Both the position numbers and the translations under genes were made by a program. Positions 1 to 64,000 of a stretch of 64,000 nucleotides of DNA are shown here, one piece after another (within the stretch, counting starts at the first letter, position 1; each line of letters starts with the position of its first letter). The notes beneath the pieces are model-generated. The model was not told the DNA's origin. It was given only the letters and a program-made list of their open reading frames with translations, and searched no databases. The stretch spans positions 1 through 64,000 of the IMG/VR virus record IMGVR_UViG_3300042922_000707; one strand, 5' to 3'. Source of the DNA: a virus.

Positions 1-1135
1 CACCCTCCTCCAAGGTCCAACCATTATATATTGCACTTGCTCCAATACTTTCAGCAAGCGACACAAGTATACTCATCATTGCTAAGTTTCTTGCTGGCGT
101 CCAACATACGGTGCTCTTTATGTTAGTCTTTTCAGACTTTGGTATATCTAAGTTAGGGTCTGTCAATACGCTACTTCCCAATTGCCCAAGCCACTTAATA
201 TCAATGTATTTTACTACCGCACCCAAATCATTGGCTATTGCCTGAACAGCTTCCCACTCACGCTCTGCACTCTTTTGACCCATGTCAAAAAATGCCATTA
301 CAACTTCCTTACCTTCTATCTTCTTCGCAACATAGGCACTGGTGGAACTGTCAATACCACCACTTGCACATACAAGTACTAAATTGTTATTCTTGGGTGG
401 TAAGCTGGAAATTGTCTTTGTGTGCAACTCCTCTTCCACGTGACAGAATTGTTTAAAGTTTATGTAATTGATTGTATACGGGTTGACATTTTCAATTCTA
501 TTTCTGCTAAATATATTCTCTTTGCCAAATATATCTTCAATAAACTCTCTCTCACTTGCAAAATAAAAATCATTTTTGTCTGTACCATACCAAAGCGTTT
601 TAAAGTCTTTGATTAGTACTACCTCATCTGGGTTGCCTATCTTGGCAAAAGCACATGCAAAACCCCCACTTAGAATTGGAAATACCTCATGCTTAAGTAT
701 ACTATAGCAGTCTCTAACCGTGCCGTAGGTTGTATGTCTATATAATAAGTCCAACACCAGCTCTGAGTCTAATTTCATATCCGTAAGTGAGTACTTACTA
801 CATAGCTCTTCGTCATTTGACACAACGCCATTATGAGCAAGGACATAGCCATGCTTTAATACTGGCTGTAGTGAATCCACATCAGTGCTTGCAATCTCCG
901 TCATAGGCTGTGCCCGTGCATTAAGTATTACAAAATCTCCACTGAAGTCCATATTGAAAAATGGCTCACTACCTGTTGGAAGTTCTGTACTTTTGAGCCA
1001 CTTCCCTGTCCTTACACTTACAATACCGTAACCATCCTGACCTCTAAGGCTAGTTTTTTCCATCAGTTGCACTATCTTTTTTACCTGCTCTGTGTGGTTA
1101 CCTTCTCCAAACCTAATACCTGCAATTCCGCACAT
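1..1135 (-). CDS. queC: Gat-QueC fusion (class II glutamine amidotransferase + 7-cyano-7-deazaguanine synthase), C-terminus beyond window edge
   Basis: Hand-translated; not in ORF track. ATG at 1135 with GGAGG RBS, open to position 1. MCGIAG..RGQDGYG..AHNGVVSN..DSE (Ntn-type GATase), then SGGIDS, FDMGQK, SSVLTD, TPARN (QueC motifs). Confidence 0.92.
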   Translation of the reverse strand, partial: MCGIAGIRFGEGNHTEQVKKIVQLMEKTSLRGQDGYGIVSVRTGKWLKSTELPTGSEPFFNMDFSGDFVILNARAQPMTEIASTDVDSLQPVLKHGYVLAHNGVVSNDEELCSKYSLTDMKLDSELVLDLLYRHTTYGTVRDCYSILKHEVFPILSGGFACAFAKIGNPDEVVLIKDFKTLWYGTDKNDFYFASEREFIEDIFGKENIFSRNRIENVNPYTINYINFKQFCHVEEELHTKTISSLPPKNNNLVLVCASGGIDSSTSAYVAKKIEGKEVVMAFFDMGQKSAEREWEAVQAIANDLGAVVKYIDIKWLGQLGSSVLTDPNLDIPKSEKTNIKSTVCWTPARNLAMMSILVSLAESIGASAIYNGWTLEEG

Positions 1136-1166
1136 TAAGTTCATACCTCCTTAATTTATATAGTAC

Positions 1167-1196
1167 AGTATAAAACCAACCATAAATAATTGTAAA
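1167..1196 (-). promoter_or_regulatory. Phage 18-bp-spacer promoter upstream of gat-queC
   Basis: Minus strand TTTACA-N18-TATACT-GTA. Confidence 0.75.
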
Positions 1197-1221
1197 ATAA
1201 AAAGCCCTGAATTAGGGCTTT
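1197..1221 (-). terminator. Intrinsic terminator after dNMP kinase
   Basis: AAAGCCCT/AGGGCTTT hairpin followed by T-run on minus strand. Confidence 0.7.
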
Positions 1222-1798
1222 ATTTTTGACACTCCGGTTCGTTAACTAAGTTTTCCAGCACTCTTTCCCAAGTTGACCTACTCTCAGTATTAACTGACCA
1301 AATCCTTATATTTTTATGTGTTTCAGAAAGCTCCTCCATCAACTTATAGTATTCGGATTGCTGACGGATTGATTCCTCTGTGCAGAAGTTTATATCCAAA
1401 TGTGATGCCTTATCACGATTTAATCTTTCTTGCATTACACCCAGGTTACCACAGAACAAATTAAGTATTATAACGTCATAGTCTATTTTGTCCAAGCGGT
1501 CCATCAGCCCTGCACAAACATCACTGAAGTTGTAGTTTCTATAGCCAAGTCTACAATAAACTTCCTCTGAAATAAATGTTCTGTCAAACAGCAAGTTAAC
1601 TCCTGTTCCGGAAGTGCTTTCCATATAATCCACTAAAGCACAGTACATTTTAGTGGACTTAAATTTTCCAGTTGGTGCCTTATCTCGATGTCCGCTTAGT
1701 CTATACAGATTAGTATATGGTAACTTCTCTCGGAGCCAGTTAGTAATTGTCGTCTTTCCTACGCCCTGAGGGCCTTCTACAATAATTAATTTACTCAT
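1220..1798 (-). CDS. Thymidylate/dNMP kinase-like P-loop protein
   Basis: IVEGPQGVGKTT Walker A, LLFDRTFISE motif of the TMK/dNK family; next to dut and thyX. Confidence 0.8.
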   Translation of the reverse strand: MSKLIIVEGPQGVGKTTITNWLREKLPYTNLYRLSGHRDKAPTGKFKSTKMYCALVDYMESTSGTGVNLLFDRTFISEEVYCRLGYRNYNFSDVCAGLMDRLDKIDYDVIILNLFCGNLGVMQERLNRDKASHLDINFCTEESIRQQSEYYKLMEELSETHKNIRIWSVNTESRSTWERVLENLVNEPECQK

Positions 1799-2304
1799 TT
1801 TCCGGAGCTCCCTATTAAGCCTTCCATCCTTTTGGATACTTTCTTAAGCAGTGTCGAAAGGCTTACCTCTTTGCACTTCACTCGAGGAGTTTTTACCATA
1901 ACTGCCTGGCATATTGCCTTGGACATTGGGTAGTAAATTGCATTATCCATCCCTGGCAATAACTTAATTTCCTCTTGCGTAATTACTTTATCATTGTAAA
2001 ATACTGCTGGCACATTATTGCAGTTTTGAATAGGAACTAACCACTCCCCTCTGAAACCACTGTCAAATACTCCCGCCCTTTGCTGTAGACCTTTGGTGCC
2101 TGTACTGCCACGCTCTTTAAGTATAACAGCATACCTATCACTAAAAGCGGACTTTAGTCCAGTAGAGAATTTGTGGATTTGTTGGGGCTCTAGTACGAGG
2201 TATGGGTCCAGCAATATTCCATAAATATCAAGTCCAGCGTCCTCCTTTCTCTTTGTTGGAATTACCGCCAAACTATTTATTCTAGCCCAATATATCTTTG
2301 CCAT
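1795..2304 (-). CDS. dut: Trimeric dUTPase
   Basis: AGLDI, ERGSTG, GVFDSGFRGE, ICQAV motifs and C-terminal RMEGLIGSSG. Confidence 0.92.
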   Translation of the reverse strand: MAKIYWARINSLAVIPTKRKEDAGLDIYGILLDPYLVLEPQQIHKFSTGLKSAFSDRYAVILKERGSTGTKGLQQRAGVFDSGFRGEWLVPIQNCNNVPAVFYNDKVITQEEIKLLPGMDNAIYYPMSKAICQAVMVKTPRVKCKEVSLSTLLKKVSKRMEGLIGSSGK

Positions 2305-3151
2305 TGTTACCCTCCTGTGCCTGCATCATTATTAAATACTGTTTGTAGCCCTCTAATACCTTAGCCTTAGTTGGCATCTTACCACAGCATTTTTTGCCCT
2401 CAATACAATAACCAAGCTGTTCGCATTTAGGTACCATATATTCCAATATTTCGGGTACGTATTTTTCCAACTCATCCTTCATCATGGATGCTATTCTTCT
2501 TATTTCCCATTGGGCTCTATTGCACAGGCGCTCGTTCATAAAGTGAATCATAGCCTGAAGTGAGAACACTGTGTTAACTCTAGTCTCACAGCCATTTGGA
2601 AGTACAAATCTAGCATCCTCGGCAGGTATGTCAAGTGCCTTTAGGTCACCATAGATAGTGTTTAGGTACTCCATTGCATCCACATAAATTACTTCTGCAA
2701 CTTTATTCTTTTTGATGCTCGGTGGGGTTATGTAATTAAAGCCATCCTCTTCCACGTATCTCTGTGAACGCTGGTTATGGTCCACACCCACACTGTGTCT
2801 AACATACTGGTGACTGAATGCCCTGCTTGCCCCTTCCACATGAAATTTAAAATGCACACTCCTTAAGGCAGACCCATGATTTGTGTCTATTACATGCTTT
2901 CCGATGTGCTTAATTCCATTTTGTGAGTCGTAGCAGATTTTTGCAAAGTCTCCTATTTGGTAAAACAGGTCCTTCAACTCATCAACATTCAAAAGTTGTA
3001 CAACTGGTTGTGACTCCCTGTCCTCACTATCCTCTTCATCAGGTATCACAGCAACCTTACATCCCTCAGCCTTATTGCTGGTGGTACAGTCTAAGCAAGA
3101 TTGACTAGCACACTTCAAAATTCCATCCTCTACCAATGTCTTTATTTTCAT
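2282..3151 (-). CDS. thyX: FAD-dependent thymidylate synthase with Cys-rich N-terminal extension
   Basis: SRAFSHQYVRH..QRSQRY, EDARFVLP, RLCNRAQWEIR. Confidence 0.93.
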   Translation of the reverse strand: MKIKTLVEDGILKCASQSCLDCTTSNKAEGCKVAVIPDEEDSEDRESQPVVQLLNVDELKDLFYQIGDFAKICYDSQNGIKHIGKHVIDTNHGSALRSVHFKFHVEGASRAFSHQYVRHSVGVDHNQRSQRYVEEDGFNYITPPSIKKNKVAEVIYVDAMEYLNTIYGDLKALDIPAEDARFVLPNGCETRVNTVFSLQAMIHFMNERLCNRAQWEIRRIASMMKDELEKYVPEILEYMVPKCEQLGYCIEGKKCCGKMPTKAKVLEGYKQYLIMMQAQEGNNGKDILG

Positions 3152-3213
3152 TACTACCTCCTATTATTTTAGTGACTTGGGATAGATTTATTCCACCCCA
3201 AGCCATCTTTGGT

Positions 3214-4221
3214 TTATTTATTAAGTTGCTCTTTAAAAATCTTATCCAAATCCATAAAGTGGTTTGCTGTGTCATTCCACTGTTCGGATAAGTATGGGTA
3301 GGACCAGAAACAGCCCGGGCACTCTTCTCTATCCTTGTGCCATGCCGCAAGGAATTCTTCTAAATTGTCTTGGAAGTTGAATACATTAAACTTACAAATG
3401 TTCTCTCCCTTTCTATACCCGCACACTCTGAAAGAGCCATCCGCATCAATTGTGAGTATTTCATCTTTGGTACAATGCCAATTCAAATTGTCCAAGTATC
3501 TAAATAGGTCCGCGAACCAGTTTGCATTGTTCTGTATATTAACTTCCTTGTCATTCTTCATTCTAAGAAGTTCTTTCAACTGCTCTTTCAATGCAAGTTT
3601 ATCTTCTTCATCCAGTATGTACTCGGATAACTCACCCTTTGGCGGGAAGAAGTCATATTTACCATCCTGGTCCCAATGGATAACATTGAGCCCAACTGTC
3701 AGACCAAACTGACTAACATACTTAACAATGTCAACAAGGTTTCTGCAATTCATTTTGTGTACAGTTATTATACCCAAAAGTTCTTCGACACCTTTTTCCT
3801 TCATGGCAAGTAAGTTTTCCAATCCCTGCCATCCCTTATCTTTTATATCACCCTTATACTCAGTATCTATGTTAACTAAATCTATTGGTATGCTGAAGTT
3901 CTTTAGTCCAGCGTTTACAACATCGTCACAGTACTGTTCAAACAACTCCTTAGGAGCGGAACTGTAGATTCCATAGTTGTAATCCTTAATGCCTTCAATA
4001 ATCTTAGGCAGTTCTTCCTTAAGCATAAAGGGCTCATTGCCTAAAATTAAGTTAAACTCTACACCAGCATCTTTAAGTATCTTAAATGCACTTAGCCACT
4101 GCTCTGTAGTTAACTCTGGTCCTTGTAACTTGCTGTCGCGTATTCTACAATACTCACATCTTCTTGGGCATTTCTTTGTCAAGTATACGCAACTTAATGG
4201 AAATTTTATATCCTTATTCAT
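3214..4221 (-). CDS. Radical SAM enzyme with C-terminal twitch/SPASM-like auxiliary cluster domain
   Basis: CPRRCEYC (CxxxCxxC), GNEP, C-terminal WHC..IDADGSFRVC..CPGC. Confidence 0.88.
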   Translation of the reverse strand: MNKDIKFPLSCVYLTKKCPRRCEYCRIRDSKLQGPELTTEQWLSAFKILKDAGVEFNLILGNEPFMLKEELPKIIEGIKDYNYGIYSSAPKELFEQYCDDVVNAGLKNFSIPIDLVNIDTEYKGDIKDKGWQGLENLLAMKEKGVEELLGIITVHKMNCRNLVDIVKYVSQFGLTVGLNVIHWDQDGKYDFFPPKGELSEYILDEEDKLALKEQLKELLRMKNDKEVNIQNNANWFADLFRYLDNLNWHCTKDEILTIDADGSFRVCGYRKGENICKFNVFNFQDNLEEFLAAWHKDREECPGCFWSYPYLSEQWNDTANHFMDLDKIFKEQLNK

Positions 4222-4925
4222 TACTTCCTCACCTGTCCTCCATCAATTATTATATTGGAGCCTGTCATAAATGGGCTGTCCAATATCATTTTAACAACTG
4301 GTACTATCTCTTCTGGCCGTGCCTCTCTTTTTTGTGGTACCTGTGCATCCAAAAGTTCCTGTGGTGCGTCCCCTGGTACTAAGTTTGTGTTGAAGTAGCC
4401 AGGGCTTATGCAGTTTATCCTCACCAATTCCGGCTTAAACGTACACAATCCTTCAGTTAGTGCTATTATGCCTGCCTTTGCCGCCGCATATAATGGAGTC
4501 TCGCTGTCCGCCTTTACACCGCAACATGACGCAATACTTATTATGTTCAACTTACAGCAGTCATCCATTGCACCCTGTATAAAATGTTTAGTCACAAGAT
4601 AGTGTGTCATTAAATTGACATCCAAAATATTAAATTCCTGTTTCAGGTCATACAGTAAAAAACTATCCTCTAGTGGCATGTAGCCTGCACAGTTTAAAAG
4701 CAAGTCACATCTAACCACGCCTTCCTTCACTAATTGGTCCACTACAGAAGCTGGGCTTTTATAGTCTACTTTTATGTGATGCACCGTTACTCCATCCGCT
4801 TCAATATTTAAGTAAGGCTTACTTCTACCTATACAATAGATTGTGTCATTGTATTGAATAATACCCTCTATTATAGCTTTACCTAACCCACTTGAGGCTC
4901 CGCTGATAACAATTACTCTGCCCAT
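4221..4925 (-). CDS. Short-chain dehydrogenase/reductase (SDR)
   Basis: ISGASSGLG cofactor motif, NCAG, YAAAK catalytic motif, INCISPG, TGSNIIIDGG. Confidence 0.92.
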   Translation of the reverse strand: MGRVIVISGASSGLGKAIIEGIIQYNDTIYCIGRSKPYLNIEADGVTVHHIKVDYKSPASVVDQLVKEGVVRCDLLLNCAGYMPLEDSFLLYDLKQEFNILDVNLMTHYLVTKHFIQGAMDDCCKLNIISIASCCGVKADSETPLYAAAKAGIIALTEGLCTFKPELVRINCISPGYFNTNLVPGDAPQELLDAQVPQKREARPEEIVPVVKMILDSPFMTGSNIIIDGGQVRK

Positions 4926-5083
4926 TAAATTTCCTCCTCTAAAAGTTGCGTGTCAATAAATTTTAATATTTTCTGTATACATGCGTGGTGCTCGACATAT
5001 TCCGGGCATGTAGGGCTTGGTATATCCTCACCCCACACTAACTCCCTCAATGCTATAATTTTATTTCTTAACTGCTCATCCAT
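4925..5083 (-). CDS. Small hypothetical protein (52 aa)
   Basis: Hand-translated MDEQLRNKIIALRELVWGEDIPSPTCPEYVEHHACIQKILKFIDTQLLEEEI; fills the gap, TAATG overlap with SDR. Confidence 0.65.
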   Translation of the reverse strand: MDEQLRNKIIALRELVWGEDIPSPTCPEYVEHHACIQKILKFIDTQLLEEEI

Positions 5084-5084
5084 A

Positions 5085-5657
5085 TTATCTATCCATGAAT
5101 TCTATGGTGTCAATTTTCCACACCTTATGCACTTTTCCACTTAGGTCCTCACAGATAGCACCAAAGTCAATACCTTCATCCTCTTCCATTCTACCCTCTT
5201 GGAACCACTGATGGAAATAACCTTCATGCTGTTCTTCATGCATATAAAATGCACCATTGTCTGGCTTACATCTTCTTTCAACAAGTGTAAATTTGCATCT
5301 TCTCAGTCCTGCACTCGCCTTGTCCAGTAAGTAATACATTTCTTGCTTAACATCAAAGTCTCTTAAAACTTCGTCTGTCACCACTGTATGCCCACTACCA
5401 AATAAACTGCTCGTTGCAGTTACCATAACTCCCTTAAAGTCCATACAGGCACTTAAGTAGTTAACAATCTCATTTACAAACTCTTCTATTGAGCCCGGCC
5501 ATTTCCATTCCATTATGTCCTTTTTAATCTGTTCCAAATCTGGAACATCATTTTTGCACAGCATGCCAACGCCAATAGTTAGTTCATCATGGGCATATTT
5601 AATATTACCTATGGTTACAACTCCCGGGTATGCTCCAACGAATTTAATCATGTTCAT
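5085..5657 (-). CDS. Two-domain hypothetical protein; N-terminal ~95 aa resembles a QueF-like T-fold
   Basis: DELTI..VPDLEQIKK..SIEEFVNEIVNYL..VMVTA pattern; TAATG-coupled to folE. Confidence 0.45.
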   Translation of the reverse strand: MNMIKFVGAYPGVVTIGNIKYAHDELTIGVGMLCKNDVPDLEQIKKDIMEWKWPGSIEEFVNEIVNYLSACMDFKGVMVTATSSLFGSGHTVVTDEVLRDFDVKQEMYYLLDKASAGLRRCKFTLVERRCKPDNGAFYMHEEQHEGYFHQWFQEGRMEEDEGIDFGAICEDLSGKVHKVWKIDTIEFMDR

Positions 5658-6232
5658 TATCTCCTTATCATTGATAAAAACTCCTGTCTAATTGCAGGGT
5701 CAGTTAAGAATGTTCCTCTCATTTCATTAGTGACAGTTATTGTACCTGGCTTTTTAACACCCCTCACTGTCATACACATGTGCTCTGCCTCTATTATAAC
5801 CGCACAGCCCTCAGCATCCAGTACTTCCATTATTGCATCCGCAATTTGACCAGTCAGTCTTTCTTGTATCTGTGGTCTCTTTGCATAGCCCTCTAGAAGT
5901 CTAGCAAGCTTACTTAAGCCAACAACTTTGCCATTTGGTATGTAACCTATGTGAGCAATGCCGTGGAATGGAACAAAGTGATGCTCGCAAAATGAATTAA
6001 ACGGTATCTTAGTTTCGATTACCATTGCACTTGTGGCTCCTTCGCTAAAGCCCTTCTGTAAATGTATTCTTGGGTCTTCTTTAAGCCCACTAAAGAACTC
6101 ACTATAAGCTCTTGCAAATCTTTCCGGTGTTTCTACCAACCCCTCTCTATTGGGGTCTTCGCCAATTGCTTCCAATATCTGCTTAAATGAACTGGCTACA
6201 ATTTCTTCTGCTGGTGTTAATTTTCTACCCAT
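5657..6232 (-). CDS. folE: GTP cyclohydrolase I
   Basis: [44 protein letters not shown]. Start moved to ATG 6232 (AAGGAGG RBS). Confidence 0.96.
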
Positions 6233-6263
6233 ACTAGCCTCCTTAAAATTAATTTTGCAATAC

Positions 6264-6293
6264 AGTATAAAATGAATCAAGTAAAAATGTAAA
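6264..6293 (-). promoter_or_regulatory. Phage 18-bp-spacer promoter upstream of folE
   Basis: TTTACA-N18-TATACT-GTA. Confidence 0.75.
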
Positions 6294-6339
6294 ATAAAAT
6301 TAAAAGACTCACTTTGATTTATGTGAGTCCTTAATTTAA

Positions 6340-6573
6340 TCAATTAAGTGTGCCCTTTTTGTACTCCTCTAGCTGTCTTCCTAGAAAGTCATTAATTCCT
6401 TCGTAAAGTGCATTTCTTCTCTCCAGACTACTAATTTCAATTTCACATAGAAACAACTGGTTTTCCAAGTGTATTATCCTATAGTGGCTAAATAGTCCGA
6501 AAACTATGTGGAATACTAGACTTAGTGCTAACAGCGAAAGCAAAATGAATTTTTCATTTTTAGTCTTCCACAT
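6340..6573 (-). CDS. Small single-TM membrane protein with coiled-coil tail
   Basis: Hydrophobic [20 protein letters not shown] segment. Confidence 0.55.
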
Positions 6574-6577
6574 GCCA

Positions 6578-7219
6578 TTATACCCCTCGCTCTTCCGGTG
6601 GCCATATAAATTTATGTATCTGTAATTGCATTCTGCAGTTATTCAATTTGTTCTCCAGAATAAATTCAACAATTCTTTTTGGCTCAATTTTTCCAAACAC
6701 AGGGCTAAAGAATACTTGGCAATTTGGCTTACAATTAATTATAAGCTGTTTTGCATCCAAGAGGTCTAATTCACTTCCACATACAAATTTAAGAGCGTCC
6801 TTACTCTGCAGTATATCCAAGTTGCTTAGTTGCATACAAGGTGACATAAGACTGCTTGGAGTCTTCCAGTCCATTGTTATGCACAGTGATGGATGGTTAG
6901 GAAGTTCTGATATATCACATGAGCCATTCGTCTCTATTTCAACTTCAAATCCATCCCCCAACAGTATTGTACAAAGTGAAATTAAGTCAGCACCCTGTAA
7001 TAAGGGTTCACCACCTGTAATTGTTACACGTTGTACATTACTTGCCAATACCAGGTCAAGCACCTCTGGAATAGACATTTCCTTTCCACCCTCATAGCTG
7101 TATGAGGTATCACAATAAGAACATCTCAAATTACATCCAACAAATCTTAGAAACAGTACCGGGTATCCTTGGTATCTACCCTCACCATTCACACTAACAA
7201 AGTGTTCCAAAAGTTTCAT
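6578..7219 (-). CDS. queE: 7-carboxy-7-deazaguanine synthase (radical SAM)
   Basis: SVNGEG, FLRFVGCNLRCSYCDT, TGGEPLLQ, IETNGS, QLQIHK. Confidence 0.95.
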   Translation of the reverse strand: MKLLEHFVSVNGEGRYQGYPVLFLRFVGCNLRCSYCDTSYSYEGGKEMSIPEVLDLVLASNVQRVTITGGEPLLQGADLISLCTILLGDGFEVEIETNGSCDISELPNHPSLCITMDWKTPSSLMSPCMQLSNLDILQSKDALKFVCGSELDLLDAKQLIINCKPNCQVFFSPVFGKIEPKRIVEFILENKLNNCRMQLQIHKFIWPPEERGV

Positions 7220-7236
7220 TTATTTCCTCCTCCATT

Positions 7237-7683
7237 CTAGGAATATGGGCACATAGCCTTATGTACCATCTTTCTTGTCAATGTTGCATAACTGTTCCTA
7301 GTTTCCCAAAGTTTAATTTCCTCCAACGCCACATGTGCTGGAAGTTCTTCTTGTATCGTCACCCACAAATATCTTATCATATTCTCACAGGTAGTATTGA
7401 AATCAAAGTAATTATTTAGATAATTGTGGTCCAATGGCTCTATAACTTCATTTACTATGCCTTTCAATTCCTTAAAGTCAATTAGAAGTCCATCTCTTCC
7501 GGGTTTGCCCTCTATCGTTACTTCCATATGATAACTATGTCCATGTGAGTGTTCACATTTACCCTCGTATGGTACCAAGTGGTGCCCCGCCTCAAAATCA
7601 AATTCTTTTGTTAATCTAACAGGGACGTTTTCCATTATTTCTGGGATTCCTTTACATCCCTCAACTCTTGTTTTAACTAGCAT
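7237..7683 (-). CDS. queD: 6-carboxytetrahydropterin synthase
   Basis: FEAGHHL..GKCEHSHGHSY, LDHNYLN, TTCEN, LWET. Confidence 0.95.
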   Translation of the reverse strand: MLVKTRVEGCKGIPEIMENVPVRLTKEFDFEAGHHLVPYEGKCEHSHGHSYHMEVTIEGKPGRDGLLIDFKELKGIVNEVIEPLDHNYLNNYFDFNTTCENMIRYLWVTIQEELPAHVALEEIKLWETRNSYATLTRKMVHKAMCPYS

Positions 7684-7710
7684 GTCTAATGTACCTCCTT
7701 TTTATATTAC

Positions 7711-7740
7711 AGTATAAAACCAATCACACTATTTTGTAAA
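7711..7740 (-). promoter_or_regulatory. Phage 18-bp-spacer promoter upstream of queD
   Basis: TTTACA-N18-TATACT-GTA. Confidence 0.75.
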
Positions 7741-7755
7741 TTAGTGGTCGCTGTG

Positions 7756-7785
7756 AAAAATGTGAGTGCTGGGTACACTCACATT
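7756..7785 (-). terminator. Intrinsic terminator
   Basis: AATGTGAGTG/CACTCACATT 10-bp stem plus T-run. Confidence 0.75.
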
Positions 7786-7832
7786 CAAATGTTAAATTAT
7801 GTAGATTCACCTTGATATATAATTCTACTTAA

Positions 7833-8915
7833 TTATCTGTTATAAACAGACTTTCTTCTTTCTTTTGTCAATAAATCTGTTGTCTCAATTTTTTGAACAT
7901 CAACTTTCTCGTCAAAAGCAAGCTTGTAAGTTCCTGCAAGTGCTCTCGCTAGAAATATTGCATATCTCTTTTCAGTGCTTTCGAGTGACTCATTCTTAGC
8001 TCTGTCTCCGGCTGTTAATGTACTAATTCTTTCAGCAAGTGGTTTGTACTCTTCTGACTTAACAAAGTCCACAGCAGTAGTTACACTTACATGCCACAAC
8101 ATGTCTTTTCCAAATAACACATTAACCTGACCTCTGGTTGCTCTATTGGCTTCCATTATCTTTGCACTGTAGCCCGACGCCTTAGCTTCCTGAACTAACT
8201 TATATTGGTTAACATCTTGTGGGTCTCTTAGTACCCATTTTGGATATCCATCAACTGGCTTTCTTGGCTCTTTTGGAGTTTTTGGAGCTGGTGTCGCTTT
8301 TCCTATTATTCCAACATCTTCCAATTCCACACCTGGTGTAATTGCTTTCAGTGCCTCTTCTGTTAATGCAATAGGACAATCTGCCTTAAGCATTTTCATG
8401 GCAGTCACTTTACTTACAAGGTAAGTAGCCAATAATAATTCTATTGCCTGGTCCTTACTATTGAATTTCTTAACCTCACCAGTTAAAATATCCATTATGT
8501 GCCCACTAACGACTTTTTTATTGGACTCCATTTTTTCTTCGATCTCGATTTCAATTGCAGTTTTACCTGTTCTAAATGACTGTTTAAATTTTACCGCCGC
8601 TTTTGGTTCCTTTGGTGCTTTTGGTTCCTTTGGTGCTTTTGGTGTCTTTGCGGAAATTTCTTTCTTAGCTTGTGTACCTGTTTCTGTGGCAACAGCCTCA
8701 ATAATTTCTCCGCCCTCATTCATAACCTCATTAACCTGCTCGGAAGTTAATTTCAATTCGGATTCCATAAATGCTCTTCCCATTCTCTCACTGCTAAATT
8801 TTCTGTTGTTTACTTCCATTTTAGCAACTTTGCCATCATCATTCTTATGAAGAATAACATTAACGGGCGTCTCACCAAATACCTTATTAATTTTTACCTG
8901 AGTCATAACTAACAC
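7833..8915 (-). CDS. Lys-rich multidomain hypothetical protein with PK(A/E/T) linkers
   Basis: 360-aa ORF; TPKAPKEPKAPKEPK and APKTPKEPRKP linkers; own promoters and terminator. Confidence 0.75.
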   Translation of the reverse strand: MLVMTQVKINKVFGETPVNVILHKNDDGKVAKMEVNNRKFSSERMGRAFMESELKLTSEQVNEVMNEGGEIIEAVATETGTQAKKEISAKTPKAPKEPKAPKEPKAAVKFKQSFRTGKTAIEIEIEEKMESNKKVVSGHIMDILTGEVKKFNSKDQAIELLLATYLVSKVTAMKMLKADCPIALTEEALKAITPGVELEDVGIIGKATPAPKTPKEPRKPVDGYPKWVLRDPQDVNQYKLVQEAKASGYSAKIMEANRATRGQVNVLFGKDMLWHVSVTTAVDFVKSEEYKPLAERISTLTAGDRAKNESLESTEKRYAIFLARALAGTYKLAFDEKVDVQKIETTDLLTKERRKSVYNR

Positions 8916-8956
8916 CTCTCCTTTATTTTATGTGAACAATATTACAGTAGGATTTT

Positions 8957-9060
8957 ATTATACAGTACAAACATCTAAATGTAAACACTAAATAATAAAA
9001 TCACTGAAATATTTTGTTCCTTTGTAATGCATTATAAAACCGTATTGCCATTATTGTAAA
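8957..9060 (-). promoter_or_regulatory. Tandem promoters for ORF 7833..8915
   Basis: TTTACA-N17-TATAAT (8957-8985) and TTTACA-N18-TATAAT (9031-9060). Confidence 0.7.
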
Positions 9061-9089
9061 ATAAAAATGGCAAAAAGAGCAAATCATGT

Positions 9090-9326
9090 TTAATCCCAAT
9101 GTCCGTGTTTCTTCATAATCTCCGTTACCTCTTCTGCATAGGGCTCATCCATATTTATGACTATGTATCGTTTATCCTGCACATCTGGAATTTTCTTATT
9201 TAATTTATTCATCATTTTGTGCAAGTTAAGTTGGTCTGTTATGGATAGGAACTGCAAAAACTTCCTGTTGATTACTAGGAACTTGTCAAATTTTCCACCT
9301 TGTGCGTTAAGCATACAAACCTCCAA
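9090..9326 (-). CDS. Hypothetical protein
   Basis: In-operon ORF, YIVINMDEPYAEEV motif. Confidence 0.6.
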   Translation of the reverse strand: MEVCMLNAQGGKFDKFLVINRKFLQFLSITDQLNLHKMMNKLNKKIPDVQDKRYIVINMDEPYAEEVTEIMKKHGHWD

Positions 9327-9329
9327 AAT

Positions 9330-9905
9330 TTAATCTATAAATTTACCCATCATTCCCTGTTTGTAGCACAGGAAAAGCCCAGCTGTGTCAAATCTAGCAT
9401 CATGGAATCCTATATCGCCAGCCCCATAAAATTCTCTAGCCATTGCAAGTGCAACCTCGGGTTCAATACCTAAAAACTTCATAAGCTCCTCAAGTTTAGG
9501 CCACTTGTTTCCGAATCTTCCTGGTATCTTACATATTGGTGTAAAATGTTTCATTGTGCAGAAGGTTGACTTAGGCTCAATTTGTAGTTTACATCGCATA
9601 AACTCTGTGTGTAGAAAATTCATATCAAATTGTGAATTGTGTATAACTAAATCGCTGTCTTTAAAATCCACAATCAGTTCGTTTGCTCTGTCCTGAAACC
9701 TAGTGCCTCCCGACAGCTCAGACAGTCTTTCCATAGTGAACCCATGTACATCAGATGCCTGTTTTGGCATTTCATCCACCATGAAAAATTGATTAACTGC
9801 TCCCTTAAATTTTAAGGCACTGTCTGTTATTATGTAAGATAACTGTGCAATCTGTCCGGGTTTAAAACCTGTTGTTTCTGTGTCTAAAAATAGTTTGTTT
9901 GCCAT
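9330..9905 (-). CDS. DEDDh 3'-5' exonuclease (DnaQ/epsilon-like)
   Basis: FLDTETTG, HNSQFD, HDARFD. Confidence 0.9.
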   Translation of the reverse strand: MANKLFLDTETTGFKPGQIAQLSYIITDSALKFKGAVNQFFMVDEMPKQASDVHGFTMERLSELSGGTRFQDRANELIVDFKDSDLVIHNSQFDMNFLHTEFMRCKLQIEPKSTFCTMKHFTPICKIPGRFGNKWPKLEELMKFLGIEPEVALAMAREFYGAGDIGFHDARFDTAGLFLCYKQGMMGKFID

Positions 9906-9920
9906 TCTAAATATCTCCCT

Positions 9921-10463
9921 TTATTTTATAGTGTGGTTGCCATTGCTGAAAACACCTGACAATAGCATTTTTTCTAAATTGTGACTTAACCTAATTTCTC
10001 TATTAGTTCTACTACAGTCACCCAATGTTATTTCAAATAAGTCATCATTTCTTTCCCTTATAAAAATTCTGTAGCCCCTTGTGAACAGGGATGTATGCAA
10101 TAAACTCATTTGAGTCGTGTATATTTCCAGCTCTTCGGATTCTATGGACTTTAATGTTTCATAGTAGCCATGCTGGACGGGTATTGCTAGTTCATCTATA
10201 TCTGACTCATCCATGAAAAATGTTATCATCTTACTTTGCACAATTTCCTTCATTTCCTCACCTCCTACTAATGCCTTAATTTTGTATAACAGCGTTGTCC
10301 TTATCCACTGGTTACATACTTTAGGCTCTGACGGATAGCCGTAATAGTCCACAATTGGCTCATTATTAATGCTTACTACCTCGACATCATTTTCTTGTAG
10401 CCACTTATTTATTTGTTCATCATTTGCACCATCAAAGGTTTTTATTTGGAACACTCTATGCAC
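9921..10463 (-). CDS. Hypothetical protein, probable fusion of two small ORFs
   Basis: Internal in-frame GGAGGTGAGGAAATG. Confidence 0.55.
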   Translation of the reverse strand: MHRVFQIKTFDGANDEQINKWLQENDVEVVSINNEPIVDYYGYPSEPKVCNQWIRTTLLYKIKALVGGEEMKEIVQSKMITFFMDESDIDELAIPVQHGYYETLKSIESEELEIYTTQMSLLHTSLFTRGYRIFIRERNDDLFEITLGDCSRTNREIRLSHNLEKMLLSGVFSNGNHTIK

Positions 10464-10466
10464 CCC

Positions 10467-11348
10467 TTACATTATATACAGTATAAAGCTGTATACGATT
10501 TTGTCATTACATTTCCCGGTCTTGATTTTAAAGTCCAAATCAAAGAGCTTATCTATAATTTGCACCAATGCGTGAGTACTATAATGCTTGGACATTTTCA
10601 TGCAGTTGTTGACAATAAATTTAGGTATCTTTGTTATCTTTACAATCTCATCAGCACCTCTGCCCTGTTCCATCATACTCTTTACAGCCAACACTTTTCT
10701 GTATTGTGTATAGAGCAATGATAGAAGCTTAACATTATTCTCATTCAACTTGTGATAAATATAGATTGCCTTTTCTGCTTCCTTATTACAAATTGCGTCA
10801 ATCATATCAAAAACTTTAAAATTATCCGGTATATGGCAAACTGTCTCAATATGCTCTTCAGTTATTTTATCCTGTGTGTAATTATTAAGCTTGGCAATGT
10901 TGTTCTTTAAATCGGACAAATTATTCTCACTAACTGCCACAAGAAGTTCTGCAGTTGCTTTGGTTATTTTTAAATTACTTTGTGTATACGCTACGAGCTC
11001 CCCCGCTGTAAGTTGCTTAAACTCCACTAATTCTACCCCTATAGGAAGGTTGGAGCACTTACTTGTTATTACTATTAAGTAGTTAACGGTGGGTTTAATG
11101 ACCTTTATAAGCTCCGAAACAAAGGAAGGGTTGTCAACTACTATAATAGTTCTTTTCCTAAACAGCCCACGGTTAAGGATTAGCTTCTGTATGTTGTTTA
11201 CATCATACTCTTCAAACCTTAGCACTTCCGAATCCGTCTTATCCTGCAATACTTTAATGCAGTTCTTCATCATTTCTCTCTCTTCTCCGGCAAAGACAAA
11301 GTAGTTTCCATTACTACCTTTATTCACACTCGCAAGAAATTTATTCAT
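10467..11348 (-). CDS. holA: Clamp loader delta subunit
   Basis: YFVFAGEE, GLF (SLF-equivalent clamp-binding motif), NIAKL, FDMIDAI, LDFKIKTG. Confidence 0.85.
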   Translation of the reverse strand: MNKFLASVNKGSNGNYFVFAGEEREMMKNCIKVLQDKTDSEVLRFEEYDVNNIQKLILNRGLFRKRTIIVVDNPSFVSELIKVIKPTVNYLIVITSKCSNLPIGVELVEFKQLTAGELVAYTQSNLKITKATAELLVAVSENNLSDLKNNIAKLNNYTQDKITEEHIETVCHIPDNFKVFDMIDAICNKEAEKAIYIYHKLNENNVKLLSLLYTQYRKVLAVKSMMEQGRGADEIVKITKIPKFIVNNCMKMSKHYSTHALVQIIDKLFDLDFKIKTGKCNDKIVYSFILYIM

Positions 11349-12202
11349 TAAATCACCCCTCTCAACCTGAGCATCAATGTGTCCACAAACATTGTGAAGT
11401 TAACAGGAACACCCATCTTTCTCTTATAGGAGTCCAGTATTTTAACATTTCTATATGCCTGTTCGGGTGTTATATCGAACTCCTTGTACTTGTCCAAAAG
11501 TGCAATGTCTGTTATAAACTCCTCAGCACCTATTTTTACAAAGTGCAAATCCGTGTATATAACTATCATGGTGTCCAGTAGCAAGCTTAAGTTTTCCTCA
11601 ATGGGCTTCACATGCTCAATAATGTTAAATATGTTTCCAACAGACGTCTTTGGCAAATTGAATATAATTTTAGTGGCAATATTTCTAACATCCACGAACA
11701 GCTTACCCGCTATCCTATCTACAGTCCCAAGAACTCCCTTACAGTAGTTTTGTAGCATTCTATACTTTTTGATGTTAGGATAATTCAATTTTACATACTC
11801 TTCAATCTCGTCGTCTGTATATAGCTTCATTTTAAATAGGTTACACCTACTCTTAATGGTGGTAAGCACCTTACTTGGGTCCTCACACAGTATTAAAAAT
11901 CTTACATGTTCCGGGCATTCCTCCAGTACTTTAAGCAGTGCATTTTGACTCTGGACTGTTAAATTATCCGCATTCCTGATTATGTACTCTTGAGAGCTCA
12001 TATTAACAACCTGCTCTAGTATCTGTCTAATCTGGTCAACCTTTATCTTTTCCACGCCATCCCCAATTACAGTTGAGGATGGGTAGCATTCCAAGGCAAG
12101 GGTTAACTTTCCCATGCCCTTCTTACCCACAACAATGCATGGTTTATCATTATTCAGAACCAGTTGTTTCATTTCCGACTGACCTATCAATTTCTGTCCC
12201 AC
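11348..12202 (-). CDS. holB: Clamp loader delta-prime subunit
   Basis: LIGQ, GKKGMGK, IKVDQIR, QNALLKVLEE, TIKSRC. Confidence 0.88.
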   Translation of the reverse strand: MGQKLIGQSEMKQLVLNNDKPCIVVGKKGMGKLTLALECYPSSTVIGDGVEKIKVDQIRQILEQVVNMSSQEYIIRNADNLTVQSQNALLKVLEECPEHVRFLILCEDPSKVLTTIKSRCNLFKMKLYTDDEIEEYVKLNYPNIKKYRMLQNYCKGVLGTVDRIAGKLFVDVRNIATKIIFNLPKTSVGNIFNIIEHVKPIEENLSLLLDTMIVIYTDLHFVKIGAEEFITDIALLDKYKEFDITPEQAYRNVKILDSYKRKMGVPVNFTMFVDTLMLRLRGVI

Positions 12203-12341
12203 CTTTCTTATTAAAGTAATACATAGGAGCGGAACTGTGTCCCCTCGTGTAACTATATGGTAACTTCACACCAGGTGGTAGACTAAACATCCAACCCAGC
12301 ATACTTACCAATTTCTTAAATATGGATTTCATTCCTCGCAT
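12150..12341 (-). CDS. Small hypothetical protein
   Basis: GGAGG RBS, in operon. Confidence 0.45.
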   Translation of the reverse strand: MRGMKSIFKKLVSMLGWMFSLPPGVKLPYSYTRGHSSAPMYYFNKKGGTEIDRSVGNETTGSE

Positions 12342-12352
12342 CCCTCCACAAA

Positions 12353-12568
12353 TTACTCTTTTTTACTCCACTGTATGATACCCCACACGTTTAATCCAGT
12401 ATAGAATATATACATAGCCAATTGAGCATAATCTCTTCTAATAATGCTATAGAATACCCAAATTAGCCCCGCTATCATCCAAATCCACATGCCCCATAAT
12501 CTTTTGTATATGACGCCCACATTTCCAATTATACTACCAATTGTGGCAACCCAAGACATAAACAACAT
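12353..12568 (-). CDS. PnuC-like small membrane protein (3 TM)
   Basis: Three hydrophobic segments, W..W..N/GIIQW pattern typical of phage PnuC-like proteins. Confidence 0.6.
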   Translation of the reverse strand: MLFMSWVATIGSIIGNVGVIYKRLWGMWIWMIAGLIWVFYSIIRRDYAQLAMYIFYTGLNVWGIIQWSKKE

Positions 12569-13593
12569 TAATTTCTCCCCAGTCCTAATTTAAGTAACTC
12601 ATTTTGTATTAAAAGATATTCATTGTCACTGTATCGTAATTCTGTGTCTAGCTCCTGCAAAGCCTCCAGAAATTTGAAGTCTACAATAGTTGAGTGCCTT
12701 TTAATGTCCACCAAGTTCTCGGGACTAGAATTGATATAGTCAAGCGACTCCTCACCCAGTTTACTATAAATCAAACAATCGTTGCAGTAGTTAAACAAGT
12801 CCTTTATAAATTGTCTCATATCCACACCACTGTAATAAATTGACTTCAACTGCTTAAGTAACTCTGGTGGATTGCTTATATTATTCATAACACCCAAAAT
12901 GGTATCCATGCCAACACTACCCAATATTTTAAGTATATCAGAATATGTTATACCTTCCTTATAGTTCCTAACCTGGTCAAATATACTAATAGCATCCCTC
13001 ATACTACCCTTGCCCATTTTAGCAATGTACATAAGAGCAGTATCTTCCATTTCGATACCCTCTTGTCCGGCAATGTACTTTACACGCCCAAATAGGTCCT
13101 TAACGTCAAAACGTTGTAAATCAAAGCGTTGGCATCTGGAGAGTATAGTCGCTGGAATCTTCTGTGGGTCTGTCGTACATAACATGAATATTATATGTGC
13201 GGGTGGCTCTTCCAAAGTCTTCAACAGGGCGTTAAATGCTCCTGTACTCAACATATGAACCTCGTCTATTATGTAAATCTTAAACTTACCCTTGCTTGGT
13301 CTGTGATTAACTTCCTGCCTTATATTTCTAATGTTCTCGACGCCGTTATTAGATGCTCCATCTATCTCAATTATGTTCATGTCAAGTTCCTGGCGTGTAA
13401 GAACTCCGTCCTCATTTACCATTCTAGCTAGGATTCTAGCCGTAGTAGTTTTACCTATTCCACGTGTTCCTGTGAATAAATAGGAGTGACTTATTTCATC
13501 ATTCTTAATTTGATTTTGCAGTATAATTTTAACATGGTCCTGTCCACAAACGTCCTCAAATACTTGAGGTCTATATTTCTGATATAAACTCAT
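12568..13593 (-). CDS. dnaX: Clamp loader gamma/tau ATPase subunit (short, gamma-like)
   Basis: LYQKYRPQ, GTRGIGKTT, IDGASNNGVE, IIDEVHML, NALLKTLEEPP, ILSRC, GSMRDA. Start moved to ATG 13593. Confidence 0.96.
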   Translation of the reverse strand: MSLYQKYRPQVFEDVCGQDHVKIILQNQIKNDEISHSYLFTGTRGIGKTTTARILARMVNEDGVLTRQELDMNIIEIDGASNNGVENIRNIRQEVNHRPSKGKFKIYIIDEVHMLSTGAFNALLKTLEEPPAHIIFMLCTTDPQKIPATILSRCQRFDLQRFDVKDLFGRVKYIAGQEGIEMEDTALMYIAKMGKGSMRDAISIFDQVRNYKEGITYSDILKILGSVGMDTILGVMNNISNPPELLKQLKSIYYSGVDMRQFIKDLFNYCNDCLIYSKLGEESLDYINSSPENLVDIKRHSTIVDFKFLEALQELDTELRYSDNEYLLIQNELLKLGLGRN

Positions 13594-13855
13594 TAGCCTC
13601 TTCCTCCTGCTGTGCAAATTTCTTAAATGGGCCGTCAAATGAAAAATCCGATAATTTGTGGTTTAGTAATTTTTCTCTTGCCTCATATTTATCCTTCAAA
13701 GTGCTTACTAAAATTTTAACAGGTAGACGTTTATCCAGTGATGCACCATTTTCCCAATTACTTCCCCTCAATGACGCTAAGCCTTTTTCAATCTCTTCAA
13801 TGTCCCTATCCAGTTGCCCAAACTCTTCAAGTATCTGTTTTACAGTTATATCCAT
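13571..13855 (-). CDS. Hypothetical coiled-coil protein
   Basis: GGAGG RBS, 94 aa. Confidence 0.6.
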   Translation of the reverse strand: MDITVKQILEEFGQLDRDIEEIEKGLASLRGSNWENGASLDKRLPVKILVSTLKDKYEAREKLLNHKLSDFSFDGPFKKFAQQEEEANEFISEI

Positions 13856-13907
13856 AACTTACCTCCATTTTTATTTTATATTGTGCAGTACACCCCCAAA
13901 ATAAGTA

Positions 13908-13959
13908 CCTTAATTCTACCATTATAGCCCTTTTTATGGGGGTGTAATACATTTATACT
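13908..13959 (+). repeat. Dispersed intergenic element copy 1
   Basis: CCTTAATTCTACCATT..GTAATACATTTATACT; 40/52 ungapped identity to copy at 50979. Confidence 0.75.
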
Positions 13960-13968
13960 GTAATATTT

Positions 13969-16389
13969 TTATGCAAACACGCTCTCTTCATACTCATCCT
14001 GCACTTCCGACTCTTCTTCACCCAAATCATCATCCAATTCCTCAAGAATTAGTTTTTCATTGTCCTCTCCAACTTCTTCATGCCCTTCCCAATGATATAC
14101 TGGTCCATACCATTGCTCACTTACTTCAGCATCTACTTTTATAACTATACCGCCTCTTTCAATAAGTCTACTACATGCGTCAATCATGCACTGCTTAATA
14201 ATTGGTATAGCCTCTACCAAGTTAGCTTTTGGTATGGAAGTAATAACCTCGTCATGCACTGTAGATATAAGAGTAACATCCAATTCTCTCAGTCGCCTAT
14301 TGGCATATATGAATGCCATGGCTCTTTTAGTTATCTCAGCACTGGAGCCCTGCATTATAGAGTTTACACACTGTCTCTCAGCATCTGAGCGTATCCATGC
14401 ACGGCTGTCCTGCAAATCCGGAAGTCTTCTTTTTGTATGGTACAGCATTTCCACGTATCCTTTTTCATATGCGGAGTCCAGCACGCTTTGAGTGAACTCT
14501 TTAATTGCAGGAAAGGTGTCAAAGTATCGCTCAATCTCTCGTTTAGCCTCTGTCTCAGTACAATCCAGTCCCTCTGCAAGTCCAACCTCAGTCATACCAT
14601 AGTTAAGTCCAAGGACTATTGCCTTAACCTTACCTCTCCATGGGCTTTTATACCCTGTGTCGTCATTGTCCAAGTACTCCTGTTCTGGGTGCCCGGGAAA
14701 GAATAATACTGCCTGTTGTACATACACATCCTTGGCATTCCTATATGCGTCAAGCATCGTCTCATCTCCGGACAGTACAGCTAGAATACGTGGCTCTATT
14801 TGTGAGTAGTCAGTGGAGCATAGGACATTTCCTTCCTCTGCAATAAAGCAACGTCGTATCTTCTTACCAAAGTCAACCTTAACTTCCTGCCCCTCTATTA
14901 ATAATTTCTTTGACTTAGAAGGGATATTTTGTAGATTAGGGTCGGAACTTGAAAACCGGTTGGTAACTGCCTTATAGGGGTTAAAGGAAGTATGAACTCT
15001 TCCGTCAACTGGACTAATAGCCTCCAACAGACCATCACAGTAAGTTCCTATCATTTTCTTAACTGTTCTATATGCTAAAATGCTTTTGCATACTGAAAAT
15101 TGTTTAGCGAGCCTTTGCATAACCTTCTCGTTTGTAGCCTTGCCGTCCTTCTTAGTAGTTGGCCAACCCCATATTGAGAAAAATAAGTCACCTAACTGTG
15201 GGGGGCTGTTTATGTTCAACCCAGGTATAAAAGATGTCCTTAAAGTGTTCCTGTCAAATACCTTAGCCTTACCATTCTTTGTGCTAGGCGGAACATTAAC
15301 AACCTGCACATGGGGATTATCGTCCAGGAATTTATCCATCAATTCCTGCAATTGGGTTTTTATTGTCTTCTCAATGGCAACCTTGTACCCCTCAAATTCT
15401 TCCTTGTTTGCATTTACTCTATCCACGTCAAGTAACATACCTCTACGCTCTGCCGCAATTACTGATGGCAAAACCTGTAACTGTATTACATAGTAGGACT
15501 CAGCAAGACCGGGTCTCTTCTTTATGTGGCTTTCCGCAAACTCCATCCATTCCCAATGAAGTATGGCATCTTTGCATGCATAATAGCCAACCATCCATAT
15601 TGGAAAGTATGCACATGGCGTCTTTTCAAATATCTCATCAAATTTGTCCAATGGATTTTGTTGGTACTGTTTGAGCCACTTATTACACAAGGGCTTCAAT
15701 TTATTTACTGGCTCATTTTCATTTAATACCCTTGATGCTAAATATCCCTCAAACGCAATATCTGGCATTTCAATGCCCAGATTTATCCAAACTACATGGC
15801 TGTCAAACTTACCATTGAATGTTACAACACCACAGTATTCATCGGACATGTCTATGTCGTCAATACTGTTTAGAGTTCGCATACTGTACGCAAGAGATTC
15901 TTCTCTTTTCTTTCTCATAACAGGTGCCATATTTTCTTTTATAAATTCCACAGGTAATTGCTTACCCTCCACAGGCTCTATACAGTCAAGGTGATGTATC
16001 GGTATATACCAGGCATTACCATCACATGGCGTATAAAAAGATATGCCTACTATGTTGTCGCCATGCCATATCTTTAGACCCATAGTCTCTGTATCGTATG
16101 AAAATCTTCTGCACTCCTCAATAGAGCGAAGTAGTCTATCCAACTTCTCGTCCGTGTCCACTATTATGTAATTGCTGGGCCACTCTGAAAGTACGTTTGG
16201 GTGCTTTTTCTTAAACTCATCCACAAGTATGGAAACCGTTTGTTTTATCTTACCAATACTTTTTCCAGCTCCGGACTTCTTAACAGTCCTTTTCTCAGTC
16301 ATGGAGGATATAATTTTATTTATTTCTTTAGGATTTATTACATCCCTCTTTAGATTATTATCAACACCAAAAAGTAAATTACGTTTCAA
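13969..16389 (-). CDS. polA: Family A DNA polymerase with 3'-5' exonuclease domain (no 5' nuclease)
   Basis: YDTET, FNGKFD, YACKDA exo motifs; SSSDPNLQNIP, DYSQIEPR, KAIVLGLNYG, TVHDE. Confidence 0.96.
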   Translation of the reverse strand: MKRNLLFGVDNNLKRDVINPKEINKIISSMTEKRTVKKSGAGKSIGKIKQTVSILVDEFKKKHPNVLSEWPSNYIIVDTDEKLDRLLRSIEECRRFSYDTETMGLKIWHGDNIVGISFYTPCDGNAWYIPIHHLDCIEPVEGKQLPVEFIKENMAPVMRKKREESLAYSMRTLNSIDDIDMSDEYCGVVTFNGKFDSHVVWINLGIEMPDIAFEGYLASRVLNENEPVNKLKPLCNKWLKQYQQNPLDKFDEIFEKTPCAYFPIWMVGYYACKDAILHWEWMEFAESHIKKRPGLAESYYVIQLQVLPSVIAAERRGMLLDVDRVNANKEEFEGYKVAIEKTIKTQLQELMDKFLDDNPHVQVVNVPPSTKNGKAKVFDRNTLRTSFIPGLNINSPPQLGDLFFSIWGWPTTKKDGKATNEKVMQRLAKQFSVCKSILAYRTVKKMIGTYCDGLLEAISPVDGRVHTSFNPYKAVTNRFSSSDPNLQNIPSKSKKLLIEGQEVKVDFGKKIRRCFIAEEGNVLCSTDYSQIEPRILAVLSGDETMLDAYRNAKDVYVQQAVLFFPGHPEQEYLDNDDTGYKSPWRGKVKAIVLGLNYGMTEVGLAEGLDCTETEAKREIERYFDTFPAIKEFTQSVLDSAYEKGYVEMLYHTKRRLPDLQDSRAWIRSDAERQCVNSIMQGSSAEITKRAMAFIYANRRLRELDVTLISTVHDEVITSIPKANLVEAIPIIKQCMIDACSRLIERGGIVIKVDAEVSEQWYGPVYHWEGHEEVGEDNEKLILEELDDDLGEEESEVQDEYEESVFA

Positions 16390-16392
16390 TCT

Positions 16393-16482
16393 CTACCATC
16401 CTTTCTTTCTGTTCGCGTATGGGCAGTCTCTTCTTCCACCACAGCTACCACATCCATAAGCTATCTTGTATGCACATTTCAT
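16393..16482 (-). CDS. 29-aa four-cysteine mini-protein
   Basis: Hand-translated MKCAYKIAYGCGSCGGRRDCPYANRKKGW; GGAGGTGG RBS; between promoter and polA. Confidence 0.55.
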   Translation of the reverse strand: MKCAYKIAYGCGSCGGRRDCPYANRKKGW

Positions 16483-16511
16483 TCCTTCCACCTCCAATTA
16501 GTATACAATGC

Positions 16512-16541
16512 AGTATAAAAGGTTTCAATTTATATTGTAAC
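16512..16541 (-). promoter_or_regulatory. Phage 18-bp-spacer promoter for polA operon
   Basis: GTTACA-N18-TATACT-GCA. Confidence 0.7.
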
Positions 16542-16542
16542 A

Positions 16543-16576
16543 TAAAAAAGGATGGAATATTAAATTCCACCCCCTT
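16543..16576 (-). terminator. Intrinsic terminator after SSB
   Basis: Minus strand AAGGGGGTGGAAT..ATTCCATCCTTTTTT. Confidence 0.7.
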
Positions 16577-16588
16577 AGCCAGCTCTAG

Positions 16589-17257
16589 TTAAAATGGTAT
16601 GTCTTCATCATCGTCAATTGGCTTAAACCTATTAGTCGCACCCTGTCTTTTTGTTGGAGTTGAGCTTGCCGCTCCTGCCCCACCCTTTAGCAATGCAACC
16701 ATTTCATCATAGTCCTTCTTTAGTACAAAGTCATAGATGTCTGGTCTCTCTGGTAACTTCTCAATTGGTATTAATAATTCACTTTCATCATATGGGTCGA
16801 TGTCATAGGAAGTTCCAGTATCACCGGATTTACCGTTTCTAAGTATTTCATACACATGCTTTCTTAAGTCTTTTTTCTTGCTTATTAAGTTAAGGATACG
16901 ATTTATTACATCCCTACCTCTATCCCATAACTCTATCTTTGGTTCCTTTGGTACTTTTCCCTTTTCGTCTGGTCTCCAGCTTAACAGATACAGGAATAAT
17001 CTTAGTGATGTCTTGCTACCCTGCTCACACATTGCACAAGGTTTCTCATACATCTTTAGGCACTCCACATATCTCTTCTTTCCGTCCACCTCTATTTGGT
17101 GCGTAAGTAATACGTTTAGGTCATCCGCATCCTTGTGCAGGAATTGAACATCTGCTCTGTCCCCATCCTCTTTCAACCCAAAAAATCCGACATTTGCTCC
17201 AGTGGCAAAAGTGTCAATTGCGCCTTTAATTGCATCAATACCTTTAAAACCTGCCAT
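16589..17257 (-). CDS. Phage single-stranded DNA-binding protein (gp32-like)
   Basis: FF.LK.DGD, C-x7-C-x2-C, RNGKSGDTGTSY, acidic C-terminus DDDEDIPF. Confidence 0.8.
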   Translation of the reverse strand: MAGFKGIDAIKGAIDTFATGANVGFFGLKEDGDRADVQFLHKDADDLNVLLTHQIEVDGKKRYVECLKMYEKPCAMCEQGSKTSLRLFLYLLSWRPDEKGKVPKEPKIELWDRGRDVINRILNLISKKKDLRKHVYEILRNGKSGDTGTSYDIDPYDESELLIPIEKLPERPDIYDFVLKKDYDEMVALLKGGAGAASSTPTKRQGATNRFKPIDDDEDIPF

Positions 17258-17319
17258 AAATAATTTCCACCTTTCTTGTTTTAAGTTTTTTAGTTTGGAA
17301 AGTGTTTAAAGTGTTTTGG

Positions 17320-17481
17320 TTAGGAATTAAGTTGTTGGTTAAATTGATTAATGACTAGTTTGAGTCTATTTTCAGGCATTATCCCATCGGCACTAACTTT
17401 TCCATCCTTCTCAGTAATGATTACAAAGTTACCCCATAAAATATGTCTCGTCTTTTTTAGTACTGTGATAAGTCTTTTCAT
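17320..17481 (-). CDS. Small hypothetical protein (53 aa)
   Basis: Hand-translated MKRLITVLKKTRHILWGNF..; GGGAGGG RBS. Confidence 0.5.
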   Translation of the reverse strand: MKRLITVLKKTRHILWGNFVIITEKDGKVSADGIMPENRLKLVINQFNQQLNS

Positions 17482-17531
17482 AGACCAATTCCCTCCCTAA
17501 CAAATTACCTACGTTCCGTAAAATAAAAATA

Positions 17532-17592
17532 GGCTTTATACTGTACTTGTATTTTACAATGCAGTATAAAGCCATTCGTTCGTTTATGTAAA
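17532..17592 (-). promoter_or_regulatory. 18-bp-spacer promoter overlapping a terminator hairpin
   Basis: TTTACA-N18-TATACT (17563-17592); perfect 12-bp IR GGCTTTATACTG/CAGTATAAAGCC followed by T-rich tract. Confidence 0.7.
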
Positions 17593-17599
17593 CTGGTTT

Positions 17600-18217
17600 T
17601 TAAAAATTATCTGCTGTGCATAACTGACTTGCTAGAAAAGGCTTAACCTTTCTCCATAGTAGACTAATGTATGCTCTGCTGTACCCTAGTAGCCTGGCAA
17701 TCTCTGCGTCTGGCATTTCCGGGCTTTCCATTTTATACTTAACAATGCCCATAGTTATATCATCAAAGCCGTTGTGTTTTAGCATCATCTCAATTTCAAC
17801 TCTTTCAAATCCATCCTCTTCATTACATTGGAATTTTATAAATGCACTTCCTTCTTCCGAAGTACTTTCACCTTCACCGCATATACTAAATTCGTAACTG
17901 AAGCAATTTGAGTAGTTATTTGCCTTCTCATTGTCGTTTGTACTTCTTCTGCACAAGTTCTTTATCATGTTCTGTGTATGTGCATAGTACAATGTCGTAA
18001 ATTTACCCTTCTCCGGATTATAGTTTCTTAATGCCTCCCAACACCAGATACTGCATAGCTGTCTTTTCTCCTCAATTTCTCTCCCGTCCATGAGTCCCAC
18101 CTTTTGGTACCATTTGTAGGAAGCATCCTCAATTATTTTCTTACAGCCAATTATGAAGTCCTCTTCACCCATTTCACCATTTTTAACCATTAATGCCATT
18201 TCTTGAACATTGTTCAT
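17600..18217 (-). CDS. Phage sigma-70-family sigma factor (regions 2 and 4)
   Basis: WEALRNYNPEKGKFTTLYY region 2; C-terminal HTH DAEIARLLGYSRAYIS. Confidence 0.8.
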   Translation of the reverse strand: MNNVQEMALMVKNGEMGEEDFIIGCKKIIEDASYKWYQKVGLMDGREIEEKRQLCSIWCWEALRNYNPEKGKFTTLYYAHTQNMIKNLCRRSTNDNEKANNYSNCFSYEFSICGEGESTSEEGSAFIKFQCNEEDGFERVEIEMMLKHNGFDDITMGIVKYKMESPEMPDAEIARLLGYSRAYISLLWRKVKPFLASQLCTADNF

Positions 18218-18622
18218 TTGTAAATCCTCCTAGTTTAGTTTAGTTTGTTATATCAAATCACACTTGTAGCGTGAATGTTGAAATTTTACCCAAAAATATC
18301 ACCCATTTAATAATTCTCTGTCTAATATTACGCACCAAGCCAATTATCAAATGGGCTAAATTTTAATAGTTCAATTCTTAGTACTATAAGTAGGGTGCTT
18401 GCCGTCTATGTAATTTCATTATGTATTAACTTTACAATATTATTATACAACATTATTTTACATATTACAACAAATTTTTACTTATTTTTAAAAATTATGT
18501 ATAATTTAAAAGTTATTTGCAAAAATAAGTAATTTACACATATTGCCCTAATATGAGTTCCTTGATAAACTATTATATTCATTTGTCAATGTTCTTTTCT
18601 AAATAGTGCCTGCTAGTGCCTG

Positions 18623-18832
18623 CTACCATTGTCGCTGTTCCTTTATAAAATTAACCTGCTCGAATTCCATACAGCCACAGTCAACTGTGAACCCATCGTT
18701 TATGGACACATACTGTTCTACCAGAGCTTTTGCCTTATCCACAGCCTCTTCCTTGGTGTCTCCCTCTGCAACAACACTGACGCCAAGTTTGTAACTCATT
18801 TCCACATCCCATTTATTTTTCATACCTAGCAC
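18623..18832 (-). CDS. Hypothetical protein
   Basis: VAEGDTKEEAVDKAK pattern, RBS present. Confidence 0.55.
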   Translation of the reverse strand: MLGMKNKWDVEMSYKLGVSVVAEGDTKEEAVDKAKALVEQYVSINDGFTVDCGCMEFEQVNFIKEQRQW

Positions 18833-18839
18833 CTCCCCG

Positions 18840-19889
18840 CTACAAGAATTTCAATACTTCAACACCTTTTCCATTTTTAACTACATCGTTCATGTCCTTC
18901 GCCCAGTCAGGGTACTTAATTAAATTTAATCTAAATGTACTTGAGTAATTGTCTATTATTCTAGCAGTTTCTTTTTGTCCATAGTCATCATTATCCAAGC
19001 CCAAGTTTATATTCTTCACACCCATTGTGGCAAGTACTTTAGCCTGCTCCTTAAAAAATATCCTACCTCCTATCCCGGTAGTAGGCATTCTCAATGTCCA
19101 CCCACTTGCAACATCTATTTCACCTTCAACAAGAGTAATTCCATTCTTCTGTATCATGTCCGACATCCATTTCTTTGGTGTAGCAACATAGTCCCTATAA
19201 ATGTAGTAGGCTCCGAACATCAAATGTTTCTTTGGTATATCCTTTACATTAGTATATCTTACATCATTATAGGAAGTGATTGGACGTTTTTTAATAAAGA
19301 AAATATTTCCCTTTAAGTCTCTCATAGGAAATACAACGCTGTTGGTTGATTTATCATACCCTATCTCTAGATAGTCCTGCATTTTTTGTGGTATAAATCT
19401 AACCTCTTCCATGTAAGGATGCACATACTCATAGTATTGCTCCAAGTCGCTTTCCGGAACGAATCTATCAAATCTTTCACTCGTTCTAGATTGACCAAGT
19501 CCCAATCCAGGTCGTTCACCCTGCACCGCTAAATTGAACTTCTTTAGTAGCCACTTGTAACCCAGTTCTGGCTTAGGGGGAACAACAATTCCACCGGAGG
19601 AATCCCTTTTAACACCCAAGTCCAGGCATTTTGCAACAAACATTGGTAAATTGTCTCCATGTTCCCCACATGTGAAACAGTTATACTGACCATCATCAAC
19701 ACGAACACCCATACTGGGTTTTCTCTCCTGCCCATCCTTGTGAAATGGGCACTTTACCATCAAGTTACTACCGCTCTCTACTGGCCTACCAAAGTATTCT
19801 CTGCCATGCAGTTCTTCCATTTCTTGGGCCAATAAGTGCAATACTACTTCCAACTCAACAATGAGGGGCGTATCCCATACAACGAGCAT
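18840..19889 (-). CDS. dnaG: DNA primase (CHC2 Zn finger + TOPRIM)
   Basis: CPFH..ERKPS..CFTC; LVEGEID; LDNDDYG; KDMND. Confidence 0.92.
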   Translation of the reverse strand: MLVVWDTPLIVELEVVLHLLAQEMEELHGREYFGRPVESGSNLMVKCPFHKDGQERKPSMGVRVDDGQYNCFTCGEHGDNLPMFVAKCLDLGVKRDSSGGIVVPPKPELGYKWLLKKFNLAVQGERPGLGLGQSRTSERFDRFVPESDLEQYYEYVHPYMEEVRFIPQKMQDYLEIGYDKSTNSVVFPMRDLKGNIFFIKKRPITSYNDVRYTNVKDIPKKHLMFGAYYIYRDYVATPKKWMSDMIQKNGITLVEGEIDVASGWTLRMPTTGIGGRIFFKEQAKVLATMGVKNINLGLDNDDYGQKETARIIDNYSSTFRLNLIKYPDWAKDMNDVVKNGKGVEVLKFL

Positions 19890-20116
19890 TATTTATCACC
19901 ACCCAATACAGTTTTAAGTCTCTCATTGTGCTTAACTGCAAATGAATTCAATTGCTCTTCATTGAAATTAAAATCTTCCTTAAGTGTTTCCAAACTTGCT
20001 AATAGTGATGCCTGTAATACCTGAAGTCTATTTTGAACTACAAACTCGGAAAACTCCTTAGAGTTATTCGCCAGCTTTCCAGCCCTTCTTCTTTCCTGTC
20101 TATTCAATTTTTTCAC
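19889..20116 (-). CDS. Hypothetical protein
   Basis: NRQERRR N-terminus, translationally coupled. Confidence 0.6.
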   Translation of the reverse strand: MKKLNRQERRRAGKLANNSKEFSEFVVQNRLQVLQASLLASLETLKEDFNFNEEQLNSFAVKHNERLKTVLGGDK

Positions 20117-20603
20117 CCCCTTTCTTTACTCTATACTCGCATTCAGTAGCCTCACAGTCAAATGGCTCCAAATCCAGTTGTCTAAATATTTCTCTTAGTA
20201 CGCATTCATCACAGTTTACCACGTTACACGGATTGCACCAGTCCATCGCACGTTGTGCCAGTTCGTCAATTGCATCCCTTGACACTTTAATAAGTTCATT
20301 TGATAGTACTTCTTTCTCAAATCTATCCTTCTTTAATTTTGCTTCTGACTTAGGTAAGCAGAATAGGTCTGTTGCTTTCATATCCCTAATTAAGCGTTGC
20401 CTTAAATTTCCATCTATCCTACCCATTATTGAGTCTGTTACTTTCAACGCAAGTGTTATTGAGGTTTTGATATACTTTCTCTCTTCCGCTGTCAAGTTAC
20501 CTCTCTCATCCCAGTCCTTTAAAAATTGTTCCTGCATTGTACCAATTAAACAGTAAAGCATTACTACATCCTTACGCTCGGACTCGTTAAGGAAAGTTTT
20601 CAT
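20100..20603 (-). CDS. Hypothetical protein with C-terminal Cys cluster (DUF5651-like)
   Basis: CNPC..CDEC..C..CEY. Confidence 0.6.
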   Translation of the reverse strand: MKTFLNESERKDVVMLYCLIGTMQEQFLKDWDERGNLTAEERKYIKTSITLALKVTDSIMGRIDGNLRQRLIRDMKATDLFCLPKSEAKLKKDRFEKEVLSNELIKVSRDAIDELAQRAMDWCNPCNVVNCDECVLREIFRQLDLEPFDCEATECEYRVKKGGEKIE

Positions 20604-20618
20604 ATGTTATCACCTCCA

Positions 20619-21992
20619 CTAAAATATGTACTCACTTGTCTGTATTACTTTGTTTTCTTTCTTATCCTTGGAACCTCGCTTTGCCTGTGGTTGCTCGTCT
20701 TCCTCCTCTTCCGGTCTGTCGAAAAGATTTATAAAGCCCCTATCTATGTCCCACACAAATTCCTGCTTTCCACCAATGCCGTATCTATTCTTCGGAACAT
20801 TTATCATAACTATGTTTCCTTTTCTTGCAAATGTAACAACACGGGTGGCATCCTCACCTGCACTGTTACTCTCCATGAACTGGTGAGTCTCTGGTGCATC
20901 TATCTGGTCACTGCCATTCTTTTTGTTCTTGTCCCTACCCTTTGCCCAGTCTCTTCCTATCTGACCCGTAACTAATATAGGTATTCTCTTTTTGCTGGAC
21001 AGTCTGTAAAAGTTTCTAGTAAGGAATATATACCTCTCTCTTATTGTTCCAAACTTCTTAACTGTACCTATTAAGGAAAGTTGGTCAATGCCAACAATAT
21101 CTGGCTTAATAATATCAATTAAATTCTCAATGTCCTCAAAAGTACATTGAGCGTTGTCCTCATTTGTGTAAACCATAAAATCTGGATTGTCTTCATCCTT
21201 AAGCTCTTCAAGATACTTAATATAGTCGTCCTTTGATAAATCAATTGGTACTATTCTACCCCCAACACTTTTATCAACTTTTCCGAGCTCTGTATTACCT
21301 TTCATAAGCCCAAGGTTACTAAAATTTCCATTCCATGTATCAAAACGGAAACCCACAAGGACTTTGCCCATCTCTCTACTTATTAAAAGTACTTTCTTTT
21401 TTGACCTACCCCATGCCGCCCACAAAAGGAATAAAAGCAGCCATGACTTACCTTCACCAAGGTAACCACCAAGCATTACAAAGTCTTCTTCTTGCCAACC
21501 GTTAGTCAGGTCATCCAACCATTCCAAACCAGTGGGTATCCCTGTCAGACCCTTCATTTCCATTCTTTTCAAATAGTCATCTTTTCTAACATCTGTGTCT
21601 TTCGCTAAATTGTGACCCACATGCCTAAAGTCAAGCGTTTCTGCAATTTCCCTTAGTTGTGCCCTTAGGAAGTCAACGGCGTCAAAACTATCCTCTCTTA
21701 GCTTTTCGTCACCTTCTTTAAGTATTGGAACTATTTTATTATAGACATACTGCTCTCGTAGTGAATTTACTAAATATTCCTCCGACTCACCTACCTTAAA
21801 CACCTCAAAATCAGGGTATTTTGCAAGGAACGTGTGTATATCAGGAACCTGTCCTACTTTTCTCCAATGCGTATGTATAAATTCAAATTCTTCTTTACAA
21901 AATTCAAAATAAGTTTCATTTATTTTGTTTCTCTGTATTATACCAATATCTTTCTGCTCCAAAATGTGATTAATTATTTGATACTCTACCAA
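20619..21992 (-). CDS. dnaB: Replicative DnaB-like helicase
   Basis: GIPTG..LD..TNG, GYLGEGKS, SREM, IDQLSL, KNRYG. Start moved to TTG 21992 after GGGAGG. Confidence 0.92.
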   Translation of the reverse strand: MVEYQIINHILEQKDIGIIQRNKINETYFEFCKEEFEFIHTHWRKVGQVPDIHTFLAKYPDFEVFKVGESEEYLVNSLREQYVYNKIVPILKEGDEKLREDSFDAVDFLRAQLREIAETLDFRHVGHNLAKDTDVRKDDYLKRMEMKGLTGIPTGLEWLDDLTNGWQEEDFVMLGGYLGEGKSWLLLFLLWAAWGRSKKKVLLISREMGKVLVGFRFDTWNGNFSNLGLMKGNTELGKVDKSVGGRIVPIDLSKDDYIKYLEELKDEDNPDFMVYTNEDNAQCTFEDIENLIDIIKPDIVGIDQLSLIGTVKKFGTIRERYIFLTRNFYRLSSKKRIPILVTGQIGRDWAKGRDKNKKNGSDQIDAPETHQFMESNSAGEDATRVVTFARKGNIVMINVPKNRYGIGGKQEFVWDIDRGFINLFDRPEEEEDEQPQAKRGSKDKKENKVIQTSEYIF

Positions 21993-22014
21993 GTCAATGA
22001 CCTCCCTACAATAT

Positions 22015-22044
22015 AGTATAAACGAACTCAACTACTTTTGTATT
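22015..22044 (-). promoter_or_regulatory. Degenerate 18-bp-spacer promoter upstream of helicase
   Basis: AATACA-N18-TATACT. Confidence 0.5.
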
Positions 22045-22093
22045 ATGCAAAATATACTGTACCTTTGCATTGTGTTTAATGCTACTGGTACGC

Positions 22094-22146
22094 CTTTAAT
22101 TCTGCCCATGTAATACCATTTCGTGTTACAGGTATAAAGTTACAAC
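22094..22146 (+). repeat. Dispersed intergenic element copy 2
   Basis: CTTTAATTCTGCCCAT core; distal box inverted (GGTATAAAGTTACAAC). Confidence 0.6.
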
Positions 22147-22162
22147 CCCAATTTACAGCCCG

Positions 22163-22882
22163 CTAAAAGCTCGAACGTAAGTCGGAGGACCTAACTTCAT
22201 AGCACTCACACCCATTTACTATTCTGCTGTGCAACCTACTACCCAACACACCCTGCAATTTCTGTGGCGGTAGGTTACCAGTTAATATAAGTCCCCTGTC
22301 ATTTGACAATGCAGAGTCTACAATATTAAAAAGTAAATCTAAGGTAGTTTTAGTCTGACCGTCAAACCCAATGTCATCAATCATTACTAAGTGGCTCTTA
22401 TAAATGTTGTTATTTATTAATTCCAAAAAGTCGGACTTGTTTGAAAACCTAGCTTTATAAGTCTCTGCATATTGGCTGAATGGAACAAACAGCACAGGAG
22501 TAAATTCATTCTCAACGTACTCCATTATCCTATACTCATTAATCATCCTTCTAAGGAAGTCGTTTAGCAGTACCAAGCCAAGTGAAGTTTTGCCCGAACC
22601 TACGTTTCCATATAGGTATATGCCCTTTGTATAGTTAGCGTCGGATGTCAATCTCTTTATGTGCTCTACACCAAGGTCCACATCCTCCCTCACAATTTTG
22701 GATAAATCCTCTGGAACCCAATCCCTATACTTCTTAGGGACATTGTTTATTCCATAAATGTACTCTGTTTTATAGTAAACAGCACAGCCATCGTTGCACT
22801 GCCCTCTTCTGCACGTTCTGGAAACAGTGCATTTATTCCTATCAAATACAAAGTCCTGTTCATCAAAACTCGTAAACTTCAT
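22163..22882 (-). CDS. dnaC: DnaC/IstB-like helicase loader ATPase
   Basis: YLYGNVGSGKT, VMIDDIG, ILTGN, RLHSRI; between initiator and helicase. Confidence 0.85.
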   Translation of the reverse strand: MKFTSFDEQDFVFDRNKCTVSRTCRRGQCNDGCAVYYKTEYIYGINNVPKKYRDWVPEDLSKIVREDVDLGVEHIKRLTSDANYTKGIYLYGNVGSGKTSLGLVLLNDFLRRMINEYRIMEYVENEFTPVLFVPFSQYAETYKARFSNKSDFLELINNNIYKSHLVMIDDIGFDGQTKTTLDLLFNIVDSALSNDRGLILTGNLPPQKLQGVLGSRLHSRIVNGCECYEVRSSDLRSSF

Positions 22883-24495
22883 TATACCAAGCCTCCTATC
22901 CTTATATCTGTCCCGATACCATACACTTTCTCATGTATAGCCTTTTGTATTTCATCGTATTCCTCATTTGCAGGTATCATAACATTTTCTACATAGTCCT
23001 CTAAATACATAAAGTCCTGTGAAGATATTTTATCCTTAACCTCATCTGTAAGATATCCATTAACAAACCACCTACTTATGTACCTACCAAAACTTGGTAT
23101 ATCGTCATCCTCAAAGTAGTCATTTGGAACCCATTTGATACGCCTCATATAATTTCTATCTTCTTTTCCATCAATAAGCCCGTACTTCTTTAGCCACTTG
23201 GGTTTCTCATGTTTCCACAACTCCATCAACTCAGGGAGCTTATCTCTATAGTCACTATCTTCTTTGTATACAACACTGCCTGACCCTGCCACAGTAGGAA
23301 CTCCTGAATACTCGGACAAGTTTATTATCTGTTTTAAAATACTACCCTTATTATTTAATAGTAAATGAGCATAGATTGGATTTGGATAGCTTTCTAAGTC
23401 TAGTCCCTTTATCTTACCTTCACGGTAAGTCTCTAAAAATACATCAACCACCTTTGCCAGCTGTTCCATTGTTAATCCATAGGAACCATTCTGCTCATAC
23501 AGTAGTTTAAATGTTCTGAAACTCCTTTCGCTTACCTTACATGCGGTGCCATAAATTTCCTTTAGTCGATGCTCATAGTATAAACATAACTCATCCACAT
23601 TGAAATTCTTAAATTCCTTTTTACTTAATTTATCTAAAAACTCTTGAGAAATTTTATCCTTCTTTTCTTGATGCTCTTTTTTCTTTTTCTGCTCTTTTAA
23701 ACTTTTGGCTTCCTTATAGGACAAAGGTTTATCAAAGTCCTCTTTTTTGATGTCTGTATTTAGAAGGTGAGTAAAAAATGATTTAGACTGAAAATGCGTA
23801 GCATTATTATTTTTTATATTTGTATTTTTTATATTTGTATGTTTCTGTGTGCGAGTTTCCGCATACGGTGGTGTGCGAGTTTCCGCACACGGGGGTGTGC
23901 AATTTCCCGTAACTTCCTTATTTCCTAAGTACTCATCCAGCTCTTCCTTATCCTCAATACCACGTAAGCTATCAAAATACTCAATAAATTCATTTCTTTC
24001 TTTTAGCATTTCTTCATAATCTATCTCACTGTCTATGCCATTGTACCGCATAATTTCTTCTTTAGATAAACATTTCCATAAATCAAGGAAGTATAAAGTA
24101 GCCTCATTTATATGTAGGTCAAAGAATTTATTTATGTATTCTATGCTGTCATAGTAATCAATAATGCTCCTGTTTGAAATTCTGTAGATGTACCCCTTTT
24201 CCTCAATTCCTAATATCTTATCAAAAACCTGTCTTCTAGATATACCTAAATCACTTGCTATAGTTTCAACCCTTGGAAAAACAAAACCCTTGTAGCCAAC
24301 TCCAGAATTTTTAAAATTGTATGATATCAAATAAGCTATAACAAGCCTTTCATCTAATTTAAGTGCCTGGTCGGTCAATAGACTATTGGGTATAACTGTA
24401 ACTCCATCACATCTTCCCATAAAATTATGGTTTATCCAATACCCCTTGACACTTGCTTTAAGCGACAATTCTGCGGTATTTTTGAAGTAGTTCAT
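22882..24495 (-). CDS. Replication initiator-like protein with N-terminal winged HTH
   Basis: FPRVETIASDLGISRRQV..LEEKGYI; central repeat/AT-rich linker; start moved to ATG 24495 (AAGGAGG). Confidence 0.75.
   Translation of the reverse strand: MNYFKNTAELSLKASVKGYWINHNFMGRCDGVTVIPNSLLTDQALKLDERLVIAYLISYNFKNSGVGYKGFVFPRVETIASDLGISRRQVFDKILGIEEKGYIYRISNRSIIDYYDSIEYINKFFDLHINEATLYFLDLWKCLSKEEIMRYNGIDSEIDYEEMLKERNEFIEYFDSLRGIEDKEELDEYLGNKEVTGNCTPPCAETRTPPYAETRTQKHTNIKNTNIKNNNATHFQSKSFFTHLLNTDIKKEDFDKPLSYKEAKSLKEQKKKKEHQEKKDKISQEFLDKLSKKEFKNFNVDELCLYYEHRLKEIYGTACKVSERSFRTFKLLYEQNGSYGLTMEQLAKVVDVFLETYREGKIKGLDLESYPNPIYAHLLLNNKGSILKQIINLSEYSGVPTVAGSGSVVYKEDSDYRDKLPELMELWKHEKPKWLKKYGLIDGKEDRNYMRRIKWVPNDYFEDDDIPSFGRYISRWFVNGYLTDEVKDKISSQDFMYLEDYVENVMIPANEEYDEIQKAIHEKVYGIGTDIRIGGLV
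23800..23910. repeat. Iteron-like 24-bp repeats plus AT-rich tract (candidate origin)
   Basis: GTGTGCGAGTTTCCGCA(T/C)ACGG twice plus a degenerate third copy, next to TTTTTTATATTTGTAT repeats. Confidence 0.7.
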
Positions 24496-25012
24496 ATGCC
24501 TCCTCCTTATCCTTTGCGTCAATTATTATACTAAGTTGTGTATTGGATAATTCAGTTATTAGTACCGGGTAATCAAAATATGCGTGGGATAATGTTATGC
24601 CCTGTAACTCCTTAACCATACTAAAGAAGTCCCTCCAGTTGCCCATATAATTATCACACACCTTTAGCCAATCAAGTTCATAGAAGTCAAAGTAATGAGC
24701 AATTCCCATCAAGTAGCAGTACAACTTCAATTGCTCTGAACTAAGTTTCATTGCCAGTTCTATGGGAAGGTGTAACAAATTGCCCTTAGTGAACTCTTCA
24801 CATTCTAAAAATGACTTGTAGTTTTCTGGCTCTGGTAACTCTCTTTTGCCAAAATTTAAGTGCATTGGACTACAGAAATCCACTATATGTATGTCTATTT
24901 TTATAAACTTTTTTGTCCTGTCATATATCATCTCTTGTTCCAATTTGGATATTTTTCTAAGTATGTGGTGAGACAATTCCGTACCATATAACTCAATGCC
25001 ATCTAACTTCAT
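24458..25012 (-). CDS. Hypothetical protein, possible degenerate winged-helix
   Basis: LPIELAMKLSSEQLKLYCYL resembles initiator N-terminus. Confidence 0.55.
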   Translation of the reverse strand: MKLDGIELYGTELSHHILRKISKLEQEMIYDRTKKFIKIDIHIVDFCSPMHLNFGKRELPEPENYKSFLECEEFTKGNLLHLPIELAMKLSSEQLKLYCYLMGIAHYFDFYELDWLKVCDNYMGNWRDFFSMVKELQGITLSHAYFDYPVLITELSNTQLSIIIDAKDKEEAYELLQKYRRIVA

Positions 25013-25058
25013 ATTATCCTCCTTTGCATGATAAAAATTAGCTGTAAATCAGCTAATT

Positions 25059-25268
25059 TTAGTCTTTGGCATATTCCATTATAACTCTTTCCACTTCCCT
25101 ACTACATGCATTCCATCCCTGTTCCCAAACCTTGTCAATTTCCTCTTTTGTTTCATCACCTGTTAATACTAATTCCACCTCTGCAGATGGCTTTATGTAC
25201 TGTGTTCCAATTTGAGCTGTAATGCCCAAACCAACCTTAATTCTTCTTAAGCTAGCCATGTCTAACAC
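25059..25268 (-). CDS. Hypothetical protein
   Basis: RBS and own promoter. Confidence 0.6.
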   Translation of the reverse strand: MLDMASLRRIKVGLGITAQIGTQYIKPSAEVELVLTGDETKEEIDKVWEQGWNACSREVERVIMEYAKD

Positions 25269-25294
25269 CTCCTAAACAAATTATTTTGTATTGC

Positions 25295-25324
25295 AGTATA
25301 AAGCCAATCTACCCTTAATGTAAA
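25295..25324 (-). promoter_or_regulatory. Phage 18-bp-spacer promoter
   Basis: TTTACA-N18-TATACT-GCA. Confidence 0.75.
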
Positions 25325-25412
25325 GCGAATTCCTTCCACTCAGGCAAAAATAAATACCGCTATAGGTCGCCAACCCTTAACGGCATTTAATGGGGGTATA
25401 TTAAAATGTATG

Positions 25413-26060
25413 CTATTTTTCTGACTTAGGCCCACTCTTCGGCTTTTTCATCATCAATGCATAAGTTATATTAACTATTGTCGCATCTGCAATGTCGGAC
25501 ATTGTAAGTGAGCCTAACGATACAGCTTCCTTAACAGCGTCCTCATTTGGTATTTCTTTTACCTCAATGCACTTCTTAACGGAATTCCATAAATCATATT
25601 TATCTGAGGCTGGAATTGGAGTTGCACTTGAAAATGCGTCAAGTGCCTGCTCTTCTGTAAAATTGAAATGTTCCATAAGGTATTCTCTTGCTGTCTGCAA
25701 ATCTGAAAATACTTCTCCGTTCATTTCCACACGTACAAGCTCCTCTGCATTTTTATACATAAGGCTAGTAAGTTGAATACCATTTATTTCCTTTTGCACT
25801 TTAAATAAATCCAGCTCGAAATGTCCAAGTCTGCTCTTTAGAACATTAAGTAGCTTTTCCGAGTCAATCTTACTTCTGTCCTGTGCAACTAACTCTAAAT
25901 CCTTTCCCTCATGGGTTACTTTCTTCATTGCTTTTTCCTGCATGTAGGGCTTTATTTCGGATTTTATTGTTTCCAGTTCCTTTGTATACTTGTCCACAAT
26001 TGCGTGAATTTCTGCATACCGCTTTACTTTCTCATTAAACTGAATTTCATTTTCTATCAT
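25413..26060 (-). CDS. Hypothetical protein (N-terminal coiled coil, apparent inserted domain)
   Basis: 215-aa ORF with AAGGAGG RBS. Confidence 0.7.
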   Translation of the reverse strand: MIENEIQFNEKVKRYAEIHAIVDKYTKELETIKSEIKPYMQEKAMKKVTHEGKDLELVAQDRSKIDSEKLLNVLKSRLGHFELDLFKVQKEINGIQLTSLMYKNAEELVRVEMNGEVFSDLQTAREYLMEHFNFTEEQALDAFSSATPIPASDKYDLWNSVKKCIEVKEIPNEDAVKEAVSLGSLTMSDIADATIVNITYALMMKKPKSGPKSEK

Positions 26061-26088
26061 TTAATACTGCCTCCTTGTTGTTTAGTAC

Positions 26089-26118
26089 ATTATAAAACAA
26101 CTCAAGGGTTATTGTAAA
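26089..26118 (-). promoter_or_regulatory. Phage 18-bp-spacer promoter
   Basis: TTTACA-N18-TATAAT-GTA. Confidence 0.75.
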
Positions 26119-26128
26119 CGGAAGTAAC

Positions 26129-26446
26129 TTAATCGGGTTGGTTTTTATAATTAGGTAAATGTTTACCTCTGTCACCCCACTCAGCTCGATTAAAGTATGC
26201 AAGTTCTCCGTATTTGTCTTTATCCTTATACTTCTCTATTTCTTCTATTTGAGCGTCATTCCAATATCTTATACCACGTGTCCCGGGTCTATAAGATTTC
26301 GGTATGGGCCTTTGTTGCCCTTCTTCCTCCAGCTTGTCTCCGAATTTATCCCAATTTCGTAAAGTGTTGGGATGAACATCAACAATCTTAGCGACTTCAC
26401 TAATTTTTCTGTAGGGCATGCCCTTTATATATATCATGTTATACAC
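26129..26446 (-). CDS. MerR-family HTH DNA-binding protein
   Basis: ISEVAKIVDVHPNTLRNWD..R..RGIRYW. Confidence 0.85.
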   Translation of the reverse strand: MYNMIYIKGMPYRKISEVAKIVDVHPNTLRNWDKFGDKLEEEGQQRPIPKSYRPGTRGIRYWNDAQIEEIEKYKDKDKYGELAYFNRAEWGDRGKHLPNYKNQPD

Positions 26447-26491
26447 CTCCTGTCCAGTGATATTGATTTGTTGTGGCTACACTACAATACT

Positions 26492-26520
26492 ATTATACAA
26501 TATTTCTATACTAATGTAAA
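26492..26520 (-). promoter_or_regulatory. Canonical sigma-A-like promoter for MerR-like gene
   Basis: TTTACA-N17-TATAAT. Confidence 0.7.
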
Positions 26521-26533
26521 GTTTTATTTATTT

Positions 26534-28261
26534 TTAAATGGCGTCCAATATGTCCTTAATTTCGTTTGGTGTAATTGCCCGCTTGCCTGTTATTATTTCA
26601 TCAAAAATCTGCTGTTTACGTGATAGAACTTCATTGACTATATACTCATCTATGGAGCCCCTACACAAGAGTCGAATAATTGTTACATTATTCTTTTGTC
26701 CTATACGATAGGCTCTATCCTCTGCCTGTGCTATGTAGGCGGGTGCCCATTCCAGGTCCATAAATATTACATAGGTAGCCACAGTTAAATTCAATCCCTC
26801 TCTGCATGACTGGGAAGTACCAATAAATACTTTACAGCTATCATCATCTTGAAATTTGTCTGCCTGCTTTTTCCTGTCCTGTGGAGCAACTACTCCTGTG
26901 ACATACGCAGGATTGTATTCGGCAAGCAGTAACTTCAGTCTTTGTGTCTCTTCCTCAAATTGACTGAATACAATTGCCTTCTCACCATTTTTTACTATAT
27001 CTGAAATAATGTCAATTAGTTCCTCATGTTTTACACTTGGAGCATCACTACCTATTAATTCCGGGTTAGTTGTAACTTGCTTTAGTCTTAGCAGTTTTAC
27101 CATGGGATTGGAAAGCCCTCTACCTATACCCAATTCTGAAAGCTCTTGTTTTATCCGGTCTCTTACCGCCTTGTAAATCTGTGTCTGTTTACCACCCATC
27201 TCGACATAAACATTCTTATAATTCTTTTCCGGCATGTCCATAACTTCCGACTTTGTTCTTCTAAGCATATTGGACCTAACTATCTTACCCAACTCATCCA
27301 ATTTTCTAGTACCCGTTATCTCTCTTCCAAATCTACCCTTAACTGACTCATAATAGGACCACTTGAAGTGGTGAAATTCCCTACTCTCAACACCAATAAA
27401 AGTTAAAGGTGTCCAGGCCTCTTCATGGTTATTTATAATGTAGGTACCCGACATGACTACCTTAAATGGTATATCCCGCAACTGACTCAATGCTCCCCAA
27501 ACAGCCCCACTCGGGTTTTTCATTTTGTGGCTTTCATCTATTGCTATACCATCTATTGGTATTAGTTCAAGTTGCTGAATATGGTTTTTGACCTGCTCAT
27601 AACCCATAATAAAATATACAAGCTCTTTGCATGTATATACATTTCTTAATTGCTCCAACCGCTTTTTGCTGTCACCCTCTATGGTTATTACTTTTGCATT
27701 GGGTAACCAGAATTTAATTTCATCCCTTACATTATACTTTAAGCCAGCTTTAGTTACATACAAAACCTTGCTAAACCCATCTCCATATTTTTTCCTTCTC
27801 CACTCACAGCCACTGATAAACTCCAACGTTTTCCCGAGTCCCATGTCATCCCCAAGTAGGAAGGAATTTCTATTCATCATATAGTGAAACGCTTCTATTT
27901 GGTGACCATAGGGTTTTAATTGAATGTCACCTTTGAAGGGCATTTCGATTGGGTATTCCTCGACACATTCCAAATTTGTGTAGTACTCTCTTTTTGTCAT
28001 GTCCCTCTTCATCTTCATTAATTTAAGTTCCGGTATGTCCCCAATAATTTCAATCTGCTCAAAGGTTCTCAGCACTTTGGTTATGTCCAATAACGGTACT
28101 TCTATCTCACCGGAGGAAAGATTTTTCCACTTTCTAGGTAGCTCCTGTACCTTGTCCTTATAGTACTTACTATCAGGAACTTTTAGAAACAGACTGTACT
28201 CACAGATATGTTTCATATCCACTGCATCTCTCTTTTCCATGGATACATTCATTATCATCAT
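26534..28261 (-). CDS. SNF2/SF2 helicase
   Basis: GDDMGLGKT, IDESH, SGT, MLRRTK, EGLNLT, QAEDRAYRIGQ. Confidence 0.93.
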   Translation of the reverse strand: MMIMNVSMEKRDAVDMKHICEYSLFLKVPDSKYYKDKVQELPRKWKNLSSGEIEVPLLDITKVLRTFEQIEIIGDIPELKLMKMKRDMTKREYYTNLECVEEYPIEMPFKGDIQLKPYGHQIEAFHYMMNRNSFLLGDDMGLGKTLEFISGCEWRRKKYGDGFSKVLYVTKAGLKYNVRDEIKFWLPNAKVITIEGDSKKRLEQLRNVYTCKELVYFIMGYEQVKNHIQQLELIPIDGIAIDESHKMKNPSGAVWGALSQLRDIPFKVVMSGTYIINNHEEAWTPLTFIGVESREFHHFKWSYYESVKGRFGREITGTRKLDELGKIVRSNMLRRTKSEVMDMPEKNYKNVYVEMGGKQTQIYKAVRDRIKQELSELGIGRGLSNPMVKLLRLKQVTTNPELIGSDAPSVKHEELIDIISDIVKNGEKAIVFSQFEEETQRLKLLLAEYNPAYVTGVVAPQDRKKQADKFQDDDSCKVFIGTSQSCREGLNLTVATYVIFMDLEWAPAYIAQAEDRAYRIGQKNNVTIIRLLCRGSIDEYIVNEVLSRKQQIFDEIITGKRAITPNEIKDILDAI

Positions 28262-28277
28262 GCCACCTCCTTTATAC

Positions 28278-28307
28278 AGTATAAAACCTGTCAGCCTAAA
28301 GTGTAAA
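28278..28307 (-). promoter_or_regulatory. Phage 18-bp-spacer promoter upstream of SNF2 helicase
   Basis: TTTACA-N18-TATACT-GTA. Confidence 0.75.
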
Positions 28308-28320
28308 AGGCAAGTTACTT

Positions 28321-28417
28321 AGTAATTTTACTATTAATATATGTAAGGAACCGCTTTGTACACACCTTAATTCTAGCCTAGTGCTACGAAAAACAAGTTT
28401 AAATAATTTGCTACACT
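28321..28417 (+). repeat. Dispersed intergenic element copy 3
   Basis: CCTTAATTCTAGCC core at 28365; upstream inverted TTAATAGTAAAAT box shared with copy 5. Confidence 0.6.
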
Positions 28418-28448
28418 GCTAAACAGCAGGCCTTTTTACGCTCCCGTC

Positions 28449-28493
28449 AAATAAAAAAAAAAAGAATAGAGCCTCACTTCAAAGCTCTATTCT
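28449..28493 (-). terminator. Terminator ending the late/lysis operon
   Basis: AGAATAGAGC/GCTCTATTCT stem plus long T-run on minus strand. Confidence 0.8.
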
Positions 28494-28500
28494 CATTAAC

Positions 28501-29064
28501 CTACTTTTTCAACATCTTGCTGAATAAAGAACCCGGGTATGGATGCCCATCGAAAAACTTCATTGTGCCATCATCAAATCCAAATGAGGACTGAACTTTA
28601 GCTCTAAGCTCTGCTGTGTGCTTAATTTCCCATGCCTCTAATATCTTGAAATATTCCAAAGGGTCTATGGACACATTGTCTGACTTCCTTCTTACTTCAA
28701 AATGTAAATGACTACCAGCCGCATTTTGTGGGTACACATACCCTGTATAACCCTCTACCCCAATTCTAGAATACTTATCCACCTTCTGACCAACTTTCAC
28801 TGCCCTGCTACCCAAGTGGCAGAAGAGTAGATAATACCCATTAAGGTCATCCATTTTAACATAGTTACCCCACTCCCAGGTAGTGCTACCCTTATCCAGT
28901 ATAATCTGGGAGGACACAATTTTTCCATTTGTGGGTGCCACTATGTTTTTGTTACCGATGCCCACACAGTCAATCCCTTTGTGGGGCCTTTTGTCCCCAT
29001 TGGGTAAAATACGTGGACCAAAGTTCGAGGTTATTTTATACTCGCCTTCATATAACTTATACAT
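28501..29064 (-). CDS. M23 peptidase endolysin
   Basis: ITSNFG.R, HKGID, GNYV, HLHFEVR, IDPLEY; start moved to ATG 29064. Confidence 0.88.
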   Translation of the reverse strand: MYKLYEGEYKITSNFGPRILPNGDKRPHKGIDCVGIGNKNIVAPTNGKIVSSQIILDKGSTTWEWGNYVKMDDLNGYYLLFCHLGSRAVKVGQKVDKYSRIGVEGYTGYVYPQNAAGSHLHFEVRRKSDNVSIDPLEYFKILEAWEIKHTAELRAKVQSSFGFDDGTMKFFDGHPYPGSLFSKMLKK

Positions 29065-29287
29065 CGCTGTCACTTCCCTTATTACTGTCTCTATTGGCGT
29101 CGACCATGCCTTCTCCAATAATATAGGCTACCAATGTTGCACATGCTGAAACTACTGCTACAACTTGCTCTATTGTTAAGTCCGGTACCTTGAACGCTAC
29201 CATTAAAGCAGTTAAAAATCCAGTTACAGCTACCCAAAATTTACGGGATGTCAACTTCTGTTTCCAATTGATTTTCATTATCCTCAC
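29057..29287 (-). CDS. Holin (2 TM)
   Basis: WKQKLTSRKFWVAV..AYIIGEG; directly upstream of endolysin. Confidence 0.8.
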   Translation of the reverse strand: MRIMKINWKQKLTSRKFWVAVTGFLTALMVAFKVPDLTIEQVVAVVSACATLVAYIIGEGMVDANRDSNKGSDSDV

Positions 29288-29525
29288 TCCTTCCTATCTT
29301 AACTACATTCTCATTCTTTGCCTTCCAATAATAAAAACCGGTACTTGCGGCGACTTCCGCAAACAGCCCCGTTATTATGTAGCTTAGTGGTGAAAGGTCA
29401 CCAGTTCGCCACATTAATACAAATGCAAGGGCAACAACAATCGTGGTACTAATCCAAACTGTGTACAGAATCTTCTTTGAAAACTCCGTCTTGTACTTAA
29501 TCTTAGAAATTGGCATTCTATTCAC
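29241..29525 (-). CDS. 2-TM membrane protein, holin/antiholin-like
   Basis: EFSKKIL..GFYYWKAKNEN. Confidence 0.65.
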   Translation of the reverse strand: MNRMPISKIKYKTEFSKKILYTVWISTTIVVALAFVLMWRTGDLSPLSYIITGLFAEVAASTGFYYWKAKNENVVKIGRSEDNENQLETEVDIP

Positions 29526-29539
29526 CTAAACCATCCTTT

Positions 29540-29851
29540 CTATTTTGGTGGCTCTGTTGGTAAGTCCAGAATTTCCTCACATAATTTTTCCATAACTCCA
29601 TTCTGACCTAACCCATGATACTGAGTGTACATGTTTCGAATATTCTCTTTGGCGTAAATGGGACAATAACCCTTTTCCATCCAATAGTTATATTCTTTAA
29701 TAATCTCATTCCTTAGCAAAGCCTGTAGCCCAAGCTCGACCGCCTCCAGGCGTACAAATTTCTTCTTGACCCATACGACTAGAGCAGTGAAGCAACTTAT
29801 TACGCCACCAAATAAAGCTTTCACCCAGTACTCTTTCACCCAATCTTCCAT
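29540..29851 (-). CDS. 1-TM holin-associated protein
   Basis: N-terminal TM, GLQALLR..YHGLGQNG; start moved to ATG 29851. Confidence 0.65.
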   Translation of the reverse strand: MEDWVKEYWVKALFGGVISCFTALVVWVKKKFVRLEAVELGLQALLRNEIIKEYNYWMEKGYCPIYAKENIRNMYTQYHGLGQNGVMEKLCEEILDLPTEPPK

Positions 29852-29959
29852 ATACCACTCCCAAAAGTTTATTATTTTAGTTATATAAAGTGAGCCCAGT
29901 AGCCTTTTATTGAGGGACCACATGGACTCATTAACTAACCTGGTTGTAATTATGGACTT

Positions 29960-29988
29960 ATTATAACATTCCCTAGTATAATTGTAAA
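29960..29988 (-). promoter_or_regulatory. Sigma-A-like promoter for lysis cassette
   Basis: TTTACA-N17-TATAAT. Confidence 0.65.
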
Positions 29989-29997
29989 TAATTACTA

Positions 29998-31911
29998 TTA
30001 ATCATTTATAAAATTTTCCCTCACCCAGAGGCGAGGAAGTTTTCTATCCGTATAATTGAAGGTTGACTGCCCATGCACATTAGGAATCCACTTTCGTGCC
30101 GACGTATTTATTAGGGCTTTGGAGCTAAAGTAATTATACTCACGTCTCCTTATAACAGCAACACTTGGTAATCGTCTGAAACTCTTTGCCAGTCCTAATA
30201 AAGCGTGGCTCTCTACCTCGGACAAGTCAAATTGCCTAATTATTCCGTGGGAGTTCAACAAGGTATTTTGCAGAATATATGCCACAGCAGGTAAGTCCAA
30301 TGGTAACTTAATGTCCAGAGTGGAACTTATTTCATACTGGCTTGCCCTAAGGATAGTTGCCCCACTTGGTAAATTCACAACCTCTCTGGAAACTGTGGTA
30401 GCCGTGGAACTCATATCCGAATGCACTCTTCCCATAATCCATGCATACCCAGACAACTCAGTTGACTTACCAAGTCGGTAACTACTTAGTAAAGAACCTC
30501 CAATTATCTCAGCACTGCCTGGCATAATGGAACCTCTCATTTCCCGAAGGACTGCCTGTGAGTGCAATTCATTTTCTAACTTCAAAATTTCCACTTTAGA
30601 GTTTAGGTTACTTAAATCAGACGCAATCAAGACTGCCCTTGATTCCATTGTAAATGTATTAAGAATATTTACCAAGGATTTCAAACTATTTAATAGGATG
30701 TCCGCTCTGCCCTCAAGACTATCCGACATGGTTTCACTTAGTATGGTTGTAGTGCTATACATTTCACTTGTTATCTTTAAGTTAGCTGTACCTGGTTGAT
30801 GTGTCGTTGGCTGATAGTAGGTTGAGTGCTTGTCATTTGAATGTAGCATACTTTTTACCGTGGCACTTGAGTATAAGTCACCCCTAAGCTTGTTGGTAAT
30901 TATCTTACTTCTCATATTGCTGTAACCATAGTCGCTTTGTACATGGGCTGTGGATGCAAGATTGTCCTCAAGTTTCTTTATAATTGCACTAGAGTTAAGT
31001 ACAAACTTGTTCAGTATGTTAATTATGGATGGAAAGTCGTTAAGTGTCTTTGCTTGAATTATGGCACTACTCATCATATGGTATTCATCTGAAAATGCCA
31101 TCCAATTTGGGTCACTATATCTAAATCTAATGCGGGGTGGTAGCTCTGACTCCCTTGAACGTATAAAAAACAGACTGTCACTCTTAACTGCTATGTTAAG
31201 CCTTGTCTTTCCTGACTGAATTAGGTTAAGGACTATCTGTGCTATGTCAACCGTTATGGCTGTATTGGTCACATCAATTTCCATTAATGGGTCACCCAAG
31301 GTCATGGGCGTCAGCCATGTTGCTGAATACTCATCCCAACTATTTAGACACTCAATAATTTCAATCTTCCCAAGTCCCTCTACCGCAAGATTTAACATTA
31401 GCTCAATGGATTTATTTATCATGCCCTCATTAATAAGTATCTGCTTTATAAAGGAAATGTCTATGTCTATATAGGATATGTAACTACCCTCGGGCAGGAC
31501 ACCAGTTATTAAAGTCTCTCTCCCACCATGGTTTAGGGTAGGTCGGCTTTCCCTTGTGTAAGTGTCCCGTACTGCGGCTAAAATTTCTTCTTGCCTTGGG
31601 GCCTGAATAAGGCGGTAGGCAACGTCCAATTCCGAGGTACCCGCCACCTTCAATGTACTTGCCAGGACATTTTGGTATGGTATTAAAAACCGGGATAGAA
31701 AGTCAAAGTCGATTGGCTTAATTACTGCGGTGCTGTATTTATCTCTTTTAAATGGTATCTTTGCACTACCCTTTAGATTTCTTATCCCATCTCCGTACAG
31801 TGCGTTAAATAGAACATCCAATTCATTTCGGTAGCCAAGTTTCGCAATTCCTTGCCCATCCCCACTACCATGCCCTCTTACCACTGCGGTGGAAGTAATT
31901 ATTGTATCCAA
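29998..31911 (-). CDS. Tail appendage protein with DNRLRE-like domain and periodic L.S.A.I repeats
   Basis: DTYTRESRPTLNHGG..WDEYSATW..SRES..PP. Confidence 0.6.
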   Translation of the reverse strand: MDTIITSTAVVRGHGSGDGQGIAKLGYRNELDVLFNALYGDGIRNLKGSAKIPFKRDKYSTAVIKPIDFDFLSRFLIPYQNVLASTLKVAGTSELDVAYRLIQAPRQEEILAAVRDTYTRESRPTLNHGGRETLITGVLPEGSYISYIDIDISFIKQILINEGMINKSIELMLNLAVEGLGKIEIIECLNSWDEYSATWLTPMTLGDPLMEIDVTNTAITVDIAQIVLNLIQSGKTRLNIAVKSDSLFFIRSRESELPPRIRFRYSDPNWMAFSDEYHMMSSAIIQAKTLNDFPSIINILNKFVLNSSAIIKKLEDNLASTAHVQSDYGYSNMRSKIITNKLRGDLYSSATVKSMLHSNDKHSTYYQPTTHQPGTANLKITSEMYSTTTILSETMSDSLEGRADILLNSLKSLVNILNTFTMESRAVLIASDLSNLNSKVEILKLENELHSQAVLREMRGSIMPGSAEIIGGSLLSSYRLGKSTELSGYAWIMGRVHSDMSSTATTVSREVVNLPSGATILRASQYEISSTLDIKLPLDLPAVAYILQNTLLNSHGIIRQFDLSEVESHALLGLAKSFRRLPSVAVIRRREYNYFSSKALINTSARKWIPNVHGQSTFNYTDRKLPRLWVRENFIND

Positions 31912-31946
31912 TTCTGTTCACCTCCTGTCCACGCAAAACAGACCAT

Positions 31947-33491
31947 TTAAATAGGCCTACTAATTAACTTTACTTGGAATATCTCATTACCAGTGTTTAC
32001 CATCTGTGGTAAAACCCTAATATAGACAATTCTCCTCTGACCTGCATTAAGCCTGAACCTAACTGGGTACATTGGAGAAAATGGATTTTCAATAAGGGAC
32101 ATTTCAATTTTAGTTCTGTACTCTGGGATAATGGAGTCATCCAAAAGCACATAATTTCCCTGTTGTATTCCAGCTCTACCATCCTTCGTCACACTTAACT
32201 CTATATTAAAGTCACCCGTCTCGTAACCACTTATAACTTCTACTGCCATCACGTTGGATTGATGACCACCTACCAATGTTCCAAAACTTAAAGGTCGGAG
32301 TTTTATTCTATCCGGTGTTGTGTACATGTCATAATCTACATTGACATCATCAAATGCCATTCCAGTTTCCAATGAAAGCATGTAGACTTGTGTATCAACA
32401 TCTAAACTCTTTTTGAACCCCTCTTCCGGTGTTGCAATTTCCAATAACTCTGACACCGTTGCTGTTATATCCGCAAAGCTAACAGAAATCCTCTTAAGCA
32501 GTGGCTCGTTCTCACGTTCATTGTGAATCCCACACAGTAGTATAAATTTACTTAAGTACAGGTCATTAGAAAGTTCCCCCCATTGTGCTTCTGTTATTTT
32601 CTGGAGTGTGGAACTGTTCATACCTGAGTTGAGTATTTCCTGCTTTGGTACAGTAACCCACTGCCCATCCGCATAAGATTTGCACACAATGCCATCCAAT
32701 GATACTAGGAATCTTACTCTCGACTTAGTCAGTACCGACTGAGATATCACTGGTGCTTGCTCCATTGCCGTGTAGGTTATTAGCGTTGGAGACTCAAGTA
32801 ATTTGTATGGTTGGAATAATGGAACAGTGAGTGACAATTTTGGAGCATTGACAGTGTCCTCCCATGCAATTAGGTCAAAGGTACTGCCCAACTCTTTCCA
32901 TCTGTCTTCGGGTATCACGGACAGGTCCAGTACCCCAAACTGAAGGAAATCCTGCCTAACCAATGGCTCAGCAAGTCCAGTGTCAACCCATTCTCCATAT
33001 GCAAAGCTGTAAATTATTCCATTATACTTTATTAAAAATTCCGCCATGGGCATGTAGTTGGATAAATCATATTCAACCTCCAACCCATCCCCATTTACAG
33101 TGACTGTATATGCCACCTTATAGTCTATTCCGTTCCGTGACATTTGAATAGTATAAGGCTTGCCACCCGTGGTGTTAGGCCAATTGGTAAGTCTTATCAT
33201 TTTAGTCCGGTCTGGAATTTTAAATATGTAGTAGGCAGTGCCAGTTGATGCTCCATAGTAGGGCACTAACAGGGATTCCCCAGAAAACAGATAATCATAA
33301 TTTATGTCCTCCACTCTTGCCGTCATATTATCGTCCACTATTATGCTTCTATCCACCATTATTTGGGCACCATATCTATCATAAAATTTTATTAAAGACA
33401 TAAAACCCATCATACCGCCTGCATTTGCTAAAAGTTTTAAATGCACCTTGCTCACCTCATTCCATTTACAGTATACCTTTAATTTCACCAT
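31947..33491 (-). CDS. Tail appendage/fibre protein
   Basis: Location; QFGVLDLS / ILNSGM..ITEAQW motifs. Confidence 0.55.
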   Translation of the reverse strand: MVKLKVYCKWNEVSKVHLKLLANAGGMMGFMSLIKFYDRYGAQIMVDRSIIVDDNMTARVEDINYDYLFSGESLLVPYYGASTGTAYYIFKIPDRTKMIRLTNWPNTTGGKPYTIQMSRNGIDYKVAYTVTVNGDGLEVEYDLSNYMPMAEFLIKYNGIIYSFAYGEWVDTGLAEPLVRQDFLQFGVLDLSVIPEDRWKELGSTFDLIAWEDTVNAPKLSLTVPLFQPYKLLESPTLITYTAMEQAPVISQSVLTKSRVRFLVSLDGIVCKSYADGQWVTVPKQEILNSGMNSSTLQKITEAQWGELSNDLYLSKFILLCGIHNERENEPLLKRISVSFADITATVSELLEIATPEEGFKKSLDVDTQVYMLSLETGMAFDDVNVDYDMYTTPDRIKLRPLSFGTLVGGHQSNVMAVEVISGYETGDFNIELSVTKDGRAGIQQGNYVLLDDSIIPEYRTKIEMSLIENPFSPMYPVRFRLNAGQRRIVYIRVLPQMVNTGNEIFQVKLISRPI

Positions 33492-34215
33492 ATTTACCCG
33501 TATCCAGGGTTAACTTATACAATGCACCTTCTGATAAATCCTCTGACTTTGGCATTGCCAACACCAATGCATCTGTACTATTAATCAAGTCAAATAATGA
33601 AACGCCGTATTGAATAAAATTTGCCTCCGTTAACTCTACTTCAATGAACTCTTTATTCTTATATGTATAGTATTTACCATTTGAGATAACTAAGTGAGTA
33701 CCTGTTCCATATGGAGAGTACCCGTCTGGAATCCCATATAGAAATTCAGAGTCCCCAAAATTCACGTTACACTGATTACCGGAAGTACTTGAACCACTTG
33801 ATACCGCGGGATATACCAATCCCATGCTGATAATGTCCGAGTGAGAAACACCAACCAGCACTCCATTTTTGTAAAAGGACAGCGTGCCAATATCTAAATC
33901 TATTGCCACCCCAATAACGTCGTTCACACCAAAAGTGGGACCATAACTTAGGGCTCCAGGATACTTAGGTCCTGTATTATAGTAATATCTAGTATTAGAG
34001 GTTGTGTAGCTAGATGCATTCAAATTTGCCAAAGCATTCACAATACCAACCATTGCTGAGGAAAGTTGGACAAAGCTAATCTCCCAATACCACTTACCAC
34101 TGCTTTTACCCTTATTGGCACGAACTGTACTGTTGTAATTAGGTATTACAGCAGTAAGGTCTTTATTACTCAATGATGCTCCACTACCTTTATTAATAGG
34201 GTCCCAGGTAATCAT
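33466..34215 (-). CDS. SPRY/B30.2-domain tail protein
   Basis: SSGKWYWE, DVIGVAIDLDIGTLSFYKNG, NFG..F.Y..PDGY. Confidence 0.82.
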   Translation of the reverse strand: MITWDPINKGSGASLSNKDLTAVIPNYNSTVRANKGKSSGKWYWEISFVQLSSAMVGIVNALANLNASSYTTSNTRYYYNTGPKYPGALSYGPTFGVNDVIGVAIDLDIGTLSFYKNGVLVGVSHSDIISMGLVYPAVSSGSSTSGNQCNVNFGDSEFLYGIPDGYSPYGTGTHLVISNGKYYTYKNKEFIEVELTEANFIQYGVSLFDLINSTDALVLAMPKSEDLSEGALYKLTLDTGKYGEIKGIL

Positions 34216-35285
34216 ATCGGTGTAACCTCCAATCTTTGAATTGACTCATATTCGGTTAGGAGTCTACTCGTGTACAATTTTCCAGCACCTAGGTCCTGTA
34301 TGTAAAGCATTTCTTCGTCAAACTCCGTTATGCTTGAGTACTGCAATTTGGATGATATTAATCTAAGTTCTGCCACTCTGACATAGTTCGCAGTTCCATG
34401 CTTTTCCACTATAAGTATCCGGTAGTATAAGTAAGAGCCGGGAGTTTTTATTTCATATGCCTCCCATACATTTGTAACCGGTATTGGAATATCTATCCGG
34501 ATGTCCAAAGTATCCCAAACCAACCCATCCTTGGAGCCTTCAAATCTCCATGACCTGGGTGCCTGATTAGCAGTAACGGGCCCCCTCAACCTGTACTCCT
34601 CTACGTGTTGCGGATAGGGAAGTTTAACTTGTAGCCATTGTGGTGCCACCCACGACGTAGAACTAGATACCCAAGCATCCGCATCAATCGCGTTGAGCCC
34701 GTTGAAGGCCTTCCAGGCCGAATAAGTCACATTGTAGACACTGCTTGCACTGGCTTCAAATCCATCCTGAATATTGGACAGCATTGTTGGTATTATAGAT
34801 ATACCATCAATTGGCTCCGTTATGCCAATACTCTTTATATTACTGCGTGAGGCGGTTGGAATTTCTATTTCAAGCTCTGCATCCCAAGAACCCACTACCA
34901 ATAATCCTTCCCCATACGTTACTGCAATGTTTTCATTTGACATGTAGTCCTCTTTAAAATCAAACTGCCTATGGAAGACTGGTGTACCTGTGTCCTCTTT
35001 TGCAATGGGGTACTCAAAGAATACATTAGCACTGTCTTCAGAATCTATTTCAAGCCTAACTAAATTGTCACCAATATTCAAGTAATCCAGTGGTATGATT
35101 GCACTTATATTAAGCGGTGGTTCCTGGAATTCATTTGAACTTTGGAACTCCACACTATTTATCAGTATACGGTACTTTATTCCTACCCCAACGGTGCCAC
35201 TGGCTATAGAGCTAAATTCTATTCCATCAGTATCCATGTACCATGTATTTGTCTTTGAGAAATGCACGCTTACTATAGTAGCCAT
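34212..35285 (-). CDS. Tail protein with discoidin (F5/8 type C) domain
   Basis: ASASS..AWKAFNG..W..PQWL..PRSWRFEGSKDG..W..LD..YLYYRI. Confidence 0.8.
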   Translation of the reverse strand: MATIVSVHFSKTNTWYMDTDGIEFSSIASGTVGVGIKYRILINSVEFQSSNEFQEPPLNISAIIPLDYLNIGDNLVRLEIDSEDSANVFFEYPIAKEDTGTPVFHRQFDFKEDYMSNENIAVTYGEGLLVVGSWDAELEIEIPTASRSNIKSIGITEPIDGISIIPTMLSNIQDGFEASASSVYNVTYSAWKAFNGLNAIDADAWVSSSTSWVAPQWLQVKLPYPQHVEEYRLRGPVTANQAPRSWRFEGSKDGLVWDTLDIRIDIPIPVTNVWEAYEIKTPGSYLYYRILIVEKHGTANYVRVAELRLISSKLQYSSITEFDEEMLYIQDLGAGKLYTSRLLTEYESIQRLEVTPI

Positions 35286-35302
35286 TTATTCTACCTCCTT
35301 CC

Positions 35303-36328
35303 TCAACTGAGTGTTACTTCAATTTCATATATATAATTGGTACTGGGTGAAACTGTTTCGTCCATAAATGACATAATCCCGTCGTCTTGCGTTTCAAAAA
35401 TTACTACCCCATCTCTCTTCAGCACAAGCCCTCGAAAGAACTCATCCGTCAAAATAGGTAACCAATTTAAGGAAACAACTTTATGTGCATGTATTTTCTC
35501 CGGAAGTAGGAGTCTGGTAGGCACCCACTCCACTAAGTGAGAGATGATGTTCACTAAAAACTCGTTGCCCCACAAAGCAATTCCATGCGTCCCATACATA
35601 TCGGATACATCAAACTCCAATATACTTGCCTCAGTGAACTCAATAGTTCTCGGTGTGGCTATGTTAGGGCAATTAGCATAAGTTACTGTATCCAAGTCCC
35701 ATGGCTGTGTTATCTTACCCACTCTTACACTTCCGGCTGACTGCAACTGTGCCAAGCTAAGTTTCATTAAAAGCTGTTCAAGGTACCCACTTCCCATTAT
35801 AGTTGGCCTCCACAGTAAAATCGCTGTGCTGTGCAAACGCAATGGCTGTCCATTGAAGTTATCATTTGGATAGTTGGGGTCAACTATAACTGCTTCCTGC
35901 CCTGTAGGAGCAATTTCTCTGTATGGAAATAATGCACTGCTGACATCGATGTCTATTGCATTAAAATAGTAGGCGCCTGTTCCATCCCCAGATATCACTA
36001 CACTATGCTCCCCATAGGGTAGGTTCAGTAACTCGTAATCCAGTGCAGTCTCAACAAGCACCGGGCCTGCCTGTGTAAATGTGTCAATTAATATTCCATC
36101 TATGGTGACATTATTTATACATCTATTGGGGGAACGTCTACCAATTAGCCTTAGCTTGTCACCAACAAAATTAAACTTAACAGAAATTGCATTTGTCATA
36201 TTAGCAACGTAGTAACACCCAAATCCAGATGTAAAGGTTGCTCCTTCATAGCTTATCAGTTTATCAGTTTCTTGATATCTCTTCCATCCGGCTTCCGGAT
36301 TTGGTAGAGACTGCCCAATTACTGCCAT
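35303..36328 (-). CDS. Tail appendage protein (beta-sandwich, DNRLRE-like and Fn3-like modules)
   Basis: GQSLPNPEAGWKRY, PNDNF..W....VTY, DETVSPSTNYIY. Confidence 0.6.
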   Translation of the reverse strand: MAVIGQSLPNPEAGWKRYQETDKLISYEGATFTSGFGCYYVANMTNAISVKFNFVGDKLRLIGRRSPNRCINNVTIDGILIDTFTQAGPVLVETALDYELLNLPYGEHSVVISGDGTGAYYFNAIDIDVSSALFPYREIAPTGQEAVIVDPNYPNDNFNGQPLRLHSTAILLWRPTIMGSGYLEQLLMKLSLAQLQSAGSVRVGKITQPWDLDTVTYANCPNIATPRTIEFTEASILEFDVSDMYGTHGIALWGNEFLVNIISHLVEWVPTRLLLPEKIHAHKVVSLNWLPILTDEFFRGLVLKRDGVVIFETQDDGIMSFMDETVSPSTNYIYEIEVTLS

Positions 36329-36341
36329 GTACTCACCCCAC

Positions 36342-37094
36342 TTATCCTATCACATTCAAGACTCTTTTAGTCTGCATTGGGCTATTCTCAGTTAATTTAA
36401 CTGGTATGGATGATACCTTGCCTCCATATGATAAAAATATCTTACCTGAAATGCCCTTATTGCATCTTATAATTAAATCCAGCATTACACACCTGTTCAT
36501 CAAGTCATACACAATTTCATACTTTAAATTAAATTCTAAGTCTTTGTGTTTGTGCTCTTTTGTGTACCCAATAACATAATTAAGCGTCTTTTCATTTTTA
36601 TTGACTGGCTTGCTTCCCCTCATCCTTATTTCTGAGAGCCCATTCGCATATTGGATTATGTTATTATAAGGGGGCTGTTCCTTGAATTCAATTGCCTGTC
36701 CCTCATACTCAAATCCTGCAAACAGAATTTCCCCATTTACATTAAAAATACCCGACTGGTCAAACTCTATAAAGTAGTAGACAGTTTTATCCTTTAGCAT
36801 AATCTTGTCATAAAGTTCTAAAGACTCTTTATCCAATTTAAAAAATCCATTCTTTTTGTCAAATATAAACTTCAGCTGTGCCTTGTCATCCAATGACTGT
36901 ATCTGCTGTAGGTCCAAGTTAGTGAATCGGATAATTCCACTGTCGCTAGAAAATGGTACTGCTATACTACCACCAGACTCTGTAATTCTAAATTTTTCCA
37001 CATTCTGAATGTCAAGCATGCCAAAATGTATCTCTTCCGATTCCTTAATAACTGTACCATCTTTCATATGTGCTACCCAATTCACTAACAGCAC
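36342..37094 (-). CDS. Hypothetical tail-region protein
   Basis: ORF with RBS in structural operon. Confidence 0.6.
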   Translation of the reverse strand: MLLVNWVAHMKDGTVIKESEEIHFGMLDIQNVEKFRITESGGSIAVPFSSDSGIIRFTNLDLQQIQSLDDKAQLKFIFDKKNGFFKLDKESLELYDKIMLKDKTVYYFIEFDQSGIFNVNGEILFAGFEYEGQAIEFKEQPPYNNIIQYANGLSEIRMRGSKPVNKNEKTLNYVIGYTKEHKHKDLEFNLKYEIVYDLMNRCVMLDLIIRCNKGISGKIFLSYGGKVSSIPVKLTENSPMQTKRVLNVIG

Positions 37095-37099
37095 CTCCC

Positions 37100-37633
37100 T
37101 TATTGATATTGGTAACTTATTCTAGTCAACCAATCCACCTGTCCTGCACCGGCAGTAGGCTTTGCGTATAACTTTAATTTTATTTTAGCATAGTTTCCTT
37201 TGTCTGTGTTAACATTTCCTGTGTTGGCTTGCCCTAAAATTGTACGCTGGTCACCTGCACAAGAAATCACTGGGCAGGCATCATCGTGTCTTAATGACCT
37301 CCAATAGTCACCTTCCCAAAGTCCAGTCGTGTCATTAATAGCTCCCCACTGTCCTGCACCCGCTAATTTTGCACTGTCAAAGAATTGGGCAGACACAATT
37401 GCCTCTGTTTGACCCGCTACCCTTAAGTCCGTTGTCTGACCATTTATATCCCTTACAGTCAAATCAACATTTATCATGTCTGCTACAGCTGATGCTCCTG
37501 CTCTGTTGTTCCATACGTGGAATACGGTAGGTATACTATCACTACCTGCATCTACAACCCCGGCGTCCCATTGTGCCTGTTGGGCAGTTTCTGCTTCATT
37601 CCACCATTGTACGATTGGTGGTAAAGATGCCAT
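37100..37633 (-). CDS. Virion structural protein
   Basis: WDAGVVDAGS..VWNNR; Gly/Ala/Thr-rich. Confidence 0.6.
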   Translation of the reverse strand: MASLPPIVQWWNEAETAQQAQWDAGVVDAGSDSIPTVFHVWNNRAGASAVADMINVDLTVRDINGQTTDLRVAGQTEAIVSAQFFDSAKLAGAGQWGAINDTTGLWEGDYWRSLRHDDACPVISCAGDQRTILGQANTGNVNTDKGNYAKIKLKLYAKPTAGAGQVDWLTRISYQYQ

Positions 37634-37647
37634 ATTACATTCCTCCT

Positions 37648-38526
37648 TTATTCGATAACATAAATTTGTAATTCAAAAGTTGTGTCATTTCCATTGTTGC
37701 TTATTTCTATATAAATGGAGTTGCTACCTGATTCATCAATGAATGGTATGTCCATTATATCCCACAAAATACTGTCCACTAATCCAGATGCATAAACCCA
37801 CTTACCACCAGAATCTTTTGTTTTAATCTTTAATTCAAACTGCCCTACATAGCCATCTGATGGTGTTAACCTAATGCCCTTTATCATCCCCATTGGAACA
37901 AATTGTAACCAACCAACATAGGAACCTGCATTTGCAACAAATTGGGTACCATTTACCTCAGTCAATGAAGTGTTTGCACTTGCTGTCCTAAATACAATTC
38001 CAAGTTCATTGTCGGACACAGTAGCAACCTTACCGGACATACCGCTGTAGTTATTGGGTACGTCTTTTAGCTGTGTAAACTTTATAATTCCATCATGTAC
38101 TACACTTCCAAACGTTTCGCTAGTTAGCGTACCCCCTAAAATTACAAACACCTTATCGCCCGAATTAAGAGGGTAGTTGAACGTAAGCGTCGTCTCTGTT
38201 GACTGAATGTAATCCTCTTCAATGCCCTCAAAAACAAACATTCCATTCTTTATGACAAGCAATTTATCCAGTACTGGGTTGTAGGAAAAGTCGGTAAGCA
38301 TTATAGTTGTCTGACCTTGAGTTATAGTTGGGAAATATTCAAATACTAAGTTACTCCCCATTGCCCTAATTTCATCCAATACGTCCGGTAGTGGCTTTTT
38401 ATCCAGAAACCTGTATATGGCATCCATTGGGTGTTGTTCTGCCGCAGTTCTTCCAAACAGTCTACGATGGTCGCCGTCTATTAAATTTGTCTGCTTCTGG
38501 GACATTCTTAAATTACTGCCACCCAT
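37648..38526 (-). CDS. Tail fibre-associated protein
   Basis: HRRLFGR..QHPMDAI and FTQLKDVPNNYSG fibre motifs. Confidence 0.6.
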   Translation of the reverse strand: MGGSNLRMSQKQTNLIDGDHRRLFGRTAAEQHPMDAIYRFLDKKPLPDVLDEIRAMGSNLVFEYFPTITQGQTTIMLTDFSYNPVLDKLLVIKNGMFVFEGIEEDYIQSTETTLTFNYPLNSGDKVFVILGGTLTSETFGSVVHDGIIKFTQLKDVPNNYSGMSGKVATVSDNELGIVFRTASANTSLTEVNGTQFVANAGSYVGWLQFVPMGMIKGIRLTPSDGYVGQFELKIKTKDSGGKWVYASGLVDSILWDIMDIPFIDESGSNSIYIEISNNGNDTTFELQIYVIE

Positions 38527-38540
38527 TAAATCACCCCCTA

Positions 38541-39653
38541 CTAATCATTCATTACAATTAAAGCAAATCTGTATGGGTCTACAGACGCAGTTAAATGATT
38601 TGTGTCACGTGTTACTTTAACCCAAAAGTATTTGGACTCTCCATTGGGTAGGTCACCCAATTCCACAGGACTTGCAAATGTACCCGCCACACCGGCTACA
38701 TCCTCGGCAAGCGTAACCCACTGGTAGCCAAAATTGGCATCATATTGTACTGCACCCACAGATATATTATGGAAGGTGTTTGGCGTACTGTTATGAATTC
38801 TGAATTTCTGTAGTATGTTACCATTGGACATTGTACCAAGAGATATATCTTGAGTAGGCAACAGAAACTCCTCACCCTCATCTGTTATACGATAGACATC
38901 AAGAACATCTCCGTAATAGTATATATCACCCTGCTGTACTTGTATTGCAGTATATAGCAATTCCTCACCCAGTGCATTAACGATTCTTAAGTTAGCATCA
39001 AAAGGACCCAGGTAATTTGTCAAGTCCAATTTTGCACCATTCTCAGCCCCTACAGTTACCTCCTCCAGCAACTCAGCTGTACTAGAAAACAACTGTACAA
39101 CATAACCCGTGTTAAGATTCGTTACTTGTAGGTACTTATTTCTGAATATCTTTACATAGTCTACGTCAAATGGAACACTTTCATCTTCCAAAGGCCCGTT
39201 TATAACTAAGCCTATCTTACCCGCTCCAACCATTTTTATAGTTCCAATTAAAGTCCATGTCTCACCATCCTGGCTACCATACCCCGTATAGGAAAGTCCA
39301 ACTTTTTCAAGTCTCATATAGGGGTAAGTCATTGCAGTATCCTGGCTTGTGTCGTACCATTCAAGTAGTTCCACGTAGTCATCCATACTTTTCCATGCAA
39401 CTATGCCGGAAAAATCCGATTCCAATACGGGTAGGTAGCTGTTTGATATCTCAAATACAAAGTCTGTATCCGGTGTATCCAACAGCACTAAAAACGTATC
39501 CGCCCCATGCTTAAGTCTTAGGAATCCGGGTCTTTCCGTTAAGGAGTATCTTTCTGGGTCGGAGGAGGATAAAGTATATTCCATTCCTAATGATGTTGAA
39601 TTAAAGTCATCCATAAACATCAGTCCATTTAGTACTTTATTAAGTTTGGGCAT
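38541..39653 (-). CDS. ConA-like (beta-xylosidase C-terminal-like) adhesion protein
   Basis: DDFN..YSLTERPGFLRL..YGSQDGETWTLIG..DVDYVKI. Confidence 0.65.
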   Translation of the reverse strand: MPKLNKVLNGLMFMDDFNSTSLGMEYTLSSSDPERYSLTERPGFLRLKHGADTFLVLLDTPDTDFVFEISNSYLPVLESDFSGIVAWKSMDDYVELLEWYDTSQDTAMTYPYMRLEKVGLSYTGYGSQDGETWTLIGTIKMVGAGKIGLVINGPLEDESVPFDVDYVKIFRNKYLQVTNLNTGYVVQLFSSTAELLEEVTVGAENGAKLDLTNYLGPFDANLRIVNALGEELLYTAIQVQQGDIYYYGDVLDVYRITDEGEEFLLPTQDISLGTMSNGNILQKFRIHNSTPNTFHNISVGAVQYDANFGYQWVTLAEDVAGVAGTFASPVELGDLPNGESKYFWVKVTRDTNHLTASVDPYRFALIVMND

Positions 39654-39680
39654 ATTATCTCTCCTCTCTGTTTATATTTT

Positions 39681-39986
39681 CTATGAAAGTATTTTAAAGT
39701 GTTGTTCCATATTGACTGTTCTGTTTAGGTGAATCATGGAAAGTGGGTGTCCTTCATCCATCAACTCTCTGACTTTACCAACTGCTTCTTCCAGTGAGTC
39801 AGTTTCTAAAACATTTCTCCAGTGCTCTTTTCCTGTACCATTCATTGTATTATAGGTACCATCTACTCTTTCTGACGTGTAAACGGTGCCACCAAAATAG
39901 GTGTAAACCGTCTCGTCGCCACTTGTGTCAACAAAATGTGTTCTCAAATATACTGCAAACTGTTTTACCTTTCTATGTGCTGGCAT
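39681..39986 (-). CDS. Small virion protein, paralog A
   Basis: Aligns end to end with 40001..40309. Confidence 0.7.
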   Translation of the reverse strand: MPAHRKVKQFAVYLRTHFVDTSGDETVYTYFGGTVYTSERVDGTYNTMNGTGKEHWRNVLETDSLEEAVGKVRELMDEGHPLSMIHLNRTVNMEQHFKILS

Positions 39987-40000
39987 ACTGTATCCCTCCT

Positions 40001-40309
40001 TTATACCATAATTTCAAAATTCTCATCCAATTGTACTCTTTGTTCCAACTTAATACGCTGGAATGTATGTCCCAATGCAACCTGCTTTTTAACTTCCCTA
40101 ATTGCATCAACAATTGAGTCAATTTCTGCTACTAATTTCCAATGCTCCGAGCCAACACCAACCATTTTATTGGAATAGGGCGCTCCTGGCATGGAGTCCA
40201 TTATGTCACCGCCATAGTAAAAGAAATTTTCCTCTCCACCAGACTCTACAGTGTAGTTCATTTGAACGTATACACCAAAATTCTTTACTCTTCTGTAATC
40301 AACTGGCAT
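40001..40309 (-). CDS. Small virion protein, paralog B
   Basis: Aligns end to end with 39681..39986. Confidence 0.7.
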   Translation of the reverse strand: MPVDYRRVKNFGVYVQMNYTVESGGEENFFYYGGDIMDSMPGAPYSNKMVGVGSEHWKLVAEIDSIVDAIREVKKQVALGHTFQRIKLEQRVQLDENFEIMV

Positions 40310-40310
40310 A

Positions 40311-43300
40311 TTATATTTCCTCCTTTTTTAATAGTTTGTTACTCTTTTGAATACTTCTTCTTCTAAAGCCCTTAAGTTTGTCAAGCTTTAGGTCCTCATC
40401 CGAGTGGTGGCTCTTGTAATACTCAATCATTTTATCAATAATGTTTCTTACATACTTAGCCCCCTTTAAGCCCGTTTTCTCGGATTCCGTTATATTGTTT
40501 AAAATACCCTCGGAATACCATCTAACATGTCTAAATATTTTCCAATAGTCCTGCCTACCTTCCATGTTTGGATTATTATATCTATCATAGCTGTCCGGGT
40601 AAAACTCTGGAATTTTATCCTCTGTGTCTGGTATTTGATGGTCGAGCCAATCAAACAGTGCTGTTATGAAATGCTTTATTGCCTGCTCCGGTGTACATCC
40701 TGCGTATCCGGATAGATTTGTTCTAAATAGCAGTTCCATAAAATCTATTACATTTTTGAGTATGTCCAAATCAACAAGGACTCTGCCCTTGCCCTCATCC
40801 TTTCCCGGTAATGGGTCTACCATAAATCCATTTATTGGGTTATTTATGTAGTCCCAATTATCATTTGGTACAAGCGGGTCATCATATGGACCATCACTGG
40901 GCATAAAGTACCACCTTCTGTACATCTCATCAAATAGGAACCCAATTTCTACTATAACTTCCTTTAGCTTGTCTAACTCTGCATCATCCAAAGTCACGCC
41001 GTTCTTTATCTTCTCAACCAGCTCCTGTCCAAGTTGGTACAGTTCCTCTGTCCCGTCACGTTCCAAAAGTAGTTCATGGAATACGGAAACCAACTCTCGT
41101 TTATCATCTGACAATTGGTAAATTTTATCCACAAATGTAAGTTTTTCCTTGGAGCCCTGAAGTAGTCTTTCCATATCCAATCCTAAGATTTCCTTGTCCC
41201 CCACTTTAATTCCCTGAAGTAGACTTTTAATGTCCGGTGCAGGCTTGTCTAACTTGTCCAGACGCTCTTGAATCTCGATTAAGTCTATCAAATACTCCCC
41301 ATCATCCACTGCGGTTATAAGCCGACCACCACCAACTGCGTCCCTAAGTTTTAGGCTAAGTTGCAACATTATCACTAAATTGAGTAACTCCCGTGGTCCC
41401 TTGTCCGCATGCCCTATGTGAGTTCTATCTATTTGGGTTAACTGCCTAAATTGAGCACCTATGTGCATTATATATATCTTTCTCCAAGACTTTAGAACTC
41501 GGGCACTGTCTTTTATTATATCAATGTCCCTTGACTGTTTATCTAACTCCGTAGGGTCTTTAGCACATACGGAATCTTTCTCTTTTCTTGTCAATTGGTG
41601 TAAGCGTTTTATAATCCTAATTTCCACCATTTGCCTTTCAAACTCTATTAAGAATTCCTGTAGTAATACGTCTCTGTCCTTGCTATCCGCTTGGTACTCC
41701 AAGTCCAGTTGCTCCATTTCCTTCCTTAGTTTACCATCCAAATGGTGCATTGAGTAGTCAAGCAGTAATTCTTTTTGCTCTGTAGTAGCGGAATCCTTCA
41801 ATCCTTCCTGTGCTATCAGTTGCCTTAACGTTTTGTCAAGGAGTTCAAATGGCTTGGACTGTGTGAATTTCTTAATTTCGGGGTCTCCGGTAAGCATACC
41901 ACGTATTATATATGGCATTTTATTTGAGAAATCATAGCCCGCAATTTTGGAATTTATAATACCTTTTTGTTCCTTTGATAGCATATAGGACCTAGCCAGC
42001 AGTTCCTGAAATATTGACTTTACTTCTGTACTTAATACGCCTGACTGCAATATGGATATGTCCTTCAAGGATTTGGATAACCTGTGTGGTGGCATATTTA
42101 TTACTGCCCCAATCATCAATCTGGTTGCACTATGTAAATGCTTCTGTAGTGTAAATTCCTTTCCAAATTTTAGATAGTTGTCCAGTGCCTGGGGTACAGA
42201 AGAATCCTTAAATTTTCTAAACAGCCCCATCATTTCCCTGTCCGTAAATACCTGCTTTGTATGATGTAGCTCTGAAGACACTTGACTTGTATTTAGAATC
42301 TCTCTGATTGTGTTTAGGTAGGACTCAATTAGTTTGTCCAACTTTATCTCTCTCTCCGTTCCAATATCCAGAATCAACAGATGAGTAATTTCATCCACCC
42401 ATTGCTCTATTGTAGCGGCGTCTATATATCCTAGGGCAAGTTCACGCTCCGATTTACTAATTCCAGTATAAGTGGACAAAATAAACTCTTCCCCTTCCGC
42501 CCGCAGTGAATACATGTCCTTAACAAGCGTAGCCTCACTTTCACCTTCCAAACCATATGAAATATCATCCACTATCAATTGGTACAATGCTCGTTCAAAC
42601 CATCCCATTACACTCAGCTTAGCCTCTCTTAGCTCATAGGAGCCTGTGTACTGTTCCTGTTCAATTCGTGCATTTTTTAATTCGCTTGAGCTTAGTAGGC
42701 CCTTCCCTATAAACTGCAACTGCTTAACTATCTCTGCTGGGTTTTCCATATCCAGCGGGGTTCCCATTTCCTTTTCCGGGTAAGCTCCCAATTCCATACT
42801 ATTAACTGGAATATATATTCCAGTACTATCAACAGTGGCACCATTAAGGTACTGCAAGAATTCATTTAACTCTACTTCACCTATAGTTGCACTCAGCCCA
42901 CTTATTAGGGCATAATCCATAATCTCGGTAGTTTTAAGTCTATCCGTTTTCTCCACATGGGTAATTAAAATTTCTTGGAGCCCTCTAAACAGATTTTGCC
43001 ATTTAATTCTCTGCACCACCAATTCCGGATTTGATTTTTCTGTGCTTATACCTTTGCTAACTTGTGCAGACTTTAGTTTTCCGAGTTCCAACATCCTGTT
43101 AATGTATAATACCTTGCTTATTACTAACATGGGTAAACCAGTGCTGTTTATGTAGCCCTCACAAGCCTTAATTCTGTCCGTTTCCATTGTTCCCGTAAGG
43201 GTTAAACTAAATGCACCTTCCGTTTTTATTGCCTGTTTAATGAGCTCGTTCTGCACTTCCTTCATTTTAGTAGCATGCAGGACATTAAAAATTTCAACTA

Positions 43301-43616
43301 ACTTGGACTTATCTGTAAACAGTGTGCCATGGCTGTTCAGTTTAGTTTCCTTGGCAGCCACCTTATCCAACATTAGTCCCCACTGCTTTTCAATGGCCTC
43401 AATTTCTATATTTCTGTCTAGTAGTAGCATTCCGCTAAAGACATCCCCCACTCGCTTTTCAAATGGTAAATAGGCAAAATATAAGTATTTCCAAAGGGCA
43501 GTGGGTAGAAAGGAAAATGAATATGAATTGTCGTAGCCACCTTGAAAAGATATTCCGTATGCGTTAAAATTCTTGCCTGACTTTAATAGTTCTTCAAAGA
43601 AATTACCATAATTCAT
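40311..43616 (-). CDS. Large (1101 aa) tail-region protein of unknown function
   Basis: Long ORF with GGAGG RBS; quasi-repetitive central region. Confidence 0.7.
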   Translation of the reverse strand: MNYGNFFEELLKSGKNFNAYGISFQGGYDNSYSFSFLPTALWKYLYFAYLPFEKRVGDVFSGMLLLDRNIEIEAIEKQWGLMLDKVAAKETKLNSHGTLFTDKSKLVEIFNVLHATKMKEVQNELIKQAIKTEGAFSLTLTGTMETDRIKACEGYINSTGLPMLVISKVLYINRMLELGKLKSAQVSKGISTEKSNPELVVQRIKWQNLFRGLQEILITHVEKTDRLKTTEIMDYALISGLSATIGEVELNEFLQYLNGATVDSTGIYIPVNSMELGAYPEKEMGTPLDMENPAEIVKQLQFIGKGLLSSSELKNARIEQEQYTGSYELREAKLSVMGWFERALYQLIVDDISYGLEGESEATLVKDMYSLRAEGEEFILSTYTGISKSERELALGYIDAATIEQWVDEITHLLILDIGTEREIKLDKLIESYLNTIREILNTSQVSSELHHTKQVFTDREMMGLFRKFKDSSVPQALDNYLKFGKEFTLQKHLHSATRLMIGAVINMPPHRLSKSLKDISILQSGVLSTEVKSIFQELLARSYMLSKEQKGIINSKIAGYDFSNKMPYIIRGMLTGDPEIKKFTQSKPFELLDKTLRQLIAQEGLKDSATTEQKELLLDYSMHHLDGKLRKEMEQLDLEYQADSKDRDVLLQEFLIEFERQMVEIRIIKRLHQLTRKEKDSVCAKDPTELDKQSRDIDIIKDSARVLKSWRKIYIMHIGAQFRQLTQIDRTHIGHADKGPRELLNLVIMLQLSLKLRDAVGGGRLITAVDDGEYLIDLIEIQERLDKLDKPAPDIKSLLQGIKVGDKEILGLDMERLLQGSKEKLTFVDKIYQLSDDKRELVSVFHELLLERDGTEELYQLGQELVEKIKNGVTLDDAELDKLKEVIVEIGFLFDEMYRRWYFMPSDGPYDDPLVPNDNWDYINNPINGFMVDPLPGKDEGKGRVLVDLDILKNVIDFMELLFRTNLSGYAGCTPEQAIKHFITALFDWLDHQIPDTEDKIPEFYPDSYDRYNNPNMEGRQDYWKIFRHVRWYSEGILNNITESEKTGLKGAKYVRNIIDKMIEYYKSHHSDEDLKLDKLKGFRRRSIQKSNKLLKKEEI

Positions 43617-43644
43617 ATAACTGTTCCCTCCATAAAATATTAAG

Positions 43645-43666
43645 CAAGGGGGAATGAACCCCCTTG
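43645..43666 (-). terminator. Hairpin/terminator
   Basis: CAAGGGGG/CCCCTTG stem. Confidence 0.55.
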
Positions 43667-43669
43667 TCT

Positions 43670-44656
43670 TTATACGACGCTTGGTTTAAGTATTGCAACC
43701 CCATATTGAACGTTTGAAGAGTTATTAAACATGGAATATGGAGCATTCAGTGCAAAATACTTATAAACTTTTTCCGGCTTTTCTGGGTCCACCGAACCCT
43801 TATTGATAATAAGCTCGTCCTGATGAACAACAGAACTTCTGTCTGTTACAATTATGGCATCCAGCTCACCTCTGTAGCCATCCAATCCATGCCACATGTA
43901 AGCAGGTGACATATGATATTTGTGCGTCCAATTGGAAGGTCCTAGGATGTGCTTGTCCACAAATTCATCTGGAGTTGTTATACTTAACACATGTGCCTGG
44001 AATGGATATCCTGAACGAGTCTTCAGCATACAAACATCAGTTACTGCATTACCCGTCTTATCTCCAAAAGTTCTTGGGTAATTTGGAACCATGTCACTAG
44101 ATACTGTCATTCCAAAGTTGCCCTCTGTGTCCGGGTCAGCTCCTTCAAACCCCTTAACCATACCAAAATAACCAAATGATATCAAATAGTCATCAAAGTT
44201 GGCATTCGGGTCTCCCATTAATACTGAAGCGATTGTGTCCTTGGATAAATACATCCAGAATGATATTGGTAACCACCCCTTAACAGTTGCCTCCGTATCT
44301 CGTCTAAACCACGCCCATTCAGCGTACTCACTTACATTGTCTGCAGACCAAGTGTCGGTCTCTGCGTCATAACTATGACCAAATCTAGTTTTAACCATGT
44401 AGTGGTTTGGTTCTTCCACTGCATCCACTGTGACCATTGCTGGTTTCATAAATTCCACATATACTGTAGCACCACCTGTGGTAGTAGTCTTAATTACAAA
44501 CTTGTCCACCATTGCGTCAATTTGTTCTTGTAGTGTACCCCCTACTGGGTAGGCAATTGCCCAAGCGTCTGCACCATGAGCGGCATCCGTTACTGTCGTA
44601 AGTATGGACCTTAGAAAGTTAGTTGCATTTGTGTAACCTGTAATCCATTTTGGCAT
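43670..44656 (-). CDS. Virion structural protein (probably abundant; followed by hairpin)
   Basis: PSNWTHKYH..GYRGEL..YFALNAPYS. Confidence 0.6.
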   Translation of the reverse strand: MPKWITGYTNATNFLRSILTTVTDAAHGADAWAIAYPVGGTLQEQIDAMVDKFVIKTTTTGGATVYVEFMKPAMVTVDAVEEPNHYMVKTRFGHSYDAETDTWSADNVSEYAEWAWFRRDTEATVKGWLPISFWMYLSKDTIASVLMGDPNANFDDYLISFGYFGMVKGFEGADPDTEGNFGMTVSSDMVPNYPRTFGDKTGNAVTDVCMLKTRSGYPFQAHVLSITTPDEFVDKHILGPSNWTHKYHMSPAYMWHGLDGYRGELDAIIVTDRSSVVHQDELIINKGSVDPEKPEKVYKYFALNAPYSMFNNSSNVQYGVAILKPSVV

Positions 44657-44672
44657 TATAATACCTCCTTAA

Positions 44673-45086
44673 TTATGGTAAATTCTTTGACATAAAATCC
44701 AAGTCAACCCATATCACCTTAGATGTTCCAGATACGTTGTTATATCTAAGTTCTAGAGACTGACCAAAATCAACTCTTTTGACACCTTTGAGTGTCTTTA
44801 TTTGACCCAACTCCTTTGTATATATAGTATCCAAAATAACTGAATTGTCCATATACAGTGACCAGTAATCCATATCATCAAAACCACTCTGCATCACTGT
44901 AACTTCTAGTAGCTCCAGTTCTGAATTTGGAAGTAGGTTACCTGGTGACCCCAACTGAAAGTTAATTGGGCCTACAAGGGGTGGGATATGAAATCTATAA
45001 CCCTTTGTATAAGTATTCTTAAATTTAGGGTACAGCGGGTAGGGTAATTTACTTATCTTACCATCTAAAACTATTACTCCTGACAT
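44673..45086 (-). CDS. Hypothetical structural protein
   Basis: YTKELGQ..NVSGTSKVIWVDL. Confidence 0.6.
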   Translation of the reverse strand: MSGVIVLDGKISKLPYPLYPKFKNTYTKGYRFHIPPLVGPINFQLGSPGNLLPNSELELLEVTVMQSGFDDMDYWSLYMDNSVILDTIYTKELGQIKTLKGVKRVDFGQSLELRYNNVSGTSKVIWVDLDFMSKNLP

Positions 45087-45097
45087 AAAACCACCCC

Positions 45098-45520
45098 TTA
45101 AATTAAGTCCAATTTTATTATGTTTCCTTTATCCTCAACCAGTCCACCAACTGACGGATTGTACCTTTGATAGAATATACCAACAGTGTACGTCGTTGAG
45201 AAAAGGAATGTTACTTTTATCTGTGTATAATCATCATATATGTCTTTTATAAACCTAAACTGCAACTCTTGTGATTCTCCTATGTCTATGCCTATAACGT
45301 CATCGTCTTCATTGTATAGAAATACCTGTGGGTGTGTTAGCCTAAAGTCCAGTTCACTGAAAACATGTGTATGCTCCGGGACTCCGCCATTGCCTGGCCC
45401 GCTACTTCCTCCCCCGCCATCTCCCACATATCCAAAGAATCCAGCTATTCCGGGGTCGCCTGTTTTCTCAAATATCATTTTAAGTATTGGCTCATAAAGC
45501 CCATTTGGCTGCCAAGACAT
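45098..45520 (-). CDS. Hypothetical structural protein (Gly linker, HTH fibre motif)
   Basis: GDGGGGSSGPGNGG..EHTH. Confidence 0.55.
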   Translation of the reverse strand: MSWQPNGLYEPILKMIFEKTGDPGIAGFFGYVGDGGGGSSGPGNGGVPEHTHVFSELDFRLTHPQVFLYNEDDDVIGIDIGESQELQFRFIKDIYDDYTQIKVTFLFSTTYTVGIFYQRYNPSVGGLVEDKGNIIKLDLI

Positions 45521-45548
45521 ATAATCACCTTCCTATTTTTACAAAATA

Positions 45549-45577
45549 ATTATAGCACAGTAAAAAGTCTAATGCAA
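45549..45577 (-). promoter_or_regulatory. Sigma-A-like promoter for tail-appendage operon
   Basis: TTGCAT-N17-TATAAT. Confidence 0.55.
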
Positions 45578-45596
45578 TATATTCTTTTTCATATGC

Positions 45597-47321
45597 CTAG
45601 AAACATATAGATTTGATTTCCCACCCAATTGTTTGATTGCTTGGACTCAAATCCGCATAGCCAGTTATGTTTAAAAGGGTCAACCTTATCTGGTCCGATG
45701 GAAATAGTTTAGTCTGTGTAGTACATTTGATTAACGCAATAAAGCTTGAATTTACGGGCACAGGGTCAGCACTGCTCAAGTATAGTATACTTCCTCCATA
45801 CACTTCCTGAATAGTGTTTTTAAGTGCAAGTCCCGCCTCATAGGTTGGGATTCCCTTTTTATTGAGCTCTGTGCTGTCTGCAAGTCCCTCCGGATTAGCT
45901 TGCTCTAATATGTCGTCATAGCTGAAATCGGAAGTAATGCTCCAACCTGAGCCATCTACTTTCAACATGTTAATGATTGCTCCAATAACATCGTCGTCCA
46001 ATGAGGAATGAATTGATATACGGGCCTCGTTAAATATGCCTCTCATGTCTAAAACTATATTATAGGATTCTCTTGGTTGTAACCATACATCTTTTGTCTT
46101 CCATGTTGCAGTAGCCTGCCCAAAATACCTACCCGTCGACTTTGCTACTATGTTATCTGCATTCACAAAAGCTTCCAACTCTATAGTATCAAAGAATGTT
46201 CCATCGCTTAATTCTGTCTTTATTGCCGTTATTCTGTATATGTCCGAAGCTGTGCTTACCCGCTCACTTAACCTTGCGACATCGCCTATTTGCAGTGCGG
46301 GGTGAGCAACTGCCACTATTGATATTCTACGTGTTACCCTTAACATCATTGCAAAGGCACTCTGTGCCGCAAGTTTTCTTTTCTGTGGTGTGTTTGCCCA
46401 TGGTATCGTAATCTTTGCCGCTCTCGGGAAAGTAGGCCTTAGCCAATCCGCAAACTGCTTATTCTCAAATTCTTCCCATCCTGTGTCAGACGCTATGATT
46501 AAAGTATCTCGTGCATCCTGTGTGTCTATTACAAAATCACCAGAGGATAGATTTAAATAATCCTTAAATACCACAACTGGCTCTGCTGTCCCCGAGGGGT
46601 ATATATTTCTCTCCGCCCTAATTGTACCAATATTAGTAGCATAAATCTTGTATCCGATTGAGTCAGTGAGTTGTTTAATTGCGTCTATATACTTTAGACC
46701 AAGCTCAAAGCTTAGGTCGGATGTTATAGTGTATGCAGAGCCGTCTTCAAACTTTGACTCTTCTACCTCAGCTACAAGCCCTGCCTTATTGATTAGGTCA
46801 GCAATCAATGCACTAATTAATAATGGTGCATCTGGGTCATACTCATAAGTCAATTCCTTTGCATCATCTGGAATAATTTGTTGGTCCAGCAAGTACTTCA
46901 TATTGTCTCTAGCTGTAACCTCAAGCTCTGAATTGTCTGCACTTATTTTTACCTTATCAATCACACCAGTGAAAACATGCAGTCTCTCATCTCCATAGCC
47001 CACCCAAGCCTCTACTTTGTTTTCCGGGTACATTGAGTATTGGTATCCGGAACGCTCCAAGTCTAAATGTGGAAATTTGTCAGGTAGGTAATGAGGACTT
47101 TTTGTGCCGTCCGTATTTTCAATAACAAACGTAATTTCGGATGCAAGTGAATCCTCTCTCCTGTCCCAACCAAATGACTTTACATTTCTCAGTACCCTTG
47201 GTGTGTCATTAAGTACTTGATTATTCCAAACACTTATTTCAATTGTGGGCATTGCTTTGTCCACCTGTAAATGCTCTCTTATATAATCCTTTATAGCTCC
47301 TTCAAAGTGTAACATTACCAA
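45597..47321 (-). CDS. Baseplate hub / Tal-like (XkdQ/gpD-like) protein
   Basis: GYG..VFTGVID..VTARDNMKYL..HPALQIGD; second gene after TMP. Confidence 0.7.
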   Translation of the reverse strand: MVMLHFEGAIKDYIREHLQVDKAMPTIEISVWNNQVLNDTPRVLRNVKSFGWDRREDSLASEITFVIENTDGTKSPHYLPDKFPHLDLERSGYQYSMYPENKVEAWVGYGDERLHVFTGVIDKVKISADNSELEVTARDNMKYLLDQQIIPDDAKELTYEYDPDAPLLISALIADLINKAGLVAEVEESKFEDGSAYTITSDLSFELGLKYIDAIKQLTDSIGYKIYATNIGTIRAERNIYPSGTAEPVVVFKDYLNLSSGDFVIDTQDARDTLIIASDTGWEEFENKQFADWLRPTFPRAAKITIPWANTPQKRKLAAQSAFAMMLRVTRRISIVAVAHPALQIGDVARLSERVSTASDIYRITAIKTELSDGTFFDTIELEAFVNADNIVAKSTGRYFGQATATWKTKDVWLQPRESYNIVLDMRGIFNEARISIHSSLDDDVIGAIINMLKVDGSGWSITSDFSYDDILEQANPEGLADSTELNKKGIPTYEAGLALKNTIQEVYGGSILYLSSADPVPVNSSFIALIKCTTQTKLFPSDQIRLTLLNITGYADLSPSNQTIGWEIKSICF

Positions 47322-48040
47322 CCCACCCCCGCCTGATAAGGTGCATTAAATATGCAGTCAACGTAAAAACAGTCCTCTGAAATCATTGTAACATCCTCAA
47401 CTACTATTACACCCCTATAGAAAATCCCCAATTCATCTTTAACAGCATGCACCTTATAGGCGTTTGCCATAAAATCCAGATACGCATTGGGGCTATTGAA
47501 GTACAGGCTAAATTTACTGGTTGCGTGCCCTCTGCCTGTCTGCTGGAATACACTGAATCCCCTAAGTATCCCATGGGTTGTTGGTGTTGCTTCCTGTCTG
47601 AACGGTATTGGCTTTCTAAATAGGCAGTTTATCTCGTCATACCCAATTATCTTTATCTCACCCAAGCTTGCATCACTTCCACCATCTGACTCAATTTTAA
47701 TGTCTCTCCACCCCGGCAAAGCTTTTATGGATGGTGAAAATTCCCATGCGGCTGGTCCTTCAATTGTATGTAAAACAGCCCCATCAATTGACATCTCAAG
47801 ACTACCGCCCCCCATAATCGCCCTTGTAAATTTGATTTCCGATAATGGATGCATTAGATTTATAGTTTCTCTGGCATACGCACCATTGTTATTCATTCCA
47901 ATAACACTCCAATCAACGCCATTGGCATCGGTGCCCGAAAGTATTAGGGCACCTCCACCAAGAGTTAAACCACTCCAATTGTTATCCGGATAGTATCTTC
48001 TTTCCATTTCCGCCATTCTATATAATCTACGTCTAGCCAT
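47315..48040 (-). CDS. Distal tail (Dit)-like protein
   Basis: Position directly after tape measure. Confidence 0.5.
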   Translation of the reverse strand: MARRRLYRMAEMERRYYPDNNWSGLTLGGGALILSGTDANGVDWSVIGMNNNGAYARETINLMHPLSEIKFTRAIMGGGSLEMSIDGAVLHTIEGPAAWEFSPSIKALPGWRDIKIESDGGSDASLGEIKIIGYDEINCLFRKPIPFRQEATPTTHGILRGFSVFQQTGRGHATSKFSLYFNSPNAYLDFMANAYKVHAVKDELGIFYRGVIVVEDVTMISEDCFYVDCIFNAPYQAGVGW

Positions 48041-50158
48041 CTAGCCTCTCCTCCTTCTGTTGTCTAAAAAGTGTGCAAGTGCATCTTCAGAAGTTTTGAA
48101 TATGTCTTTCCAGTCATCCTCTGTACGAGGTGCCTCTTGTAACTCAAACACGAAGTTTGCACCACTTACTGTAAACCCAGCTGAAGTAGCCATCGTGGAC
48201 GCCCTAAACTGCTTCAATGATGTGGAATTGATAAATGATGGGGTTCCAAAGTCCTGCACCAATTTTGCGGTGTTGTCCTTTATTTCTTCTGTTATATCCT
48301 GAATACGATTTAATATCTCGTATTTTTTGGCTTCCGCTTTTTCCTGTAGCTTACCGGTTGCCGTACTTGCAATAGCTGTAACCTCTTGTAACTTAGCCTT
48401 CAAAACCTCTACAGTGCTCAACATCAATTGTTTCCACATGGTTTTGTTGGTGTCATTGTCATGTAGGTTAGCTTTTCCCTCTGAAATTTGTATCTGATAC
48501 TTGTACTCATCGTCTATAAGGTCAATTGCGTCCTGTGATTTCTTTTTACCACTACCACCCCTTGAGCCAAGTCCCTCAAATTTAGGTACATCGCCTGCTC
48601 CCGGAGCTTCCATGTCCAAAGTTGGCGGGCCTTCTGGTAATGCTACATCCTTCATTGCCTCACTGGCAGTTAATGCCGCATTCCTCAGCTCAGCCATTCT
48701 ATTAATAGTATCATCTATCCCTGTCCTAACTGATGCAAGTGCATCATTAGTAGCTTGAGCCGCAATCTCCATTGCATCCCCTATACCTGGTATCCAAGAA
48801 GTCATCCAGGCAATCATCTGCATAATTAAGTTTATTGCCACCATTATGCCGTAGCCCATCATTTGGAATGCCAACAATACCGCATTGCATCCGTATAGTA
48901 TCCAATTCTTAGCTGAATCCCAATTTTGAACAAGTTTCACAATGGCTAGAATTACCAACCCAATAATTGCAATTATCCAACCAATTCCTACCGCCTTCAG
49001 TGCAACTCCGAATGCCGCCGTGATACCAGTTGCTACAGTTGTGGCACTGCTATAGGCTGTCATCATTCCACTCAAAACAGATATTGCAGTTGCAACACCA
49101 TAGATTATCGGCTCCACTGCCATGGACGCCTTAAATATTAGCCAAGCCTGCACTGCAAACAGAATAGCCTCAGAAATCCAGTACCAGTTGTCCCCAAACC
49201 ATTTAAAGAATCCCGCAAGTTTATTACCCGTTTGTTCTATATCTGCCACAAATTTAGTCAGTTGCTCAAACACCCAAGATAAGGCATCTCCAATACGCTG
49301 TGTCCACACATCTAAAGTGCCATCGTCTCTCAACCTTTGTAGCTCATTAATAAATGTTATTGCGGACTCCTTAGCATTGTCAAGAGACTTAAATCCTATA
49401 TCCCTACCAAACTCGCCCAAGACGTCCTGTATAGTGCTCCAGAGTCCCTTGCCCGTTACTGCTAACTTATCCATCATACCCGGGTACTTGGATTGCATGT
49501 GCGTGGCCAGTGCATTCATTAAGTCATCCAGACTTCCCACGTATGCACCTGCATTATCAAATTCTAGACCCATTGCCTGTAACTGTGTTCTGGTTACAAT
49601 ACTCATCTCGGCGAGCCTCATTAAGCCATAACCAGTATCCCCAGAGGCAATACGCCCTAACCAGAAAGCAACTTCCTCAATCTCTTGCCCAGTTCCTGCC
49701 GCGGCATCACCCGCAACCCTTAGTAATTCTATACTACGAATTCCGTAACTTTCAAGGAGCAAGTCTGCTTTTACTACCTCATCTAATTGGTATGGGGTAA
49801 ATATTGCAAAGTCTCTCATTTCTTGCATACGTTCCTGAGCGGCATCCATAGACTTTAATAAAACGCTGTATCTGAGTAGGTAATTTTCAAACTCTGACGC
49901 ATTGCCTATAGTAAAGTCTATCAACTTTTTACCTGCATACATGCTGAATAGTGAGCCTATTAACATCCTTAGTCCTTCCAACTCACCTCTTGCATTCCTT
50001 ACAGACGAGTTCATCTGTTGGAACATTTGCCTACCCTGCTTGCCTGCCTGGCTACTTACCTTGCCCAAATCCTGTAGCTGTGTCTTTGCCTGACCAATTC
50101 CTTTAGTAAAATTAGTCAAAACTGCCTCAAGAATAACCCTTACTCTGCTATCTGCCAT
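48041..50158 (-). CDS. Tape measure protein (705 aa)
   Basis: FAIFTPYQLDEV..GDAAAG tape-measure domain, hydrophobic central segment, W-periodic repeats. Confidence 0.9.
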   Translation of the reverse strand: MADSRVRVILEAVLTNFTKGIGQAKTQLQDLGKVSSQAGKQGRQMFQQMNSSVRNARGELEGLRMLIGSLFSMYAGKKLIDFTIGNASEFENYLLRYSVLLKSMDAAQERMQEMRDFAIFTPYQLDEVVKADLLLESYGIRSIELLRVAGDAAAGTGQEIEEVAFWLGRIASGDTGYGLMRLAEMSIVTRTQLQAMGLEFDNAGAYVGSLDDLMNALATHMQSKYPGMMDKLAVTGKGLWSTIQDVLGEFGRDIGFKSLDNAKESAITFINELQRLRDDGTLDVWTQRIGDALSWVFEQLTKFVADIEQTGNKLAGFFKWFGDNWYWISEAILFAVQAWLIFKASMAVEPIIYGVATAISVLSGMMTAYSSATTVATGITAAFGVALKAVGIGWIIAIIGLVILAIVKLVQNWDSAKNWILYGCNAVLLAFQMMGYGIMVAINLIMQMIAWMTSWIPGIGDAMEIAAQATNDALASVRTGIDDTINRMAELRNAALTASEAMKDVALPEGPPTLDMEAPGAGDVPKFEGLGSRGGSGKKKSQDAIDLIDDEYKYQIQISEGKANLHDNDTNKTMWKQLMLSTVEVLKAKLQEVTAIASTATGKLQEKAEAKKYEILNRIQDITEEIKDNTAKLVQDFGTPSFINSTSLKQFRASTMATSAGFTVSGANFVFELQEAPRTEDDWKDIFKTSEDALAHFLDNRRRRG

Positions 50159-50170
50159 ACGTTCACCTCC

Positions 50171-50590
50171 TTACTGTAGTCCATTTTGTTGACGCTTGTT
50201 TTTCAACCTATCCAGTTGCTCCAAGCCTGCCTCTCCATCATACATGAGCTTATGTCGCTTTTGCTTTTTGCCCGCCGTCTGTAATTCCTCAAACTTGTCT
50301 TTAAATGAGGAAGCAAGTTCCTCTGGTTTGTCTGCATGAACAATATTCAATAGAGTATAATAGTCCATAAACTTGCTGGAAACTTCGGCAACCGCTCTCC
50401 GTTTTATCAACTTAAAGTACCTAAATATATCATCTATGTCACATTGCCCCAATTGATTGGGCGACCATTTGTATTCATAATATATAGTGTCCTCTACTGT
50501 AGCAAACATACCCAGAACATCAATCTTTCCTTCTTTACCGGTGGCCCCTAGATTGCTTGGTTCTGACGTATGTTGTTCTTGAAAAAACCC
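50171..50590 (-). CDS. Tail assembly chaperone, -1 frameshift extension (gpGT-like)
   Basis: -1 frame is open from the slippery site through ORF 50171..50509. Confidence 0.8.
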   Translation of the reverse strand, partial: GFFQEQHTSEPSNLGATGKEGKIDVLGMFATVEDTIYYEYKWSPNQLGQCDIDDIFRYFKLIKRRAVAEVSSKFMDYYTLLNIVHADKPEELASSFKDKFEELQTAGKKQKRHKLMYDGEAGLEQLDRLKNKRQQNGLQ

Positions 50591-50907
50591 ACTATTACCT
50601 CTTTGTCAATTCCATATAGGTTCAAGAGCTCTTCAAATATTACTATGAAGTCCGTTATGTAAATTTCCTCTATTGTCTCTGTTGTCAAGTCTGTTAACTC
50701 ATACATAACTTGCTCTACTTGTCCTATATTGTCGCCTATGTAGCCAACTATCCCATCAGCTAATTTGCTGTCATCCTCCACATCCAATAATGCAAAAAGT
50801 CCCAAGACTAATCCAGAGAATTTAGAAACAACTTTCTTAAATTTTCCATACTTGAGTACCTTGAGTTCTACATTAATATCATCTAACTCTATCTGCTTTG
50901 TTTTCAT
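50548..50907 (-). CDS. Tail assembly chaperone (gpG-like)
   Basis: Between tail tube and TMP; start moved to ATG 50907 (AGGAGGAG). Confidence 0.8.
   Translation of the reverse strand: MKTKQIELDDINVELKVLKYGKFKKVVSKFSGLVLGLFALLDVEDDSKLADGIVGYIGDNIGQVEQVMYELTDLTTETIEEIYITDFIVIFEELLNLYGIDKEVIVGFFKNNIRQNQAI
50581..50590 (-). promoter_or_regulatory. Programmed -1 frameshift slippery site
   Basis: G GGT TTT TTC: two overlapping X XXY YYZ heptamers in the correct frame. Confidence 0.8.
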
Positions 50908-50978
50908 GCTCGCTCCTCCTAGAATATGCACAATTATTTTATTATAGCAAAGGGGTGCCGTTTCCATGCACGAACACC

Positions 50979-51030
50979 CCTTAATTCTGCCATTACTGCC
51001 CTTTCATACAAGGGGTAATATATTTATACT
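50979..51030 (+). repeat. Dispersed intergenic element copy 4
   Basis: CCTTAATTCTGCCATT..GTAATATATTTATACT. Confidence 0.75.
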
Positions 51031-51048
51031 ACTTGTAAATTTTGCCCA

Positions 51049-51852
51049 CTAGCTTACGGTTACTGTCGTGCTGGTTGTATAACCACCATATGTGGCAGTT
51101 ACAGTCGCTATACCAGCTCCAATACCCTCTCCACTTCCGGCATTACTGATTGTAAGTACAGTCTCCTTGGAAGAAGTCCATACACACTCATCTGTAACGT
51201 CCTCAGTTGTCCCGTCTTCATAAACAGCATTGGCACTGAATGCCTGTGTCTGTGCTACGGTAATTGTAGGGTTACTTGGTGTTAAATAGAAATTAATTAG
51301 TCTCTTCGTTGGGCCTGGCAATACAGCACTTTCATCCCCAATCCTAAACAATTGGTCGCCCAATGGTCTTTCCTCATCTGGATATGCCGCCCACTCACAA
51401 GGCACAACCCACTCAGAATCCAATTTGTACTGAAGATTCAAGTTAGTCTTACTACCCGCCTTGTAAATTATAACATCTCTAGACTTATCATTGAATCCTG
51501 CACTTACAGGATGTATTCTAAGTCTTCCCGCCAATGGTTGCATTCTAAGTCCTGGACGCTGTCCAAACGTTAGTGCCTGTCCATCTGCATCGCTGGCAGT
51601 TGGTGCAACTCTCTTTATTGCAACTAGGCTTGTGTCTACAACGTTTGTCTTGTAGGATGCCTTCTCACCAATTAAAATACTGTCAACAATTGTAGTGCCA
51701 AACTGGTCAATCTCATTTATATCATGCCAGTCAGCCTCATAATTGAACTCTCCACCACCTTTGGTTAAACCCAAGTAGACCTCAACGCCACCTCCTGGTG
51801 GTGTGTAATACAAGTCTGCAACTCCAATGGTAATTTTATCAATTTGTCCCAT
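51049..51852 (-). CDS. Major tail tube protein with C-terminal Ig-like (Big_2) domain
   Basis: LGLTKGG..DQFG; TPSNPTI..YEDGTTEDVT..WTSS..GIATVTATY. Confidence 0.85.
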   Translation of the reverse strand: MGQIDKITIGVADLYYTPPGGGVEVYLGLTKGGGEFNYEADWHDINEIDQFGTTIVDSILIGEKASYKTNVVDTSLVAIKRVAPTASDADGQALTFGQRPGLRMQPLAGRLRIHPVSAGFNDKSRDVIIYKAGSKTNLNLQYKLDSEWVVPCEWAAYPDEERPLGDQLFRIGDESAVLPGPTKRLINFYLTPSNPTITVAQTQAFSANAVYEDGTTEDVTDECVWTSSKETVLTISNAGSGEGIGAGIATVTATYGGYTTSTTVTVS

Positions 51853-52088
51853 TATTTTTTACCTCCCTTCATTAGTATAGCCTGTCTTGCTTCATTGTCC
51901 TTCTTTATTTGCTCTCTAGTCTTTGAAACATCTAGGCTACCATCATTTATATCAACTGCTAAATGGTTGTTTATGAGTTCGTCTGCTACAGCGTCCTCGC
52001 ATACCATAACGTCTCCATTTACATATTGATTGCCATTGTGACTATAATTGCCCTGTGGGCCTAAGCCAGTAAATAATACATTTTTCAT
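51852..52088 (-). CDS. Small tail-region protein
   Basis: Coupled ORF with RBS. Confidence 0.6.
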   Translation of the reverse strand: MKNVLFTGLGPQGNYSHNGNQYVNGDVMVCEDAVADELINNHLAVDINDGSLDVSKTREQIKKDNEARQAILMKGGKK

Positions 52089-52099
52089 TTAATCACCTC

Positions 52100-52606
52100 C
52101 TAGCCTGCAAAGGTACGGAAGAATATGTCGAAATCTATTTGCACAACACATGCAGGTACCTTAATCTGTGCAAATAACTCTGTTGATATATTATCAAATC
52201 GAATTCCACGTACTCTTCTGTATACTACCATTCCACCTGCCTCCGTCTCGGAAGGGTCTATTCTAAATGAGCTTAGGACTGGTGTCGCTCTTAACACGTT
52301 TGCTATGAGCTCAGCTTCCTTTATTTTTGGTAGCATTTCTTCCTGAGTCTCATAAGAATATGGGGCAGTGTAAAGAATTTGGAATGGGTATTGTTCTGCC
52401 TCTATGTCAAGTACTTCATTGGCAGACTCTGTATCTATTTCTATGGGTTCTATAAATACAGCGGGTAGATACTCTTTTATTACTTCCGGTGCAGGAAGAA
52501 GTCTAAATCCGCCTATATTTATGTTCTTTACCGTCAAGGGAAGTTCAGTGTCAAGTACTTCCTTTATTTTCTTAGTTATTTCAGTTGTATAATAAAAATT
52601 CTTCAT
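52100..52606 (-). CDS. Tail terminator-like protein
   Basis: Position; LPAVFIEP. Confidence 0.6.
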   Translation of the reverse strand: MKNFYYTTEITKKIKEVLDTELPLTVKNINIGGFRLLPAPEVIKEYLPAVFIEPIEIDTESANEVLDIEAEQYPFQILYTAPYSYETQEEMLPKIKEAELIANVLRATPVLSSFRIDPSETEAGGMVVYRRVRGIRFDNISTELFAQIKVPACVVQIDFDIFFRTFAG

Positions 52607-53127
52607 TACTCAGCACCTGCCCTCTGAATTTGTGTTACAAAGTTGTTTAAGTGTTTTTGGTAGGGTTGCTCAAGGAACTTAGTAGCCTCAATGCCCACTG
52701 TTATACCTCTAATTGGCTGTCCGGTTATAGTGCTAATGAACTGCTTACCCTTCATTGTTATCAATCCGTGTGACCTTGCCCACCATATTAGGTCCAGCCT
52801 ATCCATACCATTCCTATCCACGAATGGCACATAGTGCCTACGTGTCCCCTCATGTATATAAATCGCATAGTCCACACCGGAAAACACTTCACCCACAATA
52901 TGGTCGCCTGAAGTACTTACTCTATTGAGTATGCTGTTAATTAAACGCCCCTGCCAAATATGCTCTGTACTTCTTATTATTTCCCTTGCATCATCTCTTA
53001 TGTCCCTTGTAACAAGATTCATTATTTGTGTCACACGACGTTTGGTGCTTTCTTCCTTACCAGTTAAGTACTTTACAGCCTGCTCATTCTCTATTATTAT
53101 TCTAAAGCTATCTGCCACTTGTACCAA
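52606..53127 (-). CDS. HK97 gp10-like neck protein
   Basis: GRLINSI..YAIYIHEGT..KFLEQP. Confidence 0.75.
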   Translation of the reverse strand: MVQVADSFRIIIENEQAVKYLTGKEESTKRRVTQIMNLVTRDIRDDAREIIRSTEHIWQGRLINSILNRVSTSGDHIVGEVFSGVDYAIYIHEGTRRHYVPFVDRNGMDRLDLIWWARSHGLITMKGKQFISTITGQPIRGITVGIEATKFLEQPYQKHLNNFVTQIQRAGAE

Positions 53128-53130
53128 CCC

Positions 53131-53412
53131 CTATACATTCTTGTCTTCCAGCTTAAGCTTATACACGTCTCCCATGATAAAAACTTCTTGAACTGTGAAT
53201 TGAGCTCCGGTAGCCTCGTTTGTTATGACGTCACCACGTTTGATTGCAATTTCATCATCTATAGTTATATAACCTATGTCATCACTTGTTATAAGGGCTG
53301 GAATGCCCCTCATGGAACCTTCCTGTGCCTGTTTATATACAGCAGAGCGGTTGCTTACAGTATGCGTGGCGGGTATAATGGTTATGCTTGTATTAAACAA
53401 TTCATGAATCAT
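53131..53412 (-). CDS. Head-closure protein
   Basis: Position; IKRGDVI. Confidence 0.55.
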   Translation of the reverse strand: MIHELFNTSITIIPATHTVSNRSAVYKQAQEGSMRGIPALITSDDIGYITIDDEIAIKRGDVITNEATGAQFTVQEVFIMGDVYKLKLEDKNV

Positions 53413-53759
53413 AGATACCCACCTCTTACTTTTGAGATACCATAGTTCATAGGTGCCCCACCATTTTTAATTCTGTCCTTGTCCAACTTAGCTAGAATTG
53501 TGGCAAGTGCTTTCTCATTCAACTTGTAGGAATAGTCGTCAACTTGTTCACTTTGGTAAGTCCTATCCTTACTCAAATAAAGTATGAGTTCTGTTGATAC
53601 AAGTTTAATCAGTGCATTTGTTGTTTCGTAGGGCTTCAACACATACTCATCAATGATAATGGTTGAGGCTTCCACTAACAATTCTAGTTTGTCATCCGGA
53701 ACTTTGGGCTTTGGTAACTTTGTCAAAGAACGTGCTTCTGTCAACGTTAAATATGCCAT
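53409..53759 (-). CDS. Head-tail adaptor (gp6/YqbG-like)
   Basis: YLTLTE..ASTIIIDEY..SEQVDDYSY. Confidence 0.7.
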   Translation of the reverse strand: MAYLTLTEARSLTKLPKPKVPDDKLELLVEASTIIIDEYVLKPYETTNALIKLVSTELILYLSKDRTYQSEQVDDYSYKLNEKALATILAKLDKDRIKNGGAPMNYGISKVRGGYL

Positions 53760-53763
53760 ATCC

Positions 53764-53931
53764 TCAACCTCCTAATTTAAACCCGTTGTCTAAGATGTAT
53801 TTTACAAGCTCCACCTTAGTTGGGAACTTATCTACTGGAAGTGGTATTTTCTTTTCCACTGCCATTTCAGCAATTTCTTCATAGCTGTGATAACTTACAA
53901 ACTTGGTCAGCATCATCCTAGTATGTGCCAT
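53764..53931 (-). CDS. 55-aa protein paralogous to C-terminus of 53933..54454
   Basis: Hand-translated ..EEIAEMAVEKKIPLPVDKFPTKVELVKYILDNGFKLGG. Confidence 0.65.
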   Translation of the reverse strand: MAHTRMMLTKFVSYHSYEEIAEMAVEKKIPLPVDKFPTKVELVKYILDNGFKLGG

Positions 53932-53932
53932 A

Positions 53933-54454
53933 CTATTCACCTATGTTAAAACCGTTGTCTATAAGGAATTGAAATACGTCTGACTTCTTCTTAAGGAAAT
54001 CCGGAATATCAATTCCGCTCTCACCAGCTTGTTTCATCATTTGCTGTAATGTAGTTTCCTTATAATAAGCTTCCTGCTTTTCTGTTAGCTCCGCATCCGT
54101 GTCTGACTCATCCGGTAGCTTATTTTCTGGGTCTTCATCTTCCGGTAGCTTATCTTCCGGTAGCTTATCTTCTGGGCTTACCTCTTCTGGTAGTTTATCT
54201 TCAGGTGTAGTAGTCTCTTCCTTTTTTACTTCCACAATAGCTGTGTTTTGAGGTGCTCCTTGCCCTTCAATTCTACCCGTGTCGCCCTTTTCCTCGGGCT
54301 CTGTAGCTTTTATAATACGGAGTACAGTGTACCCGTCCTTCGGTAATTGTCTTACTATGTCATCACTCAGTGTCACTTCTTCATTTTTTACTAGCTTCAC
54401 TACACCAGCAATTTCATGGGTTAATGAACCTGTCCATTTTATTATCTTTGGCAT
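53933..54454 (-). CDS. Acidic head-region protein with PEDKL repeats and HeH/Rho-N-like C-terminus
   Basis: PEDKLPE repeats; follows MCP. Confidence 0.65.
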   Translation of the reverse strand: MPKIIKWTGSLTHEIAGVVKLVKNEEVTLSDDIVRQLPKDGYTVLRIIKATEPEEKGDTGRIEGQGAPQNTAIVEVKKEETTTPEDKLPEEVSPEDKLPEDKLPEDEDPENKLPDESDTDAELTEKQEAYYKETTLQQMMKQAGESGIDIPDFLKKKSDVFQFLIDNGFNIGE

Positions 54455-54485
54455 TACTAAACAACTCCTTCCAAATGTGAGTAAA

Positions 54486-54510
54486 GTTTAGGAGGATTTC
54501 CCTCCTAAAC
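54486..54510 (-). terminator. Terminator after major capsid gene
   Basis: GTTTAGGAGG/CCTCCTAAAC stem. Confidence 0.75.
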
Positions 54511-54527
54511 AGTCTCCAATTTTATTC

Positions 54528-55502
54528 TTATGCTAATGCTGGCTTTATGTTATAAACATAACCTGAAGCCTGAATTTCCTCAATTGCTACATCCAACTTC
54601 ATTGTTAACACAATGATATACTGTCTTGCAGTAATGTCCTTGTCAGTCTCAACCTGTATCTTTCTAGAAATACCTGTAATGATATTTTTAGGGTGTATCA
54701 AGATTGATTGTCCAAGACCAGTGATTGGAGCTCCTGCACCTTCACCATCTTCATCATATGATAAGTTACTTGGCATTAATGATACTCTTTGTATTGGCAC
54801 ACCAAGAGCAGAAGTGTTAGTGTTTTCCAGCAAGTATCTATCGCCAACTGCTGTGTTTCTCTGAGCAATTAATTGTCTCCATCTAAGCTCTGTAGTTCTG
54901 TCAGTGTAGAATTTATACTGCTCAGGAACTCTTATAAACTTCTCAGGAACTTTTAAATAAGTCTCTGCCCATAAAGAATCACTAATTGGTTGTGCTTTCC
55001 AGTCCAATGAGTTTCCAGCCTTAACCTGCTTAATTACGCCGTTAAGAAGTGCTAAATAGTCGTCAGTTGCATTTGCTGTGTCGCCATTAATTATAAGCTC
55101 TTCCAAGTCTACAGCGGCTCTTTCAGCAATCAACTGCATAATAGTATCCTTGAATCCTTCTTGCTCAATGTTTGCTTCAATAGTGTCATAAGAAAGTCTA
55201 ATTTCTGCAATAACTTCCTTTGTAGTTAACTGAACTGTACCTGAAGTTGGTTTAGCTCTCTTGTCAGCCGCTAAAGCAGTATTCTCAATACCCCTTCTTA
55301 AAATTCTGTCTGCAAATCCAATCTTCTCAACTTTCATTGAGTCACCTGGGAATGTAATTACACGACAGTCCTTCATAATTGTAGGAGTATCCTGTACCAT
55401 TCTAAGGAATTTGTCTCCTTGCTGTGGGTCTAAGTAACCCCCATTAGTTTTAAGATCTGATAACACTAAGTCCGCTTTTTGAATAATTTCGTTATTTGTC
55501 AT
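54528..55502 (-). CDS. Major capsid protein (XkdG-like, HK97 fold)
   Basis: GGYLDPQQ..IEANIE..AAVDLEELIINGD..HPKNI; start moved to ATG 55502. Confidence 0.9.
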   Translation of the reverse strand: MTNNEIIQKADLVLSDLKTNGGYLDPQQGDKFLRMVQDTPTIMKDCRVITFPGDSMKVEKIGFADRILRRGIENTALAADKRAKPTSGTVQLTTKEVIAEIRLSYDTIEANIEQEGFKDTIMQLIAERAAVDLEELIINGDTANATDDYLALLNGVIKQVKAGNSLDWKAQPISDSLWAETYLKVPEKFIRVPEQYKFYTDRTTELRWRQLIAQRNTAVGDRYLLENTNTSALGVPIQRVSLMPSNLSYDEDGEGAGAPITGLGQSILIHPKNIITGISRKIQVETDKDITARQYIIVLTMKLDVAIEEIQASGYVYNIKPALA

Positions 55503-55537
55503 TATAAATTCCTCCATTCTATCCTATGATTTTTTTT

Positions 55538-56518
55538 TTACTTACCGCTGAATCCAAATGCACTGTCAAACACTCCTGCAGTCTTCTTAACTTCTTTCCC
55601 GCCTGCTGGTTCATCTCCACTAACGCTTGAAGACTTTCTTACACTTTCCAACTTTTCAACTCTTTCTGAAACTGACTTAACTGTTTCTGAAATTCCAGAC
55701 AACGTCTCAGCTATTGGACCAAGTGCAGACTTAATTACCTCTTCCGCAGTTTTCTCAACTTGCCCTGTTACTTCACCTGCTGTCTTAGTTGCATCTTCTG
55801 CCTTTTGCACAGCATCCTCTGTTCCTTTTTCCAGCACTCCAACCTTCTCACTTACTTTGCCCAAATCAGATTTTAATGACTCAATGCCTTCTGTTAATGG
55901 TGCTAACACTTGTTCCATTGCCTTTTGAATATCTTCTGCTTTCATCTCGTCCTCCTCTTTTATTACATCTCCAGATTTAATTTCTGAAAACACATTGTTA
56001 AGTTTACTTATCCCCTGCTCAAATTCTTTTAGAAGTTTAGCATTAACAGGGCTTTCTGTCTTCTGGACCTTAATTGACTTTTCCTTATCCGCCTTGACAA
56101 GTTCTGCACTCTTCTCGATACCCACTGTACCTAAAGTTTCTAGAATGTACTTTTTGAACTCATCCAACTCTTTTTCTATGTCCGCTTTGGGTGTCTCAGA
56201 ATTTGTCCACCACAGTATGTCATACATTACATCTCGCATTACATTGTAAGAGTCCCATAAGCTATTCCATGCCTTTTGTCTTTCCATTGTTACTCTAAAG
56301 GACGGTTTATCATCCTCTTTAATAAGCACACCCTTAACAGCACTCATAACCTTTTCCAATAGTGTTGCGTTGCTCTTTTGTACTGGCTCTGCCACCACTA
56401 CCTTTTCTTCTTCCGGTTGATAGTCATCACTCTTATAGAGCATTAACTTCTGTTTATTAGCTCCTTTATTTACAAGGCTAATATATTGAACTTCTACATC
56501 CTTAAGTTCTCTTGGCAT
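55538..56518 (-). CDS. Scaffold protein carrying the XkdF-type MPREL..ISLV.KGAN segment
   Basis: N-terminal MPRELKDVEVQYISLVNKGAN, coiled-coil body, repeated QK/EK-S/A/T sites. Confidence 0.75.
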   Translation of the reverse strand: MPRELKDVEVQYISLVNKGANKQKLMLYKSDDYQPEEEKVVVAEPVQKSNATLLEKVMSAVKGVLIKEDDKPSFRVTMERQKAWNSLWDSYNVMRDVMYDILWWTNSETPKADIEKELDEFKKYILETLGTVGIEKSAELVKADKEKSIKVQKTESPVNAKLLKEFEQGISKLNNVFSEIKSGDVIKEEDEMKAEDIQKAMEQVLAPLTEGIESLKSDLGKVSEKVGVLEKGTEDAVQKAEDATKTAGEVTGQVEKTAEEVIKSALGPIAETLSGISETVKSVSERVEKLESVRKSSSVSGDEPAGGKEVKKTAGVFDSAFGFSGK

Positions 56519-56934
56519 TAATCCTCACCTCCCACATCTGGAATTATTTCATGCTCTTCTACTGAACGAGCAAAACCAGCAAGACTAAGTCCTGTTATTT
56601 CTTCATTTTCAACCTGTTCCCAAGTTTCCTCTTTTTCTACCTTTATGGCAACAATCCAACTGCCTTCCACAAATCCATCCGGGTCATCTTTCTGTGCTAA
56701 GTAGCTTTCACATACATAGCCCTCGTCTGGGTCAAAGTCATGTTGTTTATCCACATTGTGCAGGTTCATCTTTTTCATAAACCCGTACGCCATTTTCTCT
56801 ATTTCTTCGGATGTCATAAAGTCACCCTGTGTATCTTCCTCCAGTGGAACATATACTGGACACTTTATAATTCTCTTGCTGTCATTCTTTACAAGTCTTG
56901 TTATAGTGTTGTTAAATTTTCCCATTAGTTTCAC
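56518..56934 (-). CDS. Prohead protease core (XkdF-like)
   Basis: DTQGDFMT.EEIEKMAY.F..VDKQH..ESY..GSW..ITGLSLAG. Confidence 0.85.
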   Translation of the reverse strand: MKLMGKFNNTITRLVKNDSKRIIKCPVYVPLEEDTQGDFMTSEEIEKMAYGFMKKMNLHNVDKQHDFDPDEGYVCESYLAQKDDPDGFVEGSWIVAIKVEKEETWEQVENEEITGLSLAGFARSVEEHEIIPDVGGED

Positions 56935-56937
56935 CTC

Positions 56938-57813
56938 CTACTCCAATGAATTATATTCCTCTTGTGTCAAGTACTCAAGTCCACATCGGCAGTTTATTAT
57001 TTCTTCTGCTGGTGCACCATGCTCTGTGTCACCCGGATACATTAGTTGAAAACCACCCACGTTAAACGTCTCATTTATTAATACCACTTGACCCTCTGCC
57101 AATTGGTGAGTCTTTCTTACACTCTCGTCCAAGGAAGTTCTCCACTTCTTAGCATAATATATTCCAGTGTTCACATTGTAGTAAAAATCCACATGGTTTG
57201 TGGCACCAAGTATTTCTGTTCTCGCCACTGTTATGGCCCGGTTTATGCTGAATGCTGGCAAGTCCTTAATTTCTTGTGCTATTTCAGTAAAATGCCTTCC
57301 TTCCTCATATCCCTTGACTAAAAATTCCCTAACTGCCTTCTCTGTAGTTTGATTTACCTGCTGTGCCCACTTAATGGACTTTGTCTCCAAGAAATTACTT
57401 ATATGTATATCAAACTTGTTTAGGTCTATGTCAAACCCAATCTCTTTTATAAGTAGTTCCACAGTGTCCGACATAAGTCGAAACATTGTACTGTAGTATA
57501 GACCCTGTAGTTCATCCTGCCATGTATTGGAGTCGTTTGTTATGTATTCCCTAACAAATCCCTCATAGCTCGTGACTTCTATTTCTAATTCCTTAACTAC
57601 AGGAACATACTTGTTTACCCTATCCGAGTACGCTTGCATTTGGTTGCCCAATTGAGTGTGTATAATGTCAATAAAAGTATCTATCTCATTTACAGCAAAG
57701 TCTGCCCATACTGGGTTTGTTACTATTCCCTTTATCCATTCCTCGGTGGTTTCCATTTTCAGTAATGCAGTTTCTATAATGGATGCCATCTTTAGTAGCT
57801 TAGTCTTCTTCAT
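56938..57813 (-). CDS. Minor head protein (SPP1 gp7/Mu gpF family)
   Basis: RAITVARTE, KKWRT..VRKTH, EIINCRC. Confidence 0.9.
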   Translation of the reverse strand: MKKTKLLKMASIIETALLKMETTEEWIKGIVTNPVWADFAVNEIDTFIDIIHTQLGNQMQAYSDRVNKYVPVVKELEIEVTSYEGFVREYITNDSNTWQDELQGLYYSTMFRLMSDTVELLIKEIGFDIDLNKFDIHISNFLETKSIKWAQQVNQTTEKAVREFLVKGYEEGRHFTEIAQEIKDLPAFSINRAITVARTEILGATNHVDFYYNVNTGIYYAKKWRTSLDESVRKTHQLAEGQVVLINETFNVGGFQLMYPGDTEHGAPAEEIINCRCGLEYLTQEEYNSLE

Positions 57814-59425
57814 ACTCCGCCACCTTCTTTATCTCGTAAAGAACTTCTTTTAGGATTGTAGTTACTTCTTGCTTGCTAAAGTTGTTTGACTTCTGTACTT
57901 CGCCTTCTTCTATTTCTTCCTCTGGCTCATCCACAAGTGCCCCACCTATACGACTTGCAATTGACTCTATTTCCATTTTCTTAATTGTCATGGATAGTGG
58001 TAAGTCTCCCCACTCCTCTTCAATTACATTCATCTTCCTGCCCAACAAGTCACTTAATGCCTCAACCAATGTGTTTGGTGTAGCAACTCCACTGGTTATG
58101 TATGGTGCAAGTGCCTTACTTAGTTCATACTTGTCAGTCAATTTAGGGGACTTGAATCTAAACTCAACTAAGTCGTACCCTAAGTCTCTTAGTATTCTGT
58201 TAAACGGTTCGGACAGTTCTTGGCGTTCTGGCTCAAATACAAGTGCTTCTGCAACTGCTCTGGCTGTCTGTGCCGTAGATTTACTATAGTCCTGTGATTC
58301 CCCTGTGTAGATTGGTGGTATCCTGTAACTAGAGCGTATCTTATTTCTGTTGTTCTTGTCATAGTCTTGGAATAGTCCATCCTGCTGTATGAGCTCTGTT
58401 AATGGCTTTACATCTATCTTGACGTTACTATTTCGCTTATTCTCTGACTCAACAATGGAATCGTCTTCCTGAAAAGATTCAGCTTCCAGCAGTAGGAATC
58501 TAAATGCTTTCGCATTACCATGCAGTTCCGAAATGGCATCGTGTGCCTCTTGTGTTAATTGCCCATTTTCTATTAATATAGCCGCTGGAACAATTCTACC
58601 ATTGTCGAAAAATGAGATATTCAGCTCTTCCGACTTTCTACTGCCCACAATGCTTGGAACTTTTCCAATGTACCTAGGTACTCCATAGTGATTATAAATG
58701 GACTCTATCTTAAAGTGTATTAAGCAACTTGCTTTATTTTCCTCATTGATGCTATCCCCATATTCACCCGTATGTTTGTCCATAGGACGTGGGTCTCCAT
58801 ACTCTTTGAAGAATATTCTTTTGCCCCCATCATTCATTGCGTAACGGTGGAATCTGACTGGTATGGTCATGTTCTTAGTCTTTTTACGCCCTTCGCCATA
58901 CTTGACTTCCATTGATATGTCCACTGCATTGATTGGTTTAAGGATTCTAACCTTACTGCTGTTGTTTACAAACTCAAACCCGCATGGAACACCATTCACG
59001 TTCTCAATTACTTCCAGGTACGCATTACCGTTCCTCTCTCTATTATCAACTACCTTTTTAGTTAATTGTGTAAAACTTTCTTTGTAGTTGGCATAATGAA
59101 AAAGTAATTCAGCTTCCTCTTTTTGCTGTAGAGCAACGGCCTCCAGCTTCTTGTCATAGCTTGTACTATTTGTATCTATTACGGGCACAATCTCCCAACC
59201 AAATCCAGTTATGTTGTTTTTATATGCATCAATGCATTCCCCAAGTATATTACTGTACTCTGGAAATTTAAGTAGTGCATATAAATCATATGGTGGTGTA
59301 TATGCACCTCCACCGTAGTCAAATGTATCTTCTGGCTCTGATACTTGAGCATTTGCAGGCAATAACTTATTTTCTATTACTGACGCTTTTATCAAGCTTC
59401 TTGTTGCATTTTGTATGCCACTCAA
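57800..59425 (-). CDS. Portal protein (PBSX family)
   Basis: GNAYLEVI, YGVPRY, FFDNG, YRIPPIYTG. Confidence 0.9.
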   Translation of the reverse strand: MSGIQNATRSLIKASVIENKLLPANAQVSEPEDTFDYGGGAYTPPYDLYALLKFPEYSNILGECIDAYKNNITGFGWEIVPVIDTNSTSYDKKLEAVALQQKEEAELLFHYANYKESFTQLTKKVVDNRERNGNAYLEVIENVNGVPCGFEFVNNSSKVRILKPINAVDISMEVKYGEGRKKTKNMTIPVRFHRYAMNDGGKRIFFKEYGDPRPMDKHTGEYGDSINEENKASCLIHFKIESIYNHYGVPRYIGKVPSIVGSRKSEELNISFFDNGRIVPAAILIENGQLTQEAHDAISELHGNAKAFRFLLLEAESFQEDDSIVESENKRNSNVKIDVKPLTELIQQDGLFQDYDKNNRNKIRSSYRIPPIYTGESQDYSKSTAQTARAVAEALVFEPERQELSEPFNRILRDLGYDLVEFRFKSPKLTDKYELSKALAPYITSGVATPNTLVEALSDLLGRKMNVIEEEWGDLPLSMTIKKMEIESIASRIGGALVDEPEEEIEEGEVQKSNNFSKQEVTTILKEVLYEIKKVAEYEED

Positions 59426-59491
59426 AATCTCACCCCATTTGGTTTGTTAAAGTCATTTAATGTAACTTCTGACTATATATCTTACAAACAT

Positions 59492-59520
59492 ATTATAATA
59501 TAAAAATTTCCATTATGCAA
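59492..59520 (-). promoter_or_regulatory. Sigma-A-like promoter upstream of portal
   Basis: TTGCAT-N17-TATAAT. Confidence 0.6.
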
Positions 59521-59555
59521 CATATTTTGGAAAAATTTATTCAAAACTTTTTAAT

Positions 59556-59855
59556 CTATTTATTTTCCACAGTAGCTCCAGTTTTGGAGTTAGGATTCCT
59601 GTTTATAATTATCTGCCTTAGCTTTAAAGAGTACTCAATATCGTTGCTTAGTCTGGCTAAACTCTCAAGAAAGTAGTTACTGCTCCTGGTAGGAATAATC
59701 TTTCTCTGCACCAACTTTATAGCCTTCTTTCCCGCATTAAAATTGTTTAGGTGTGTATGGCCACCTTTAAAATCCTTTGCTCTATTATACACTACAAAAC
59801 CCTTACCACTTCTGAATATCATAAAACTACCGCTAATATATATGGTTCCGCTCAT
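59556..59855 (-). CDS. Basic hypothetical protein
   Basis: VYN..K.F.GGHTHL..YFLESLARLS. Confidence 0.65.
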   Translation of the reverse strand: MSGTIYISGSFMIFRSGKGFVVYNRAKDFKGGHTHLNNFNAGKKAIKLVQRKIIPTRSSNYFLESLARLSNDIEYSLKLRQIIINRNPNSKTGATVENK

Positions 59856-59902
59856 ATACTACCTCCGTCGTACAAAACGCAGTAAGGGCTCGTTATAGTG
59901 TG

Positions 59903-59954
59903 CCTTAATTCTGCCATTTTGCGGTTTTATTGCACCCCTTAATAGTAAAATACT
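59903..59954 (+). repeat. Dispersed intergenic element copy 5
   Basis: CCTTAATTCTGCCATT identical to copy 4; TAATA-N5-ATACT box at the same offset. Confidence 0.75.
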
Positions 59955-59975
59955 ACCCATTTTTTGGGTAGTATT
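59949..59975 (-). terminator. Hairpin/terminator after terL
   Basis: AATACTACCCA/TGGGTAGTATT stem. Confidence 0.7.
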
Positions 59976-59980
59976 CATTA

Positions 59981-61600
59981 TTATGGTACAATGGCAGACT
60001 TCCCAGTCTGTCTTCTTCCTTGCAATCCCTCTTTCCTTGAAACTGGCTTAACTATATCTAATAGGTAGCACAGTGAGTCAAGTAAGTCGTCTCCTGTCTT
60101 AGCCAGTGGAAAGAATATATACTGGTCCAAGAACTCTTTTACCACATCAATTGTTTTATTTTCCCAATTCTTTTTGATAAGTGCTGGTGGTAGATACACA
60201 CATGCATTCTCGAATCTTGGTACAAGCCCACGTATTCTATCCTCTTTTGACCTTGCCCTTGGTGCTAAAGCCCTTATGGAGAAGAAGTCATTTTCTATGC
60301 CCATTTTTTCTTGTGCGTAGAATTTAATGGTCTCCTGAAATCCGACTTCCTCGATTGCATAGACGTCTATTTTCCATTTATTCCTTAATTCAAATATTAT
60401 GTCAACTCTTTCCTTTGGGTTCATCTTATCGTAAACTATGTCTAAAACAAACCAATGATTGTTGCGTGTTATTGCTGTAACCCATATAGCATTGTGGTCA
60501 TTTTTCTTCTTCTTTTTTGACGCAGGGTCATACGTCATTATTATTGTAACCTTTTCCCTTCTTGGCTTATCCAAGAGCTTCCAACCTTCACCCGGTATGT
60601 AGATTTCCCTTACAATTAGGTAGTGTGTCATACCACTTCCCAACTCACCCAAATGAAAAACGTCACCCCTCCAATGTCTAATCCATCCATTTTTAAAGTC
60701 AGCCTTAGCCTCATCCAGTGGATTCAGCATGTACTGGCAATTGAATATATAGTTACCTTGGATTCTTCTTTGCTCCTCAAGGAACTCTGGTGTTAGACGT
60801 TCTGGAAAGCTTAGTGTTCCATCCGCCATAACTGCGGGCATAATGATAGCGTCAAATAGGTCTTTATACTCATCCCCTAACAACATGCTATACAAGTCGT
60901 TATAATGGAAACGTGTTCCTATAACTATCAACTCTCTATAGATGTGTGGTGCCGGTGGGTCGAGTAGTGAGAAAGACAATTTAAAGTGTTGCTTTACTTT
61001 TTCAAGTTGCTCTGGTGTAGTAACATTCCTCTCGGAAACAAGGTCGTCCATTATTATTACATCATAGTGCTGGCCCGTTCTAGTTCTGTCTACTCCGGCA
61101 CAGGAAACGTTAGGCTCCTTATTCATTAGCGTGGCATCCTCTCCAGACGGAGTATTAGAAAAAGTAGGATTGCCCACTATTATTAAGGAACTGTCTGTAT
61201 CTCCACCTGTGATGTCGTCTCTTAATTTTAGGTGTGGAAATAGTTCTAATAATTTTCGGTTGTTTTTCAATTGCATACGAATTGAAGTTAAGTATGACTT
61301 AGCGTTTCCGTAAGTTTCATTGTCTATTAAAATACGAACTTCAGGATTCCTTATCATTCGCTGTATGGAGTAACCTATGGTAACCTCTGTACTCTTGAAT
61401 GTGGAACGTGCCAACTCTATGTGCAAATATCTCTTTCTGTCTGGTCTATTAATGAATTTATCTACTACTTTGTGTGGCCTAGGTCTCATATCCTTGTATC
61501 CTAAAACGTACCGGCACAGGTAGTACAAGTCTGTTTTACATTTTTCCCGCTCCACATCAAGCAGGTCGTCATTACTTATTGTATCTAGTGCTTGTGACAT
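59981..61600 (-). CDS. terL: Terminase large subunit
   Basis: ARSTFKS Walker A, TGQHYDVIIMDD Walker B, IGTRFH, YDPA, IEEVGFQ, DDLLDS nuclease motifs. Confidence 0.92.
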   Translation of the reverse strand: MSQALDTISNDDLLDVEREKCKTDLYYLCRYVLGYKDMRPRPHKVVDKFINRPDRKRYLHIELARSTFKSTEVTIGYSIQRMIRNPEVRILIDNETYGNAKSYLTSIRMQLKNNRKLLELFPHLKLRDDITGGDTDSSLIIVGNPTFSNTPSGEDATLMNKEPNVSCAGVDRTRTGQHYDVIIMDDLVSERNVTTPEQLEKVKQHFKLSFSLLDPPAPHIYRELIVIGTRFHYNDLYSMLLGDEYKDLFDAIIMPAVMADGTLSFPERLTPEFLEEQRRIQGNYIFNCQYMLNPLDEAKADFKNGWIRHWRGDVFHLGELGSGMTHYLIVREIYIPGEGWKLLDKPRREKVTIIMTYDPASKKKKKNDHNAIWVTAITRNNHWFVLDIVYDKMNPKERVDIIFELRNKWKIDVYAIEEVGFQETIKFYAQEKMGIENDFFSIRALAPRARSKEDRIRGLVPRFENACVYLPPALIKKNWENKTIDVVKEFLDQYIFFPLAKTGDDLLDSLCYLLDIVKPVSRKEGLQGRRQTGKSAIVP

Positions 61601-61641
61601 TAATTCACCCCCTGTTTTTAAATTCTTTTCTACGCAACATT

Positions 61642-61683
61642 ATTATAATACAAAAGCCCATGGAATACAATATCCCATGGGCC
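61642..61683 (-). promoter_or_regulatory. terL promoter overlapping a hairpin
   Basis: TTGTAT-N17-TATAAT; GCCCATGG/CCATGGGC inverted repeat. Confidence 0.55.
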
Positions 61684-61719
61684 TAATTGATAAATTATAT
61701 TTAATTGATTTGTAACGGG

Positions 61720-62178
61720 TTACTTCAACTTACGCAGTCTTTCTATCAGTTCCTTAGGTGGCACCTCACCTTTATACCTATCCCGAAGTTTTTCTTTATC
61801 AATTTCCTGAACTTCCAGGTACAGGGTTTGTGGGCCATTTCCATTAAAATGAGTTGATGCAGTCCAATTGTCCGCATTTAAAATCTTAACTGGTGATGCT
61901 TGATTATTCTCTCTATCGTAGAGGAATACATACTCCCCATTCTTTGCATTTCTTTGCTCAATGGTGACATCGTTGTGCCAGTCCACATGCAGTACTGGAC
62001 AGAATGCCTTACAGCCGTTAGGGCAGTTCATACTAAATGGGGAGGGCATGCTGTCTCTTGTAGGACCTTCTACGCCTACTTGCATGTGCATTATAAAAGT
62101 TTCTCCGCACACCTCACATCTGTATGTAAATTTTTTCCATACTACCACTGGTGTTATGAATCTACGCAATCTACTCAC
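61720..62178 (-). CDS. Zn-ribbon hypothetical protein
   Basis: CEVCG..CPNGC. Confidence 0.6.
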   Translation of the reverse strand: MSRLRRFITPVVVWKKFTYRCEVCGETFIMHMQVGVEGPTRDSMPSPFSMNCPNGCKAFCPVLHVDWHNDVTIEQRNAKNGEYVFLYDRENNQASPVKILNADNWTASTHFNGNGPQTLYLEVQEIDKEKLRDRYKGEVPPKELIERLRKLK

Positions 62179-62652
62179 CTACCTCCATAATCCTTTATTC
62201 AAATTAACATTGCTGTAGTTAGCATTACCAGTAACTTCCAAACCAAACCATGCCGGTGGTATGTAGGCTGCCGCTTTCTCCTCTGTTGGGAACTGGACTT
62301 CCACAGTCATAAGCCCATATAGGCTACCCAGATACATGTCAACCTCGGCATATAAGTTTTGCTCTAGGTCCAATAGGTACTTGAACCTATTCTTTGACAG
62401 CACATTACTACTCTGATTTGCAAACGCTTCATACATCTGTTTGTTTATTGGCATTTCATTCTCATCTCTGTAGTCACCAGAGGGTATCTTTGTGGTAAAC
62501 GTGTGTTCAGAATACAATCCCCCACTCCTTCTAACTCTTATTTCTGGAGTCTCGCTTATATAAGCTTGAACGATGTTCGTAACACTCTCAGGTTCAATTG
62601 GCAAATCCGGCAACTTTTCTACTAAAAACTTTCTTTCAATTTCTAATGGCAT
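62179..62652 (-). CDS. CYTH-domain triphosphate tunnel metalloenzyme
   Basis: EIERKFLV, IRVR, KNRF, EVD, WFGLEVT..YSN. Confidence 0.9.
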   Translation of the reverse strand: MPLEIERKFLVEKLPDLPIEPESVTNIVQAYISETPEIRVRRSGGLYSEHTFTTKIPSGDYRDENEMPINKQMYEAFANQSSNVLSKNRFKYLLDLEQNLYAEVDMYLGSLYGLMTVEVQFPTEEKAAAYIPPAWFGLEVTGNANYSNVNLNKGLWR

Positions 62653-62654
62653 AA

Positions 62655-63074
62655 TTATTTCACCTCACTTATATTTTTCCATTGCTCTAAATACTTCCAG
62701 TCCTCTAAATAACCGCAGTTATTGGAGTATGGTATAAAGTTGGGACCTAACTCCGTTGACTCATAATATGGAAATCCCTTGCATACGTTAGGTCTTGCAT
62801 TATGATTCTTACATTTTAGTGTAACATGGTCAAAACTATTGCACTTCCACCAGTATGTATCGCCCACCGCCTTAAATACAGCGTTAAATTCTGCCTCTGG
62901 GCGTAGTTTAAATGCCTCCAAAGCACTTATAGGTACCCAGTTTTCCTTAATGAATATAGCGTCTTCATTACCTGAGTCCGCCTCTTTGGCTATGAACTCC
63001 GGGGAGCCATGCTTCCCCAGAATTATAGCCTTACAACAACTGCCACACATTTTACAATTTCCCAATTGTGCCAT
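62655..63074 (-). CDS. YkgJ-family Cys-cluster (Zn/Fe) protein
   Basis: CKMCGSCC..C..CK.H..RPNVCKGFP. Confidence 0.85.
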   Translation of the reverse strand: MAQLGNCKMCGSCCKAIILGKHGSPEFIAKEADSGNEDAIFIKENWVPISALEAFKLRPEAEFNAVFKAVGDTYWWKCNSFDHVTLKCKNHNARPNVCKGFPYYESTELGPNFIPYSNNCGYLEDWKYLEQWKNISEVK

Positions 63075-63079
63075 CTCCC

Positions 63080-64000
63080 TTATGCTACTTTTAGTAATTT
63101 CAGGGCACCATCTAATAATGGGTGTCCGTCAATAGTTTTTTCAAAGTTCTTTTCATTGTATGTTGGTGTCCATCTAAATGGCTTGGTGTGGGTTGCAAAA
63201 TCGCTTACTGCATTTATTACACCCCATTGAGTACCCTTAAACTTCTTAAGGTCTGGTGCCTCATCATACCTTAGGAAAAACTCATTTCTCAATGCAATTA
63301 TATTGTCCTCTTTCTGGGCACCTGCCTCGTCCGGCATTGGTATTAATGCCTCAATAAACTCCACTAACTCCTTTCCACCAATGGACTTATTAACAAGCTT
63401 ATTCGCGGAAGCCTCCAAGTTACCCATATAATTTGCAGTGAGCTCCAATGTTTTTCTGGCTTCCTCCATCTTGTACTCCATTTTACCTATATGGTTTACA
63501 GACCAAGTTCTTTTTGCCTGCCCTAAGGCTAAGTTAAGGGTATTTTGACACACAACTCTAATTGGTGTAACAGCAACCTTAACAGCACCCTTTCCATCAT
63601 GTCCATTGGTAAATACTAAATAGGGCACAAATTCATCTTCTAGAATGTATGTGGAAGGCATTTTAGCAAGTAGCCAAACTCTTCTCCCAAAATTCAAGCT
63701 ACCAGCAGTTTCATAAGTAACTCCACCACCAAGTAGTTCATCGGTAAATGCAAACGCATCCTTATTCTGCACTATTTTATATTGTCCTGAAACTATGCCC
63801 AGTGGGTGCCCATTGTCACTTCTTACATTGCATATGGTATTGGCAATAGTCTGTATGCCCCCACCTTCCTGTGGTACATTAGTAAATACTGGCATTGGTA
63901 TAACTTCCCAATCCAATCCCGCAAGGTGCATTGCATCCTCGGAAGTCGGTGCATCCTTAATTACCTGCCCCAGTCCATGCCATGGAACTTGTCTAACACT
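63080..64000 (-). CDS. DUF932 (phage/plasmid TIGR03299-like) protein, N-terminus beyond window
   Basis: Frame open to edge: PWHGLG..AGLDWEV; ETAGSL, NGHDG, TPIRVVCQNTL, GTQWG. Confidence 0.88.
   Translation of the reverse strand, partial: SVRQVPWHGLGQVIKDAPTSEDAMHLAGLDWEVIPMPVFTNVPQEGGGIQTIANTICNVRSDNGHPLGIVSGQYKIVQNKDAFAFTDELLGGGVTYETAGSLNFGRRVWLLAKMPSTYILEDEFVPYLVFTNGHDGKGAVKVAVTPIRVVCQNTLNLALGQAKRTWSVNHIGKMEYKMEEARKTLELTANYMGNLEASANKLVNKSIGGKELVEFIEALIPMPDEAGAQKEDNIIALRNEFFLRYDEAPDLKKFKGTQWGVINAVSDFATHTKPFRWTPTYNEKNFEKTIDGHPLLDGALKLLKVA

Follow-up and report, generated by a model that had tools for sequence, protein, structure and literature searches.

A radical SAM/SDR module in the 7-deazaguanine cluster of an uncultured tailed phage: a candidate route to a new DNA base

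Introduction

Eight 7-deazaguanine DNA bases are known, and the enzymes that make them include QueF, ArcS, Gat-QueC and DpdL/M/N. Enzymes that bind pterins and 7-deazaguanines share the fold of the T-fold superfamily (FolE, FolB, FolX, QueD and QueF), and three of the enzymes of E. coli, FolE, FolX and FolM, make up its tetrahydromonapterin route. Among phages, the dG+ (archaeosine-base) system of the 9g-like Queuovirinae consists of FolE, QueD, QueE, Gat-QueC and DpdA (Cui, Hutinet et al. 2023, PMC10516641). In the C3'-deoxygenation of apramycin, AprD4, a diol dehydratase of the radical SAM class, works with an NADPH-dependent reductase partner, AprD3 (PMC5461906).

We analysed a 64,000-nt window that starts at base 1 of a 76-kb record (IMGVR_UViG_3300042922_000707), with no record sequence to its left. 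The record belongs to an uncultured tailed phage whose genome measures at least 76 kb, and the window includes one end of its nucleotide-metabolism module. Like the dG+ system, the window has FolE, QueD, QueE and a Gat-QueC fusion, clustered beside replication genes, and relatives of its cluster carry DpdA (phrog_887). It differs in having an SDR, a second radical SAM enzyme (rSAM2) and a T-fold ORF (orf190), all of which are missing from the JenP1 cluster. The preliminary description held that known phage pathways need neither an SDR nor a second radical SAM, and this agrees with the searchable literature, where we found neither described in phage deazaguanine pathways. Because rSAM2, the SDR and orf190 are needed by no described pathway, the DNA base of this phage may be new.

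Results

Gene content and operon structure of the cluster

All the genes named in the preliminary description (queD, queE, folE, Gat-QueC, SDR, radical SAM and thyX-dut-kinase) were present on the minus strand (Table 1). FolE, QueD and QueE, the set that would produce 7-carboxy-7-deazaguanine, gave Pfam and NCBIfam matches far above noise. A megablast search of deposited phage records with the cluster region returned no match.

Table 1. Features of the minus-strand cluster, with coordinates in the window and supporting matches
Feature	Coordinates	Strand	Support
QueD (6-carboxytetrahydropterin synthase)	7237..7683	-	PF01242 119 bits; TIGR03367 93 bits, above cut-off
QueE (7-carboxy-7-deazaguanine synthase, radical SAM)	6578..7219	-	TIGR03963 244.6 bits; phrog_2076
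orf77, small, hydrophobic N-terminal stretch, no known family	6340..6573	-	
FolE (GTP cyclohydrolase I)	5657..6343, or from ATG 6232	-	PF01227 243 bits; NF006826 255 bits
orf190, T-fold + C-terminal barrel	5085..5657	-	
orf52, small acidic 52-aa ORF	4925..5083	-	
Classical SDR	4221..4925	-	adh_short 85 bits
rSAM2, second radical SAM, twitch-like	3214..4221	-	PF04055
ThyX (flavin-dependent thymidylate synthase)	2282..3151	-	TIGR02170 121 bits
dUTPase / dCTP-deaminase superfamily protein (Dut)	1795..2304	-	PF00692 25.7 bits; NF001862
dNMP (thymidylate-type) kinase	1220..1798	-	phrog_761 E 4.9e-13
Gat-QueC (class-II glutamine amidotransferase + QueC-type PP-loop ATPase)	2..1144	-	GATase_6/7 + QueC, Pfam and NCBIfam

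A promoter scan located a promoter-like TTTACA-N18-TATACT at 6293-6264, before the folE ATG at 6232, with an RBS (AAGGAGG) between the two. A hairpin with a T-run follows orf77 ahead of this site, and ATG 6232 is likely the true folE start. The same scan placed a second TTTACA-N18-TATACT upstream of queD (7740-7711) and a promoter-like site belonging to Gat-QueC itself at 1196-1167; a terminator scan found a hairpin at 1221-1201, after the dNMP kinase. TAATG overlaps join folE to orf190, orf52 to the SDR and the SDR to rSAM2, and the gap between orf190 and orf52 is 1 nt. The operon signals were as described earlier, with a promoter-like site before folE and a tightly coupled run containing three TAATG overlaps, and orf190, the SDR and rSAM2 are all translationally coupled to folE.

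rSAM2 is a predicted SPASM/twitch enzyme of an almost purely viral family

An alignment of rSAM2 homologues revealed three motifs that were invariant in 35 sequences: the cluster motif C18x3C22x2C25, a GGE-like SAM motif (G61-N-E63) and C250x11G262x4C267 together with C301x2C304. By these motifs rSAM2 belongs to the SPASM/twitch subgroup, with one four-Cys domain predicted to bind an auxiliary cluster; the earlier label 'twitch-type' fits the Cys motifs. The top folds were SkfB, PqqE, SuiB, anSME and MoaA. The best structural match was BlsE (PDB 7vob), the radical SAM 1,2-diol dehydratase from the blasticidin S pathway; viperins, MoaA and enzymes that modify peptides scored only 3-5 Z units below it, and the likeness to BlsE is structural alone, as sequence searches gave E > 1. 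DesII and AbmM were further structural neighbours. We rejected rSAM2 as a QueE: none of its 21 NCBIfam matches was a QueE model, and a local QueE HMM gave E 0.005. The cluster separately contains a bona fide QueE.

We collected 58 homologous proteins and 43 IMG/VR loci. Scanning 185,579 species genomes for the motif returned one contig (a MAG), and tblastn against 50,697 deposited phage records returned one marginal match, which spans half the protein at 24.7% identity (E 8e-4) and lies in an unannotated metagenome-derived record. The family is almost purely viral. A distant relative (25% identity) adjoins Gat-QueC and a DpdA-like gene on an unrelated PolIII-alpha phage contig. The radical SAM protein of locus L049 found no viral loci when used as a query.

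rSAM2 occurs only in que/DpdA clusters

The preliminary description proposed examining whether the SDR/radical SAM pair co-occurs with folE, queD, queE and dpdA across phages. rSAM2 homologues sat only in que/DpdA clusters: all 43 IMG/VR loci and the single MAG contig contain que genes, and with the window counted, FolE was present in 42/44 loci, a QueC-family gene in 43/44 and DpdA, a few genes downstream, in 41/44. Despite rearrangements, rSAM2 lies between folE and the QueC-family gene; in the window, thyX-dut-kinase separates it from the latter. In most related loci rSAM2 is followed by a QueC-family gene; this gene, a Gat-QueC or a short QueC, has no CxxCxxC zinc motif, which is retained in the QueC of simple clusters.

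For comparison we used 55 non-redundant DpdA-centred clusters, 41 of them simple preQ0 clusters and 14 with extra tailoring genes. rSAM2 was found in 0/41 simple versus 8/14 tailored clusters (Fisher p 2.5e-6, a value that overstates independence). Nearly all rSAM2 loci belong to phages that are related to one another and share their replication synteny (L045 lies in a MAG bin and L049 in another lineage), so the co-occurrence partly reflects shared ancestry and Fisher p-values overstate independence.

The relatives fall into two types. Type-A relatives carry a GlcNAc-type glycosyltransferase and a PIG-L deacetylase, and type-B phages, including the window's, lack both; the glycosyltransferase was absent from three type-B records that are 93-100% complete. 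We consequently rejected action of rSAM2 on a glycosyltransferase-added sugar as a general explanation. Type-B clusters like the window's, with neither gene, show no evident diol-bearing substrate.

The SDR is a dedicated partner of rSAM2

The SDR has the GxxxGxG and YxxxK motifs and an Arg after beta-2, which suggests NADPH as its cofactor. Its family (f11) was seen only in rSAM2 loci, and it is missing from about 40% of them; among the DpdA-centred clusters it occurred in 3/8 with rSAM2 and 0/47 without. In a quick rSAM2 tree, nearly every type-B branch carried the SDR, as did early type-A branches. From this spread, the SDR-rSAM2 pair looks ancestral, and the pattern fits later losses of the SDR. 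The SDR fits the role of a dedicated NAD(P)H ketoreductase partner, as expected beside a radical SAM 1,2-diol dehydratase (BlsE, AprD4), in its TAATG overlap with rSAM2 and in the restriction of its family to rSAM2 loci.

Small ORFs between folE and the SDR

A structural model of orf190 showed a T-fold at about residues 3-116, with the beta-beta-alpha-alpha-beta-beta order of the superfamily, and a small Tudor/SH3-like barrel at 118-190. The model agrees with the earlier assignment of a T-fold-like ORF after folE, and the T-fold domain probably binds a pterin or a 7-deazaguanine. Sequence profiles of orf190 and of family f13 had no matches in PDB and Pfam, tblastn with orf190 found nothing in deposited phage records, and the link between orf190 and f13 was weak (probability 40%). 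We also tried orf190 as QueF or QueF-L; its sole Cys near the thioimide region, C34, is Ala/Ser in the homologues P0061 and P0064, and the candidate was dropped. The orf52 gene is kept only in a near-identical record.

The record ends inside Gat-QueC

Gat-QueC has a class-II glutamine amidotransferase domain fused to a QueC PP-loop domain, with 'M-C' at the second ATG (an N-terminal Cys) and SGGxDS at residue 260. The QueC domain covers profile positions 3-124 of 210 before the record end cuts the gene, removing about 120 C-terminal residues. Over its whole preserved 381 aa it shares 27-29% identity with Gat-QueC proteins from Queuovirinae phages, and a homologue was found in 63 deposited phage records. 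A protein scan of metagenome contigs gave one match, the full-length relative in L049 (503 aa, 45% identical).

Searches of the 76-kb record for DpdA with PF01702, PF20314, phrog_887 and an HMM of the relatives' DpdA gave no match, and orf360 (7833-8915) was rejected as a divergent DpdA (hhalign probability 0.05%). A stand-alone, canonical QueC (PP-loop + CxxCxxC) was also absent from the record, which holds the truncated Gat-QueC alone. Two strain records share an identical stretch of exactly 127 nt at both ends. Real genome termini were considered for these coincident contig ends and dropped in favour of an assembly break at k=127; no terminal repeats were found in the record, and an exact 47-mer of the shared end retrieved only the sister record from IMG/VR. 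An assembly break inside Gat-QueC would explain the absence of dpdA and a stand-alone queC. In type-B relatives a second, zinc-motif QueC follows Gat-QueC, and we expect a canonical QueC and DpdA shortly past the point where the record is cut. Since the record has no DpdA, stand-alone QueC or complete Gat-QueC, the DNA-modification end point leans on the relatives and on the assembly-break argument, and these relatives offer a stronger entry point than the record does.

Discussion

We consider the chances roughly even that rSAM2 and the SDR tailor a precursor that is still free, at the deazaguanine or pterin stage, ahead of its insertion by DpdA, giving a new 7-deazaguanine derivative. Gat-QueC is the archaeosine-type amidotransferase known from dG+ phages, and rSAM2, the NADPH-type SDR and, in the window's lineage, the T-fold/Tudor-like protein would form an accessory module on this known system. 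rSAM2 would abstract hydrogen next to a hydroxyl and yield a carbonyl, via 1,2-diol dehydration or dehydrogenation; the SDR would then reduce the carbonyl. DpdA would insert the tailored precursor into DNA, and the product would be a 7-deazaguanine derivative other than the eight described. The tailoring interpretation of the preliminary description gains from the confinement of rSAM2 to que/DpdA clusters and from its distribution between simple and tailored ones, but the SDR is dispensable in the roughly two-fifths of rSAM2 loci that lack it.

It seems to us improbable that no new base is made and that rSAM2 and the SDR support the standard pathway to ordinary dG+ (or dPreQ0), be it by an alternative or anaerobic route, by-product handling, amine/cofactor supply or the like. 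Gat-QueC homologues at the identity found here are a marker of dG+ phages, among them the 9g-like JenP1, and some clusters with Gat-QueC or two QueC genes (L086, L087, L096 and L099) lack rSAM2, so these enzymes work without it. However, the 41 simple clusters and the 63 deposited Gat-QueC phage records run the pathway with no rSAM2 relative, which argues that no support function is needed, and a strictly co-inherited redox pair is more typical of a tailoring step.

A pterin side branch is likewise unlikely. In this scheme FolE would supply dihydroneopterin triphosphate. A FolX/FolB-like T-fold protein and an SDR resembling FolM or sepiapterin reductase would convert it to a reduced pterin, which rSAM2 would modify or use, and the product would be a cofactor or metabolite rather than a DNA base. 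The window resembles the established three-enzyme route of E. coli in having a GTP cyclohydrolase I, a T-fold protein and an approximately 235-aa SDR translationally coupled in one operon. The orf190 T-fold model matches FolE, DHNA and FolX, and the SDR's nearest clusters in a language-model search were auto-named 'dihydromonapterin reductase'. Yet we rejected the SDR as a FolM or pteridine reductase: it scored 46.3 bits on NF005066 against a cut-off of 249, below its scores on generic FabG or glucose-dehydrogenase models, its 28% identity to E. coli FolM extends over only 88 aa, and comparison with solved structures gave generic FabG or glucose-dehydrogenase matches only. The T-fold ORF has a Tudor-like domain in addition and does not match FolX in sequence, and it is limited to the window's lineage, with at most the weak link to f13. 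No SDR was seen where rSAM2 is missing, and sister phages whose folE lies in a simple cluster lack the SDR; the pair of T-fold ORF and SDR is tied to rSAM2 and QueC-type enzymes, with rSAM2 tracking non-canonical QueC enzymes and not FolE alone.

There is little to recommend unrelated chemistry, in which the two enzymes would take a nucleotide or nucleotide sugar as substrate, in the manner of viperin, BlsE or DesII, for pool manipulation or counter-defence and owe their place in the nucleotide-metabolism module only to ancestry: viperins, BlsE, DesII, AbmM and MoaA act on nucleotides or nucleoside sugars, thyX, dut and the kinase directly follow rSAM2 in the window, and type-B relatives carry an NT5C-like nucleotidase, but the rSAM2 family was found in no locus outside que/DpdA clusters and does not occur in sister phages whose replication and nucleotide genes are the same but whose que clusters are simple.

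Within the preferred reading, that of precursor tailoring before DpdA insertion, rSAM2 with an NADPH-type SDR recalls the AprD4/AprD3 deoxygenation pair, as a radical SAM gene paired with a small NAD(P)H-reductase gene. The glycosyltransferase and deacetylase of type-A relatives would complete the set of enzymes leading to paromamine and on to lividamine; the window's type-B cluster differs in having neither, and the likeness lies in gene pairing. We tentatively suggest, as a possibility that we ourselves rate as rather doubtful, that rSAM2 works as a radical diol dehydratase (or dehydrogenase) and the SDR as its ketoreductase (or reductase), together remodelling a hydroxylated substituent of a 7-deazaguanine precursor to give a ninth derivative, which in type-A phages might further bear a deoxy-amino sugar.

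A radical SAM/SDR module confined to the tailored que/DpdA clusters that uncultured phages carry points to chemistry beyond the known list. Bases of this kind shape the evasion of restriction, CRISPR and glycosylases and are useful handles for biotechnology. If the tailoring reading is true, these phages would contain a natural DNA base not described before and would carry out a radical SAM reaction that is likewise new.

Gene order and transcription signals

The full IMG/VR virus record is 76,232 bp long, and the window covers its bases 1-64000. All identified genes and nearly all long ORFs of the window lie on the minus strand. As judged from PHROG matches, transcription runs first through small early ORFs (about 14 kb in all), then through terminase, portal and tape measure, next through helicases and DnaB, an A-family DNA polymerase and a clamp loader, and then through the que region. 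Identities within the cluster were based on Pfam, NCBIfam or PHROG matches, which recovered the genes named in the preliminary description.

Genes of the cluster in the order of transcription
Gene	Position in the window	Strand	Basis or remark
queD	7683-7237	-	Pfam/NCBIfam/PHROG
queE	7219-6578	-	Pfam/NCBIfam/PHROG
orf77	between queE and folE	-	
folE	to 5657; likeliest start ATG 6232	-	Pfam/NCBIfam/PHROG
orf190	after folE	-	no family match found
orf52	between orf190 and SDR	-	
SDR	4925-4221	-	234 aa, classical
rSAM2 (second radical SAM)	4221-3214	-	
thyX, dut, thymidylate-type kinase	in that order after rSAM2	-	
Gat-QueC	1144-2	-	last gene, ends with the record

The promoter-like sequence TTTACA-N18-TATACT was found three times on the minus strand, before queD (7740-7711), folE (6293-6264) and gat-queC (1196-1167), and is a possible consensus of middle-gene promoters of the phage. 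Terminators (hairpin plus T-run) lie 3' of orf77 and of the kinase gene, the most likely folE start is preceded by an AAGGAGG ribosome-binding site, and TAATG overlaps join folE to orf190, orf52 to SDR and SDR to rSAM2. The operon signals were as first described.

rSAM2 and SDR in tailored que/DpdA clusters

We collected 58 rSAM2 homologues (30-88% identity), and a profile scan of IMG/VR yielded 43 loci with rSAM2. When 185,579 species genomes were scanned by motif, a single rSAM2 contig came up, in a Halanaerobiales MAG; among 50,697 deposited phage records no clear relative was found, and the one marginal match was an unannotated, metagenome-derived record. With the window included, rSAM2 loci contained FolE in 42/44 cases, a QueC-family gene in 43/44 and DpdA (phrog_887) in 41/44, so the homologues clearly do not occur mostly without que genes. 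Their synteny was DnaB - QueD - QueE - f9 (a protein family) - FolE - (SDR) - rSAM2 - QueC... - DpdA - clamp. On a PolIII-alpha-encoding contig from another type of phage, a remote relative of rSAM2 (25% identity, E 9e-15) likewise adjoined Gat-QueC and a DpdA-like ORF.

To avoid selection on rSAM2, we fetched 80 loci centred on DpdA, from at least 578 existing, and took counts on 55 non-redundant complete clusters. Simple clusters (QueD-QueE-QueC-FolE-DpdA) made up 41 of the 55, and none carried rSAM2; the other 14 had extra tailoring genes, and eight of these carried rSAM2 (Fisher p 2.5e-6, a test whose p-values overstate independence, as these phages share ancestry). SDR was present in 3/8 clusters with rSAM2 and in 0/47 without it. 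On a quick tree of rSAM2, SDR accompanied nearly every type-B branch and the early branches of type A (the two cluster kinds are described below), with several losses. The QueC-family gene downstream of rSAM2, either Gat-QueC or a short QueC, was without the CxxCxxC zinc motif that QueC of simple clusters retains. These results indicated that rSAM2 and SDR are a co-inherited redox pair, confined to que/DpdA clusters whose make-up already differs from the simple preQ0 plan. The preliminary description had read the cluster as a candidate for a new DNA base, and this reading is supported in part: the tie of the pair to tailored que/DpdA clusters stands, dpdA itself is absent from the truncated record, and the new base is putative.

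Cluster variants

In type B, the kind found in the window, Gat-QueC (~540 aa) is followed by a small NT5C-like HAD protein, a second QueC and then DpdA. The very small deoxyribonucleotidase-type (HAD) ORF between Gat-QueC and the second QueC (family f22, ~98 aa) was seen in the L005:12837-13733 region and in other type-B loci. In type A, DpdA is preceded by a short QueC (180-195 aa), f13, a PIG-L-like deacetylase and a glycosyltransferase of the GT-B type. This four-gene block, with a zinc-less short QueC and an f13 of 139 aa, was found in L011-L045 (e.g. L016:11716-14086) and suggests a deazaguanine bearing an amino sugar; some type-A loci also encode SAM methyltransferases (f21, f25). The type-A glycosyltransferase was absent from type B, as judged from three records 93-100% complete that were negative in a search whose positive control was recovered.

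Five loci (L087, L096, L097, L099, L114) encoded two ~235-aa QueC paralogues and a small HAD ORF, and had neither rSAM2 nor a Gat domain; these two-QueC sister clusters are a further undescribed variant. On the metagenome phage contig L049, the alpha subunit of DNA polymerase III has a uracil-DNA glycosylase domain fused to its N-terminus; its gene (7877-10972) adjoins QueE-like, QueC-like, DpdA-like and Gat-QueC genes.

The assembly break and the missing dpdA

A search of the 76,232-bp record for dpdA with TGT, DUF6610, phrog_887 and an HMM built on DpdA of the relatives gave no match. Nor did it contain a stand-alone QueC, a glycosyltransferase or PIG-L. Gat-QueC breaks off at QueC profile position 124/210, and full-length relatives have 503-545 aa. 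Its ORF begins M-N-L-M-C (1130-1144). Class-II amidotransferases require an N-terminal Cys; the second ATG would leave this residue, so the true start is probably 1135.

A sister record, IMGVR_UViG_3300042922_000600 (L002/L046), is 80-99% identical and has the same terminal bases at both ends. The two records share exactly 127 identical nt at each end (window 1-127 and record 76106-76232, or L001 12106-12232) and diverge immediately beyond. Coincident ends of this kind are the signature of a de Bruijn graph interrupted at k=127 by a segment that is identical in two co-occurring strains; the record, rated 'linear, 100% complete', therefore lacks a segment common to both. Type-B synteny suggests that this segment would hold the rest of Gat-QueC, queC and dpdA; searches of IMG/VR and metagenome contigs did not find it.

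Protein features and proposed chemistry

Three features of rSAM2 were invariant in 35 family members: a CX3CX2C motif, GNE where GGE is usual, and four C-terminal Cys (CX11GX4C ... CX2C). These four Cys would hold one auxiliary cluster; the motif has all ligands Cys, and the fold is BlsE-like. The AF2 model of orf190 (pLDDT 82) confirmed the T-fold-like assignment made earlier. An exhaustive HMMER search showed that orf190 unites two small phage proteins which exist on their own as well, and its family shows no conservation of the QueF/QueF-L catalytic Cys. Residues 118-190 (window 5085-5300) form a C-terminal Tudor/SH3-like barrel, which may bind nucleic acid; stand-alone homologues of 57-79 aa (phrog_11000) occur in other phages.

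The cluster is a variant of an already known kind of system, and its nearest described counterpart is the pathway that makes dG+ in 9g-like Queuovirinae, whose Gat-QueC is 27-29% identical to that of the window. The JenP1 cluster shares QueE, Gat-QueC, QueD and FolE with the window but is without the SDR, second radical SAM and T-fold ORF. That rSAM2 and SDR are helpers and the end product ordinary dG+ seems unlikely to us. We give a similarly low probability to a pterin branch, in which FolE, the T-fold protein and SDR mimic FolE/FolX/FolM: a language-model search placed SDR beside clusters auto-named 'dihydromonapterin reductase', but it scored 46 bits on the FolM HMM (cut-off 249), and E. 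coli FolM aligned with it over 88 residues only. The Arg that follows beta-2 in SDR is of the NADPH type, and the enzyme's resemblance to FabG or glucose-dehydrogenase is only generic. Unrelated nucleotide chemistry, with the position kept by ancestry, is less likely still.

2-Deoxystreptamine is converted to lividamine by a glycosyltransferase, a PIG-L deacetylase, a radical SAM enzyme and an SDR. Type-A relatives have the same four enzyme types, and this analogy suggests that the type-A base may carry a deoxy-amino-sugar; the parallel is a lead and not a test. Type B is without that glycosyltransferase, and thus a substrate common to both types cannot be the type-A sugar. For rSAM2 and SDR as a tailoring pair, we infer that rSAM2 would oxidise or dehydrate a hydroxylated position to a carbonyl, which SDR would then reduce, a radical SAM and reductase pairing with a precedent in AprD4/AprD3 (PMC5461906).

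A 2023 survey lists QueF, ArcS, Gat-QueC and DpdL/M/N as phage deazaguanine tailoring enzymes (PMC10516641). No dehydrogenase is named in its text, where 'radical SAM' has a single mention, in the title of a review on radical SAM methylases that it cites; nor did our other literature searches turn up an SDR and radical SAM pair. The record is truncated and the chemistry putative; the finding is of real interest for the DNA-modification field.

Follow-up and report, generated by a model that had tools for sequence, protein, structure and literature searches.

A proofreading family A DNA polymerase encoded beside a complete bacterial-type clamp loader in an uncultured phage, and its likely tethering to a sliding clamp

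The combination of a family A DNA polymerase (PolA) with a complete clamp loader of bacterial type is an already known layout, present for example in the annotation of Streptococcus phage Dp-1. PolA, the loader subunits DnaX, delta' and delta, and a DnaN clamp of their own are annotated in Dp-1, MS1, phiCTP1, FA88 and Flasso. The polymerase of Dp-1 and MS1 (NC_015274 and KY629621) is a proofreading enzyme with Leu at the position of E. coli Phe762 (Leu762-type) and starts with a Leu-Phe (LF) peptide (MAQKGLFG). It is accompanied by delta, delta' and a gamma-like DnaX of 341 aa in genomes with the gene order DnaB-DnaG-sigma-SSB-PolA and with Que (7-deazaguanine) genes; no DnaE was found in that of Dp-1. 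The Clostridium phages phiCTP1 and FA88 and the Bacillus phage Flasso, three of the few phages in whose records a delta homologue occurs, have their own DnaN 2–9 kb downstream of polA; in Flasso, DnaC-like, DnaB and DnaG genes lie upstream of PolA with unnamed ORFs in between. The use of a bacterial-type clamp by a family A polymerase was proposed in phages Ma-LMM01 and RSL1 (genomes >150 kb), where PolA is discussed together with homologues of the Pol III beta and gamma subunits (Kazlauskas & Venclovas 2011, PMC3201878); stimulation of E. coli Pol I by beta is cited in the same article. In a global survey all viruses with clamp loaders also had clamps (PMC4889955). In the T4 gp43-gp45-gp44/62 system a terminal peptide holds the polymerase on a ring that an AAA+ loader puts in place; there the polymerase is of family B, the peptide is C-terminal and the ring is a PCNA-like trimer. 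T7 gp5, a family A replicase, uses a host thioredoxin clip instead of a ring. No binding, loading or processivity experiment on any member of the PolA-loader module type was found in the literature searched.

The DNA analysed here belongs to an uncultured phage (IMG/VR record IMGVR_UViG_3300042922_000707, 76,232 bp in full length); the window is the stretch of its first 64,000 nt. The genes for PolA, DnaX, delta', delta, a 180-aa ORF and a DnaQ-like exonuclease are co-oriented on the minus strand, as had been proposed for polA, dnaX, holB, holA and the exonuclease gene, and these five assignments are confirmed by strong Pfam or PHROG scores. Upstream, on the same strand (16589–24522), are the replication genes for SSB, a sigma-like protein, DnaG primase, DUF5651, DnaB helicase, a DnaC-like loader and an initiator. 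The original prediction took the pairing of polymerase and loader for an unusual hybrid, which does not stand in view of the phages described above: the replication module is that of a Bacillota-style phage distantly related to the type represented by Dp-1, phiCTP1 and Flasso, and its gene set is ordinary for this type. The best PolA matches among 50,697 phage records are those of phiCTP1 and FA88 (31–32% identity), Flasso (29%), and Dp-1 and MS1 (29%; DnaX 41–42%). The same five phages are also among the best full-length DnaX matches and the few delta matches. Searches with delta for closer relatives yielded nothing beyond a sister contig, three homologues on short contigs and bacterial holA genes of Bacilli MAGs. 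Gene order is partly common with Dp-1, phiCTP1 and Flasso, and the succession DnaB-DnaG-sigma-SSB-PolA is that of Dp-1, but the loader genes, distant from polA in Dp-1, here form an operon directly downstream of it. Beyond the Dp-1 repertoire, this phage encodes an ATP-dependent ligase and a DnaQ-like exonuclease, and its PolA has an acidic tail.

The dnaX ORF (12568–13638, minus strand; PF13177 E = 1e-35, PF22608, PF12169) probably starts at the ATG at 13593, giving a protein of 341 aa. It aligns with residues 6–254 of E. coli gamma (E = 1e-59) and features the Walker A (GTRGIGKTT), Walker B (IDEVH), sensor 1 (TTDP), SRC arginine finger and sensor 2 (GSMRDA) motifs, while it has no 4-Cys zinc module. 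Its sequence stops after domain III (341–356 aa depending on the start), as do the gamma-only DnaX proteins of Dp-1, Flasso and phiCTP1. The C-terminal domains IV–V of tau bind DnaB and Pol III alpha; lacking them, the phage loader cannot couple to either partner in the way tau does. The delta' gene (HolB-like; 11348–12202, minus strand; PF13177 E = 1.9e-20, phrog_5846) codes for a non-catalytic AAA+ subunit whose P-loop is degenerate (GKKGMGKLT) and which has no DExx sequence but retains the SRC motif. It is followed by the gene for delta, the clamp-opening subunit (HolA-like; 10467–11348, minus strand; PF21694 E = 2.2e-25, phrog_20214), which matches B. subtilis delta (3ZH9_B, E = 5e-19) and E. 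coli delta (1JQJ_C, E = 0.008). No alignment with solved delta structures was obtained for its domain I; a G-[LM]-F sequence at residues 61–63, the expected clamp-wedge site, is kept in four homologues. The set thus has the ATPase and SRC motifs of DnaX and the non-catalytic, SRC-bearing delta' of the E. coli gamma complex (gamma3-delta-delta'), as well as a delta homologous to domains II–III of the E. coli subunit, and is more complete than that of Ma-LMM01 and RSL1, where only the gamma homologue was described. It differs from the E. coli complex and its beta clamp by the absence of tau domains, chi/psi, the zinc module and a clamp gene in the record, and by the presence of a family A polymerase instead of Pol III alpha.

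PolA (806 aa; 13969–16389, minus strand; PF00476 E = 1.6e-93, PF01612 for the 3′-5′ exonuclease domain) aligns with the Klenow fragment (E = 2.4e-64) and carries polymerase motifs A, B and C together with the Exo I, II and III motifs (DTE, NGKFD and YYACKD) of an intact proofreading domain. No 5′ nuclease domain was detected by Pfam or in the Klenow alignment. The enzyme has a flexible N-terminal leader of ~70 aa and an acidic C-terminal tail of 40 aa; in the AlphaFold2 (AF2) model (pTM 0.80) residues 1–23, 29–41 and 766–806 have a pLDDT below 50, the first 23 being disordered. Motif B (KAIVLGLNYG; 14596–14625, minus strand) aligns to Klenow KAINFGLIYG and places Leu at the E. coli Phe762 position, as originally read. 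This Leu is invariant in two PolA alignments. Mutagenesis of Taq PolA is the basis for expecting a Leu762-type polymerase to be slow. This proofreading family A enzyme is the sole polymerase found in the 76.2-kb record.

The extreme N-terminus of PolA holds the sequence K-R-N-L-L-F-G (residues 2–8; 16366–16386, minus strand), which aligns with the PolA starts of relatives. KRNLLF occupies residues 2–7 provided that the TTG at 16389 is the initiation codon. This start is supported by an in-frame TAG two codons upstream, by an AAGGA sequence 9–13 nt upstream, and by the finding that all four differences from the sister contig in codons 1–29 are synonymous. Counterparts are found in the isolated phages (MAQKGLFG in Dp-1, MFQNSLFK in Flasso and MALFNFNR in phiCTP1) and in IMG/VR PolA sequences that start with MALF, MPLF or QLSLF; one of the polymerases begins with MEQLSLFG, the textbook version of the clamp-binding consensus QL(S/D)LF (PMC9690074). 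F7 is kept in at least 90% of 25 aligned PolA sequences. The RNLLF version found here has neither the leading Gln nor the V/I-P-x-R that follows in most relatives, and the related PolAs of CS32 and 268TH002, phages without clamp genes, lack the peptide. KRNLLF, suggested from the beginning as a weak candidate for clamp binding, is thus a putative beta-clamp-binding peptide that fits the conserved x-LF start of the relatives. [quoted passage not shown]

This co-occurrence was surveyed in 80 IMG/VR PolA loci; they form 65 clusters, and 45 of these were evaluable. Both an N-terminal [LMF]F peptide and DnaN were found in 17 clusters, the motif only in 1, DnaN only in 7 and neither in 20 (Fisher p = 7.7e-6, uncorrected for phylogeny); the correlation may largely reflect shared ancestry of one clade. 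The seven clusters with DnaN and no strict motif include the variant starts MALSFARP, MALIDIPK and MSRIGDIF, and two further starts that are ambiguous (MGLLNIKAP and MIKRKSLV). DnaN was present in 20 of the 22 clusters with Leu at the 762 position and in none of the 10 with Phe. Whenever loader genes were present in the locus DnaN was found there too (11/11 clusters). DnaN was positioned 80–4904 bp downstream of polA in the surveyed loci, and within 5 kb downstream in all 22 DnaN-bearing clusters of one survey pass. The gene order of this phage is different: no dnaN is found in the ~5 kb downstream of polA, a space filled by dnaX, the delta' and delta genes, the 180-aa ORF and the exonuclease gene.

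The reported lack of DnaN and DnaE/PolC in the window holds for the whole 76,232-bp record, in which Pfam models found no DnaN, DnaE or PCNA-like gene. Pfam DnaN models are a weak test, scoring just 17–18 bits for the DnaN of Dp-1 and phiCTP1, and custom profiles were used for this reason. A profile of 27 phage DnaN sequences (run with --max), which did find a very divergent DnaN in another phage, had no match in the record, and no ORF scored above 2% against DnaN in hhalign. A 360-aa orphan (7833–8915) was considered as a cryptic clamp and discarded: its linkers are rich in Pro and Lys, homologues are scarce, its sequence matches nothing in the PDB, and its Atlas model (pLDDT 0.53) has no clamp-like neighbour. 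These searches do not establish that the phage has no clamp gene, since one end of the record falls within a gene. The Gat-QueC gene (2–1144, minus strand) is a 3′-open ORF reaching base 2, with 381 aa in the record versus 503 aa in a full-length homologue. The sister contig, ~90% identical, has both ends in common with the record, and at each end the identity runs for exactly 127 bp, which shows that the record was cut at a k=127 assembly junction inside queC. Joining the two ends as a circle did not restore queC, adding only 18 unrelated residues before a stop.

The ends of the record have to be set against its CheckV completeness of 100% (98% for the sister contig), a warning that a record rated complete can break off at a k-mer junction in the very place where the "missing" gene lies in relatives. 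DpdA, Cas4, RecU and UvsX were also not found in the record by local profiles (best E 0.17 or weaker; no PF01702 match for DpdA/TGT). The Que pathway requires a transglycosylase. In Dp-1 the genes for DpdA (TGT), the Cas4-like nuclease, RecU and UvsX are located close to DnaN, and those of this phage, including UvsX/RecA, may lie in the missing segment. Attempts to retrieve this segment gave a match of the terminal 50-mer to the sister contig only in IMG/VR and to nothing in metagenome contigs, no fragment of the C-terminal part of QueC in the protein collection, and nothing by exact look-up of partial proteins.

We consider it likely that the phage loader loads a beta-type clamp and that PolA is tethered to it; this clamp is probably encoded in the unassembled segment and otherwise supplied by the host. 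DnaX, delta and delta' would assemble as a gamma3-delta-delta' complex that opens a DnaN ring and places it on the primed sites which DnaG and DnaB of the phage create. PolA would then bind the hydrophobic cleft of the ring by its Leu-Phe peptide, carried on the ~70-residue flexible leader. Such tethering would make a polymerase expected to be slow processive enough to replicate a genome that measures 76 kb or more, and the ATP-dependent ligase, whose C-terminus is NDVLF, may share the same ring. The central proposal of the original prediction, a loader working for a clamp that PolA uses, finds support in comparison with relatives, through their DnaN, their x-LF starts and PolA as the sole polymerase found in the five genomes searched for DnaE. 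The help in copying deazaguanine-modified DNA that was also suggested would be a speculative role, based on the co-occurrence of Que genes in some of the relatives. As for the source of the clamp, a phage dnaN in the missing segment, neighbouring a DpdA gene and the remainder of queC as it does in Dp-1 and Flasso, appears fairly probable; host DnaN is a possibility of clearly lower weight, and a clamp present in the record but unrecognisable is very improbable.

The phage could truly lack a clamp gene and use its own gamma3-delta-delta' complex to load host DnaN on phage DNA for PolA. The negative searches of the record, the CheckV ratings, which suggest that the missing piece may be small, and the lack of DnaN after polA, an order unlike that of all relatives, favour this explanation. 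The cut inside queC, the absence of DpdA, Cas4, RecU and UvsX from the record as well, the presence of DnaN in all 11 loader-bearing clusters and the published survey of viral clamps and loaders (PMC4889955) go against it, and we regard it as unlikely. A fuller version of the same idea, in which the captured host DnaN is docked by the N-terminal Leu-Phe peptide and the Leu762-type PolAs of the subfamily are clamp-dependent replicases in general, is marginally more doubtful. If the phage indeed has no clamp gene, it would be the first virus known with a clamp loader but no clamp.

Two other explanations give PolA no part in clamp use. The loader and clamp could provide a mobile platform by which late transcription is coupled to replication, as happens in T4 and has been reported for Mu, or act in ligation or repair, with PolA working unaided. 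In this phage as well as in Dp-1 and phiCTP1 a sigma-like gene adjoins SSB and polA, the C-termini of the sigma-like protein (...ADNF) and of the ligase would suit such a role, and clamp use by phages in late transcription is documented (PMC12867686). The conserved LF peptide, however, sits on PolA itself and co-varies with DnaN, and roles in transcription and processivity do not exclude each other; as a replacement for PolA tethering this explanation is improbable. Still less probable is that the loader brings the Pol III core of the host to the replication forks of the phage and leaves to PolA only gap filling and primer removal. Bacterial loaders of this type do work with family C polymerases, and a UDG-PHP-DnaE fusion on a distant contig indicates that phage DnaE genes exist and that one could lie in the missing segment. 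Yet the gamma-like DnaX has no tau domains IV–V to bind alpha and DnaB, PolA is a proofreading enzyme with no 5′ nuclease domain detected, and a search of five related genomes (Dp-1, phiCTP1, Flasso and two IMG/VR relatives rated 94–95% complete) turned up no DnaE.

Beyond this single record, the Leu762-type PolA, the N-terminal Leu-Phe peptide and phage DnaN go together in the sampled loci. Leu762 has been interpreted as a sign of slow, temperate-type replication in studies that never mention clamps (PMC6302109, PMC9069017). If these polymerases are tethered to clamps, that interpretation needs revision for the subfamily, and in vitro assays of such PolAs carried out with no clamp would understate them. 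Should clamp dependence be general, Leu762-type PolAs, a variant abundant in viromes, would be replicases and not markers of a temperate lifestyle.

The remaining genes of the block and its surroundings are less characterized. The DnaQ-like exonuclease (191 aa; 9330–9905, minus strand; PF00929 E = 7.8e-9, phrog_192 E = 1.5e-24) is a DEDDh 3′-5′ enzyme with the motifs DTETTG, HNSQFD and HDARFD. The 180-aa ORF between the delta and exonuclease genes (9921–10463, minus strand) has no Pfam, PHROG or Atlas match and its AF2 model (pLDDT 33) is unusable. This ORF, one of 94 aa, one of 71 aa and a doubtful one of 63 aa, also held by the block, were not listed in the earlier description of the locus. 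The 71-aa ORF (12353–12568, minus strand) codes for a hydrophobic, putative membrane polypeptide that weakly resembles PnuC-type transporters at their C-terminus (PF04973, sub-threshold at E = 1.5e-4). The 94-aa ORF between polA and dnaX (13571–13855, minus strand) has no Pfam or PHROG match and is preceded by a promoter-like site (13948–13921). SSB, encoded upstream of the block, ends with DDDEDIPF. The single relative found through Gat-QueC, the contig that encodes the UDG-PHP-DnaE fusion, has only Gat-QueC and a radical-SAM gene in common with this phage.

The replication genes lie on the minus strand, which carries nearly all genes of the 64-kb window, itself the first part of a 76,232-bp record. 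The upstream gene of the set codes for the initiator (22882–24522, −) and is followed, in transcription order and on the same strand, by those for a DnaC-like loader, the DnaB helicase, a DUF5651 protein, the DnaG primase, a sigma-like protein and SSB (16589–17257, −). SSB belongs to phrog_14578, has no Pfam OB match and ends with DDDEDIPF; ends of this type are the C-terminal tip by which bacterial SSBs recruit partner proteins. Terminator-like and promoter-like sites are found 3′ of SSB. Then come PolA (13969–16389, −; 806 aa, PF00476 with E = 1.6e-93, plus a 3′-5′ exonuclease domain), a 94-aa ORF (−), DnaX (12568–13638, −; E = 1e-59 to E. coli gamma), delta′ (11348–12202, −), delta (10467–11348, −; PF21694 with E = 2.2e-25 and B. 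subtilis delta 3ZH9 with E = 5e-19), a 180-aa ORF of no assigned family (−) and a DnaQ-like DEDDh exonuclease (9330–9905, −). Between DnaX and delta′ are also found a doubtful 63-aa ORF (−) and a 71-aa hydrophobic membrane ORF (12353–12568, −) whose weak likeness to the C-terminal end of PnuC/NMN transporters is below cut-off. Beyond the exonuclease gene come a 360-aa orphan, QueD, QueE, FolE, an SDR, a radical-SAM enzyme, ThyX, dUTPase-like and thymidylate kinase-like proteins, and a Gat-QueC gene. The orphan (7833–8915, −) is not clamp-like; it features PKxPKEPK-type linkers and a conserved C-terminal region of ~140 aa common to a few proteins of 210–260 aa.

Gene identities and motifs bear out the replisome genes named in the original prediction. 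In DnaX all ATPase motifs are conserved, as is the SRC arginine finger; the zinc module is missing. The protein stops at the end of domain III and is thus a gamma form, without the tau domains that bind Pol III alpha or DnaB. The P-loop of delta′ is degenerate while its SRC motif is retained. A conserved G-L/M-F in delta is the putative clamp-opening wedge, found at the expected site in a region not alignable to solved structures. PolA has intact Exo I–III motifs, and alignment of its motif B (KAIVLGLNYG) with that of Klenow (KAINFGLIYG) confirms the predicted Leu at the position of E. coli Phe762. In Taq PolA, replacement of Phe by Leu at this position slowed the enzyme and raised its accuracy (Suzuki 2000, as cited in PMC6302109). 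A word search of the Leu762 papers PMC6302109 and PMC9069017 found no occurrence of "clamp".

The combination of PolA with a clamp loader had been taken for an unusual hybrid, a view that does not hold: PolA, DnaX, delta′ and delta are annotated together with an own DnaN in Streptococcus phage Dp-1, Clostridium phage phiCTP1 and Bacillus phage Flasso, and a polIII-beta homologue was proposed to serve PolA in phages Ma-LMM01 and RSL1 (Kazlauskas & Venclovas 2011, PMC3201878, where stimulation of E. coli Pol I by beta is also noted). No close phage was found by megablast. The best PolA matches among 50,697 phage records are those of phiCTP1, FA88, MS1, Flasso and Dp-1; these five phages are also among the best full-length DnaX matches and are nearly the sole records with a delta homologue. 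The DnaB-DnaG-sigma-SSB-PolA order recurs in Dp-1; Que genes, as found here, are carried by Dp-1 and by Flasso. DnaE is absent from Dp-1, phiCTP1, Flasso and two near-complete IMG/VR relatives. The phage is a new, divergent member of this known replisome type.

The record is truncated. The Gat-QueC fusion ORF (2–1144, −) is open at its left end and codes for 381 of about 500 aa, ~120 residues fewer than expected from a full-length homologue of 503 aa; joining the record end to end adds just 18 unrelated residues. The opposite extremity (73.8–76.2 kb of the genome), adjoining the assembly break, has short, unannotated ORFs only. A sister contig from the same metagenome (IMGVR_UViG_3300042922_000600; 75,238 bp, about 90% identical, with 82–93% over the aligned pieces) has the same two end positions, and exactly 127 bp are identical between the two at each end (window 1–127 and genome 76106–76232; the first mismatch is base 128). 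Such a pattern marks a k=127 de Bruijn junction, where a segment common to two co-assembled strains was written out on its own by the assembler; both records therefore lack it, though rated 100% (record) and 98% (sister) complete. Since assembly passed through internal identical runs as long as 185 bp, the missing piece probably exceeds that length. DpdA/TGT, a Cas4-like nuclease, RecU and UvsX were not found in the record; presence of FolE, QueD, QueE and QueC without the transglycosylase makes little sense. Attempts to recover the segment did not succeed. The contig FWPU01005907.1 has a full-length Gat-QueC, a second QueC-like ORF and a gene (7877–10972, +) for a 1031-aa protein in which uracil-DNA glycosylase, PHP and Pol III alpha (DnaE) domains are fused.

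Where the clamp comes from has to be judged in this context. The predicted lack of a sliding clamp stands insofar as no DnaN-like gene is found in the 76,232 bp, but true absence cannot be claimed from a record cut inside Gat-QueC, nor can a loader without a clamp, the source of the apparent oddity. In Pfam searches of the record, neither PCNA nor any of the three DnaN domains gave a match, and none was obtained with DnaN of Dp-1 and phiCTP1 as queries; a profile of 27 phage DnaN sequences (--max) scored 3.3 bits at best, and hhalign against DnaN at most 2% probability. The same profile detected (31 bits) a very divergent DnaN between polA and dnaX of a 148,654-bp IMG/VR phage record, missed by the Pfam model of the amino-terminal DnaN domain and followed by DnaX, delta and delta′. 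PolA of that locus (94638–106127, −, from PolA to the loader genes) is split in two ORFs ~1 kb apart, possibly by an intron, intein or homing-endonuclease insertion. A clamp that escaped recognition within the record is very improbable. In Dp-1 and Flasso the Que genes are followed by TGT, two small ORFs, DnaN and Cas4, and a global survey found a clamp in every virus with a clamp loader (PMC4889955). Taken with the truncation and the missing companion genes, this makes the unassembled segment the favored place for a phage dnaN, with a fair likelihood; use of the host clamp is a distinctly less likely alternative.

At the PolA amino-terminus, KRNLLF was originally proposed as a weak candidate clamp-binding motif. 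PolA starts with M-KRNLLFG, compared to MAQKGLFG in Dp-1, MFQNSLFK in Flasso and MALFNFNR in phiCTP1. Three observations favor its TTG initiation codon: an in-frame stop lies two codons before it, AAGGA occupies −9 to −13, and codons 1–29 differ from the sister contig at four places, all synonymous. Residues 1–23 and 29–41 are disordered in an AF2 model (25 sequences, pTM 0.80), ahead of the folded exonuclease domain, as a tethering peptide should appear. KRNLLF is thus this phage's version of a conserved Leu-Phe start. The peptide is absent from related PolAs of CS32 and 268TH002, phages without clamp genes.

Alignment of PolAs provided 80 IMG/VR loci with 10-kb flanks, in which DnaN, DnaX, delta′ and delta were sought by means of local profiles; 45 of 65 PolA clusters (80% identity) were evaluable. 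Typical starts are MALFNVPKRAGR, MPLFEIPKR and MSGLFNLPPR, and one PolA begins with MEQLSLFG, the textbook QL(S/D)LF clamp-binding motif (consensus in PMC9690074). [LMF]F among residues 1–8 occurs in 17 clusters with DnaN and one without, while the strict motif is missing from 7 with and 20 without (Fisher p = 7.7e-6, ignoring shared ancestry). Those 7 feature variants including MALSFARP, MALIDIPK and MSRIGDIF, two being ambiguous (MGLLNIKAP and MIKRKSLV). Leu at the 762 position is found in 20 clusters with DnaN and 2 without, Phe in none and 10, respectively; loader genes accompany DnaN in 11 and are never found without it. DnaN is located 80–4904 bp downstream of polA.

The predicted service of loader and clamp to PolA fits this co-occurrence and the amino-terminal peptide, even if the hybrid is not new and clamp absence not claimable. 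A gamma3-delta-delta′ complex would load a beta-type ring at sites primed by the phage primase; PolA would dock on this ring by its amino-terminal Leu-Phe peptide, which would give processivity to the Leu762 polymerase. The ATP-dependent ligase (genome 65514–66875, −; end NDVLF) may share the same ring. A hydrophobic residue followed by Phe at the C-terminus is found in only 3 of 101 ORFs: the ligase, DnaB (20619–22031, −; end SEYIF) and PolA, whose acidic tail of 35–40 aa (13969–14091, −; end EESVFA) is absent from Dp-1, phiCTP1 and Flasso. These three C-termini are possible docking tails.
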